Program-made: the position numbers and the translations under genes
Part shown: positions 1 to 64,000 of the stretch, piece by piece
Layout: each line of letters opens with the position of its first letter
Position numbering within the stretch: position 1 is the first letter of the stretch
Source: Rhynchobatus australiae
Taxonomy: Eukaryota
Length of the DNA: 64,000 bases
NCBI GenBank assembly: GCA_034780895.1
Contig: JAUZTB010000027.1
Coordinates: 38,293,631 to 38,357,630, forward strand
Reading direction: 5' to 3'
Notes under the pieces: model-generated
What the model was told of the DNA's origin: nothing
Database searches by the model: none
Seen by the model: the letters and a program-made list of their open reading frames with translations, nothing else

Positions 1-1384
1 CAAGAGGCCCACTCCTGCACCTATTTTCTTATGTTCTTATGAGTTGTGTGGGTGTAGGAATACTAGCTTTTTTGGAGTAACAAAGGTGAGACTTGGAAAA
101 ATATATAGTGTTCCAAGAGGGAGTATTGACTTTAAAATCACCTGGAGATACAAAATGGAGGTTGGGACTGAGAAGGGGATTGGATGTATTAGCTTTTGTA
201 TTTGTGCATAACTGGCCAGAAATGTTGCTGGGGTTTACACAAGTTTGTAACAAATATTCATCAAGGCAGATACTTATTAGAAATTGAAATAAATTCAGGA
301 AGAACATTAGTGATAACAGGCAAAAATTCCTAGTGTTATGGTACTAGCAGCAATCTTTGAAATTAACAGCCGATGGTGATGAAAGCTTTTTGAACAATTT
401 TATGTTAATTTTTGACCATTCTTCTTTGAGTAACTTATTGAATTGTCATTTCTGCAATTGTTTTCTCCGCATGATCAGATGAGGGAATGCAATTTCAGCG
501 ATTAATTTCCAGGTTGCCTTTTAGTTTAAGCAATTTGTGAAATTTACTTTAGTGGATGTTCATTTCTGTCAAACTATTGTTATTAGTACACTGATTCAAA
601 ATATGGGGAAAGGTTAATTGTATAAAACTCTATAATAGGGTGACAAATCTAATTTGTTTTTGGTCAATGCCCAAATTTTTGCCATCAATGCAAGTTTAAA
701 ACAAACCTTATGACTCAAATTAGACTTTATGGTTCGTTGTCCAACAGGGGTTAGAATCAAGGATCACATGTAGAAGTCATCAATTCAGGAAAAGATGAAA
801 AGTTTCTTCACCCAGAGGAAGGGGGTGATTTTTTTTGGACTTCTCCATCCAAGAGCACTGTGGAGGCTTCTAGCCTCCATGAATATATTCAAGGATGAGT
901 GATAAATTTTTAGATATTAATGAAATCTGGGTTAGTGCAGGAAAGTGCCACTGAGTTAAAAGATCAGCTGTGATCTTATTGAATATCAGAGCAGGCACAA
1001 GGGCCAGATGGCCTATTTGCACTTAACTTGCTATAGAGCATCCTATTGGTTGCAGATTTATGCATTTGCTGCGCATTTATTACCTCTTATGTGTACAATT
1101 GAATTTGAGAATGTGTTAACAGGACCATGCTGGTGGTCCTAATTCACTTAAATGGCTACTGGATAAGGAAATTTCTGGCATTTTGAAAGTTTAACAAAAT
1201 TATTCATTCATTGGAAACTGAATAATGCAATTACAGAATAGTAATGATTTTTATTTTGCATGAGTATATCCAGTATGCTTGTGTAGTAGAACACCAATGA
1301 TGCAGCACACTCAGAACGTTGGTGCCAGACAAGCAGATTTTCTGGAGTATTGGGCATTATTCATTATTAATTTTTTTCAGATGT

Positions 1385-1725
1385 TACATTGTATTGGAGG
1401 CAGATACGTTGAACAGGTTCAAGAGGTTGTTGGATAGGCATATGGAGGAGTGTGGGATAGAAGGATATGCAGGAAGAAAGGGTTAGATGGTGTGAGGTGT
1501 GGTTTGATGGGCGGCACAACACGGTGGGCCGAAGGGCCTGTATTGTGCTGTANNNNNNNNNNNNNNNNNNNNNNNNNNNNNNNNNNNNNNNNNNNNNNNN
1601 NNNNNNNNNNNNNNNNNNNNNNNNNNNNNNNNNNNNNNNNNNNNNNNNNNNNGAGGTGTGGTTTGATGGGCGGCACAACACGGTGGGCCGAAGGGCCTGT
1701 ATTGTGCTGTATTGTTCTATGGTAT
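1385..1725 (+). mobile_element. CR1/HER1-like LINE 3' end (duplicated across a 100-N gap)
   Basis: Elasmobranch LINE tail ...gtgggccgaagggcctgtattgtgctgtattgttctatg. Confidence 0.75.
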
Positions 1726-2556
1726 TATAATAAATTTCCCAGTGAGCTAATGTCTAAAGGGAACTTGGGAACTGGGGCCTCAGCAAGTGAGGAGGGAGCA
1801 TGGCAAACATTACCTGATGATAGCTTATACTGTCACTGATAATTTTTATTTTCATCCCCGGCTGCAACCCATTGCCAAATGAGGATAGAGAGAAGATATG
1901 GCTTATTGATATTGTAAATATTTTACAAAGTTTATGGTTGACCAAAAGAAATACTGATTCCCACAGTTACTTGTACCACTTGTGTGCCACTTTCAATGCT
2001 TTTGCCTGTAGAGGCTGTTTGTATGTTCACCTATTGATTTGGGTCTTTTTGAGCATTTATTATCCATTCCTAATTGTGCTTGAACTCAGAAGGTATTTGA
2101 GTTGATCACATTCCTGGGTCAGGAGTCACATATAGGTTAGACTGAGTAAGGACCGCAGTTTTCCTTCCCTGAAGACATTAGTGAACCAGATTGATTTTTA
2201 TAACAATCCAGTAGTTTTGTGTTTACTTCTGCTGAGGCTAACATTTTTTTCTAAATCCCAGAATTTTGTTTAATTTATTTTAAAGTACTTGATTTTATAT
2301 TCCTCTTAATTTTGCAATTTTCTGCTCATGCAACGTAGTAGTCTTTTCAACACAGGTTAACAGCATTAAACTCTGAAAAATTGATGTACGTGCCAGTTAT
2401 AGTTTAACTGTGTATTTACTATGAAGGGAGCATTGAATGCAAGGATAATACTTATGTCCTTACTGATGCATTAATGCAATGAATTTAGTGAAAGTCCTAG
2501 TTTCTAAATGCATATTGAAGAATTGTTAACACAAAATTATTAAATCTTTTTCAAAG

Positions 2557-2672
2557 CTATTTCCAAAAGTCTGGAGCCAGTGTCTGGTCAGTTGAATAAT
2601 CAGATTGCAACCAAGCTTGCAGCAATTGAAGGAATATTAAAAGAAAATGTAACAAAAATGGTAAAATCTAAG
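2557..2672 (+). CDS. EDC4: EDC4 internal coding exon (xISKSLEPVSGQLNNQIATKLAAIEGILKENVTKMVKSK)
   Basis: Acceptor ttttcaaAG at 2555-2556, donor GTaaga at 2673. 116 nt = 2 nt + 38 codons. Translation resembles human EDC4 VSRSLEPMAGQLSNSVATKLTAVEGSMKENISKLLKSK (recalled). Earlier exons lie outside the window. Confidence 0.93.
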
Positions 2673-3843
2673 GTAAGAATTTTGACCATTTAAATATTAA
2701 AATATTTTCAATTCCACCTTGTATAATGTGACCTAGATGGAAAAAAAAGATGGATTATTTTATTATTCAGTTAATCTATTTCTGCAAGTTTACATATTTC
2801 ACATCCCAATCATGTCTTCCCTGTTGCGCCCATTACATTTGCTTCTCTTTTCTCTGGGGTTTCCTTTCCTACTGTCAGTTACCATCTCCATGCTGGCTGT
2901 CTAGATCATTGACTTCTCCATGGTTGTTGTCGATGTTACCCAGTATTAGGGATCTTTTCTTAGAATGCAGGCNNNNNNNNNNNNNNNNNNNNNNNNNNNN
3001 NNNNNNNNNNNNNNNNNNNNNNNNNNNNNNNNNNNNNNNNNNNNNNNNNNNNNNNNNNNNNNNNNNNNNNNNNNNNNNNNNNNNNNNNNNNNNNNNNNNN
3101 NNNNNNNNNNNNNNNNNNNNNNNNNNNNNNNNNNNNNNNNNNNNNNNNNNNNNNNNNNNNNNNNNNNNNNNNNNNNNNNNNNNNNNNNNNNNNNNNNNNN
3201 NNNNNNNNNNNNNNNNNNNNNNNNNNNNNNNNNNNNNNNNNNNNNNNNNNNNNNNNNNNNNNNNNNNNNNNNNNNNNNNNNNNNNNNNNNNNNNNNNNNN
3301 NNNNNNNNNNNNNNNNNNNNNNNNNNNNNNNNNNNNNNNNNNNNNNNNNNNNNNNNNNNNNNNNNNNNNNNNNNNNNNNNNNNNNNNNNNNNNNNNNNNN
3401 NNNNNNNNNNNNNNNNNNNNNNNNNNNNNNNNNNNNNNNNNNNNNNNNNNNNNNNNNNNNNNNNNNNNNNNNNNNNNNNNNNNNNNNNNNNNNNNNNNNN
3501 NNNNNNNNNNNNNNNNNNNNNNNNNNNNNNNNNNNNNNNNNNNNNNNNNNNNNNNNNNNNNNNNNNNNNNNNNNNNNNNNNNNNNNNNNNNNNNNNNNNN
3601 NNNNNNNNNNNNNNNNNNNNNNNNNNNNNNNNNNNNNNNNNNNNNNNNNNNNNNNNNNNNNNNNNNNNNNNNNNNNNNNNNNNNNNNNNNNNNNNNNNNN
3701 NNNNNNNNGGTTGGGGAAAGGAGAGGAGAGTTGGTGGAGGTTGTATGGTTGCGTGTGATGCAAAGAATGACTTGATAAAGTTAATATTACCTCTTGGGTA
3801 AACAACTTCTGGGGAGAAAGAAGGCAGGACTTGTAGTACTACA

Positions 3844-3979
3844 AGCTTGCTGCATTGTATGACTGAAAATGCACATTTATGTGTGCCGAAACAATGTACT
3901 GGAGCCCAACCAGCTTGCTGCATTGTATGACTGAAAATGCACATTTATGTGTGCCGAAACAATGTACTGGAGCCCAACC
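3844..3979. repeat. Perfect 2 x 68 bp tandem duplication in an EDC4 intron
   Basis: agcttgctgcattgtatg...actggagcccaacc occurs at 3844-3911 and 3912-3979. Confidence 0.95.
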
Positions 3980-4116
3980 ATACAACCCTGGAAGGCTGCC
4001 AGCATCAAGTACTACTTTTCCTTATTTAAAGTTTTACTTGAATGTTTGTTTTTATCCAGTTTGAAAGCATCAGATGTGCTTGGTTTACTTTTTTCTTTTC
4101 TGGCTTGTGGTTGCAG

Positions 4117-4282
4117 AACACTGCAGAGAGTATTGGAAGAGCTGCAGCTGATGCTTTGCAAGGACCAATACAAACTACATACAGAGAGGCATTCCAGAGC
4201 ATAGTTGTACCAGTGTTTGAAAAAGCATGCCAGTCAATGTTCCAGCAAATAAATGACAGCTTCAAACAGGGAACTCAGGAAT
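4117..4282 (+). CDS. EDC4: EDC4 coding exon (NTAESIGRAAADALQGPIQTTYREAFQSIVVPVFEKACQSMFQQINDSFKQGTQE)
   Basis: Polypyrimidine tract and ttgcAG at 4115-4116, donor GTaggt at 4283. 166 nt, phase 0 to 1, in frame with flanking exons. Contains the EDC4 FEK.CQ.MFQQI motif. Confidence 0.95.
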
Positions 4283-4654
4283 GTAGGTGTTACTTTATTC
4301 CTTAATATTCTTTATAGTCACAATGAGCCAAAACTCTACATACTTAAGACAAAACTTTGATTCTTCTAACAGTGGTACTGATGATTTTTTTTTCATTTTA
4401 TGGTAAAATCAAAGGGTTGTATTGAATTGGAGCAGTACTGAGCAGGCAGATTTGGATTCAGTTAATATTCTGGGCTGAATTAGCTGATTTGTGTTGTGCT
4501 AGTGGTTGTGGGAGGGTTGGAAGATCTAGCAATGGGACAGCCGTTGGATCAGGAAGGAGAGAGTTCCTGATTCAGACAACTTGTAATTGATTCCTGCTTG
4601 TGTGTATTGTCATCAGGTAAGGAAAAGCTGACCTTTGGAATGTTGAGACAAATA

Positions 4655-4900
4655 GACTGAGGAGGTCAGACGAATGGAAAGAAGGGGAGGAAAGGGGATG
4701 GACAGATGGAGAGGAGGGAAGGGGAGTGAGGGAGGGGGTTATCCAGAAGGAAAGGAGGGGAGGGGAAGGGAAAGACGGCCTGGGATGGGTGGAGGAAGGG
4801 AGGTGGTTGGATGGAGAGGACTGGATAGAAGGATGAAGGAAGTATTAAAGTGGGTCAGACAGATGGAGAGAAGGGGAGGGAGGGATATGGAAAGATAGAA
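4655..4900. repeat. Purine-rich (GGA/GA) low-complexity tract
   Basis: Strongly G/A-biased sequence on the + strand. Confidence 0.7.
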
Positions 4901-5225
4901 TGAAGATGGTGATCAGTGAGAAAGGGCTGAGAATTACAGGAAGGAAAAATGTTTTTAATAGAAGGCTTGGGGATTGTTTAGGATGGAAGGTCTGAGGATG
5001 CAAGTAGATGGCTTAGCATCGGCAAAATGTGTCAGAGATGGGGGTGTTTGGGAATGGTAATTGACTGATACAGGGTGATACAGGCTTCTCTGCCCTGATG
5101 ACAGTCATAAGATCATAACGAAAGCAAATTGTGCATTGTTTTTAGATGAAATCAAAAAAGTAATTTTCAATTCACTCACTAATCTAGGATGCTTACATTT
5201 TAAAACATGCATTTCACCCACATAG

Positions 5226-5412
5226 ATATCCAGCAACTTGAGACCCACCTTCAATCAAAGAAGACCCAAGAGCAAGAAGTCAGAGATCCAATGATCAGTC
5301 AACTGCAACAAATGATTGATCACTTTCAGAATGCCACAGATCACCTTGCTGCTACCATCACAAATGGTATGCGTTCAGAGATGCAACATCAGCTTCACAT
5401 CATTGTTGGCAA
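5226..5412 (+). CDS. EDC4: EDC4 coding exon (YIQQLETHLQSKKTQEQEVRDPMISQLQQMIDHFQNATDHLAATITNGMRSEMQHQLHIIVG)
   Basis: catAG at 5224-5225, donor GTgagt at 5413. 187 nt, phase 1 to 2; the split codon T+AT gives Tyr, as in human EYLQQLESH. Confidence 0.94.
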
Positions 5413-6332
5413 GTGAGTAGCAAAAGGCTAGTTATGTTACTACTTAGTGTTGTGATAAAATGTAGATGCTATGAATGTGTTGTCATGATGCCACCAGGAC
5501 CAAGGCTTAAGTTAAACCAAGATGTCAGTGATCTTCTATTGTAAAATTTTTGAGTTCCACCAACCAAGTTGCTGAGGGTACAGTGTAGAAAATAATTTTG
5601 TACTGCTGTAGAGAATATTTTGAGCTCGGTTACATGCCATTTCAGTACAAAGTAGAGGGAACTTCTAGAGCATAAATGGCTTTGCAAAACCCAGTCAAAG
5701 AATGCTTGATGCAATCTAGTGGATAGATTTTCAACCTGTCTTTACACTGATGCTGATTGTCTGCTGTCATAGAAATCACCTAATTTTAATGTTCATTAAC
5801 TTCAATAAAAATGGAAAATGGGCACTTTACATAATACTCAACTATTCCACAAAACTAATTTTTTCCCCACTTAGTCAACAGCTAAATGTCTAGAATGGGA
5901 AAGTTGTCCATTTACCAGCATAAATTCTTCACTAATTGGAATTATCTGTGGAAATAAAATATATAATAACTAATTGGAACAAATAATATGGGGGTTTTAG
6001 TTCTGTGGTGATCCTCATGTCCTGAACAAGTGTTTCAACATGACATTCTGCACAACCAAAAATAGGCCTGCAATTGTCTTTCCTATGAGCTTATCCCTCC
6101 CTTGCTGGGAGCTGCAAATTGAGCTCAATGGGTGAGAGCATTTGGTACCTACAGAAGGTGCAATAGGTGGTCTTAGTTTGCCAAAATGGTAGCATGTTTG
6201 TTTTATAACCTGTGTAACATACATTTCCATTCAGATTCTGGGACATATTCCTTACTAATATGTACTTTTGCTCAAATCATAAGGTACAAAATCAAAATAT
6301 TGTGGGTTGTGCAAATATGAAATAAAACAATA

Positions 6333-6726
6333 CAGTAAAACTCTGACAATCTAGCATCCTCAGGACTTTGGTGCTGGACTAGTAGATTTTCTGGATGATT
6401 ACTTGTTACTGTTTTACTACCCAAATATACTTATGTCGTTATTTTCAATGTTATACAGGAGTATAATAAATTTCACAGTGAGTTTAAAGGGAGTGGGGAA
6501 TATACAAGCCTGCCGGACCCCAGCTCCATTCACAGAGCCGGCCCACAGTCCGGACCCCAACCCCAGCTCTGGTTGCAAATATGACCCACATTCTGGATCA
6601 TGGCCCCAGCCGCACTTCCCATTTGCTCTCTGGACCCCAGTTCACATTCTGGATGAATGAGTGAGCCAGAAGCCAGACCATCACAATCACTGAACAATTG
6701 GATGCTGGGTGATCAAAGCTTTATTG
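6333..6726. mobile_element. Degenerate non-autonomous DNA transposon (MITE), Tc1/mariner-pogo/Tigger-like
   Basis: Left end TA|CAGTAAAACTCTGACAATCTAGCATCC (6333-6359) matches the reverse complement of 6700-6726 at 20/27 positions. A related left-end fragment lies at about 1283-1360. Confidence 0.5.
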
Positions 6727-7641
6727 AACTGTGAATTTTCTTCTCGATCATTATGATTGAATAAGCCATTATGTATCACTCTAATATTCCATTCTGTTTT
6801 CAACTACAACAAGTTGTACATTTCGTACTTCGAGTGCAATGAAAAATGAAGGTGTACTCCTTGATGAGAGCTTTTGTAAATTATGACCATTTTTCAATAC
6901 AAAGTCCATAACCATTTTTGTAACATGTTAAACCTTAATAAATTTGGCTTTTCAAAGGATGTGGGAATTTACTACACGGGTGGCTATTTGGCCCATTGAG
7001 TCTTTGTTGGCCCAATTCTACTTTCCAGCCTTTAGTCTGTAGCCAAACATTAGTATAAACCTGTATGGATCTGAGCAAGGTGAAAGAATTTTAAATCATC
7101 AACAGTAATTGAACAAATTGCATATCCACACTATGTATTCTAAACCTAAATAGCATGTGCTGTGCCATGTTTGGCAGGATCACAGTTAATTTTTAGTCTT
7201 TAAACTGGATACACGCAGGTGCTGGCCTGCTTTTTCTTTGCCTGTAAGGCAGCCTAATTCTTTAGTGAGTCACCTGCTGTAGCATCTTGAGATCTCTGGA
7301 TAATGCCCCCATGGGATAAAACTCAGGTGGATCCACTGCCGCTGAATACATGTGTAGTGTGAAATTTTAAAAACAGAATATTTGTAGTTATGTACAGATT
7401 CTTTTGATATTATTCTATACATAATTTTAAGGCCAGTTGAAAAGCATCATATAAAAATTAGAATATTTAACTGCAGATTAAAATTTGATTTTTTTTCCTT
7501 ATTTGTCATAAATGAAATGCATAGTTCAGCATGCTAATTATTGGATAAGAGACAGTCTGTTTATCAAGTGTATCCACAGCATTTTCCATATATAGGACTT
7601 AATGAAAAATGCTTCATGACATTAATAATGATTTCCAACAG

Positions 7642-7861
7642 TTTGCAGGAATCAATTTTAACTCAAGTGCAAAGAATTGTTAAAGGAGAAGTTGGTCTCG
7701 CAATGAAGGAACAACAGGCTGCTGTTGCTTCTAGCATTATGCAGGCCATGCGATCAGCTGCTGGCACCCCAATCCCATCAACTCACATGGATTTCCAATC
7801 CCAGCAGGCCCACGTTTTGCAGCTGTTGCAGCAGGGACAACTTAACCAAGCTTTTCAACAG
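7642..7861 (+). CDS. EDC4: EDC4 coding exon (NLQESILTQVQRIVKGEVGLAMKEQQAAVASSIMQAMRSAAGTP...QLLQQGQLNQAFQQ)
   Basis: aacAG at 7640-7641, donor GTatgg at 7862. 220 nt, phase 2 to 0. Near-identical to human LQESILAQVQRIVKGEV...MQAMRSAAGTP. Confidence 0.96.
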
Positions 7862-9989
7862 GTATGGGTAGGAGATTAATGAAGCCTATTACTGTGAGAT
7901 GAAAAATACATTTATCTGGTTTATTTCATGAAATACTTTACATTCCTTGCTTTTAATAGATTTAACCTTTTTACGTGCAAACGTTTAGTATCCCATTAAG
8001 ATTTGCATGCCACGTAGAGATATTTTGGTCAAGTGATCCAGTTTTGTTCATATGAACAGCAGTTTTCAGTACATACTAAATGTTCTCCAGTTCTTTTTGC
8101 TGAATTTCACATCAGCTTAATTTTTGGAAGGTTTATTATTGGAAAAAGTTCCAGAAAATGCTTGTGCAGTGCCATTTGTTATATAAAGACCGGTCAAAAG
8201 ACATATTTCTGGTGGAGATGAAGTTTGATATTTATTGGCTGACACTCTTATATCAGTTGTTATAGAAAGTCTTTTTTGAATCTTTGATTCTAATAGATGC
8301 TGCACAATTTTAGCATTTACATTAAATGTCATATATTTTTCCAAGTTACTGATGTTTCTGCTGCCTAATACCAGAATGATAAAACTAGCANNNNNNNNNN
8401 NNCTTGAAGTTAGTACTTTAAAAATACATAATCCAATTCTGTCTTTAAACTTTAGGTCAGAAAGATTGGATATATACAAAAGAAGTTGTATTTATTTGTT
8501 ACATAAACTAACTTGCAAACTTTCACAGTGCATTACTATCTGATTTAATAATTTAAAAAGTAAATTTGATAGACATTTCCTCATCAAAATAAAATTGTTA
8601 CTTCAGTTTTAACATTGTACCTGCATTGATATTTGCTTGTTTGAGTGTTCATTGTTCTGCCTGTTCAAGTGACTATTAGATAAGGTAATTTAAAGGGAAT
8701 AATATCTAATGAATCTCCATATTTTGAACTGAATTCTGAGAATGGACAGCAACTTTCTAAATAGGGAAGGTTATTCACTATGGCCGACATAGTTAACGTG
8801 CAATTATCCTGAAGTGACATGAACACTAATTCCCTATCATGATATTTTCAAGATAACAACAAAAGTATTTAAATTGCACTGGCTGCTTAGTCCCTATAAG
8901 ACTTGGCAGTTTACGTGTGCAGTGAATCAGAAGTGCCCTGAGGTCTCCTTGGGTCTGTTGTATGAAACAGTTAATTAAACTACAGTTTTTAAGTGGTCCT
9001 GAAGTCCACCACGTTAAAACATCTAACTTTTTGCTCTCGTGAAAATGAAACTGTTTGTCTACTTTGTAAAAATCTAAGGCTGCCAGCTATTCACTAGTTT
9101 AGCATGTGTGGTTGATGTGAACACATGGATTTCACATATTAGCAGTTTGAGAAAGGCAAAAAAAAGCTCTACCTATTGTGCTAGGTTGATGGGAGGAAAT
9201 GAGAAATGGTGGCTTCTGCATGGAGAGGGTCCGAGGTGTTTGGAGGGGGGAAGGTTTAGAGAGAAATGGAGGTTACATGCTTATGGATAGGCAAGCCCAA
9301 AGAGGGGCTTGACATGAGAATTTGAAATTGCATCATTAAAGCTTATAAATGGCAAAGCATTTACCATTGAAACATTCAAGAATGTTGGTATTCTATGATT
9401 ATTTAATTGTGTGTTTAAATCATAATTAAGTTATGATTAATATTAGTTGCTTGACAAGAATCCATTTTTTAAAATCACTTAGTAGCCCTGTTTTTCCAAT
9501 TCATCAGAACTTTTGGTTTGTTGTCTGTGTTTCTACAGTGAACCAGTAATGTGACTACTTTTAATTTTTCAACTTGAAAATGGAGTATATGACCAATTCA
9601 TTCTGTACTACTCATTGAGTTCTTCATAATCTATTTCCAATATTCCAGTTCTGGTTGAGTATGTAAGAGCCATATATGCTTTTGAGAGTATTGAGTTTTG
9701 CACTTGAATTTCTTGCATTGACACTGTGAAGGCCCATGGTTCCATTATCTAAAACTACTATTGACAAATATTTGCAGCACAGAAACAGGCTGTTCAGCTC
9801 AACAAGATCCATGCTAGTCGCATGTTTATGTTCCACACATGTGCTTATCTAACTCCCCTTTAAGTGTGTGAATATATGTCTGATTCTAACTAGTTGCAGT
9901 AAAGAAGTTTTAGATATTTGTAGAAAAATTACAACACAAAATGGTTAGTTGGCCCAGAGACAATCCCAGTTCCAAATAGTCCCAGACCA

Positions 9990-11570
9990 GCCATGAGTTG
10001 TGGCAGGGCTTGCTTGCTACAGTGGGCTACAAATCGGTCGGGCAGCATAGTCAACAACAGCACACCCCTTCCTGATGAGCTTAACGCATTCTATGCACGT
10101 TTTGAACAGAATGGGATTGGTTTGTCAACACCCACCCTGACAGCCTCCAATGCAATTGAACCCGTGGTCACTGTTAAGGACAAGATCAGTCTTCCAGAGA
10201 GTAAACCCGAGGAAAGCATCTGGCCTGGGTGGTGTCCCTGGCCGTGTCCTCAGATATTGTGCTGATCAGCTGGTGGGGGTTTTTGCAAACATATTTAACC
10301 TCTCCCTGCTTCAATCTGAGGTTCCCACCTGTTTTAGGAATACCACTATCATCCCAGTACCTAAGAAAAACTAGGTAACATACCTTAATGACTACCAACC
10401 GGTGGCTCTGACATGCACCATCATGAAGTGCTTTGAGAGGCTGGTCATGGCACCCGGCAACCTCGACCCACTGCAGTTTGCTTACTGCCTAAACAGGTCT
10501 ATGGTAGACACCATCTCCCTGGCCCTACACTCGTCTCTGGAGCATCTGGACAGTAAAGACATCAATGTTAGACTATTGTTTATTGACTACAGCTCCGGCT
10601 TCAATACAATAATTCCAAGCAAACTCATCATCAAACTCCGAGACCTGGGAATCAACACCTCCCTCTGTAACTGGATCCTTGACTTTCTGACCAACAGATC
10701 GCAGTCAGTGAGGATAGGCAGCAACACCTCCAACATGATTATTCTCAACACTGGTGCCCCATAAAGCTGCGTCCTCGGCATTCTACTCCCTATACACTCA
10801 TGACTGCATGCCCAAATTCTGCTCTAACTCCATCTACAAGTTTGCAGATGATACCACCGTAGTGGGCAGTATCTCAAATAACGATGAGTCAGAGTACAGG
10901 AAGGAGAGAGAGCGCTTAGTGATATGGTGTCATGACAACAACCTTTCCTTCAATGTCAGCAAAACAAAAGAGCTGGTCATTGACTTCAGGAAAGGGGGCG
11001 GTGTACATGCACCTGTCTACTTCAATGGTGCTGAGGTCGAGAGAGTTGAGAGCTTCGTTCTTAGGAGTGAACATCACCAATAGCCTGTCCTGGTCCAAAC
11101 ATGTAGATGCTACGGCAAAGAAAGCTCACCAGCACCTCTACTTCTTCAAGAGGCTAAAGAAATTTGGCACACCCCCTTTGACACTCACCAACTTTTATCG
11201 GTGCACCATAGAAAGCATCCTATTTGGATGCATTGCAGCTTGGTATGGCAGCTGCTCTGCCCGGAACTGCAAGAAACTGCAGAGAGCACAGAGCCCAGCT
11301 CATCATGGAAACCAGCCTCCCCTCCATGGACTCCATCTATACCTCCCACTGCCATGGTGAAGCAGCCAACGTAATCAAAGACCCACCCACCTGGGTCGTT
11401 CTCTCTTGTCTCCTCTCCCATCAGGCAGAAGATATAGGACCCTGGGGGCACGTGTATCACCAGGTTCAAGGACGGCTTCTATCCCACTGTGATAAGACTA
11501 TTGAACGGTTCCCTTATACAATGAGATGGACTCTTGAACTCACAATCTACCTTGTTATGAGCTTGCACCT
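9990..11570 (+). mobile_element. 5'-truncated, decayed Rex1/Babar-like LINE (reverse transcriptase remnant)
   Basis: ORF pieces with [81 protein letters not shown] and NFYRCTIESIL. Broken by stops (10372, 10762) and frameshifts. Confidence 0.9.
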
Positions 11571-12649
11571 TAGAAGTAACTTCCCCACTCTCTTCACTTT
11601 TAGCAGTTGTTTTTTTCTTATCAGTCTTGTGTGCTTTTGATGCTACTCATTACTATACTGTAGTGGTATGGTTACCATATGAGTGATTGTTTTCTGTGTA
11701 TTTTACAACTTATTCTCAAAATCAACATGTAAAATTGAATCTTTTTATTATCCAGGGATAGCCTGTAAAGGAAAGCATTTTGTATGCCTTTTTAGTCACC
11801 TTGTTCACATATCCTCTTGTCTTTAAGAATGTGTGACCATACGCTCCATGTCCTTCTGGAACCTTGTCAAATGACTGCATCATAAAGGGGACTCTTGACA
11901 ATTCTTGGTTGGATTTGTCAGGGGCCATCATATATCTAGTCTTGCATGCAAGTGAACCAATGTGGTAACATGTTTCCTGAGAAAATAATACTGAATTGCA
12001 GTGTTTCGAGTTTTTTTCCATTTGGGAGCTATATGATCCATGTTTTTGTGGTTACGAATTGCCCAAAGGCATTAGTAATGCAATCTGAAAATCTCAACAT
12101 TAAATTACTTTCAAATAGAACTACTGCAAAGATTATATTACTGGGTACTGTCTACTGAAGGCAGATTCATTAAAGCTGAATTACTGCAACTGTGCTTTGT
12201 GTACAGTTTATAGAAATGATTGCCTGGCAATAACGGGCTTTTGTACTAAATTAGCAAACAGGATATTATTTTCTATGAATTAAGCATTCTCAAAGGAACT
12301 AAAATTAAGCATCAAGCCTTATTCAAGTAGTTTAATGTTGCCATAAATAAGGTTAAAGTTGCAAGTAATTAAGATTGTGTAGGGTGAAAAATAGTCTTTC
12401 TTTTATCGGATGCATTTTTTATTAAGTTATTATTGCACTCTACCATACTGTAACATCCCAAAGATGAGANNNNNNNNNNTGCATTGACTTGAGGACCTAA
12501 GCATGATACATTCTGTTGATTTGCAACTTTCCTGACATAACACTGCTGTCTATGGTTTACTTTGTGACTAGAGTCTGTTCCGATTTGGTCCAGTGCCTTT
12601 CCTCTACTAATTTTCTAATGTACGTTGTTTTTTTGTGTTTGTGAGTTGA

Positions 12650-13400
12650 AGCCTGTGACTGGCGGTGTACCACAGGGATCTATGCTGGGGTTTTTTCTGC
12701 TTTATACATTAAGGACTGAGATGTGAATTCAGGAGTTTGACTAATAAGTTTGCAGATGGCATGAAAATTAGTGGTGCTGATAGTGAGGAGGGTGGTCTTA
12801 GGCTATTGATCAGCTGGTAAGTCGGACAGGGCAATGGCAGATGGGATTTACTCCTGATAAGTGTGATGCATTTTGGAGGATCTAATACATGCACCATGAA
12901 TGGTAGGGTCCAAGGGAGTATTAAGGAACAAAGGGACTTTGGTGTACAAGTCCAAAAGATTACTGAAGATGGCAGCACAGGTAGATGGGGAAGTGAAGAA
13001 GGTATAGAACTTAAGATCAGAGAGGACTTAGAACAACTTGCTAAAACATTGTTAGGCCACAGCTGGAATATTGTGTGCAGTTCTGGTTGCCACACTATAG
13101 GAAGGACACGATGGCAGTGTCTAAGTTATGAGGGTCGGCTGGGTTTGTTTTCCTTGGAGCAGAGGAGGTTGAGGAAGGACCTGATAGAAGTGTACAAAAT
13201 TGAGAGGCGTAGATAGCAAGAAACTTTTCCTCATGATAGGTGTGTCTAAGAAAACATTCAAGAAGCATTTGGATGAGCATTTGAATTGCCAAGGCAATGC
13301 AGACTGCAGATCAGGTTCTGGTAAATGGGATGAGTATACTTAGTACTTGGGCTAAAAGGACTTGAACTTGGTTCTGTGCTGTATGATCTATGACTCTATA
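12650..13400 (+). mobile_element. Decayed CR1/HER1-like LINE 3' fragment
   Basis: GVPQGS-like and KFAD-like remnants, LGLFSLEQRRLRKDLIEVYKI, and tail ttctgtgctgtatgatctatgactcta. Confidence 0.85.
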
Positions 13401-14164
13401 ACTGAAAATGTACTCTGTACAAATAGGATTGGTCATATAATTAAAAGTAGAAGAACATATGAAATGTTTCAATTAATTTCATACAATGAATTCAATTCAT
13501 TTTATTCAGTTCAATTCATAGAAAGGCTTTGTAGGCTCTGAGATGTTCTCAAAATAATTTATGAAAGTAAAAGTAGCAGCCACCAAGCACAGCATTTAAC
13601 AATCCCTGAGAAACCAATTTTTTCTTTAGATTTGCAAATGCCAAATATATGTTGCTAGTGTAGTCATAGGAAAACTCTTAATTGAACATATTGGACTTTG
13701 CAATATAGTAAAGGGAGAAACTGGGCCACCAAATCTTGACAGACTGGTTTCCCACAAGAGCTCCTAATTTTTGACTTTAAATGATTTGCAGTGATATTAA
13801 TCGTATTATGGAGTAATATGAATTGTAGTTTGTTGAAATTTGATTCGATAATCCTTCGAATTTCCTCCTTCCTACTCTTGTTGCCACCCAATGCCAACAA
13901 CAGTGAGATGGCAGGCTTTTGAACAATGTAGAGGATCATGGCTAAGCATGATTCTAAAAGATTCCTGTTATGGAGTATAATTTTAAAGTTTTATAGAAAC
14001 GGGTCATTTACTTGTGCTGCTCAAATCATTACACTGATTATTGGACAAATGTAGCAAGCTATGAGTAAAAATGCAATGGTTTGAGCAGGAAATATTTGCT
14101 TGTGTTTTTGTAATAAATTTAACTATTAGCTTGCTTCATTAATTCTTTCTGTTCTGTCAATCAG

Positions 14165-14328
14165 GCTTTGACTGCAGCAGATCTCAACCTGGTACTTTAT
14201 GTCTGTGAAACTGTAGATTCTCACCTGGTCTTTGGTCAGCATCCTTGCCCCCTAACTCAACCAGTTTTGCTTTCGCTCATTCAACAGCTCTCTACTGATC
14301 TCAACTCACGCACAGAATTAAAACTCGG
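14165..14328 (+). CDS. EDC4: EDC4 penultimate coding exon (ALTAADLNLVLYVCETVDSHLVFGQHPCPLTQPVLLSLIQQLSTDLNSRTELKL)
   Basis: tcAG at 14163-14164, donor GTaagg at 14329. 164 nt, phase 0 to 2. Conserved Ge-1/EDC4 C-terminal motif PCPLxQPVLLSLIQQL. Absent from the ORF track. Confidence 0.96.
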
Positions 14329-14499
14329 GTAAGGTGCAAAAATAGAGGAAAAATCACAAGTGCTGGAGAGCTGAAATATTCAAATTAAGAATTAGCAACC
14401 TGTCAGTTAACATTGGAAAGAAAAGGGCTAATGTTTTAAGTGATACCTTTTATTGGAATGATTCTTTTGTGCTTCAAGGAGACATCTTGTGTACTGATA

Positions 14500-14960
14500 A
14501 CAGAGCTCAGGATTTGAATAACCATTCTACCCTGATGCTCCAGTGCAGTGCTGCATTGTAAAAAAATGCCATCTTTCATACAACATATTAAGCCAAAGTA
14601 CATCTAGTTCTTAGAGGAAATTTGAAGTCTTGCCCAACATTCATTCTTCAATCAGCACCACTTTCTGGGGGTTAAGGGTTACGGGGAGAAGGCGGGACAA
14701 TGGGGTTGAGGAAAAACAGCCATGATTGAATGGCAGAGGAGACTCAATGGGCTGAATGGCCTAATTCTGCTCCTGTGTCTTACGGTCTTAACGAAAAGTA
14801 TCAAAGACCTAATGATTCATTGTGGGACTTTGCAAATTATTTTCTAGCCTTTTTTATATTCCACATTCAAAAGGACTGTGTTTCAGGTGTAAAATAATGT
14901 CAAGAATCACTTTTTAAACATTCTGACAGTGTGAAAGGGAATTTTTAAATAAATACAAGT
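14500..14960 (+). mobile_element. Old DeuSINE/SacSINE1-like SINE interrupted by a CR1 3' tail (about 14667-14790)
   Basis: ctccagtgcagtgctgcattg...gccatctttc segment. CR1 tail cagccatgattgaatggc...gggctgaatggcctaattctgctcct...cttacggtctta. Confidence 0.5.
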
Positions 14961-15099
14961 TCGTTGTTTGTACTTTTTCCTTCAATTCCTGAGTGTTGTA
15001 TGCTTTTCCACATTTTCCATGTGAAACATAAAAAGTTATTTACGTTGAGTGTTGTCAAGCCCTGTCAGAATAGGCAGGGGGGGTGGTGATGTTTCCTGT

Positions 15100-15415
15100 G
15101 AGGGGTTTGGGAGGGTCTATAACAAGGGGTGACAGTGTCAGGTTATGGGGTAAGTCCTTTTGGACAGAGATGGAGAGAGATTTCTTCACTCAGAGGGTGG
15201 AGAACCTGTGGAATTCTCTACCACAGAAGGTGAAGGAGGCCATTTCACTGAATATGTTTTAGGAGGTATATTAAATGTCTAGTCACAAAACACACAAGGC
15301 ATGCAGTAGTAAGGGGAGAAAACAGGAATCTAGTATTAAGATAGAAGATCAGTCATGATCATATTGAATGGTGGAACAGGCTCAAATGGGCAAAAGGCCA
15401 ACTACTTTGTTTTTA
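15100..15415 (+). mobile_element. CR1-like LINE 3' fragment just upstream of the last EDC4 exon
   Basis: tttcttcactcagagggtggagaacctgtggaattctctaccacagaagg...gatcagtcatgatcatattgaatggtggaacagg. Confidence 0.75.
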
Positions 15416-15445
15416 TACAATAATTAATCTTTGCTTTCATTTCAG

Positions 15446-15635
15446 TTACCTGGAAGATGCAGTCATGAATCTAGATCACACAGACCCAGTTGCTAGGGAT
15501 CATATGGGTACTGTATTAAATCAAGTGAGACAGAAACTGTATCAGTTCAATCAAGCAGATCCTCTCAATAATGTGAGCAAAAGAGCTCGAAGACTGATGA
15601 TGATGCTTCAAGGACTGGTGACTCCGCTGAGTTAA
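15446..15635 (+). CDS. EDC4: EDC4 last coding exon (GYLEDAVMNLDHTDPVARDHMGTVLNQVRQKLYQFNQADPLNNVSKRARRLMMMLQGLVTPLS*)
   Basis: ttcatttcAG at 15444-15445, stop TAA at 15633-15635. Resembles human YLEEAVMHLDHSDPITRDHMGSV...ARRLSLMLHGLVTP. Confidence 0.96.
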
Positions 15636-16357
15636 ATCGAACTCTATGGCTGATCGTGCTTCCGCCATCTGTAAAGATTGTGTTATAACTATACGATCCA
15701 CATCTGTATGTTACTAATTAATATAACTTTGTTTTATATAAAGAAACAGACTTTAGGGTTGTGTCTCCCTTATCTGTGGTAAGAAAATTGGTTTGGAGCC
15801 ACAGGTTAGTCCACCTAATGCATTAGTTACTTTTCTTTTTATGATCTTTCTCTAATTTGGATAGTCCATTTTATATGTTGTTCAGTTTAAAACAAAGCTA
15901 TGTAAATATAAACATTTTCTTTCCTACTCCATAGTTACATTTGTGAAACAGCAAAGGCTAAATCAACACAGAATGCATAATCTGTATGTTAGCATAAGTG
16001 CATCAAACACAAATAATAATTGAAGTTCAGATTTCTGTTCTCCCAAATTCTTTAGGCATTAAACAGTATCTCACTCTGAAATTCTGACCTCAAGGCTTAG
16101 AGTTGAATACAACTGTCGTCAGTTGAATGAGCATCCAAAATATATTTTCAGAATATTTCTAATTAGTGTTGGACTGTTACTACTTGAAATTTCACCCAGC
16201 AATAGTTTATTTCCATCATGTTAGTTTAAGAGGAAAAAAAACAAGTTTGTGTTTATTGATGATGTTTTGCAGCATTTACGATTTTGTTGTAATTTTACAT
16301 TTGCTTCCTTTTTATCTTGAAATTTCCTGTTTTGGATAATGTTTCAAAAATGTTCAC

Positions 16358-16363
16358 AATAAA
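16358..16363 (+). terminator. Candidate EDC4 polyadenylation signal AATAAA (second candidate at 16596-16601)
   Basis: First AATAAA I found after the EDC4 stop, followed by T/GT-rich sequence. Confidence 0.55.
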
Positions 16364-19300
16364 ATGACTTTTTGGAAATTATCTGGATTGGTTTATCCTT
16401 ATATCATTAGCACTGATTTAAACTTTTTAACATTGCAAAATGTTTCATATTTGTTTTACTGAACCAGTTGTCAGGGTAACTGCTCCTTTTGTATGTCATT
16501 TTGTAACTTTTTGGTTCTTGTGTTTTTATGATCCTTCAAAAAATGTAAATTTGGGAAAACTTCTGTGGCCACTATTTTAGAAACGTAATCTTGAAAATAA
16601 ATACAAATTTCAAACAAAACTGGTGGATGTTGGAAAATGCATATAATTTCAGGATATGGTTACTTAGAATGTCACTTAAAGGATATTATTCTGAGTGACT
16701 TGGCCTTTTGCAGTGTTATATTATTCGCAAGCCCTTTTATGTAGTGTCCTGAATAGTTGTGTGTTCACGTTCCGCTGTCAAAATGTAAACTATTGCAATC
16801 ACAGTTATAACTTAAAGATTTTAAATTGAAAACAAATAATGCAGTACCCCATGAAATCACAACTGTTTCAACATGGGCTCTGTGTTGTTTTGCTAAATAA
16901 TTGCTACTTGCTGACAAAGTTTTCATATCTCTGAAGTTGGTTAACCATCTGTAAGCTCCACTGGTTTGATAATTGCCAGTATTTCTACAGATACTGTGCT
17001 GGTGTTAATTCCACCTCCCCCTTCAGTAAATTGCTGAAGTTGGGAAGCCCACTGAGTTCCATATTCAGGATATATGCATCTTATAAATCCTTATTTAAAT
17101 GCCAGTGCTATATCTTGGTGGANNNNNNNNNNNNNNNNNNNNNNNNNNNNNNNNNNNNNNNNNNNNNNNNNNNNNNNNNNNNNNNNNNNNNNNNNNNNNN
17201 NNNNNNNNNNNNNNNNNNNNNNNNNNNNNNNNNNNNNNNNNNNNNNNNNNNNNNNNNNNNNNNNNNNNNNNNNNNNNNNNNNNNNNNNNNNNNNNNNNNN
17301 NNNNNNNNNNNNNNNNNNNNNNNNNNNNNNNNNNNNNNNNNNNNNNNNNNNNNNNNNNNNNNNNNNNNNNNNNNNNNNNNNNNNNNNNNNNNNNNNNNNN
17401 NNNNNNNNNNNNNNNNNNNNNNNNNNNNNNNNNNNNNNNNNNNNNNNNNNNNNNNNNNNNNNNNNNNNNNNNNNNNNNNNNNNNNNNNNNNNNNNNNNNN
17501 NNNNNNNNNNNNNNNNNNNNNNNNNNNNNNNNNNNNNNNNNNNNNNNNNNNNNNNNNNNNNNNNNNNNNNNTCCATCTGTACTTGAGCCCATTTCTATTT
17601 CCAAGCAAACCAAACGCTGAAAGATTTCTTAAAAATCCAGATGAGAGAATTTGTGTAAGCCACTTCCAAAAGTAGGAAAAGAGTAAGTAGGATGTGGTAA
17701 AACAAGTGACTTAAAACCTAGGTTTAGTCAGAGGAAGAAAACTATACGCTGAGTCTTTGCAAAGCAACAATACAATGTGATTTAGTCCTTTCTAGGAAGA
17801 TAATGTAAAAATGATCAAAAGGAGGCAACAGCTGGCCTCCAGAGATCTGCTACAGTATTTCATTTCTCTCATTTACATATGTTGCTAGTGTGATCAAAAG
17901 AAATGATAGCATGGATGCCATTTGGGACCAAATGCCAGATGGTGTTCTGCAGCAGATTGGCCAATCCAGCGAATGCTGGAGTACAGCTGCTTGTTCCAAA
18001 CACGTTTCACCCCTTGATTAGTTTTTATATGTCAAGCTGGAGAACCCACAATGCCTGTTGGGGAATGTGTGAAATTTTGCTTGTGTATATATAGTGGGAT
18101 ATACTAAAGGACTGCTAGAATTTACAGTAGAAATAGTTTGCCCTTTTGTGATCTTGAGCAAATCTGTTACAATTGAAATAGTAGACTAGAAATTCAATGC
18201 TGTTAAGTGACAATGGGATCAGATGTATGTCATGCTGTTAAATAGCCTGCTCCTTGTTTTTTTAAATTTTTATATGTATATTTTCTCAAAGGGACCTCTG
18301 AATGAATTATTCCATGTTCTTCAAAGTCCTGTTCAAATTGGTTTATCATTGTCACATGTACTGTGAAAAATTTGTCTTTCACCGTACTTGTCTTTCACAA
18401 AGCTTTGCTTTGTAGCTATTGATTGGTTGCAATATTTCAGCCTATTTTGAACATAATGAAGTTCCATCAGAATAGATATTCCAGCTTTCATTGTTCTGTA
18501 TCATTGTTTGTGTTTGAAACTGGTCCTTTGATAAAGATTTAGCAACTAAAAGTGCAGGACTGTTTAAATGTACTTTATCTGAAAATGTATGAGAACAACA
18601 TGTATTTATATTTCCAGGGTAGATTATTGAATCCAAGCATAGAAATACATGCGATAATTTAATATATGAAGTGAAATTGGTTTACAGAGAACTGAAGAAC
18701 TACTTCNNNNNNNNNNNNNNNNNNNNNNNNNNNNNNNNNNNNNNNNNNNNNNNNNNNNNNNNNNNNNNNNNNNNNNNNNNNNNNNNNNNNNNNNNNNNNN
18801 NNNNNNNNNNNNNNNNNNNNNNNNNNNNNNNNNNNNNNNNNNNNNNNNNNNNNNNNNNNNNNNNNNNNNNNNNNNNNNNNNNNNNNNNNNNNNNNNNNNN
18901 NNNNNNNNNNNNNNNNNNNNNNNNNNNNNNNNNNNNNNNNNNNNNNNNNNNNNNNNNNNNNNNNNNNNNNNNNNNNNNNNNNNNNNNNNNNNNNNNNNNN
19001 NNNNNNNNNNNNNNNNNNNNNNNNNNNNNNNNNNNNNNNNNNNNNNNNNNNNNNNNNNNNNNNNNNNNNNNNNNNNNNNNNNNNNNNNNNNNNNNNNNNN
19101 NNNNNNNNNNNNNNNNNNNNNNNNNNNNNNNNNNNNNNNNNNNNNNNNNNNNNNNNNNNNNNNNNNNNNNNNNNNNNNNNNNNNNNNNNNNNNNNNNNNN
19201 NNNNNNNNNNNNNNNNNNNNNNNNNNNNNNNNNNNNNNNNNNNNNNNNNNNNNNNNNNNNNNNNNNNNNNNNNNNNNNNNNNNNNNNNNNNNNNNNNNNN

Positions 19301-19479
19301 NNNNNNNNNNNNNNNNNNNNNNNNNNNNNNNNNNNNNNNNNNNNNNNTAATATGATACACTTGATAATTTAAGTGAATTGAGGCGTAAAAACAGAACTCA
19401 TTTAAGTGTTACCAGAATTTTTCTTTAATGAATAACTTGCTCAGTTATTTATTGCTGATTTGCAATTGGGACCATAGAA

Positions 19480-20650
19480 TGAAACAGTGTAAAGATGTGC
19501 TGTTCTGTCAACTTGGAGTGTGGATGGCTCTTTCAAAGAGCCCTTTTTTCCATAGCCCCGTATTTCTGTTACTTCCAGGTATTTATCCAATATCCTAATG
19601 AAAATGACGATTGAATCTGATTCAATCACCCTTTCAGGCAATGCATTCTAGATCACAACATGTTACAACTTGTTTTTCCCTCCTTACTTCTTGTTCTTTT
19701 GTTAATCTTCTTAAATCCGTGCCACTGGAAACAATGTCTTCTCATTTACGCTACCAACACTGTTCAAGATTTTGAGCACGCTTATTAGATCTTCATTTCA
19801 ACTGGCCTTCTCCAAGGAGAACAATTCAGCATCTCTAGTCTATCCGTGTTGAAAGTATCTCTCATCTCTGGCACTATTTTTGTTAATCCCTTCTGTGCTC
19901 GCTGAGGTTTTGATGTTCTCCCGAAAAAGCAATGCCTGGTATTGAAAGCTATTCCAGCCTAAGCAGTGTTCTCCAAAGACTTCAGATGTGTTTTGTACTC
20001 CATTCCTCCATTAATGAAGCCAAGGATCCTGTGAACTGTTTGAAAGTTGCCTCGTCCTGCTACCTTCACAGATTTGGGTACAGCCACACCCAGTTTAATA
20101 TTGTACAATTTAGCTTCTATTGCCTTTTTTATTCTTCCTATCAAAATACAGTATCACTTAATATTTAGACCACAAGACAAAGGAGCAGAATTAGACCATT
20201 TGGCCCATCAAGTCTGCCCTGCCATTTGATTATGGCTGATTTATTTTTCCCTCTCAACCCCATTCTCCTGTCTTCCTATAATCTTTGACACCCTTACTAA
20301 TCAAGAACCCATCAACCTCCGCTTTAAATACACCCAGTGACTTGATCTCCACAGCTGACTGTGGCAATGAATTCCACAGAGTCACCACCCTCTGGCTGAA
20401 GAAATTCCTCCTCACCTCCATTTGAAAGGGATGTCCTTCTATTCCGTGCCCTCTGGTCCTAGACTCTCCCACTACTGGAAACATCCTCTCCACATCCACT
20501 CTATCCAGGCCTTGCAATAATTGGTAGATTCAATAAGATATATTCTTCTGTACTAAATTTTTTGGAATGTGTCCACTTCTCCAGTTGGTTTTAATTGTCA
20601 TTTATGAAGCACCTTATTGTTTAGCATTGTCTGCAAACTTTGAAATCATG
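19480..20650 (-). mobile_element. CR1-like LINE fragments, including a well-preserved 3' end at about 20167-20520
   Basis: Minus-strand ORF GLDRVDVERMFP.VGESRTRGH...RRNFFSQRVV.LWNSLP is the typical CR1 ORF2 C-terminus. Confidence 0.8.
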
Positions 20651-21939
20651 CCTTGTATACTTAAATTTGTGTTACTAATATATCAATAAGGGCCACAATC
20701 CTATTCATAATTGTATATTACCCCATCCCAGCCCAGCTTTTGAAAAATATGCACTCCCCATTTCTGTCCTTTATATTCACACTGCTATTGTCCCTCCAAT
20801 CCCATGAGATTTAATTATTCCCACATTTTTTTGTCACTCCCTGGAAGTCCATATTCAGAATACCTGCTGCACTACCTCCTTCATCCTCCTTATGGTTTCT
20901 TTAGATTAAAACATCAATTTAAAACAATGATGGTTAAACTGCAGCCAGTACTCCCCAGATCTCTCCTCCTGTGGAATTAAGAGAAAATACTAAAAACATT
21001 CTGCAGGTTGGTTTTCATCAATAAGGAAACAGTTAAGATCTTCCGGTCAGACTTTTGTATTCTCATTCCAAAGTACTTAACCTGCATTTTGTTTTTGCAC
21101 ATCAAGTGCACTGTTTAATCCACCCAACCTTGTCCTTCTAGTGTGAAGTGTCCAACGCGTTTTGTTGACGAATTCTTCCTCCCTTAAGAAACATTTTCAT
21201 AGCTGAGAAGATGAAGTCCTCTTGTCTAAAGTTGCCTCAGAAAGCTAAAGAAATGGGGGAGGGGTAGTCTGCTTCAGGAACATTTCTTTCCTCTTAGGTT
21301 ATTGCTTACATGGAATTTAAGAAAATATTTGATAAGTCAGATAAAGGGCCTGTTAATGGAGTAGTAGGGTCAGCGTCCGCTTCAATTAAAACAATGACTG
21401 ATGGACAGAAAGCAGCAAGACTGGTGGAGGGTAGACAGTGATGTTCACCTCCAGCCGGTGCTGGTGGGACTGACCTGGATATTGGAATACTGAGTGAAGT
21501 TTCAATATTCGGGGATGACACCAAGCGTGGTTTGGTGTAAAGTGAGGGTGCCGTCACTTGACTGTGTCAGGGTATGGAGAGGTTGGCAGATATATACACG
21601 CACTATCTTTGGAGGTAGGGGGTGATGATACTGAGAGAGGACAGTAGATCTTTGCTGGAGGACCTCTGAAGCAGGTAACAAAGAGGTGAATACATAGTTA
21701 TTTGCTTCGTTTTTCCAAGTAATTAAATAAACATGGANNNNNNNNNNNNNNNNNNNNNNNNNNNNNNNNNNNNNNNNNNNNNNNNNNNNNNNNNNNNNNN
21801 NNNNNNNNNNNNNNNNNNNNNNNNNNNNNNNNNNNNNTCCTGCCATGGCAAGTTGCTGCTTTAAATTTCAGTAATTAAATAAACATGGAATATGTTCACC
21901 AATTAGAACTCATCTCTGAATTGGTATCCAGTCATTTAG

Positions 21940-23450
21940 CCGTTACGTTACGCACCTGCATTTCAGGACACCCCGTGTCAGATACAGAAGTGAAGCGAGC
22001 TCCCCCGTCCCGTATTTACCGGCACTGAAACCTTAGTCTCAGCGGAAAGCAAGGCGAACCGGATTTCTTGGCGAGGTTGAACGTTTTTCAAGTTAATGCT
22101 TTTGCTTTATTGCCAAGGGTGATGCATCGAAGGGGTAAGCCACGAGCAAGCAGGGCCTCCAGAGTTTCCCTGCTCTCACTGCAACAGTGCTGAGCTCCCC
22201 GGACACACACAGGTGACTAGCAGGCAGGACACAGTAACTGTTGTAACTGTCCAGAGCCCAGCAGGGTTTGGGATTATACACGCACAAATAAAACTTATTG
22301 GAGACGTTAAACAAAAAAATGTATGAATTAAATGAATAATCTACGAGTTCGCAACCCATCGAAGGCATTTGTAGTTGCAACCTCACATCTGCACCTGAAG
22401 AGCACCTACCCCGCCGCTTCTGGACCATCTCTGTCCGACACCAGCTCAATCCTACCCGGAATTTTGTGGCGGAAATAAGACGGAAAAAATAAAGATGCAG
22501 AAAACGACCGGCCTTCGGGAATTATACTGGGTTTGTTGCCGGTATCCCCCCCGCTGCCTTGTACTGGAGACGGGTGGCTCTCGCCCTCCCCACCCCTGCT
22601 CCTGACGCCCGGGACCCAGCGCCGCAGCCGGTACCGAGCTCCCTCCGTCAAATTATTCCCAGCACATTGCCAACTGAGACCTGACCCGGCCGAGCCCCGT
22701 CAGATCCTTTAACGGGACAGATTTCATAATGTTTTAGCCAAAGTCATACGGAAATGAAATTTTAATCTGCCAGCAAAACGATATTATGTGAAAGCTCCCT
22801 TCCCCGGAGAGTTAAGTCGCAGCCTGCTGTTGGGGGCGTGGTTTGGGGCTGATCTCTCCATCTAATCCCAATTCTTCGCAGCGTTCTGGGTTTTTGTTTT
22901 AAACGTGGCATTTGGCTTCCAGCAAGTTAGCTGCAAACTAGACAGGTCGGCTCCCGCTCCTGCCATGGGTCATCGCTTGGGATCCCTGTACATTTGTCTG
23001 TCAATGCTTTTTCAGCTGGGTAAGTCAAGGCTCACTTTGAAGATGGTAATTGTGATCATTTCTGACAGAGGCGCTTAGAGGCACCGGTGGCAGAAATATT
23101 AAGAACTGACATGTACCTTTTATCGGTGTCGGTTTGTTGATTGCACGGTTTAAGAGTTGAGACCTGCTACAAGGAACAGTGAAGGTCACGGATGCCAATA
23201 GAGGTGCTTCTAGTTTTGCAGATTTCGAGTGCGAGGGAAACTGACGGGGGAGTCGGTGGTCGCCGCTCTCACGGGGGGTCCCCGTGCCGCTCGAGTATTC
23301 GGGATGTTCAGGGTTGTTCTGCAGGGGAAGCGCCGCTAATGTGTTCCAACACATCCACCAACTCTTGAAGCGGCTGTAAAGGTTAAACCCTCGTGGTATC
23401 AAAACTTCATTACACAGAACTAAGACTTTTGCCACATTCGTTACACGCAA
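21940..23450. promoter_or_regulatory. CpG island / promoter of NRN1L
   Basis: Sharp rise in GC and CpG density against an AT-rich, CpG-poor background. It encloses the NRN1L ATG. GC box GGGGGCGTGG at 22832-22841; half-CRE TGACG/CGTCA at 22603, 22646 and 22698. Confidence 0.8.
22965..23019 (+). CDS. NRN1L: Neuritin-like protein exon 1, signal peptide (MGHRLGSLYICLSMLFQL+g)
   Basis: Strong Kozak gccATGg and perfect donor G|GTAAGT at 23020. 55 coding nt (18 codons + 1). Resembles the neuritin N-terminus MGLKLNGRYISLILAVQI. Lies inside the CpG island just downstream of EDC4. Confidence 0.8.
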
Positions 23451-26400
23451 GTAACAGTGTAATTTATTTCCTGGAATGAAACGAAAACTTTTACTTGCAG
23501 CATTTTTTCCCCGGAGGTAAAGGTGACATTTGAAACTTTAACACGGTTCGGCGTTACCCTCCCTGTTCCAACTAACTCAGTGAGGTGCAGAGAGGAGTAA
23601 CTTTGCAAGGAGTGAGTCGAAGGAGCTAGATCAGAGGCTGAGCCGTTTGTTGCAAATAAAATGCAACAGCACAGACCTGTCCTCGGCGTGGGGTTGGCGC
23701 CTGCTCATTTTTGTCAATGGGTAAACCAGCGGATTTCTCCATGGTGCTGGATTCAGCCAGACTCAACGCGGAAGAGCGGGCTTGCGGTTAGTTCAGTAAT
23801 TGGGCGGGTTCATGTACAGAGCGCAGTCGGTAGTGCCTTGCACCTTCCTGCAGTTAACGTTACTATATTCCACTTCCTTTGCCCTCTGCGGTGTATCGAT
23901 CACTTGTTCAGCGCTTTGGAATTTGCAATGTTATGGGAGTGCTCCCAGATCGTTTCACACCAAATNNNNNNNNNNNNNNNNNNNNNNNNNNNNNNNNNNN
24001 NNNNNNNNNNNNNNNNNNNNNNNNNNNNNNNNNNNNNNNNNNNNNNNNNNNNNNNNNNNNNNNNNACCAAATGTCCATCGCAAAGTTACATCGAGCCTGC
24101 ACCGAACTGCTGGGCTGCATGCGACTTCCTCATTTAACCTTCGCCCAGAATGCTACAGGCGGGAAATAATAACATTAAAACTGACGTTTGCCGATAGCAA
24201 TGAACTGTGGTCATCACCCCGACAGTGACGAGCCATATCGCCTGGGCAGGATGGAGTCCCTTCGTTTACGTATTATTATTAGTTAAATGACTTACTTTGT
24301 CAGAAACATGTGCAATTCTATTTTAAGAAGTGAATTACACATATGTAATGATGTTGGAAATATTATTCCATAAATATTCGCTCTGTAAATTGGTGCATCA
24401 ATATTTCCCATTTACTTTTGCTATGTCAACAGTCATGCTGTGTTGCCGTCTCTGGTCACTAGTTGGCAACATGGAAGGCTGTAGTGAAGCCCCCAGCCCA
24501 AAGCAAACAGTTCTGGTCCGTCCACTTTCTGGTGGACTGCACTCAACTATACCTGGTGGTTATATTTATCTGACCCCGGCGCAGGTCCAGAATATGTTTT
24601 ATATATTCCCTGGTACTTTACCAGTTACTGCCATCTCCAGTATCTTGATGGGAAAGTGAATGGGTGCTGACGGTATTTGGAAAGGGGAATATGAAGGGAA
24701 AGTCCAAAGTTGCAGGCAGGTTCCTTTACTTTGAATTGTGTTGGGAAATCTCAGAGGGGAAAGGAGTTGTCTTCTCGAGAAGGAAGAAGATGTCATGAGA
24801 GTTTTAACCTGCAAAGTGGTGTAAATACAATCTGCTCAGGGATTTTCTTCAACATGGGCTCAGCATTAAAAAACTAAAATGGTGTATTTTTTTTGTAAGA
24901 TCACAGATTTATAGAAACAGGGTGGCCTGGAATAACGCACCAGCCAGCGTGTTTGAAAGGCTGTCCTGATTTAATATAAATTTGATTTCATCAGCATAGT
25001 GAACATAAAAGATCCTTTCTTAACTGAATTTGTTGAAAAAGTGGGTCTCATCCTTGTTCCATTCTTAACGTCANNNNNNNNNNNNNNNNNNNNNNNNNNN
25101 NNNNNNNNNNNNNNNNNNNNNNNNNNNNNNNNNNNNNNNNNNNNNNNNNNNNNNNNNNNNNNNNNNNNNNNNNNNNNNNNNNNNNNNNNNNNNNNNNNNN
25201 NNNNNNNNNNNNNNNNNNNNNNNNNNNNNNNNNNNNNNNNNNNNNNNNNNNNNNNNNNNNNNNNNNNNNNNNNNNNNNNNNNNNNNNNNNNNNNNNNNNN
25301 NNNNNNNNNNNNNNNNNNNNNNNNNNNNNNNNNNNNNNNNNNNNNNNNNNNNNNNNNNNNNGCAGCTTCTTTCCTTCTGGGGAACTAATACTGAGGTATG
25401 TCTGCTTATTGCAGTTCATGCACAAGGTTCCATCAGGCAAAGTCAGGACACTTCTTCATCTTCTTTTAAGGGCAGCTGGGTGGTTTCTTCAGTAAATACA
25501 CCATCTACTTCAGAGCGATTAAACAGAATCTTTGGGACTCTCTTCATCTTCGCAAGTCTGGCCCAAGAGTCAACCCCACATCGCTGTCACTTCTCTTCCC
25601 CACTGCCCCTGAGTCCTTGGTGCTGTCTATTGGATGAGCCATAAACTGGTCCGGCAAATCACTGAGATTGTTTTTATTATTTGTAGCTCATTGATCTTCT
25701 TGTTTAGAAAATTTGTATCCTCACAGTTAACCTTTTCTATCTCCTCAGCCGCTTTAGGTAGGTTGCAATCTCAACATCCTGTTTGTTCCAGGGTGTAAAC
25801 TACAAACACCACCCTCCACCCATCCCCTCCATCGCAAAGATCCACTACATCTATCCCATAATATTAACTGCCTCCATCCCTGCCAGTCTGTGTGCAAGAC
25901 TCTCATTATTTCCTTTATCACCTCCAGTGGCAGTTACACCAGTGATCTCATGTGGCTCAACATCCTCCACATTCTGTAGCTCTTAGCCTTTCTGCTACTC
26001 TGTTGCCTTTATTTTGTCTTGTAGCAGGCTCACCCCACCCCTCCCCCCGTCCCCTCCATGTTGTTCAGTCCTACCTCCAACACAGTGGGCTAAAAATTCT
26101 CCCATGTGCTTAAATTGCTTCATTGNNNNNNNNNNNNNNNNNNNNNNNNNNNNNNNNNNNNNNNNNNNNNNNNNNNNNNNNNNNNNNNNNNNNNNNNNNN
26201 NNNNNNNNNNNNNNNNNNNNNNNNNTGCTTAAATTGCTTCATGGTTTCCCCCTTCTTGGTCTCTTATCCAACCCTAAGATATCCGCTCAAACTTCCAATT
26301 CCTTTGTTGACCTATTGCCCTACAATTGGGGACCAGTTTTCAGTCACTAAACCTCATTTTTTGACTTCGCCCTCCAACCTCTCAGTACACCTTTCTCTTC

Positions 26401-27679
26401 CCCTCAGAGACTCCCTAAGATCTACTTCTTACACAAGGATCTCAGTTCCTTCATCTAAGATCTTTTAATCTGGGTCAGCATCTATTTATACTTGTATCTC
26501 CGTGAATCACCTTGGGACATGTTTTATGCATTAAGTGCGCTAAGCAATTGCATTGATGTTTGTTGCTGTTACTTCTCGCTGAAACGTTGTTGCTGTACAC
26601 ACTGAGCCACACATCCGTTCCCATACCCCTTTCAAATAAACGTCCCACCACCTTGAGAGATGGTCAACCTCAAGGATCCAGAGCTGCCCTCTGGCCCACC
26701 TGGCACCATTCATAGTCCCCAGTGTAAGCCTCTCTTTTTCTATTGTAACTTACCAAGTCACGTCCGAGGGTTGAGTTAAATATTTACAGTTTGGCTAAGA
26801 AATGAAAAGGGACATCTCCGGAGATAAAAGATGACAGGACTGGGTCCCATAAGAGAGTCAGGAGAACCATGCTGAGAGGATACCACACCAGTGAAAATAC
26901 AGCTGTCTAGATGAGTGTTAAATGTTAGTTCCTTGATAACTTCTCATGTTAAAGACCCCAAACATGCTCGGAAGAATAGTGTTCTCCCCAGCTTCCTTGC
27001 CAACATCTATTCCTCAAAACAAGTGAACCTAGAAATTAAATTTTGCAATGCCTGTTGTTTTATAAATGCTACATGATTGAATTGACACAGAAAAAAATGA
27101 TTCCAAAATGTGATTGGCACTTCTGTGGGGTGTGTTGTGAAATTGCATTCTGGGGTCCCTGCAAGGAGCTGTGATATCGGTCAACGTGTGAAGCATGTTT
27201 GATGCCTATGCTCTGAGGTCAGAATGTGAATAGCTGCTGGAGAAACCGCAGGGACATTGACTGAAGAACTGTCCCTGATTAAGGGGCAGTCCTGCTTGAG
27301 TGCAGGGAAAGGGCCCATACTTCCCTCAGGTTGTGTTGGGGAATCGGTCACAGATGGGGGCCACTGAACAGACAGACCACACATCTCCACGATCAAGGGA
27401 AGGTTGCCTTCTTTCTTGACAGGGCAAGATCTCTGCCAGGTTGCCTGGCTACCTGTTGGCGATGTCTCTGATGTGCTGCTTCTGGTTCAGGTCTTCAAAT
27501 GAAACCCATAACCTGAAGAGTTGGCTCCTGCCACGTCAGAAGGTCACACATTTCAGCTTGAAATCGTGTCCCTTTAATGTGCGCACTGGAGCTTTGGGAC
27601 GAGCGCTATTTAAACACACTGCATCTTGCTTGTGGTACGTGCAAGCAAAGCGCAGCCCCACAAGAAACTGGCAGAGGAA

Positions 27680-28975
27680 TCTGATTGAGTTTTTTGAAGA
27701 GGTGACCAAGTGGATTGATGAGGGAAGGACGGTAGGTGTTGGCAATGCCAATGCCCACATGGTAGGTTGGTGCCGAAGATTGGAACATGTGGGATCCAGG
27801 GACAGTAGCAAAGTGTCTCGGCGGTAGGAGAGAGAGGGTGGTAGTAGAGGGTTGTTTTTCAGACGGGAGGCCTGTGACCAGTGGCGTGCCGCAGGGGGCA
27901 GTGCTGGGTCCTCTGCTGTTTACCACATATGTTAATGATTTGGATGAGAAAGTAGGTGAGTCCTGAAGAAGGGTCATGACCCGAAACATTGACCACCTGC
28001 TTTTCCCCGTGGATGCTGCCTGGCCTGCTGAGCATCACCGTGTTTTTCATCTAGATTCCAGCATCTGCGGTTCTTTGTTTCGCAAGATGAGTAATTTGCC
28101 GATGCAATGAACAGCGAAGGTTGTCTGAGGTAACAACAGGATATAGATCAAGTGAGAAAGTGGGCAAAGGAATGGTAGGTGGAACTTAACTCAGACAACT
28201 GCAAAGTGATGATTTAGGAAAGTTAAAGCAGGGTAGAGCAAGCACAGTGAATAGCGGGGCCCTGAGGAGTGGTGTTGAACAGAGAGATCTTGGGGTACAA
28301 GAACATAGTTCCCTGAAAATGGGAACACAGGGTGGGGAGGAAGGCAAGTAGCCTGCTTACCTTAATCAGCAGAGGCATTGAGTGTAAGAGTTGGAAAGAT
28401 GGAAGAGTTGGAAATTTGTACAAAATGTTGCTTAGTTACTCCGCACTTGGAGTATTGTGTGAAGTTCCAGTCACTGCACTGTAACAAGCACGTGATTAGG
28501 TTAGAGAGGATTCACAAGGATGTTACTGGGAGAGGATGGGCTTGAGTTATCAGGAGAGATTGGATAAGCTGGGTCTTTTTTCCCTGGAACGAAGTAAGCT
28601 GAGAGGTGAAATGATAGAGGGACACACAAGGATGAGAGGCAGGGATANNNNNNNNNNNNNNNNNNNNNNNNNNNNNNNNNNNNNNNNNNNNNNNNNNNNN
28701 NNNNNNNNNAGGTGAGAGGAGGAAGGTTAAAGGAGATATGAGGAATAAATTTTTCACCCGAATAGCTGGTGTCTGGAATGAGCTGCCGGAGGAGGTGGTG
28801 GAGGCAGGAACAGTAACATTTAAGAGGCAACTTGAGAGGTATTTGAATGAGCAAGGCATAGAGGCATACGGAATTAATGCAGGAAAGTGGAATCAGTATA
28901 GATGGACCATGGTCGGCATAGACACAGTGGGCCAAAGAGCCTGTTTCTATGCGGTACAACTCTATGACTCGATGA
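27680..28975 (+). mobile_element. Decayed CR1/HER1-like LINE 3' portion, with a nested short repeat at about 27959-28085
   Basis: [43 protein letters not shown]....WNELPEEVV, and tail gggccaaagagcctgtttctatgcggtacaactctatgactc. Confidence 0.88.
27955..28085 (+). mobile_element. Penelope-like pLTR-derived short repeat with a minimal hammerhead-ribozyme motif
   Basis: AGTC-CTGAAGA(A)-GGGTC AT GACCC-GAAA-CATT-GAC, followed by the family motif gatgctgcctggcctgctgag...attccagcatctgc. Confidence 0.65.
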
Positions 28976-29789
28976 GGTCCACTGCAGAGTGCCAACCCAG
29001 TGCACCCTTTTCACATGCTATTTACTTTCTAACCCACGATTTAATCAATGTCTTTGATTGCCATTTGAGAGGCCTCACAGTGTGAACATTAACGTCCTTA
29101 CATCACACAGTGACTACAATTCGTTCCAATTTGAAATGTAAAATAAAGATTGCAACCTCTGCCAAGCTCACTAAAAGCAAAAGAGAATGGGACATGACTC
29201 ATGACTGAAACAGCGCTGAATAAATAATGAGATTTTCTAATCCAAAGTATTATGAGAATGACGATAAGCCGAGCAAGCTACTAGCTTATGCCTGAGGCAT
29301 CTGGCAGTCAGCTATCGCTTTGGAATGACTGCCAGGTACATCTCTGCCATCACACTCATTGCTCTTTAGACAAATTCAGTATTCCAGAGGTAACTTGGAT
29401 TCTCCCCGAACAATCAAAGGCCAGGAATAAAAGCTCAGGCAAATTGAGAGAGATAATCAGTGCCTGCTTCTTCGTCCAGTGTGAGGAGTGCTGCATTTGA
29501 CCTTCTGTTTATCAGTGCAATACTAATCAGAGTTGATCAATACCTAGAAGGTGAACTCTTGTCTTCTTGCAATCTTTACAATAACACATGTTGTGTTTGT
29601 TTTAAAGGCTGAAGATAAAAACATTGATAATTATATAAAACAAGAATATAAGAACAAGCTACAAACTCTACAAGATGCCCTGATAAAGTTTAAATGGAAA
29701 ATTGCACTAGTAAACAAAGCAAGAAAAATTAAGTTGTTTGAGACAATAAATGTAAGGAGAGTTGATCCTATTTATTATGAGGGGTCAGT

Positions 29790-30040
29790 CTTGGTGCTTT
29801 TGCCTCAGAACTTAAGTTATCAATTCAGAGAATGCAGCAAAGACTCGAGCACAAAATCTAGGCCGATAGTTCAGTGTAGTACTGAGAGAGTGCTGCACCA
29901 TTCATGATAGGGTGGTCAATGTAAACTGAGACCCTGCCTGACTTCTTTTGAGGATGTGCAATATTTTGTTGCTACATTTGAAAAAACAAAAATCAGTTTT
30001 CCTGATGTGCTAAATAATACTCATGCCTCAACGAAAACTA
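29790..30040 (+). mobile_element. DeuSINE/SacSINE1-like SINE remnant
   Basis: gactcgagcacaaaatctaggccga...cagtgtagtactgagagagtgctgcac, similar to copies at 44175 and 53600. Confidence 0.55.
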
Positions 30041-30051
30041 AAATAAAAGCT

Positions 30052-30195
30052 GACACAGGAGACTACAGATGCTGGAACCTGGAGCAAAAAATAAACTGCT
30101 GGAGGAACTGAGCAGATCAGGTAGCATCTGTGTTCATTTCTCTCCACAGATGCTGCCTGATCCATTGAGTTCCTCCACCAGTTTGTTTGTTTGCT
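30052..30195. repeat. Fold-back pair of the pLTR-like repeat (arms 30083-30132 and 30145-30195)
   Basis: Left arm agcaaaaaataaactgctggaggaactgagcagatcaggtagcatctgtg is an imperfect reverse complement of cacagatgctgcctgatccattgagttcctccaccagtttgtttgtttgct. Confidence 0.85.
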
Positions 30196-33100
30196 AAAAA
30201 AAAGATTGAAGATTGTTCACCTCCATTTCCCTACAATAACCACTCATTAATAATTCTTCAGAAGGTTTTATGCAATTGTGGAGAGGTGTTGTACTGGAGA
30301 GGCTCATGACACTTTGGATGACCTGAAATAATTTCTGAAACAGGACATGGTTTGAGAACCTTAACCCAGTTAGCCCTGTTCCTCCAGTGGACATGCCCAG
30401 TGAGTGTAGTGTACCAGTTAAACTGGTACTGGTGAATTTGTCTTCNNNNNNNNNNNNNNNNNNNNNNNNNNNNNNNNNNNNNNNNNNNNNNNNNNNNNNN
30501 NNNNNNNNNNNNNNNNNNNNNNNNNNNNNNNNNNNNNNNNNNNNNNNNNNNNNNNNNNNNNNNNNNNNNNNNNNNNNNNNNNNNNNNNNNNNNNNNNNNN
30601 NNNNNNNNNNNNNNNNNNNNNNNNNNNNNNNNNNNNNNNNNNNNNNNNNNNNNNNNNNNNNNNNNNNNNNNNNNNNNNNNNNNNNNNNNNNNNNNNNNNN
30701 NNNNNNNNNNNNNNNNNNNNNNNNNNNNNNNNNNNNNNNNNNNNNNNNNNNNNNNNNNNNNNNNNNCTCTCATGTGTGAAGAGGGGATTTAAAATGGGTT
30801 TCTTCGGATATGCAGGCCTATTTGTCCTAAATGTCACGTTCTGATCCTCTTCAGCCTTAACACAGTCCTCCAGGAACCTGACACGTTAAACTTCTGGCAT
30901 ACAATATGTCCAAATTCCATTGATGATGTTGAATTCATTGGCACCTAACTAGCTCGAGAACAACCCTGTACCGGGTTTGGGATGGATTTGGGCAAAGAGG
31001 ACACAGACTGTAGGACTGGAGCGCTGCTGCCACGGAGTGTGCTGGGGAGACAGGGGGAGCATCCACCGTTGCCAGAGCTGCTCACGTGGGCTCCTGGATT
31101 AAACGGTAGACGATGAGTGGGCCTGGAATGCGTCACTGGAATTAAATGTCAAGAGCAGCAAAGTGGTTGGCATAACAACTGCTTTCCCGTGCAAGTCATC
31201 CCATTGTGTTGAAAAAATGAAGCCCTTTTAACAGTCATTTCTAAGGAAGAAATTTCACCCACAACAAATATCAGTAACCTTGTCCTTGAAAGCAACCCAG
31301 CTCCTAACAAGGACTCGAAGGGGTAATGATGTTCATTATGTTGGATGGGGCTATTAGATTGTAGTCCTGTTTATGACCCTCACTCCCTGTCTCGTGGGGG
31401 ACCTTGCTCTCTCTGGTTTGCCCCATCTCACTTTATTGTCTGAAATGGTTTGCCTCTAGTGCTATGCCTCTTGTCTGGAGAGTTTATAAGTTAGACTTAC
31501 TCATTCCTTAGTATCTGCAGCTATAGGTATCTATAAATAAATGACAATATTACATCAAATGTTGGCCATCAGGATGCATAACATGCACTCCAATGACCTA
31601 TAAGGACCGAAGCTTAAACATCTGTGGCCTCAGTTTATCCTGGTGTACACTGACTTATCACTTAGCTTCATGTTCTAAGGGAATATGGATCAGAAGATAA
31701 GCTCCTGGCACTTTGGTTGAATGAATTTGGAAATCCAAGACACTGGTTGCATTAGATTCAGAAAATGCAAATAAGTCTAAGAATCATACCATTCCAGTTT
31801 CTCCTTTTCTGTTCTGAAGGTACTGTTATTGGCCAGGATATGGCTCTACGATCTTCACACACCCTCATGTACTTCATTGGATGGCTAGATCTCTAATGAT
31901 CAGGCTAGGCAGCAACAGTTACCTGACTACTTGTGAGTGGCAGGCCCCACAGCTGAATCTGCTCCTATCTTCACCCAGCAACCACAGGGTTGCCAGGAGG
32001 GGCCTCTGGGTACTAAAAAGGACCTGGATTCCTACCAGATTTTCATGCCACTCCTAGCACAGAGGTGCAGAGGGACCATATCACTGATCCAGTGGAGAGA
32101 CACAATCCCAACATGGACCAATGACCAGGCCCAGGTTTACCCTGGGAGATTTTGACCCAGATTCAAAACAGTAGAAATAAAAGTAAAATTAATGAGATGG
32201 CATCTTTTAACTGCACTGGATCAGCAGGTNNNNNNNNNNNNNNNNNNNNNNNNNNNNNNNNNNNNNNNNNNNNNNNNNNNNNNNNNNNNNNNNNNNNNNN
32301 NNNNNNNNNNNNNNNNNNNNNNNNNNNNNAAATAAAAGTATCAATGAGACGAGATAAGAGGAGCTGCAAAGTGATGCTGAATGAGAGCGGAGCACAGATA
32401 TTTATACAGTTACTCATACATCAATGAGCTACTTGCTTTCAGAATGGTAAACAAAAACACTTCATCATGTATGCCTGCTTCCGTTGATTGATCCCAACCT
32501 AAATTCTAGTGGGCATCTCTCTGATTAAATTTGTTCTTTAGTGTAGGTGATGCTAGAGGTACTGATTATCCTGGCATGAGATCAGGGATAAAATAAATTA
32601 AGTTAAATCTAAGTTAAGTAACTAATTGAGATCATGCACCTGGGACCTGGACTGCTCCCTGTCCATGTTAAGTCCCATTATTAAGTCATTGTCACATACA
32701 GGAATTTCCATGAAGCCAATCTTCATGAGATGACGTTGAACAGACTGGGACTACTCACTGCAAATAAAGTTACAGTGCTTTTGCGTGGTGTAATTACCTG
32801 TGCCGCAACCTCACTGAATGAAGCAAGTGTTGGCACTTCACAAACTTATTATTGTACAATGGTCTAGTTCATATTACCTGAAACTTAAAAATAAACAGCT
32901 TAAGTCAAGTGTGCGTTCTAAAAGTAAACCGAATTCATTGTCCACTTTCACTTGGAAGCTTCACTTGCTCCCGTCAGAATGAATGAAATATCTTTATCAT
33001 CAGCTCAAGATTATGTTGCTAATATTCTGATTGCGTACTTGTCACAATCATTGGGAACAAGGACAAAATACGTTTATTCCAATAAATCTTTTTCTCACAC

Positions 33101-34044
33101 ACAAAACGGATTATCAAATGTCTGATTGAGTCTGTGGTGAAAAGCACTTCCCTAATTGCCTTTGTTCACTGGGGACTCATTTGTGTAATTAGGGAATTGA
33201 AGTAAACAGCAGTGGTTGCACGCAATGTTCAATCCTTCAGTCCCTCCTTCAATAACATAGCATGCAACTGGGAAATCTGAACTAACCAACATGCCATTAT
33301 ATTATTTAGTCCTTTTGAGCATCTTAGAATATTTGGCATCTTCCTTCATGGAAATTAGCTGCAAAAACAGGTTATTAGAAATGTTCAATAGATGGCGGTT
33401 ACAAACTGGAATCAGAGAGATGGGTAAAAGCTGTGATTTCCAAAGTTACACAGAATACCAGGGTTGTAGCAAAGTCACTCTCTTTCAGAAGTGCCATTAA
33501 GAGAGGGCGTTTCCCATGGGAAAGGAAAGGGAGACAAGGGTGACATTGGTCCTGGACTGGTTACGTTCACCCTGGGGTGATAACCAAGTAGCTTCTGTGG
33601 AGAGCTGAGAGCCTGCTAACAAATAATTAGCCAGCTCCCTGTGACGGATGTAGAATGGGTAAAAGGGAAGGATGATAACTTTCCAGCTGGGCCGAAGCGT
33701 AATTGTCCTGTTAGGAATTGTGTTCCGGCACACCATTCAGGACATTTGATGCTTGATCTGTGTTCATTTAGCGGATGTGGACAGCTGCGGTGCTTTATTT
33801 AACCTCAGTGGCTGGTTGGGGAACACAGTCACACTGGGACATCGTTTAGGAACTCACGTTGGAAATTGCATGTGAGTGGATTTGGTGTGACCTTGGGGAA
33901 GAGTGGACTCTGACGAACCTCACGGTTTAATAATCTGCTGACCCTGGATGTTTATGTTCACACTTGAGAAACAGCTGCAAAATTTGTTGTGGGTTAGAAT
34001 TAAAACAGCACTCAGATATCCTCGGTTCAAACTATGTTATTATC

Positions 34045-35520
34045 CCTAACCATATAAGAAATAAGAGTAGGGGGAGGCCAAGCAGTGCCTTCAGCCTGAT
34101 CTCCCATTCAATTTGATCATAGCTGTTCTGATCAATGCCCCTGCTGCACATTCCTGCCCAATGCCCTTGTCTCTCCACTCCCCTGTTGACTAGAAACTTA
34201 ACCACCTCAAGCCCAGTGAGTCAGTCTCCACAGCTCTCAGGGGTAGGGAATGTCTTTCTGAAAGAAGAGATTCCTCCTCACCTCTGTCCCAAAAGGATGG
34301 CCTCTGTTTGGAACCTGTGCTCCTTAACCCTTAACTACCCCATGAGAGAAAACGTCGTCTCAGAATCCACTTTGTCCAGTCTCCTCAGAAGCTTATATGC
34401 TTCAATAAGATCACCCTCATTCTTTGAAACACCAATGAGTACAGGCCCAACCTGTTCAACCTCTTCATCCCAACCTAGTAAACCAGTGTGTCCAATGCAA
34501 ACATATCCCTCCTTAAATAAGGAAACCAAAGCTGTGTGCAGTACTCCAAGCATGGTTTCACCAACACCCTGTATGGTTACAGTAGGGCAGCCCAAGTCTT
34601 ATACCACAGCCACACAGCAACGAGGCCAACATTCCATTGATCTTCCTAATTCCTTGTTGTACCTGCACATTAACTTTGTTTCATGTACAAGGACAAATAG
34701 ATCCCTTGGTACTATTTTGTAGTCTCTTTCTCTATCTAAACAGTATTCTGCTTTTCTTTTCTTCCGACCAAAGTGGATAACCCAGTTGTTTCTGAAATTA
34801 TACCCCGTTTGCTGAATTATCACCCGTTCACTTCACCTAAATATATTCCCTTGTAGGATCTTTGCATCCTCCTCACAGCTTATTTTGCCAGCTACCTTTG
34901 AATCACTGGTAAATTTTAGCCACAATCCACTTGATTGCTTCACTCTTGTCATTAATATAGATTGTAAATAGTCGATACCCCAGCACTGATCCCTGCGGCA
35001 CCCCATTAGTTACAGCTTGCCAACATGAAAATAATTCACTTATACCAAACCTTTTCTGTCACTTAACCAGTCGTCAGCCAATGTTAATATATTACCCCCC
35101 ACCCTCTCATGCCAGAAGTTTGTACTTTTAAGTTGCACCTTTCTGAATGCCTTCCAGAATGAACTGGTTCCCCTTTATTCCCTCATCCTGTTCATTACTT
35201 TGCAGAGAATGTCGGTCAATTTATCACACGTAGTTTCCTTTTCACTAAATCATATTGACTCTGCTTGATTATATTATGATTCTTTTAAGTACCTTGTCAC
35301 AACTTACTTAGCAAGGAATTCCAGCAATTCCCAGTGAGCTGACTTTCCTATGTTTTCCTGCTTTCTTGAATAGGAGCTACATTTACAGTTTTCCTAAATT
35401 CTAAGGTCTTTCCAAAAGGCAGTAGAGTTTGGATGATCATGACTAACGTACACACTAGCTCTGTGGTGCAGGTGGTCAGGTCCAGGGGACTTGTCAGTCT
35501 TCAGTCCCACTAGTTTACCC
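34045..35520 (-). mobile_element. Decayed CR1-like LINE
   Basis: Minus-strand GDLIEAYKLLR.LDKVDSE, IHFGRK.RKAEY.L and RDL.VLVHE, plus cccagcactgatccctgcggcacccc (GVPQGSVLG). Confidence 0.8.
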
Positions 35521-36668
35521 AGAGCCATGTATCTGGTTATTACTCAAAGTTCCTTTCNNNNNNNNNNNNNNNNNNNNNNNNNNNNNNNNNNNNNNNNNNN
35601 NNNNNNNNNNNNNNNNNNNNNNNNNNNNNNNNNNNNNNNNNNNNNNNNNNNNNNNNNAAGCAATTTCAATTTTTGGCACAGACTATACTGATGCAGAAGA
35701 TGAAACGACACAAGTTCTGGGGAAGAGCTCTGTGCCTACAAAGAATTCTGTTTTTGACAGAATTACTGAATCAAGTGGAATGTTTTAAGAGAGGCTTGTA
35801 TTAAAATGTGGAAGCAGTTCAAAACACTGAAGCATCTTTGAAGGTTGTTAGAGTTGCTATAGACTTACTATTGTCGGCCCAATTCAACATAGCTTGGGAT
35901 AGACAGGATGGACTGAAAAATACCAGAATTGGGAGTCAAGGGGATGATCCTGAAAGGGAAAGTCAGGAGTCAATTTTGTGACTCCAAAACAAAAAAAACA
36001 AAATGTTTTCTGTACACAGGAAATCAGAATGGAGTTAGAATTCCAAATAACAAAAGCAGAGGCACAAATATGGAGAGCTTTAAGCCAAAGTAGAAATTCT
36101 TGTGATTGAATTCACGGTATCCAAGTACACATTGTATATTGTACTGATGTCACAGAATGTCATATTGTCACCCATGCTGGAAGTTCTAATGAAAAATAAT
36201 GCTCAGCCTTGCGGGATTACAGTTTGTTCCTTTCATCCCTCACTAATGACCACCCTCTAAACAAACTTGTTATCTCCTATTTAAGACAATGACATTCATC
36301 CTTTTCTCTTTGAGTGTCCATGTCAACAAATTCTTAACTTCCAGGTTCCCCTCTATCCTGAGAACCACTTACTGAAAGGTAAACAGGGCCATCGCTGCAT
36401 TTAGGAATATTGGAACGGGAGTGAGCCTTTTAGCTCGTTCTGCCCTTCATGGAAACCAGGGCTAATCCGTGACCCACCTTCCTTTTCCTGCTTTCCCCCC
36501 AACCCCTTCAGACCGATGGTTAACCAAAGTCTATCACATTCAGTCAATGCAATGATTTGCTGACTCAACACAATCCTTGTCTGGCTTTTACTGGGTTAAT
36601 TAATTGCAAGAAAACATGTTCCGATAGGTTCCTAGTGAAGGCAGCCTGAAGTAGTGCCAGCAAAGTAA

Positions 36669-36672
<4 letters not shown>

Positions 36673-36742
<70 letters not shown>

Positions 36743-36855
36743 AGAATGTATGTGCATGTGTAAATGTGTGTGGGTGCATGAGTGTGTGTGTACATGTGTA
36801 TGAATGTGAGTGTGTGTGTTGTGCGTATGGTTTGCGTATGGTGTGTGTGTGTCTA
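36673..36855. repeat. (TG)n microsatellite with a degenerate extension
   Basis: Nearly pure TG at 36673-36740, then TG-rich imperfect repeats. Confidence 0.95.
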
Positions 36856-38337
36856 TGAGAGTAACTGCAGCACACCTCCTAGATGACACATCTGGTGACC
36901 ACAGTGACTGGGGTTGGAGGGGATGAAGATTCAGTGAGGTGAATGGGGGATGCACATGTCCACCCAGCTGGCAAGTATTCCATTATTCTCTAGATGGTGG
37001 AAAGGCTTTTCACCTCAGGAGGTGAGTCACTCACTCAAGGTAGCCGCACTCACCAGTTCTTGTAGCCACTGTACTTACACGGCTGTTCCAGTAAAGGTTT
37101 GCGTCAGTGCTGAACAGCAGGTGTTGATGGTAATGGACAGTCTTGTTTAGCCAACCCTCTCTCGCTGGAGATAGACATTGCCACAGCCACTAAATCTGAG
37201 GGCCTTCTCCCTGCCAACTTTTACTGCTATTTCTTCAGAGAGTTTTGGAGGACCTTCCAATCGTGGTTTAGTGGTCAGGTCCCCTTTAAGAGTTGCCATG
37301 ACAACAAACAACTGATGAATGCTCAAGTGATTTGAATGCCAATTACTTGCTGCTCATTGGCTCAGGCTTGAACAGACGGGCACACCTGCAGCAGGTAGAT
37401 GGGTGAGGATGAAGCCAGGTGTGGGTTCCTCTCTCATGCTTGTCCTTTAGGACACAGCCAGCTCAGTCAGTGGTGGTGCTACCAAGCCAATCTCAGTGAT
37501 GGACATCGAAACCACACATGCTGAGTGCGCTTTGCACTCCTTTACTGCATCTTCTAAGTGTTGTCAACGTCACTGAAGGAGGAGGTAGGTGCCATTTCAC
37601 CTCAGCTCTGGGCTCCCCAGGTGCCAAATGTTGCCCTCCTCCTCACCACCCAGAACACTGAGACTGGTATCACCAGCCCAGTTTAACACCCTCACAGCCA
37701 CTTCAGCAGAATCCTGGCCAACAACGTCCACTGTGCCACAGTCTGAAGCCAGGTGCCCTTAAAGAGTTGGAATTCTATCCAGGGTGCAAGGTATTTGAAT
37801 AAGAATCAAAGCCTTCTGAGGAATAATTTGTCAAAGCAGTGCATGGTGCATTGATAATCCACACACTATTCGATGACTGCAAATGGTGAGAGAAAATTAG
37901 AGCTGATTCATCCTGTCAGCTACTTGTAGAGGTTGAATTTGATCTTCAAACTGGAGCCAAGAGCAAAGGCCCAACCCACACCTGGGAAGGACCTGACCGC
38001 ATCCCCGCTCTCTGTCCNNNNNNNNNNNNNNNNNNNNNNNNNNNNNNNNNNNNNNNNNNNNNNNNNNNNNNNNNNNNNNNNNNNNNNNNNNNNNNNNNNN
38101 NNNNNNNNNNNNNNNNNNNNNNNNNNNNNNNNNNNNNNNNNNNNNNNNNNNNNNNNNNNNNNNNNNNNNNNNNNNNNNNNNNNNNNNNNNNNNNNNNNNN
38201 NNNNNNNNNNNNNNNNNNNNNNNNNNNNNNNNNNNNNNNNNNNNNNNNNNNNNNNNNNNNNNNNNNNNNNNNNNNNNNNNNNNNNNNNNNNNNNNNNNNN
38301 NNNNNNNNNNNNNNNNNNNNNNNNNNNNNNNNNNNNN

Positions 38338-38420
38338 GTTTCGCCCTGAAATGTTGACTGTTCATTTCCCTCCACAGATGCTGCCTGACCTGCTGAGATC
38401 CTCCAGTGTTTTGCTCCAAT
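38338..38420 (+). mobile_element. pLTR-like repeat, 3' half of the hammerhead motif (5' half in the N gap)
   Basis: gtttcgccct-GAAA-TGTT-GACT-gttcatttccctccacagatgctgcctgacctgctgag. Confidence 0.6.
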
Positions 38421-38887
38421 CTAAAACCTCCTCTGTTCAAACAAAGATGTGGAAGTGGGGGAGGGGGGAGAGGGGGAGGGAGGGAGAGGGAGAAGGAGGG
38501 GAGGGGAGCACCATAGGACTGTACCTCTGAAGGTCTGCATCAGGAAGGAGGAAATATTGGACACATTAGGGTGGATAACTCCCCAGGGCTTAACGGGATC
38601 TCTACCAGGATGCTAAGGGAAGCAAGAAAATGTTCTGGAATTTGATGGACTTTGGGAGGTGGGAATGGGGGGAGATTTGGCTGCACCGGTATGGTTGCCA
38701 GGTGCAACGGCTGCCCGTCCTCCCCTCTTCCTCCTCATGGCTTAGGACTTTCTTCTCTGGGCAGTGGGGTGAGTGGTCACACCCGCAACTCCGTAATGAT
38801 AAAGACAAAAAAAGAAGAGCATGGCAATAATGAAGCTTGACATTGTGAAGTGGAGCAGCCAGCAGACATGTGCATGTCCCTAGTATC

Positions 38888-39014
38888 AAAAAAGCTGCAG
38901 ATGCTGGAAGTCTGAGACAAAAGTGGAACGCGCTGGAAAAACTCAGCAAGTCAGGCAGCATCTGTGGAGGGAGATTCAGAGCGAACGTTTCCGGTTGAAG
39001 AACCTTTGTCAGTT
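38888..39014 (-). mobile_element. pLTR-like repeat with a degenerate hammerhead motif
   Basis: Reverse complement reads CTGACAA-AGGTT CTTC AACCG-GAAA-CGTT...ctccacagatgctgcctgacttgctgagtttttccagc. Confidence 0.6.
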
Positions 39015-41142
39015 TATATACGCGGGCAGGCCGTTCAGTTCTGGTGGGGTTTCTGCAGGGGACGTGCTGCTAACCACGTACGACTGTCACCGAGCCTGGA
39101 CCCTCAGAACCTGGCACCAGGAGGATGATGCAGGCTAGGTTGGCAGCACACAACCCCTCGTGGTGGGATACCCAGCAGTAGTGGCCTGCAGTTGGGATAG
39201 TGGCCATCAAAGGTGGTGTTCCAGCTCCCCAGCAGGGGAAGGCCATGCACCAGTTCTGGTCAGGAAGACTCCAGTGAGGACTACAACACCGACATCCCCT
39301 GTCTCCTACACTCCACCTTCCAGTATTCTGAACAAATTCATTGCTCTCTTTTGACTCAACAGGAACGGACTGCTCGGATTTAAATTACAGCCTTCAAATT
39401 TTATGCACGTGAACAATTTTATCATTGAAGCAATATTTTGGTCAGTCTTCTGCTGGATATTGACTTGAAACCTGTTTTCTTTTAAGCTAGTTATTGTTGG
39501 TGTGGGGCAATGTTTTCTGAATGCTTTTGATTAAAATCCAAGATTCCCAGTGGAGTGCCTGCTTTGAACAGGAACTCTTGTTGTGATCGACAGTTACTAA
39601 TCTGTACAACTTCTATTAGTACATGTCAATTACAGGGGCTGAGCCTGGTTGACCTTTTCTCTGGATAAACTTCACTCCTTCATTTTTTTGAGTGGCTGAT
39701 TAAAAATATGATAAAAATATGAACTGTTATGTCTACATCCTCACAAGAATATTAATTCTTCACTGCAACAACCTGAGTATTCCCATCGTGCACTCTGAGC
39801 TTTGGATCAGCTTTGAGGAGTAGGATTATCAAGGAAACTGGGATTTGGAGGGTTGGTAGGGGAGGCGGGTGGGGGGGGGAGGGCCAGGATTTTGGGGATT
39901 AAGGCTCAAGAATGTGAATAGGCGGATGGGGTTGGGTTCCATTTGGGCAGGAGTTCAATCGGGGAGGGTTGGTTGAATGAAGTTTACAGCAGGAGGGAGC
40001 TGGGAGAATTTGATGGTTGGAACAAAGGGATTAAAAATTCCTCAACGATTTCCTGTCTTTCAGAAGATTCAAGTGCTGGCCTGACCTTTAAGTAACAGAA
40101 AAGTACCCTGGACCTGTCTTGTGCTCCAGTATAAAAGGGCAGCCCCATTCATAGGTCACANNNNNNNNNNNNNNNNNNNNNNNNNNNNNNNNNNNNNNNN
40201 NNNNNNNNNNNNNNNNNNNNNNNNNNNNNNNNNNNNNNNNNNNNNNNNNNNNNNNNNNNNNNNNNNNNNNNNNNNNNNNNNNNNNNNNNNNNNNNNNNNN
40301 NNNNNNNNNNNNNNNNNNNNNNNNNNNNNNNNNNNNNNNNNNNNNNNNNNNNNNNNNNNNNNNNNNNNNNNNNNNNNNNNNNNNNNNNNNNNNNNNNNNN
40401 NNNNNNNNNNNNNNNNNNNNNNNNNNNNNNNNNNNNNNNNNNNNNNNNNNNNNNNNNNNNNNNNNNNNNNNNNNNNNNNNNNNNNNNNNNNNNNNNNNNN
40501 NNNNNNNNNNNNNNNNNNNNNNNNNNNNNNNNNNNNNNNNNNNNNNNNNNNNNNNNNNNNNNNNNNNNNNNNNNNNNNNNNNNNNNNNNNNNNNNNNNNN
40601 NNNNNNNNNNNNNNNNNNNNNNNNNNNNNNNNNNNNNNNNNNNNNNNNNNNNNNNNNNNNNNNNNNNNNNNNNNNNNNNNNNNNNNNNNNNNNNNNNNNN
40701 NNNNNNNNNNNNNNNNNNNNNNNNNNNNNNNNNNNNNNNNNNNNNNNNNNNNNNNNNNNNNNNNNNNNNNNNNNNNNNNNNNNNNNNNNNNNNNNNNNNN
40801 NNNNNNNNNNNNNNNNNNNNNNNNNNNNNNNNNNNNNNNNNNNNNNNNNNNNNNNNNNNNNNNNNNNNNNNNNNNNNNNNNNNNNNNNNNNNNNNNNNNN
40901 NNNNNNNNNNNNNNNNNNNNNNNNNNNNNNNNNNNNNNNNNNNNNNNNNNNNNNNNNNNNNNNNNNNNNNNNNNNNNNNNNNNNNNNNNNNNNNNNNNNN
41001 NNNNNNNNNNNNNNNNNNNNNNNNNNNNNNNNNNNNNNNNNNNNNNNNNNNNNNNNNNNNNNNNNNNNNNNNNNNNNNNNNNNNNNNNNNNNNNNNNNNN
41101 NNNNNNNNNNNNNNNNNNNNNNNNNNNNNNNNNNNNNNNNNN

Positions 41143-41273
41143 TGGGAGGAAACCGGAGCACCCGGAGGAAACCCACGCAGACACGGGGAGAACGTACAAA
41201 CTCCTTACAGACGGTGGCCGGAATTGAACCCGGGTCGCTGGCGCTGTAAAGCGTTAAGCTAACTGCTACACTA
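41143..41273 (-). mobile_element. tRNA-derived V-SINE (HE1-related), 5' part
   Basis: Reverse complement has B-box ggttcaattcc and V-domain gagtttgtacgttctccccgtgtctgcgtgggtttcctccgggtgctccggtttcctccca. Confidence 0.85.
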
Positions 41274-41404
41274 AATTAGGGGAAGCTAAAAAAGAGTTTC
41301 TCTTAGTTTAGTCTTCCTTCTCTCTCTCTGTGGAATTCCTCAGTTCTTCCTCTGAGTTCAGGGGACTTGTGGACATGATTAGGTTTTTCACAGTAATTAA
41401 AAAT

Positions 41405-41545
41405 AAAAAACATAAAACAGAAACACTTAGCATTCAGAAATGGTTCTGACGAAGGGTTTTCATCCTGAAATGTTGACCCTGTTTCTCTTTTCACAGATGC
41501 TACCTGATCTGCTGAGTGTTTCCAGCATTTTCTATTTTTATTTTA
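41405..41545 (+). mobile_element. pLTR-like repeat with a minimal hammerhead motif (41436-41486) and a partial inverted copy upstream
   Basis: agaaatggtt-CTGACGA-AGGG ttttca TCCT-GAAA-TGTT-gacc ct gtttct, followed by cacagatgctacctgatctgctgagtgtttccagc. Confidence 0.65.
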
Positions 41546-43353
41546 GGTCACTCACAGCTTTGAGCATGTTGGACCCTTGTGTTTGTTCCAGGTACAACTT
41601 CTATGGTTAAAATGTTTTTAATCCAAACCCCTGGTCATTTTCTACAGCTCTTTACACCTTCAATTCTGAAGTAGTTAACTATTTCTCTTTTAATCAGTTT
41701 AAAGTGACCAAGTGTAGGGGCAATATTTTCTACATCCTCACACTCCTATGCGTGGAATCTTTTTACCTGGCTTCACTTTTCATTGATGTGGTTCCAATGC
41801 TGTTCTCAATTTCCTTCACACCAATCAGTGAGATCACCCTATAACCACTCCCCTTTAGAGTGAATTGCTACAGATTAAAGCTCAATAAGCCCTCTGTTGT
41901 GAAGTTAACCATTTTCCCATCAGAATGTATTGACTAATTGGTGTAGAAGCATCCATATTAGGTGTTAACGTTGTGATACAGGCAGCATCTGTGGAGAGAG
42001 ATTCAGAGCAAACGTTCCAGGTTGAAGAACCTTTATCCATTCATATACCAGGGCAGGCCGTTCAGTTCTGGTGGGGTTTCACCCCCTAACATTCTCCCTC
42101 CCTACAGGGGATGTACTGCTAACCATGTACNNNNNNNNNNNNNNNNNNNNNNNNNNNNNNNNNNNNNNNNNNNNNNNNNNNNNNNNNNNNNNNNNNNNNN
42201 NNNNNNNNNNNNNNNNNNNNNNNNNNNNNNNNNNNNNNNNNNNNNNNNNNNNNNNNNNNNNNNNNNNNNNNNNNNNNNNNNNNNNNNNNNNNNNNNNNNN
42301 NNNNNNNNNNNNNNNNNGATCCCGACTCACTCACTGGTCTTGATAAATGACAACATCTCATTAATTGAATCTTCATCCCACCCCCACAACAAAACCAACA
42401 TTTTGGAAAGATGTAACTATACTGAATGGGAATTTAAATGTTGGCCACTTGGTGATAATATCTTGGTGATAGAAAATAGTTTCATGTAGTTATTGGAGTA
42501 AGTGTCATTAGTACTTTAAACATTGCATTAATGGTACTTTCATTTATATTGACTAACCCGTTGAAATTGTTAAGCCACTTGTGCTGTTGTGTTGGTACCT
42601 GCAGTGGTGAGTTTGCTGTTAGTACTGGTCAGAGTCTATTTCTTCTCCTTGGTCTCCCTGCTCTGCTTGATACTCCCAGGAGAACTTGAATGGCCCCATC
42701 AGGGACATGGGGCAAACTCTCCCTTCCTGAACACTGGCAACATCGATGTCCTGTCTACCCAATTGTGCAGCCCATTCACTTGTGGCAGACCTTGAAATGT
42801 TGCAGCAACACCAGGTATATGACCCAGCAGGCACAGGCATTTTCTACAACGGATATCATTCCTCATTTGAAACTTACCCAAAGTGGTCAACACAGTAGAA
42901 CGTGGGCAAGTGCGTTTAACTCGACCAGATTTGGAGAATCTAACCAAGTGCTTTCATTTCGCAGACTAGCTGTAGCAATTATTATTTTTGCCTACTCAGT
43001 TAAATGTTTGAACAACCTGTGATTGAAATCCATGTAGTTTGACAAGTGTGTCACCAATCATCCTTAACTGATAGAGAAGCACAGTTTATGGAGATGTTCC
43101 ATTTCAACTGTGCCAACCTGACTTTGGAGATCAGACTTCCAAACACCAGCTACATGCTCAAAGAATTAGTTAGAGTCTGGTCTCCAATGCTGAGGGTGAG
43201 TTTGCTCCACTCCAACATCGTTCGCTGTTGAAGGGAGGACAGGAAGCAGCAAGAACAACAACAACAACAAGGCCGTGATTATCTGACCACCACTGCTGGG
43301 GCTGGCAATTGCTCCTTATTGCAAACACTGTGACCCTTAACTGACCTTTGCAG

Positions 43354-43368
43354 TGACTGAGCTGTCTG
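43354..43368 (+). CDS. NRN1L: Candidate start of NRN1L exon 2 (V-T-E-L-S...); the remainder is inside the N gap 43369-43741
   Basis: Branch-like ccttaac/ctgac followed by ctttgcAG at 43352-43353. A phase-1 join to exon 1 (g+tg = Val) stays open into the gap. I found no CD..YKGF..CL..LGD exon in the sequenced parts of 23020-47627. Confidence 0.4.
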
Positions 43369-43835
43369 NNNNNNNNNNNNNNNNNNNNNNNNNNNNNNNN
43401 NNNNNNNNNNNNNNNNNNNNNNNNNNNNNNNNNNNNNNNNNNNNNNNNNNNNNNNNNNNNNNNNNNNNNNNNNNNNNNNNNNNNNNNNNNNNNNNNNNNN
43501 NNNNNNNNNNNNNNNNNNNNNNNNNNNNNNNNNNNNNNNNNNNNNNNNNNNNNNNNNNNNNNNNNNNNNNNNNNNNNNNNNNNNNNNNNNNNNNNNNNNN
43601 NNNNNNNNNNNNNNNNNNNNNNNNNNNNNNNNNNNNNNNNNNNNNNNNNNNNNNNNNNNNNNNNNNNNNNNNNNNNNNNNNNNNNNNNNNNNNNNNNNNN
43701 NNNNNNNNNNNNNNNNNNNNNNNNNNNNNNNNNNNNNNNNNTCCCCACAAAGGCAGGTGTAATGCGGATTTTAAAGTCTGAGGTCACTGGGGTGTAATAT
43801 TGACCGCGCTATGAAGCTCGCACTCCCAGCTAATT

Positions 43836-43990
43836 CAGAGACACAAGAGACTGCAGATGTTGGAATCTGGGGCAACAAACAATCTGCTGGAGGAACTCAG
43901 CAGGTCGAGCAGCGTCGATGGAATTCCCTTCCTCCCACAGATGCCGTTCGACCCGCTGCACTCCTCCAGCCGTTCGTTTGTTGCTCCCAG
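43836..43990. repeat. Fold-back pair of the pLTR-like repeat (arms about 43867-43921 and 43935-43990)
   Basis: ctggggcaacaaacaatctgctggaggaactcagcaggtcgagcagcgtc pairs with gatgccgttcgacccgctgcactcctccagccgttcgtttgttgctcccag. Confidence 0.8.
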
Positions 43991-44171
43991 CTAATCCCAC
44001 AATTTTCCTGCAAAGTCCGACAGTTCAAACTTACCTCCCACCACTTTGTCCCTTCACAGTGTAGTGCAATCTCCAGTGTCCGTAACTGCTTCAAAAGAAG
44101 TGACGGTTAGTCTCTGTGGGCGGGAAGGGCCAGTGCTGTTCAGGCATTTCCATGGCTGTGTTTAACTGGAA

Positions 44172-44335
44172 GCCACGGCTCCGTTGGATGCGCCCTCGCC
44201 TCTGAGTCAGTACCTATGGGTTCAAGTCCCATCCCTCAGATGACCATAACACGGGAAGCCAACATCCCAATGCAATACTGAGGCAGGGCCACATTCAGGG
44301 CGACTGGTTTTAGATAAGGTTGTTTAAACCCCTCA
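44172..44335 (+). mobile_element. DeuSINE/SacSINE1-like SINE 5' part (tRNA-like head)
   Basis: ggctccgttgg...gcctctgagtcag...gggttcaagtccc (A/B box remnants) followed by caatgcaatactgagg. Confidence 0.55.
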
Positions 44336-44770
44336 TCTTATTGAGTGCTCTGCTGTTACTCTCTGAAATAGCTCCGTCCCAGTTAATAACTCATCCCACG
44401 GTTTCATGTCTATGTTGACACTCACTTTGGCACTGACTTGACCTTAAAATCCTCATCTCTGTTCCTTGCATGGCCCAGGCTCTCACTGACTTATGAATGA
44501 CCACCAGCACCACTATTCTCCAAGATATTTACACTCCTCCGATTATTCGCTCAGTCACATCTCTGAATTGATTCGAGCAATCGGACATCTACCTGTCAAG
44601 ATTCTAAGCACTGGAACTCTCCCCTCCCCTCCCATAAACCTCTCTGAATTGCTCTTCTTTTTTACAAAACCCATGTAAATAGCTCTGGCTGTAGGTGGGT
44701 GGCAATTATGCTCACGCACACACAAAATTGTTGCTGNNNNNNNNNNNNNNNNNNNNNNNNNNNNNNNNNN

Positions 44771-44862
44771 AACGGTAGAAACACTCAGCAGGACAGGCAG
44801 CATCTGTGGAGAGAGAAACAGAATTATCTTTACAGGTTGAAAACTTTCTGTCAGAACTGGGA
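44771..44862 (-). mobile_element. pLTR-like repeat with a decayed hammerhead motif
   Basis: aaacactcagcaggacaggcagcatctgtggagagagaaacag...caggttgaaaactttctgtcagaac. Confidence 0.55.
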
Positions 44863-46534
44863 AGGAGAGAAAATAAGTTAATATAATGTTGCAGGGAGGA
44901 TAGGAGAGGGATGGATAGGATTAAGGGAATATCTCCGATACTGTGGGGCCCGGGGATTAGCTATAAACCGAGTTATCAGGTCAGTGAATTATTGGAGACA
45001 GTGAGAGAGGACATGGTCTTTTATGGGAGTTGAGAGGCATGTGAGAGAAACTAAGCTGCAGGGAAGTAGGTGGGGGAGTGAGATTGATGGGATTGATGGG
45101 ATTGATGTGAGAGCTAGCAGAGACTTGAAGGCGTGAGTAGCCTCCTTCTGTGTTGTAATATGAACAGTGAGTATAGTTCAAAACTTCTTCATCGACTGTA
45201 GATGGTTTGGGACATCCTGAGGTCATGAAAGGTGCCATAGAAATGCAAGTCCTTTGCGTGGGTAAATACATTTCTTGAGTATATCTCCCCACTCTGGGCC
45301 AAAGAGCAGGGAGATCCCACAGTGACTGCTGGCACTCAGGACACTGCTGTTCCTGCACTGACCACAGGGTCCTGGCCGATGTCCTTCAGTGTGGACCCCA
45401 TCTGACTGTTGGTGCCTCACAGATCTGGTGCTCCACCAAGGCTCAGTCTAGCTCCAAGTTGATAGTTTGCGTTCCATCTGCTGATGAGGAGACAGGCAGT
45501 GATCCTTCCTTTCCTTTTGCATCCTTCCCCACCATCTGCAACCTTCCTCCTCATTTATCCCTGCCATAGTGTGACAATGTTAAAAAATCAAATCACTGAA
45601 CCCATAGAGCCGGCACGGAGCAGTAACAGCTTCCGTGTGTTTTAACAAACATAAAAATTGCTACAATTGGAAAAATATTAATAGTAAAAAGAAAATTGCT
45701 CTTGGATTGATAATTTCCAAGTTTGTTCAGATGTCCAGCAAACAATTTATGATCCAACTCGATCTGCAGGACCATACTTTCCACTCCAACATACCCCACC
45801 TCTCACTCCAATTGATTCCTCCTTCCCAGCTGTGGATGTGCTCTTCATTATTCTATGTTCTCAAATGACAGGACATTTCTCACCGGCTACAGCCTATGAC
45901 ATCCAGTGAACTGTTGCCCTCTACCTTATAACTAACGTGCTATCCCAAGTAGTTACCTGTTCAGTCTTCTAATTAAAGTTACTTCCTAAATACATTCATT
46001 TCCTACAAAGTATTTAGCTGACATTCCTCTAAGCTGGAATTCAGCTTTATAATTTACTTCACGGTCCAAATCTTATAATTCATAAAGTTTATTCAGTACA
46101 TTTAGTAATAAAAACTTGCTTTAAATAAATTATATAACTGATTTTGTAATTAATNNNNNNNNNNNNNNNATCATCATATTTCTGGTTGTTTTCTATAGTT
46201 AGCTATCTATCCATTTAGAAATAATGTTGATTATTTGCTAAATTTTAAATGATCTGTCTAAAGGAAATGAATTCATTTAATAATTCAGAAGGTTGGAGGA
46301 ACAACTAGTTTTGATCTCTTAAAAGGAGAAACACTTCAATTGTTCCCACCATTTACACCGTCCACCTCATCACGGGTAGAGCCTTCGCCGAAAAGTGCCA
46401 ACCCTTACCCTAAGGACCAATTGCAAAGGCACATTGAGAGGTGTGGCAGCTATTTCAGGCAGATTTGATCATGGAATCCTTTCTGATTCTCTTACCCCTG
46501 GCTTTTGTTCATCATACATTTCTTAACGTAATTA

Positions 46535-46613
46535 AATACGGAAAATGCTGGTCAGGGAGTCTGTGGAAAGAGAAACAGTTAACATTTCAGATCAGAGAGC
46601 CTTCGACAGAATT
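46535..46613 (-). mobile_element. pLTR-like repeat with a decayed hammerhead motif
   Basis: Reverse complement: aatt-CTGTCGA-aggctctctgatct-GAAA-TGTT-aactgtttctctttccacag. Confidence 0.55.
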
Positions 46614-46729
46614 CATTGTTCATACATTGACAGAAGTTGATTTTCATTTGCTTTTTATCTGCTGACAAGTGCTTGAGGTTGCTGCTCCTCTCTCCCTCTG
46701 CCATTACTTGCTGCATCACTTTTGTATTC

Positions 46730-47222
46730 TCCCACTGTAGGAAGGATGTCACTAAGCTCGAGATGCTGCAGCAAAGGTTCAAAGGATGTTGCTGGGACTG
46801 GAGGGCTTGAGTTATAAGGAGAGACTGGATTAGCTGGGACTCTTTGCCCTGGAGCGGAGGAGGCTGAGAGATGGCCTTACAGAGGTTTATAAAGTCATAA
46901 GGTGCATAAATAAGGTAGATGGTCACAATCTGTTTCCCAGGGTAGGGGAGTCGAAAACTAGAGGGCACAGGTTTACGGTGAGAGGGGAAAGATTTAAAGG
47001 GGATCTGAGGGGCAAGTTTTTTGCAGAGATACTGGGTAGATGGAACAAGCTGCCAGAGGAGATGCAGAGTTAAAAAACATTTGGTCAGGTCCATGGATAG
47101 GAAAGGTGTGGAGGGATATGGACCAAATGCAAGCAAAAAGGATCAGCTTGGATGGGCATCTTGGTCGGCATGGATGAGTTGGGCTGAACGGCCTGTTTCC
47201 ATGCTGTATAACACTATGGATC
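46730..47222 (+). mobile_element. CR1/HER1-like LINE 3' fragment
   Basis: ctggagggcttgagttataaggagagactggat...gaggggaaagatttaaaggggatctgagggg..., tail gggctgaacggcctgtttccatgctgtataacactatg. Confidence 0.85.
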
Positions 47223-47627
47223 TAATTATTTGGACTCATGATCCGGGCCTTAGTTGCACAAAGGTGGAAATCTATCCCCTCCCTGCCCACAACTATCACC
47301 GTCCAATGGCAAGAGTGGGAAAGTCTTTATGGCACCTGAGATAAACTGTGGGGAGTGTACATGGCCAAGGCAAGGGGAAGATGGCCCAGGGAAGCCCCTG
47401 AGTTGGGGTTGATGGTGGCGTTACATAACTTGGCACCCCAGTAAACAGCAGGCTCTTCAGATGAATCAATGAGGTTACTTGATAGTGATGTTGTAACGGA
47501 CTCCTTTTCCCATTGGTGTTTCACAGGAGTTCTGGAATGAGCTGTTTCCTGGGATTTTATCTTGTGCTTGCACCTTTTGCACTACCTGAGTAGATCAAGT
47601 CACTCCTGTCTGTGCTTCTGTCTCCAG

Positions 47628-47907
47628 GTCCTGGGACAATTTCCACGCATGCGCAGACTCGGTTCTGGAAGGTTGTCCGGAGGATGCAGCCTCCATCTGG
47701 GAGTCGCTGAGGAAGGAGTCCAGGAAATTGCAGTTCCAAGGCAACTTGCATGAGCTGTGCAGTCTGAGGGTCAGGCCGTCTGGCACCATGGAAAGCTCAG
47801 ACGGGAGTGAATCGAACAGAGAGAGTCTGAGGGGCTCCGCTGGCTCCCTGTGGTGTGGACTTACAACCCCTGTCCTGTCCATTGCTGTGCTGGTGGTCAA
47901 CTTGTAG
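47628..47907 (+). CDS. NRN1L: Neuritin-like protein last exon (SWDNFHACADSVLEGCPEDAASIWESLRKESRKLQFQGNLHELC...GSESNRESLRGSAGSLWCGLTTPVLSIAVLVVNL*)
   Basis: Acceptor cttctgtctccAG at 47626-47627, stop TAG at 47905-47907. Neuritin signature W..FH.C....L.GCPE.AA.IWESLR.ES. NRN1L-type spacer (human GSETNQETLR). Hydrophobic GPI-signal-like C-terminus. Confidence 0.93.
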
Positions 47908-48840
47908 CAAAGTTACCCAGCCAGGACCTCAGGGTCAGCTCCCCTCACCAGAGAGACAAGACTCTGATGATTCTGGACACAGGCACAAAGATTGGCCAAT
48001 GTTTGGTTGTCTTTGGATATTGCATCTCTCTGTCGATTAAGGACAGTTCTTTCCACATGGTGTTGGAACTACACTAGTGTAATATATGTTTCATTCAAAG
48101 GCACACAGCTCAAACCTTTAGTTAATTTGACACACAAATATAAAAGTAGCTGCCAATGTAGTGTAGTGGGCAAATATGCAGCACAGAGGGTGCAATCCCT
48201 GCTCTGGACTGAATTAGCTGCTCTCAGATGGGGCGTGTTGGGGGATCTCAGTGCCTCTGCATTGGGGTGGAACCATTAGCCAACATGCCCGTCCCTGACT
48301 GACGTTTAGTTACTTGGGACGTGTGTCGGACCACTGAGGACAAGGCATTCCTTGGCTATGGTGCTCCCCAAAGTGAGAAACTCAAGCTGGGGAGGACTCT
48401 CGGTAACTGCGGAAAAGCATGTCAACAAATTTCAGTGGGTTCTGGGAAGAAGGGGCTAAAGAAGAGATTGGCATGAAACCAAGGGGAGGTCAAGGCTATG
48501 ATTTTCTCAACCAATCAGTGGAAGTAGTAGGAACAATAAGAAGATGTGCCTTTGTATTGGGAATCTGAATGAATTGGTTAATGTGCAATTATGTGGAGAA
48601 ATGGAAGGACTCACTTGCATGTTTGCTGCCTTTGGTCATTTTGGCTTTCTTGGCCATGGTCTCCACATTAGTCATCGGCTGAAACCTTCCCTAGGACATG
48701 TGAACATCATCTAAGTGTAGTCTCTGTGTAGTTGATCCCATCGATTAGATGGATGCTGAGGATCTTAAACCACTAGTTGGAGAGGAGCAGGAAGGTTTCC
48801 TGACATCCAGACCAACATCAGCCGACAGGACCATGAAACA

Positions 48841-48846
48841 AATAAA
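48841..48846 (+). terminator. Candidate NRN1L polyadenylation signal AATAAA
   Basis: First AATAAA I found downstream of the NRN1L stop codon; no transcript support. Confidence 0.35.
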
Positions 48847-51509
48847 TGATCAATGCTGCTTATAGTCTCCACAGATGTGCACTGATCAAGGAGTCATGGT
48901 ACAAGCCCTAACGCTTCAAAAGGTCTTAGAGGCTTGAAAGGGCGAGAGTTGATTGCAAATGGTTTCTTTATGCTCTCGTATACGTAGTGCCCAGCAGATC
49001 TGTATTGGAAGATACCAATCTCCTTGTGAAGGAAAANNNNNNNNNNNNNNNNNNNNNNNNNNNNNTACATTTGATAATTAGATGGTCAGTTACATTTGGT
49101 GCATCAGATTCACATTGTGGATCCTACAAATCCCATTGTTTGGTGTCTCCCTGCGACTGATATTGTGGTGCCTGCAGGGTTGATTAACAGTGGTGGATGA
49201 TGTGAGCTCAGCTCAAACGAACAATTGAACTTGAGACATCTGTGGCCTCTCAGCAACTAGCTGAAGCCCTGTGAGAGCCCTTGAGCAGGATACTAGTCTG
49301 CCATTGACTATTCAATAACAGAAGGAGAATTTGTGTGTCACATGAAAGTCACGATTCCAGTGTGTCGTTCTCCCATTTAACATGGTCTGCTTTCCTTAAC
49401 AGTACCAGATGTCCTGTGACTGAAGGAAATTCACACTGTGTTCTAGTATTTGAGCTGCACCAGATAAGCAGTGTGTACTGTGGTCTTTCTGGGCATGCCT
49501 GAATTTCCTCAGATATTTATTGCCAACACCAAGGTATGGTGGCATGTGTGACTCACTGTACAGTACAGTGAACAAAGCCAATGTACTCCCTGGCAGACTA
49601 CAGCAATTTCTCCCAGGAAAAGAAGGGTAATTTCCCCAGTAAAATACAGTGAGTGGAGGATGGTTACCCGTAAATTATGTGCATGAGGTCAAATTCAGCC
49701 TCTTATGTTAATGTGATCACCAAGCTTGATTGACAAGGGTATTACCTAATCATCTCCAATTTGGCAAGCAGAAAGGGTTGCCACCAAATGTAATCTTCCT
49801 CAAAACAAACCTATTTTATTATTATTTGTCTTCAAGTAGATTTGGTGATTTTTTTTTCTATTAAACAACAAATGAGCTAGAAATTAATTTACTCTTAAAC
49901 TGTTGCTATGTACCATGTAATGGGACATATTATTTCTCAAAGACACACCTCACACCAAANNNNNNNNNNNNNNNNNNNNNNNNNNNNNNNNNNNNNNNNN
50001 NNNNNNNNNNNNNNNNNNNNNNNNNNNNNNNNNNNNNNNNNNNNNNNNNNNNNNNNNNNNNNNNNNNNNNNNNNNNNNNNNNNNNNNNNNNNNNNNNNNN
50101 NNNNNNNNNNNNNNNNNNNNNNNNNNNNNNNNNNNNNNNNNNNNNNNNNNNNNNNNNNNNNNNNNNNNNNNNNNNNNNNNNNNNNNNNNNNNNNNNNNNN
50201 NNNNNNNNNNNNNNNNNNNNNNNNNNNNNNNNNNNNNNNNNNNNNNNNNNNNNNNNNNNNNNNNNNNNNNNNNNNNNNNNNNNNNNNNNNNNNNNNNNNN
50301 NNNNNNNNNNNNNNNNNNNNNNNNNNNNNNNNNNNNNNNNNNNNNNNNNNNNNNNNNNNNNNNNNNNNNNNNNNNNNNNNNNNNNNNNNNNNNNNNNNNN
50401 NNNNNNNNNNNNNNNNNNNNNNNNNNNNNNNNNNNNNNNNNNNNNTGTTTCTTAATTCATTCTTGAGATGTGAGCTGCTGATTAGGGATTCCTAGTTGCC
50501 CTTGTGAAGGTAGTTGTGCTGGTTCTTTAAGAACTGCTGCAGTTAATGGAGTGAAAATGTTCCAATTTTGTTAGACTGAGATGTGATGATATTACAGCAA
50601 AACGGAGAATGAGTATCCTATATACTTTAATGTTTTTTATTCTTTAATTAGTATGTAGAAATATGAGGATAAAAATGGTAAATAGAAATTTACATTATTC
50701 ACTTTGACAATATGTGTCTTATCTAACTGAGGATCCCTGTCTGGGTACAAAGTTATTAACAAAATAAGATCAGTTCCCTGTTGCAGTAATAGCAATAAAT
50801 CTAACTATAAGTTTAGCATCAATGGCCGCACAGGCAGCAATCATATCGAGAACATACAAGAATAAAGTTGCATTTGTTTAACAACTTTTGCTACCTTAGG
50901 CCAAAGTACTTCCCAGCCAATGAAGGACAATATTTCGAGTGAAATCACTTGTAAACAAAAATGAAGATGCAGCAATCACTCTGTACAACAAGGTCCCTCA
51001 AACAGCAATGAAATAAAAACTCGATAATCAGTTTTATAATTCTCTGTAAACAGCTTTGTCAGCGCTGTACCTTCAGCCTGTTACTTACAATTACAGGTAA
51101 TATTTATCAATTAGTAACCAGCTGAATTATACGTTTGTAACTGTTGGACTGTGTTCTTGGTGGGGGGCTGAGCTGACAAGCATCGCCCAACCCTAGATAT
51201 GTCCAGTTACCCTCAGCATGCAAAACTGTGACAGTACCAGTCGGAAAAAACAAAGTGACCTTTCTTTCTGTACTTTTTCTCCAAAGTAGACTGGGATGAG
51301 GTGTGTCTGACCAGAATATTGAAATGTAAAAGAAATACTTAAAGAAAAATGAAGAGGAAGTTCTCTTGAAGAATAGTTTTAAGGTGCTTCTAACTTTGCA
51401 GATGCTGTTCCTTTGAGTAACTGTACACAAATCTGAATAACTATTTAATACATTCACTTGATCCTTACCACATGAGCTCACCTGGGCTCAGACCTCATAA
51501 CTAAATGTT

Positions 51510-51831
51510 CAGAATCAGAATCAGGTTTATTATCACTGACATATGATGTGAAATTTGTTGTTTTGTGGCAGCGGTACAGTGCAAGACATAAAGTATATAA
51601 ATTTAAAAATAAATAAAATAGTGCAAGAAAAGGAATAATGGGGTAGTGTTCATGGATTGTTCAGAAATCTGATGGCGGTGGGGAAGAAGCTGCTCCATGA
51701 ATCATTGAGTTTGGGTCTTCAGGCTCCTGTACCTCCTCCCTAATGCTAGTAACGAGAGGAGGGCATGTCCCGGACAGTGAGGGTCCTTAATGATAGATGC
51801 CACCTTCTTGAGGCACCACCTCTTGAAGATG
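51510..51831 (-). mobile_element. Rex/Babar-like LINE 3' end with an (ATTCTG)n tail, running into a gap
   Basis: agaatcagaatcaggtttattatcactgac...ggggaagaagctg...caggctcctgtacctcctccc; a similar fragment lies at about 61663-61725. Confidence 0.65.
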
Positions 51832-53599
51832 NNNNNNNNNNNNNNNNNNNNNNNNNNNNNNNNNNNNNNNNNNNNNNNNNNNNNNNNNNNNNNNNNNNNN
51901 NNNNNNNNNNNNNNNNNNNNNNNNNNNNNNNNNNNNNNNNNNNNNNNNNNNNNNNNNNNNNNNNNNNNNNNNNNNNNNNNNNNNNNNNNNNNNNNNNNNN
52001 NNNNNNNNNNNNNNNNNNNNNNNNNNNNNNNNNNNNNNNNNNNNNNNNNNNNNNNNNNNNNNNNNNNNNNNNNNNNNNNNNNNNNNNNNNNNNNNNNNNN
52101 NNNNNNNNNNNNNNNNNNNNNNNNNNNNNNNNNNNNNNNNNNNNNNNNNNNNNNNNNNNNNNNNNNNNNNNNNNNNNNNNNNNNNNNNNNNNNNNNNNNN
52201 NNNNNNNNNNNNNNNNNNNNNNNNNNNNNNNNNNNNNNNNNNNNNNNNNNNNNNNNNNNNNNNNNNNNNNNNNNNNNNNNNNNNNNNNNNNNNNNNNNNN
52301 NNNNNNNNNNNNNNNNNNNNNNNNNNNNNNNNNNNNNNNNNNNNNNNNNNNNNNNNNNNNNNNNNNNNNNNNNNNNNNNNNNNNNNNNNNNNNNNNNNNN
52401 NNNNNNNNNNNNNNNNNNNNNNNNNNNNNNNNNNNNNNNNNNNNNNNNNNNNNNNNNNNNNNNNNNNNNNNNNNNNNNNNNNNNNNNNNNNNNNNNNNNN
52501 NNNNNNNNNNNNNNNNNNNNNNNNNNNNNNNNNNNNNNNNNNNNNNNNNNNNNNNNNNNNNNNNNNNNNNNNNNNNNNNNNNNNNNNNACTGGAAAACAG
52601 TTAGTGAAAAAGCTTACTTTTCTTAAGCATTTCACTGGATTCAAAATATTAGCATTTTGTGTGACAGTTGAAGCAAAGACTGAGAACCTGAGTAATGTAA
52701 GTGTGCTAAAGAAATGGGATCGGCACGTGCAAGGGGGATGTTCAGATGCTGCTCACAATGGACTCTATTGACCAGAAATAGAGCATGATCAATACTTTGG
52801 GGAAATGGAAGTAAAGCACATACAAATAATCACATCTGGATGAACTTAGTTAGGTATTGGTGACTCTTCTAATCTGTTGCTTCCTCGAAAGAGTGCCCTC
52901 CTGCTTCACCACCTCTCCTTTAAATGATCTTTTGAAAAAGCAGGCTTAATCTGTTGTGAGGCCTCCTCCCGAGGCTCATTGTCAGTGTTACTCTGATTAC
53001 AACCCAGTAATGTTTTACTGCATTGCTGTATAAGTGCACCCAGTGCATTTCAAGGTAAACTCAGTGCATTTAAGGAGATGCCAGCTAATCACATGATGGA
53101 GAAAGGAATTGAAGGGTAGGCTTATAGACTGGATGAGAAAGGGATGTGTAGCTGCTCCTGTGAATCATAANNNNNNNNNNNNNNNNNNNAGCAGAATAAT
53201 TACAATAACATGCAATTCTATGTAAAGTTGTTTTTGAAATTAATTAGCTAATAGAGGTTTATTCAGACAATTCTGAAAAGCACCACAAGCTCTGTAGTTG
53301 TAAGATTTATTTTCCACAGGGGATTGAAGGGGGTTTTGCCTCATCCCATGTTAAATTAAGTGTCTGACCTTTCATTTGGCATATTTGGTAGAGAAGGTTT
53401 AAAATATTCGATGTTGGCCTTTCCTATAACACAGACTGTCATCGTCCAGCTATTTTGTTGATCTGTCTTGAAGCTTTCCTTTCAGACTCTATTGATTGAA
53501 GTTATTTTGACAAATTCCTGGTATTGTCCAGCACCAGAACAGAGATTTAAGTTTTGATTCTGTACATCATTATATTTACCAAAATGGCTAATTGCTATT

Positions 53600-53995
53600 T
53601 CCAAACCAAGGTTAGCCCAGTAGATTGACAAAAATCTGGGATGACACTTCTGTAAGTCCAAGGGAGGGAATGCTTTATTGTCAAAGGTACCTTCTTCCAA
53701 GTGAGATGTTAAACCACGGCACAGTCTGCCCTCTTGGATTGACAGTAAAGATATTACTTTGGTAACATTCTGATGAGGAGAGGTGGGGTTATCCCAAGTG
53801 TCTGGCCAATAATTATGCCTCAGTCACCAAAACAGGATATCAGTTTATCATCACATTGCTGTTTCTGGGAACTTGCTGTGCACAATTCTAATCGGATGCC
53901 AAGTTTCCTGTATTTCAGAAGGACCTCAGATTACCTAATTGGCTGTGAAGTATTGGGGGACAACCTGAGGCACTTACAGGTGCAACATACGGGAA
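53600..53995 (+). mobile_element. DeuSINE/SacSINE1-like SINE with Deu domain
   Basis: gagatgttaaaccacgg...tctgccctct...ggccaataattatgcctc...catcacattgctgtttctgggaacttgctgtgcaca...attggctgtgaagtattggggga. Confidence 0.65.
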
Positions 53996-55074
53996 AGATT
54001 TCTGTTTTGTCTGTAACAGGACTGCAGCTCCTTGAATGCTCTGCCCAGGAAGTTCAACCTGGTGTAAGATGGATCCTGACATGGTTGGGAACAAAAGGCC
54101 TGAGTTTCACGCTGGGGTAGTTAAGCAAAGAATTCAAGTAAGTTCTCTGCAGTCTGTGGCTTTAGTTTATCATGAACCTGAATTTATTTGAGATCCATTC
54201 ACCATTAATGTTTGGGCACGGTTCTGTTTCACCACCACAGAATAAACCAGGAAATCTTGTATATATTTTAAAACATGCTGGAAACCAAAAAGATTGCTTT
54301 AATCAAATTTATTTTATGCAGGGTCTGGAATCCCTACAGAGCAGAGTACTATGGACATTAATATTAAAATATCTCATGCAAGTATTCTAAAACATTTAAA
54401 TCTCATTACTACCGTCAAGCCAGATATCAACCTCCACTTAAGTGTGATGAATGATGAATAATCGGCCACAATGTTATTCAACAATGAAGACAGATGTTTT
54501 ATTCAGTAATTGGATCGTGGATCATTGGATCAATTTCCTTAATGAACTGCCTTGAGGATTTTATTCTGTATCTCAACTCCACCTGACAAAAATATCAGAA
54601 GTCCAGGCATCATATGAGTGTCAGTGGAGTGAAATGAGTTCATAATCCATCCATGTGAATTTACTATGTATTTTGTGCACCAGTGTTTGGAAGCAGGATT
54701 GACGACAGGAGAGAATGAAGGGAGAATGTCTGCGAGACAGAGACACAGCTAAGGGATGGCAAAGGGCAACAGGAGGGATTGAGAGAGGAAGAAGGCTGCG
54801 TCAGAGAGACGAGGAGAAGGGGGATTAGTACAGCTTAAAGGGTGACAGCTTGAGGTTTGTAAACCTCGCAGGTTGTGGACTGCTTTGTCCTTGGATAAAA
54901 ATGTCAAAAGTGAGAATGACCTTTCTCAGGCACAGCATGCAGTAACTGGCAAATGTCAGCATGCACTCCTTACTGAGTGATCACAGGCTCAACGAGCTGA
55001 TTAAATTCTATGAAAAGTAATGTAGGATGTGAACGAAGAAACACTTCTTGGGTCTTATAGAACTTCATATTGCG

Positions 55075-55200
55075 GTATGGCGCAATGGTTAGGTTACTGC
55101 TCTTGTAACTCAGAAGCCTGGAATGACAATTTAAAGACCTGAGTTCAAATCCTACTGTGGCAGCTTAATCTGGAATTTAAAGATCAAATAGTAATAATGA
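55075..55200 (+). mobile_element. tRNA-headed SINE, 5' part
   Basis: A-box tggcgcaatgg, B-box gagttcaaatcc. A putative opposite-strand relative lies at about 2115-2290. Confidence 0.55.
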
Positions 55201-56161
55201 GGNNNNNNNNNNNNNNNNNNNNNNNNNNNNNNNNNNNNNNNNNNNNNNNNNNNNNNNNNNNNNNNNNNNNNNNNNNNNNNNNNNNNNNNNNNNNNNNNNN
55301 NNNNNNNNNNNNNNNNNNNNNNNNNNNNNNNNNNNNNNNNNNNNNNNNNNNNNNNNNNNNNNNNNNNNNNNNNNNNNNNNNNNNNNNNNNNNNNNNNNNN
55401 NNNNNNNNNNNNNNNNNNNNNNNNNNNNNNNNNNNNNNNNNNNNNNNNNNNNNNNNNNNNNNNNNNNNNNNNNNNNNNNNNNNNNNNNNNNNNNNCTGAC
55501 TACAGTGCATTCTCAGGAGGCATTCTTGCCTAGTTTGCCTGACCTGGTAACATCATTAAGCTTCTTCCTGCGCTATATTACTGTGGGTTGCATTGACAGG
55601 CAGTGCTCCAACTAGCTCCTTCTTTTGTCTGCGGGACGTCCTGCCAGGGGTAATGCATCAAAGGAAGTTTCCATTCTTCAGTTCTCTTGCTTCAACAGTA
55701 TTTCCACTGCTGTATTAGTGAACCTGGGGGCACAGAGATCCACCATGTGTTTGATTTCCTTCACCTTTACTACAATTAAAACAGTTATGGTGATGTTCTG
55801 CTACAGACCTTAGAGTCCTAGACTGCCTGCTCCTTACCCAGTGGGTAAACTCCCAGTCAAAAACACATGGGCTTGTCTGTCATAGAATAATGCTGACAAT
55901 GGAGCGTACTGTGGGGTGGTGATGCCATATCGTGCTGCAGCCCACTTTTGGTCTGCTTTAACCATGAAAGTCCCGGGTTTGCTCGTGTCCTAGTCTGTAC
56001 TAAAATGGACAACCTGATCTGTTGCAATTGTAGTGCTCACTTCAGAGAGGTGGGATGATTCAGCCAGTGGTCCCACTCGTAGATGGAAGCCGGTGACACT
56101 CCTTCAGGTGAGGGTGGATGGGTGACTATGTTTGTGTTCCATGCATGAAAGGAAATGAGGC

Positions 56162-56494
56162 CAGCACAGGGTGGTGCAGCTGGTAGAGCTGCTTCCTCAC
56201 AGTTCCAGCGACCTGGGTTCAATCCTGACCGCGGGCGTTGTCTTTTGTAGAGCTTGTGCGTTCTCCTTGTGACTGTATGGGTTTCCCCTGGGTATTCCAC
56301 TTTCCTCCCACATCCTAAAGTTGGGTAGGTTGGTAGGTTAATGGGCCATCTTAAATTGCCCCTTGTGTATAGGTGAGTGGTGGAATCTGCTGGGAATGTG
56401 GAGGATTAGTGTAGGATTAATGTAAATGGGTGTTGATGGTTGCCCCAGATTTGGTGGGCCAAAGGGCCTGTTTCTGTGCTGTATGACGCTGTGA
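56162..56494 (+). mobile_element. Near full-length HE1-type V-SINE
   Basis: A-box tggtgcagctgg, B-box ggttcaatcc, V-domain (ttctccttgtgactgtatgggtttcccctggg...tttcctcccacatcc), and CR1/HER1-derived tail ggtgggccaaagggcctgtttctgtgctgtatgac. Confidence 0.88.
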
Positions 56495-59400
56495 GATGTG
56501 GGCGTATCTGTAATCGCCATGGTGCTGGGGAGGCTTTCACTGGCTGTGCTCGCACATAAACCATTATCACAAGAGCAAAGCTCCAGTGGAACCATCAACA
56601 AGGTAAGGAGATAATACTTTTAGGAGAGGGGCAGAAGAGGCAGGAAATTCAGCAGAAGAGGGAACAAAGGAATTCATAGCATTAAGAAAGGTGCATAATT
56701 CATATTTCACGAACACATTGACCTGACCTTGAAGTGAGATACACTGGGTACAAATGGGATTTATACTATTAGTGTCCTGCAGCTTCTCGTCATACTTTCT
56801 GTTTATATCACATGGTGAGTTGGTAGCTTAAATAATTGATGTTGGTTACTTAAATATGAATCTAAAATATGAAATCTATCAATATGCAGTAGTTTTGCTG
56901 ATATCATTGCATATGCAATCTTCTCATAAAGTGCTCATTCTTAATTGTAATATTATGTTCATGCAGTTTGAAAACTACGTCATAGAAACGATGTGTTCAT
57001 ATGTGGTAGAAAGATAAAACAGGTCACTGATCTCATGTACAACACCAGGAGAATGTAAAACAAATGGTTGAGCTGAATCTATGGATGACACTTAAAGGGA
57101 TATTATGTTCGTTAGACAGTGAAGTGAAGCTTGGGGAGTTAACAGTGCATCCAAATTAACTGGTGCTTCTGAGTTTAGCACACCGAGACTGGCACTATGA
57201 AAATTGTACTTTGGACAATTTTACTGATACTTCTCATGTATCCTGGAAGAAAACTGTGGGAAATTTCATTAAATGGAACCCATTTCACATGAACTTGTAA
57301 TACATAGACACAGCAGAGACTTCACTGGTTAGGACCTGTCCTAAATGAAATATTAAACCTATAGAGGCAAAGTGAATGTGAAGTACAACTAGCTACAGTG
57401 AAACTTGATTGTTCCTCCATTATTTATTTCTTAATTCAGGATTCCGAGACAGTATCAGAATTCTCTTGTGGACCAGAAAAGCACTGCTTTATTTGATCTG
57501 GGCATTGACAACTCACCCAACCATTGCCTTGTGTCTGCTGGACAAAAACCACTCGTGAGCAATGGGCTCCACACAGTCCAGGCTGCTGGTGGTTTTCAGT
57601 ACATCTGAGAAACAGTGATGCATAAACAGACAGTATTTATTTATTTATTTACAGAATGGGAATTTGGTTGCAATGTTCTTGCTTTTTTTAAGCTGCTTTT
57701 AGTTTCTGGATGTTTACAGAGAGATGCATTGGAATATTTCAGTAACAGAAAGATCAAGAGCTGGAGCCCCCTGACAATTCTGTTGTTTTGGTTAAATGAG
57801 TAACAAAGCATTCAGTTCTCTTTTTACTGAGAGATGAAAAGATGACCTTGGGAAATCCATTTGCAATGGTACAAGTTGTTGCTGAGCTTTGCATGGATTG
57901 CAGGAACTTTGTCAGTTCTAAGTTCCTTCTGTCCCACTGTTCCTCCTCTCCCAATAACCCAGGCGGATTTTAAACACACTCATCTAGCTTTAAACACAAC
58001 TCCACAATAACAACAAAATTGTCAATTAAGAAAGCGCCTTCCGTCGTGACTCATTACCACTTGAGGAGTCAGCCCGACTTTATTTTGTCTCTTCAAACCT
58101 TTTGATTTCGAATCCCTTCGGGTGGTTGAAGCTGTAGGCTTGCGATCACCATTGCCACCCTCGCCTCGGGTAACAGAGTTCGTGGGAGTCTGTCAAGGCC
58201 CACCAGCGCTGATGCCTCAGCTGTGTTGGCTGAATGCACTGTTCTCCGCTAACAATGCAAGAATGTAGAGTTGTCTTTAACATCCCTCTGCCAGCATTGG
58301 GAAGTACACCTGTTGCCGTCGCCCGTGTGGATGATGGAAATTAAGCCAGGAAGTGCCAGCTGCACGGCACAGACATGATGATTTCTTGCATTCTTGCTAC
58401 TGCTTTTCTTATAGCACCAGCGTGAGGAGAGGTAGCCATTCAAATGAAGTAAATTACAATGGCATGTTAAGGGAATCAGAAGGCTCCTTAATCTGCACAG
58501 CAGGGACTGGACTGGTTGGTCCAGCAGTAGGAAAGTTGTTCTCTCTTCATGATACTGTGATCAATTTCAAGGAAAGAGGTGAAAAATAAACACTGAGCCA
58601 ATTGAAGTGAACCAAGTATATTGCTCATTACTGTGGGAAATAAAAAGACTAATAATTCACTTATACAGAGAAGGGACTTGACCATCTTATAAGACTATGT
58701 ACTCATAACAGAAATGGAAACTACATTCAATATAGTGAGGTTCTACCATTATATGACAGACATTTGAGGCAATGTGCACTCTTTGCCTAGATTCTGGTCC
58801 CAGATGGCTAAGTGAATGGAAGCATGGCCACTGACTACTGCTTAATGATATTACCTTGATTCATTGCAGAGGATCACAGTCCTGTTAGTCAGTGCACTGA
58901 ATCCATTGATCACATTAAAAGAATGAGCTCTAGCTGTTGTTAACGGTGAACATTATTATGATTTTTGTCTGTGATCATGTCTTTCTATGTGTGCGTGCTT
59001 AAATTTTACTCAGGAAGATTCAAAGATCAATAGAACAATAGAAAATCTTTATGGGTAGTGTAAGGATCTGCCATGATGAAATACAATGAAATCAAGTTCA
59101 GCATTTTCTATTGAGATTCAAGCATTTTCTGTATAAATATATGAATTTTTAGACTATATACAAAGACCATATATGACACCCAGATACATTTGGGTAACAA
59201 AATATATTTTCTGGTTAAACATATTTGCATTGTAATACTAATAAACCGCAGAGCAAATGATAAAGTCAAAACCAATTTTCTGCAAGTGTGTAAGTAATTG
59301 AAAAAGGAACACGCTGTCGGTGTTATAAGGGAAACAATGGAAATGAGACCGCTGCATTATTGAACAGCATGTTGTGAAATTAATTTTAGTTCATATTTTC

Positions 59401-61146
59401 ATGTTAATTGTATTTTGTTATTTATGTTGCATTACCTTGATAAGTGTAAAGAAAAGGTTACATTTTTAGAATAAATCTAGTTGTATAACGATTTATGAGT
59501 GTTGTCTTCTGTGGTAAAAATTCTGATTGTGTAAAAGTCTATCGTATGTCTGTGTTTATTCCTTTGGTCATGTCTGCTGAATATCCCTTCTCACATTTAC
59601 TGGGCTGTAATGTTCTTTTTCTCAATGCAGCCACATTGAAGAACTGTCATGATCCTGCAGTGTAACATCAGCATTGAGCCTAGCGAGATTGGCATGCAGA
59701 CTTCTAATGTATATTCCAGTCTCTCCTCTTTCACTTTCCAGGCCTTTTCCTCTCCCTTCTGCAAAAGATGCTGGTTGCATGGTCAGATAATGTGGTGCAA
59801 TGGCATCAGTTGAATACGCTTGCTGCTCTTTGGGCTTTGTGTATATTCCAAGCACTGAGCAAATCTCACGCCATAATTTGAATCTGGCTCATTTATATAA
59901 TATCACAATGTATTGTGGCCACTTGCAGTGTTCAGAGGTTTCAGCTTCTTGTCCATACAGCCATCCTGTGAGAAGAAGTGAGGAGAGCATGTTTCAGAGC
60001 ATGAAGCAGCTTCGGTGGAAGGCCTTTGAAGGAAGGGTGGGCCTGTTTTGAAACTGAGGTGCTGACATCCACCCCTGCAGCAAGGTGAGGCTGGGGGACG
60101 GTGCACATCTGTGCAACAAGCCCGGGATCAGGTGAAGATACTTTGCTGATCTTGGGTGGAAAGATTAAAGAAAAGTGGGCTGAAGACATTGCAAAGCACC
60201 TCGCAGTCAGTGAGAAAATGATCCGATAATTTGTGCAGACTGTCTGCTTTCCTGCTCAGCACAGCGATAGTGAGGCTAGTCATCGGCTGACCCCAGCTAT
60301 ATCGTCCCAGCCTGGGGATTGAACCGGGTGTGTTTTGTGCTTTGATACGATTGCTCTTGAGTGTTTGTTCCTGAACAATAAAAGTACTTAATTTTTGTTG
60401 TCCTAAACAGACATCTTAATCTCTGATTTTGCACTGATGTATCAGAGGGATGGGATAGTATTTAAGAAGTCAATCCTGACCCAAATGGGAATGGGTAGTT
60501 TACTTGTCAATCAACAACATTGATCAAGGAGTGGGTCTGCCTGCAGGGGTGTGACTGCTGGGACCCCTGCTCTCATGGTGCAGCCTGGAATCGGGGTCTG
60601 AGGTTGGAGGGTTGCAACAATGGGGGCAGGTTGGCTGATTGATTGCTCTCCTGGTTAGTGGGCCTGGATGTTCATGTTGAGCAATGGATTTGGTCTCATG
60701 ATGTAACTCAATCTGTATCCTTACCATGTTCATTGCATTCAATGCTTTATGCACTTCAACTTCTAATTTGAGTTAAAAGTGAAGTAGTTAAAACTGACAT
60801 TTCTTAAATAGCGTTTGCCAAACTATTTTGCTCAGCGGAAGGAAATAATGACCCTGTGCCAGTCGCAAAACATTATTTTGAGTCACAGAGTAATTTTTTT
60901 GTTCCACTGTGTCATGAGCAAAACTCTCTTTGTTTTAAGAAGTACTTAATCCTTTGACTCCCAAGCAGTCACTGTAAGGAGGGGCACCAGTTAACGTATT
61001 TGACACCACGATAGCACCCATGCACCGTCTTGAATGAGAGCTGGCAGGGAATTCAAGTGGAGATCAGTTTCTTAATGGAACCTCGACATTGATTCTCATT
61101 GTTGGCTTCATCTCCTTTATCAAGATGGCTTCATGTTCCAAATGTA

Positions 61147-61266
61147 GGTGGCACGGTAGTGTAGCAGTTAGCTATCACAGCGCCAGTGATCGGGGTTCGA
61201 TTCTGGCCGCTGTCTGTAAGGAGTTTGTATGTTCTCCCCATGACTGTGTGGATTTCTGGTTTCCTC
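61147..61266 (+). mobile_element. tRNA-derived V-SINE, 5' part (same family as 41143-41273)
   Basis: ggcacggtagtgtagcagttag...ggggttcgattc...ctgtaaggagtttgtatgttctccccatgactg. Confidence 0.8.
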
Positions 61267-64000
61267 NNNNNNNNNNNNNNNNNNNNNNNNNNNNNNNNNN
61301 NNNNNNNNNNNNNNNNNNNNNNNNNNNNNNNNNNNNNNNNNNNNNNNNNNNNNNNNNNNNNNNNNNNNNNNNNNNNNNNNNNNNNNNNNNNNNNNNNNNN
61401 NNNNNNNNNNNNNNNNNNNNNNNNNNNNNNNNNNNNNNNNNNNNNNNNNNNNNNNNNNNNNNNNNNNNNNNNNNNNNNNNNNNNNNNNNNNNNNNNNNNN
61501 NNNNNNNNNNNNNNNNNNNNNNNNNNNNNNNNNNNNNNNNNNNNNNNNNNNNNNNNNNNNNNNNNNNNNNNNNNNNNNNNNNNNNNNNNNNNNNNNNNNN
61601 NNNNNNNNNNNNNNNNNNNNNNNNNNNNNNNNNNNNNNNNNNNNNNNNNNNNNNNNNNNNNNTTGAAGGGAAGAAGCCCTTGAACCTGGTGGTGTGGGGC
61701 TTCAGACTTCTGTACCTCCTGCCTAGGATCCCAACTTAGCTACCCCTTTACTACTTTACTGTCTACATAAACTTTCCCATTCCATTTAAAAATTTGAAAC
61801 CTGGAAATAAGCTATCCTCAGTGCTGTCAATACTGCCTGTTGTTGACTTAAAAACACATTGACAACAAACACAAAGCTTTCAAACTCAAAGGAAGTGTAC
61901 AGTGTTATACCTGTGACACCACAATCTATGGTTTAGTAGAGCTAAACTATTTTATTTATCAATACTTGCACTGGTATTTATAACCTCTCCAGGGTTATGA
62001 ATACTATTTAGCATCTGTATCATGAATTTTAGGTCAGGACTCTATTAATGCAGTATCATTCTCTTTCTTGCATTGCTTCTATCATCTGTCGATTCCTTCG
62101 ATCATTAGGTAGATCAAATTAAATAAAAATCAAATTAAATAAAACTTTTTTTAAAAATCGAGACTCTTGGATACCAAATTCGGTAATTCATTCCCTGAAT
62201 TGTTTGCTTCTCTTTACATAACCATGGAGATTTGGATTGATTTTTTTCTCGGATTCTTCTATTACTTCCTGCAGCCTCAACCCATTAATATTTCATATTC
62301 ACCAGCTGCCTTATTTCCGTGGGTGATTTTACACAGGGAACATCAGCTAATCCAGCTCTGCCTAAACAAGCAGTGCCCGAAGACGCTCATTTTCATTGTA
62401 TTCTGGATTTGTGAACATTGACTCGTTTTCAAAAGCCGTGCCCTTCATGAACTCTGCCGTTTGGTTGTACCACGAAACAATGATGTTAAACTGTGTCATG
62501 TGTGTCAGGCACAGTTGATTTACTCTGTACATCTGAATCACATTGTGAATATACTCCATTAAAATGTAGTCACCTAACACTGGATTTCCTGACAATCTGT
62601 TCTCGGATAAAACGTATTTAATTTTTTGTATATTATGAACAGGATCACAAAATAAAGGAGTCGGAGTAGGTCATTTGGTCTTTCAGGCTCTTTGTGCTAA
62701 TCAATACGATCATGACTGATTTTTTTTTTCTCACATTCTCCATATTTCTTGATTCTCNNNNNNNNNNAGTAACCCCTCAACAATTGTATCACAGTACTCT
62801 GGGGTACAGATTCACAGTCCTCTGATTGATGAAACATTTCCTTATTTCATTAATAAATGGTGTCCCTCTCCTGAAGAACCAAGTGCTGAGTCACAAAGGT
62901 CAAGGATGGAATGATAAATTTGCACATAAGATTGGCTGGTCCACAAAGTACCGTGTCTATCCAGTTGAGAAAGAACATTGACATCAAACTGAAGATTTGG
63001 CATATTTTTGCCATAGTGACTTTAATTATATGCAGAGATTCCCCATAATTAAGACAATGAGAAGATTGTAAAATACTGAATGGGTTTGACTGGAGTGAAT
63101 AAGGAAATACTTCTTGCTTTGATTGTTAAGTCAATAATGAGGGACTACCAACATAACTTAAAATGAAGTGNNNNNNNNNNNNNNNNNNNNNNNNNNNNNN
63201 NNNNNNNNNNNNNNNNNNNNNNNNNNNNNNNNNNNNNNNNNNNNNNNNNNNNNNNNNNNNNNNNNNNNNAAATGAAAGATACAAGGTAATAGAAAGGAAA
63301 TGGAGAAATCCCATTAATTCTAAATGGTTCTGGAGAAAAGTAGCTATTGGTTCTGCTTCATCCCACTTGGAGAAGAGGGAATTAATGTTCGTGAGATGAA
63401 TGCCGATATCTATGCTGCTCTGAGGAGGTGGTATCAAAATCTATTACTATTGGAAGCACACATATTCCTGTTCTTTCGACATTTGATCTTCTTGATAACT
63501 GAGCTGAACACAGAAACTCTGAAATTTGCATAGTAAAAGTTATTAATGTTGCTGTTTCCCTTCAACGCACAGTGAGCAGCATTCATTAGCTATTGACCTT
63601 CACCATGGCATTTGACAATGGTAATCCTTCACCACCCTTTCCTTATCTTTGTGAAATTGTATGGATAATTGGCCTGCCTCCTTCTTGGTCTTTGACGGCT
63701 GAAATCGTTTTGGTAAATTGGACAAATATAAACAATGCCTAAACTATATGCACAATATTAAGGCCTATTAACAATTTCTATTAAGGTCTATTAACCATTC
63801 TGTTATTGCTTTTCCTCTGTATTACCTTGATGTGCTGATGTGATGAAATGATCTGTATGGATGACGTGCAAAACTAAGTTTTTCACTGTACCTTGGTACA
63901 TATGACAATAAAAACCAACTTACCAATTTGTTCAATAGGAAGGGAAAAAGTGCATTGTAGTTCAAGATGACACTGTTAACACAAGGAAAATGATATGAGT

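Follow-up and report, generated by a model that had tools for sequence, protein, structure and literature searches.

Short hammerhead repeats of Rhynchobatus australiae as probable terminal stubs of Penelope-like retrotransposons with a preferred 5' start

The stretch of Rhynchobatus australiae DNA analysed here (64,000 nucleotides, hereafter the window) contains the final coding exon of an NRN1L-like gene of the neuritin family and a series of short repeats bearing a hammerhead motif. The exon lies at 47628..47900 on the plus strand (its end is approximate), with a Pfam PF15056 match at 47611-47769 (E 9e-18). A preliminary description had placed the repeats in NRN1L introns. The neuritin-family exon stands, but the repeats are not shown to be intronic, because no upstream exons of the gene were found in the unmasked window or in the 20 kb upstream. 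A profile made from 54 genomic copies gave 10 matches in the 56,881 non-N bases of the window, and none in reversed sequences. About 13 would be expected from a 1-Mb genomic sample, which has 186 matches in 818,531 non-N bases and from which we extrapolate around 4-5 x 10^5 copies per genome. The density in the window is thus the genome average, and nothing connects the repeats with the neuritin-like gene. That the host retained these copies for cutting or regulating the neuritin-like pre-mRNA is hardly credible: the sole point in favour is that they lie upstream of the last exon, while there is no excess of density, the orientation is mixed, and no copy is fully intact.

The six copies quoted previously (27955, 38338, and 41436 on the plus strand; 38888, 44771, and 46535 on the minus strand) are all present, with the stem sequences as written, and the window holds further ones. 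The copy at 27959..28082 (+) is a solo hammerhead plus tail of the youngest subfamily (A), at 93% to the subfamily majority. It is inserted within a decayed fragment of a CR1 LINE reverse transcriptase (RT), and its first base is the A of the CAG where 5' ends accumulate (see below). Its minimal type-I hammerhead (27960..27993, +) has helix I GTC/GAC, the core CTGAAGA, a bulged A, helix II GGGTC/GACCC, and GAAA. G16.2 has decayed to A and the CG of the ACGU palindrome is gone; the hammerhead consensus would predict a cut after 27990. Also on the plus strand, a hammerhead 3' half with a short tail (38338..38412) has its 5' part hidden under N, and a D-type solo hammerhead with a short tail (41443..41546) starts at the edge of helix I. 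The latter has intact core letters and stems weakened by wobble or mismatch pairs. On the minus strand, the core is broken both in an old solo hammerhead with a long tail (38885..39012, G8 to A) and in a decayed one with a partial tail (46532..46611, A6 to T), and the D1-type copy at 44771..44982 consists of about 128 nt of pyrimidine-rich 3' UTR, a broken hammerhead, and a partial tail. The partial copy at 41979..42037 (-) has a flank in common with the one at 38885..39012 and is a local duplication with it, with no insertion of its own. We rejected the idea that the 38888/41979 pair represents a new family led by a TATA box, as the shared flank is confined to these two places. The other further pieces form two head-to-head pairs. 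The pair at about 30052..30195 consists of tail-only pieces without a ribozyme core, and the pair of tail pieces within 43823..43995 (around 43836-43983) is flanked by a 12-bp target-site duplication, whose copies are at 43823 and 43984. We saw no clear target-site duplication at 27955, 41436, or 38888. An Rfam scan of the window gave no hammerhead at E<=5, and its weak miRNA matches were discarded as being head-to-head hairpins. The preliminary description implied complete hammerheads; in the window none is structurally complete, and only the copy at 27955 passes a relaxed descriptor. The copies of the window are likely inert.

Across the genome, at least 8 subfamilies can be told apart among the copies. 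The CUGANGA and GAAA core is the majority in subfamilies A, B, D1, D2, and E1, and variants are the majority in B2 (CAGAUGA) and C (CUGAUGC). Single copies are heavily decayed: the whole core is kept in 68 of 270, and the structure is complete in 8 of 270 overall and in 1 of 64 from the sample. In the 1-Mb sample, the relaxed descriptor had 4 matches, against none in the reversed sequence or in 10 shuffles. Covariation of the stems, which had been proposed as a check, was found as two compensatory series, each passing through G.U, in helices I and II. Pair 2.1-1.1 is C-G in 121 copies, U-A in 62, and U.G in 25, and pair 10.1-11.1 is G-C in 109, G.U in 105, and A-U in 22; these counts reflect two inherited changes, and so few independent events. 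Positions 15.2-16.2 form a palindrome with an ACGU majority once CpG decay is taken into account. The fold gains no stability over shuffled sequences (z 0.25), and one tail reached z -2.15, folding being otherwise uninformative. In the active master elements the hammerhead was likely functional, if only as a weak ribozyme that depended on a dimer or on the help of a protein.

As stated earlier, the window has no Penelope ORF. It had been suggested to search for the same terminus next to RT and GIY-YIG ORFs, and this link exists elsewhere in the genome. Of 270 copies, 34, covering 7 of the 8 subfamilies, are preceded by a GIY-YIG match, and in these the hammerhead and tail stand about 220-390 nt 3' of the GIY-YIG end of a Penelope-like ORF. 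One locus (L109) has in a single stretch DKG, RT, thumb, Cys linker, GIY-YIG, stop, about 300 nt of UTR, and the hammerhead. Pfam RVT_1 matches L105 with E 1e-8, and Pfam GIY-YIG matches L104 with E 6e-4, which is weaker than the family cut-off. A CX2-5CxxC linker before a C-terminal GIY-YIG with CCHH is present in L080, L104, and L072. The pseudo-LTR is on the 3' side of the ORF at many loci. L203, where the hammerhead is followed by the tail, a 35-nt leader, and the ORF start, is the sole locus with a pseudo-LTR on the 5' side. All ORF-linked copies are frameshifted and an intact ORF was found nowhere; following the LSKG region towards full-length 5' ends, we met only gaps and truncations. 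Among named proteins, the closest relatives come from Chiloscyllium and Stegostoma, in agreement with the proposed source in cartilaginous fishes, and the other relatives are unnamed or uncharacterized.

Since the hammerhead and tail adjoin both the GIY-YIG end of the ORF and, in L203, its start, we regard them as the pseudo-LTR of Neptune-type elements. The clade is likely Neptune by its sequence motifs. We conclude, with a probability of roughly 85%, that the repeats are decayed terminal stubs, i.e. a minimal hammerhead and a 70-100 nt tail, of Penelope-like retrotransposons. The minimal type-I hammerhead with its palindromic helix III and the origin in a Penelope pseudo-LTR had been anticipated, and both were borne out. 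The accompanying proposal of a separate non-autonomous retrozyme-like family, in which a hammerhead RNA unit is processed to monomers or circles and moved in trans, now looks improbable. Many copies do correspond to a fixed unit of 100-135 nt with target-site duplications. In three runs from a related species, a few RNA reads (12, 1, and 3) jump back by 137 nt, from the edge of the hammerhead to the end of the tail, which tandem DNA would equally give, and the available part of a preprint derives animal retrozymes from pseudo-LTRs and counts retrozymes in one chondrichthyan. However, the terminus is attached to RT and GIY-YIG ORFs, the short and ORF-linked copies have subfamilies in common, and the hammerhead is of the minimal Penelope type and not of the canonical retrozyme type. 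Neither the 1-Mb sample nor the window has an array of three or more full units; the sample has 11 close direct neighbours, some of them partial. Moreover, the unit starts at helix I and not at the cut site.

Where the stubs start was studied in 189 scorable copies of 262. The other 73 were left out (35 for N, 19 as long, and 19 for a pyrimidine-rich flank), and the two arms of an inverted pair in this set are not independent. The 5' ends of 48 of the 189 fall between -6 and 0 from C3, i.e. at the 5' edge of helix I, compared with about 7 in a simulation with uniform breakpoints (P ~1e-25 relative to the upstream bin and 5e-8 relative to the downstream bin). Non-inverted copies alone have 28 of 132 ends in this hot spot. 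The flanks of the hot-spot copies are unrelated and are not pyrimidine-rich. A single point fits best at -4 (the A of CAG), and the pile-up is wider than one point, with peaks at -5, -4, and -2. Upstream of -5 the ends drop sharply, to 14 in 34 nt versus 48 in 7 nt. Before helix I, 7 of 8 subfamilies have CAG as their majority sequence, although its helix partner varies, and a TATA-like box precedes the hot spot by about 30 nt (-29 to -31). Subfamily E2 lacks both the box and the pyrimidine tract. There is no clear peak at the cut site (8 ends versus about 6 simulated). We had considered such a peak as a record of cleavage in vivo, given a hint in 3 of 11 young copies, and the pooled set did not uphold it. 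The fixed 5' start likely marks the start of the copied RNA.

Could the hot spot of these Penelope ends be a 3' splice site, with spliced RNAs joined to a hammerhead exon and then reverse-transcribed? In 7 of 8 subfamilies helix I is immediately preceded by a pyrimidine tract and CAG, in some of them with branch-point-like words. This arrangement, the minor peak at -2 (the first base after AG), and the precedent of Drosophila Penelope are in line with the idea. Yet AG is kept at most ends (25 of 48 reach -4 or further), and -4 fits better than -2 by 9.5 log units. The copies have no upstream exon in common, and 20 of 48 adjoin an inverted copy. At the same-strand ORF junctions in the hot spot (4, of which 3 were readable), the reference ORF is not continued by GT, and no such joint is among the best-supported joints listed in RNA of a related species. 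We consider splicing a rather doubtful explanation. It is unlikely, if less strikingly so, that the hot spot results from RT pausing or template switching where the hammerhead folds, or from nicking of the pseudo-LTR by a nuclease. A second excess of 5' ends at +14..+20 (26 of 189), at the palindromic helix II, consists mainly of inverted junctions. Self-priming at palindromes has been proposed for Adineta Penelope (PMC3846280), and the nuclease of the Anolis element cuts its own ORF-pLTR junction, according to the accessible text of PMC11167929. Against this, RT would meet the 3' side of the helix first and the main peak is on the 5' side, helix I has only 3-5 bp, and the count of ends falls steeply upstream of -5.

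The other extremities of the stubs are bimodal: the 3' ends cluster at about +86..102 and at +122..128, some 30 nt apart, with the reference ending at +128. Head-to-head pairs number 21 among 183 matches. Target-site duplications of 9-17 bp exceed the 99% null in 11 of 125 solo copies, and some copies have jumps from inside the ORF.

Regarding the stubs as Penelope ends that start where the RNA starts, we lean towards the following mechanism. Pol II would start at the CAG before helix I, by means of the TATA-like box in the upstream pseudo-LTR. RT would prime at the nicked target and begin internally in the tail, as in Anolis Poseidon, and, only 100-135 nt further on, would run off the uncut RNA at its 5' end. 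The short cDNA might then integrate alone, fold back, or jump to another part of the RNA; the stubs would likely have been inserted by the elements' own RT and GIY-YIG nuclease. An internal RT start and an uncut template are reported in the accessible text of PMC11167929, and TATA plus Inr have been described in the Adineta pseudo-LTR (PMC3846280). In Drosophila Penelope, by contrast, an intron ends at helix I and the internal promoter is TATA-less, which counts against the start-site model. We think it somewhat probable that uncut RNA served as the template and that copying began internally and went on to its 5' end. The chances seem about even for a narrower, strong-stop-like version, where RT initiates within the tail belonging to the 5' pseudo-LTR of an uncut transcript and drops off at the start site, by the foot of helix I, the ~10^5 inserts being fossils of short run-off cDNA. 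If the inserts are such fossils, the template's 5' end is not set by the hammerhead. The altered cores (U4A, A9C) of two widely spread subfamilies suggest that cutting is dispensable or tuned down. No RNA data set containing this very stretch was listed. Three runs of a related species gave many RNA reads, from mixed copies, and these had no start or end peaks, in a library that may be unable to show them. In one RNA analysis of a related species, many reads stop matching at -5/-4 and have mixed continuations, which fits the hot spot and is confounded by differences between subfamilies.

Hammerheads in Penelope pseudo-LTRs are already described from many animals, and the family itself matters little. 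The annotation is nevertheless corrected, in that a short repeat ranking among the commonest in this genome would be a Penelope end and not a SINE or a retrozyme. The fixed 5' start is a record, within the genome, that bears on the role of the hammerhead in the Penelope cycle. In-vitro data on an uncut RNA template are consistent with it, and it predicts the start site to the base.

We found no papers on Penelope hammerheads of sharks or rays, or on a 5' hot spot, in a literature search outside Repbase, Dfam, subscription journals, and bioRxiv supplements; the searchable supplement of PMC4209133 has no shark or skate names. The minimal hammerheads of metazoan Penelope-like elements (fish Xena, Poseidon, and Neptune), in the available text of Cervera and De la Pena (2014, PMC4209133), resemble the present ones in the type-I core with an extra base between A9 and 10.1, the palindromic 15.2-16.2 without loop 3, the mostly single dispersed copies, the opposite-strand pairs, and the several consensus families per genome. 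They differ from the present family, whose helix II has 5 bp and whose subfamily majorities include the U4A and A9C core variants. The same text gives 4,000-9,000 descriptor matches in coelacanth and Xenopus, against 4-5 x 10^5 terminal copies here, nearly all decayed, although the measures differ. Neptune-clade elements with the endonuclease, in the accessible part of Craig et al. (bioRxiv 10.1101/2021.04.23.441226), are alike in the C-terminal GIY-YIG with CCHH, the CX4CxxC linker, DKG, the heavy 5' truncation, the adjacent inverted copy, and the optional 30-nt tail, and the linker motif is also shared with Nematis; the present family differs in that no intact ORF was found. The Poseidon element PAc of Anolis carolinensis (Frangieh et al. 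2024, PMC11167929) is similar, in the text covered, in having a hammerhead where the pLTR meets the ORF, a pair of 3' end points separated by 30-40 nt, and no sign of cut RNA as template, and that text reports no 5'-end hot spot. The PAc ORF starts inside the hammerhead, whereas here the start codon is about 35 nt beyond the tail (L203, one locus). Finally, the non-LTR retrozymes, as presented in the available portions of PMC7229834 and bioRxiv 10.64898/2026.07.22.740005, are likewise short, non-coding, related to pseudo-LTRs, and equipped with a type-I hammerhead. They are tandem units expressed as circles, in contrast to the present copies, which are solo or head-to-head and attached to ORF remnants.

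The repeat of the window is the terminus of Penelope-like elements (PLEs). Searches of the Rhynchobatus australiae genome with the repeat gave 2,432 and 2,083 first-look candidates, some of them preceded by Penelope RT fragments or by the last part of a GIY-YIG domain, and a search with an RT piece gave 5,781. At one locus, L109, the order is DKG, RT, thumb, cysteine linker, GIY-YIG, stop, a pyrimidine-rich UTR of about 300 nt, hammerhead, and tail; at another, L203, the hammerhead and tail are followed by a 35-nt leader and the ORF start. Of 270 copies, 34, from seven of the eight subfamilies, have a GIY-YIG match upstream, in most cases 220-390 nt away from the core. Hence, the terminus does occur beside RT and GIY-YIG ORFs at other loci, a check proposed in the preliminary description, and since ORF sequence is found on both of its sides, the repeat is the pseudo-LTR (pLTR) of autonomous elements. 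Pfam identified RVT_1 at L105 (E 1e-8) and a sub-threshold GIY-YIG at L104, and matched nothing in four of the six scanned genomic pieces. The named proteins closest to the ORF are from Chiloscyllium and Stegostoma, and the latter reads through into a peptide that appears to be the same hammerhead, translated. Subfamily E2 (L114:3933-4120, L237:5716-5900, L140:3850-4007) has only about 40-70 nt from ORF end to hammerhead, without a pyrimidine tract.

These elements are abundant. We sampled one hundred stretches of 10 kb each, at round-number coordinates and only on large contigs (15 of them). These 818,531 non-N bases contain 186 matches to the repeat, i.e. 4-5 x 10^5 per genome, and 16 of the stretches hold ORF remnants. 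The window has 10 matches in 56,881 bases, against about 13 expected. The copies had been regarded as a non-autonomous, retrozyme-like family, which is now improbable. Retrozymes are defined by head-to-tail tandem units, and of 183 matches in the sample, head-to-head pairs number 21 and close direct neighbours 11, while three or more full units in one array were not seen.

The subfamily majorities retain the core letters CUGANGA and GAAA, the bulged A, the ACGU palindrome, and a triplet that is GUU or GUC, with 5 bp in helix II and 3-5 bp in helix I. The stem covariation that had been claimed is real but limited: pair 2.1-1.1 varies across subfamilies as C-G, U.G, and U-A, and pair 10.1-11.1 as G-C, G.U, and A-U, yet these are only two inherited events, with noise from CpG decay (C.A at 2.1-1.1 in 41 copies). 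Natural variants of the hammerhead core are known in general. Here, an altered core is the majority in two abundant subfamilies with intact stems: CAGAUGA (U4A) in B2 (A at position 4 in 17/33; e.g. L159:8720-8817) and CUGAUGC (A9C) in C (C at position 9 in 34/49; e.g. L029:2008-2134). Most copies have decayed, as a structurally complete hammerhead is found in 8 of 270 and, in the sample, in 1 of 64. Helices I and II form in the predicted fold of a complete 41-nt copy, with a stability no higher than that of shuffles.

In the window, the repeat is present at all six positions claimed for it, and a profile of 54 genomic copies gave no match in the reversed sequence. As hammerheads, these copies fared less well, since none is a complete ribozyme and a relaxed descriptor matches one (27960). 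This descriptor is specific, with four matches in the 1-Mb sample and none in reversed sequence or 10 shuffles; in Rfam, no hammerhead family matched the window at E<=5. The helix III palindrome of copy 27955 no longer has its CG, copy 41436 has weakened stems, copies 38888, 44771, and 46535 have broken cores, and copy 38338 is partly under N. The stub (hammerhead and tail) at 27959-28082 splits a decayed CR1-type LINE RT fragment (about 27700-28400, + strand), and is therefore the younger insertion. Copies 38888 and 41979 are one insertion, duplicated, because their common flank occurs only there: the duplication (38952-39080 and 41979-42130, 3,027 nt apart) includes stub and flank, and the flank has no further match in the genome. 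Another dispersed short repeat (28909-28967, 47161-47219, 56436-56494, 1494-1552, 1653-1711) may correspond to the 3' tail that the HE1 SINE and HER1 LINE of elasmobranchs have in common. A 68-nt unit is duplicated in tandem at 3832-3967, and 4664-4899 is a degenerate repeat rich in purines. The copies had been placed in NRN1L introns. The last exon of a neuritin-family gene does begin at 47628, but no upstream exons were found in the unmasked window and 20 kb upstream, so the intronic position is putative. The genome's second neuritin-family gene (L284, G000:C98:69459997-69462712) has two exons, 2.5 kb apart.

We pooled 262 5' ends, 151 from the sample (duplicates and weak alignments removed) and 111 chosen by tail sequence only, and left out 73 (35 because of N, 19 that exceed the reference in length, and 19 whose flank is pyrimidine-rich). 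Counted from core C3, the remaining 189 include 48 at -6..0, the 5' edge of helix I, 14 at -40..-7, 26 at +14..+20, and 8 at the cut site (+27..+30), against about 1.1 per base throughout in a uniform-breakpoint simulation. The -6..0 peak persists in the sample alone (33/114) and with inverted copies removed (28/132). A fit to one position places it at -4, on the A of an invariant CAG, and most subfamilies have an AT-rich box 29-31 nt 5' of this A (by-eye count on majorities), the usual TATA-to-initiator spacing. We suggest that transcription would start at CAG, and that reverse transcription would begin in the tail and proceed along uncut RNA as far as its 5' end. The resulting short cDNA may integrate on its own, fold back, or be connected with other regions of the RNA. 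Junctions with ORF sequence fall at -5..-2 in 6 of 21 cases (four loci, two chosen with a hammerhead-starting query). Splicing into the AG could also create the hot spot, but no readable ORF junction there has a GT donor; pausing at the fold is another candidate explanation. RNA reads of a related species show no pile-up of starts or ends, which the library type may hide, and no splice joint at this AG among the best-supported joints. Among 125 solo copies, 11 have target-site duplications, as does one of the window's head-to-head pairs. In RNA runs of a related species (X17-X19), about 0.13-0.29% of records match the terminus at L262:1485-1815 at 80% likeness, and reads over the L262 UTR have a strand bias of about 3:1, which, in a conventionally stranded library, would point to the sense strand of the element.

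Hammerheads at the termini of fish PLEs are already published; our literature search, with repeat databases, subscription journals, and some supplements outside its scope, found no report of a shark or ray family or of the 5' hot spot. The CX4CxxC linker and C-terminal nuclease with CCHH correspond to Neptune or Nematis according to Craig et al. (bioRxiv 10.1101/2021.04.23.441226), and one preprint classes most vertebrate PLEs as Neptune or Poseidon. The hammerhead of the subfamily majorities is the min-HHR of Cervera and De la Pena (PMC4209133). The 3' ends cluster at two places separated by about 30 nt, resembling the two internal RT starts of Anolis Poseidon (PMC11167929), and the AT-rich box with CAG resembles the TATA and initiator pair of an Adineta pLTR (PMC3846280).
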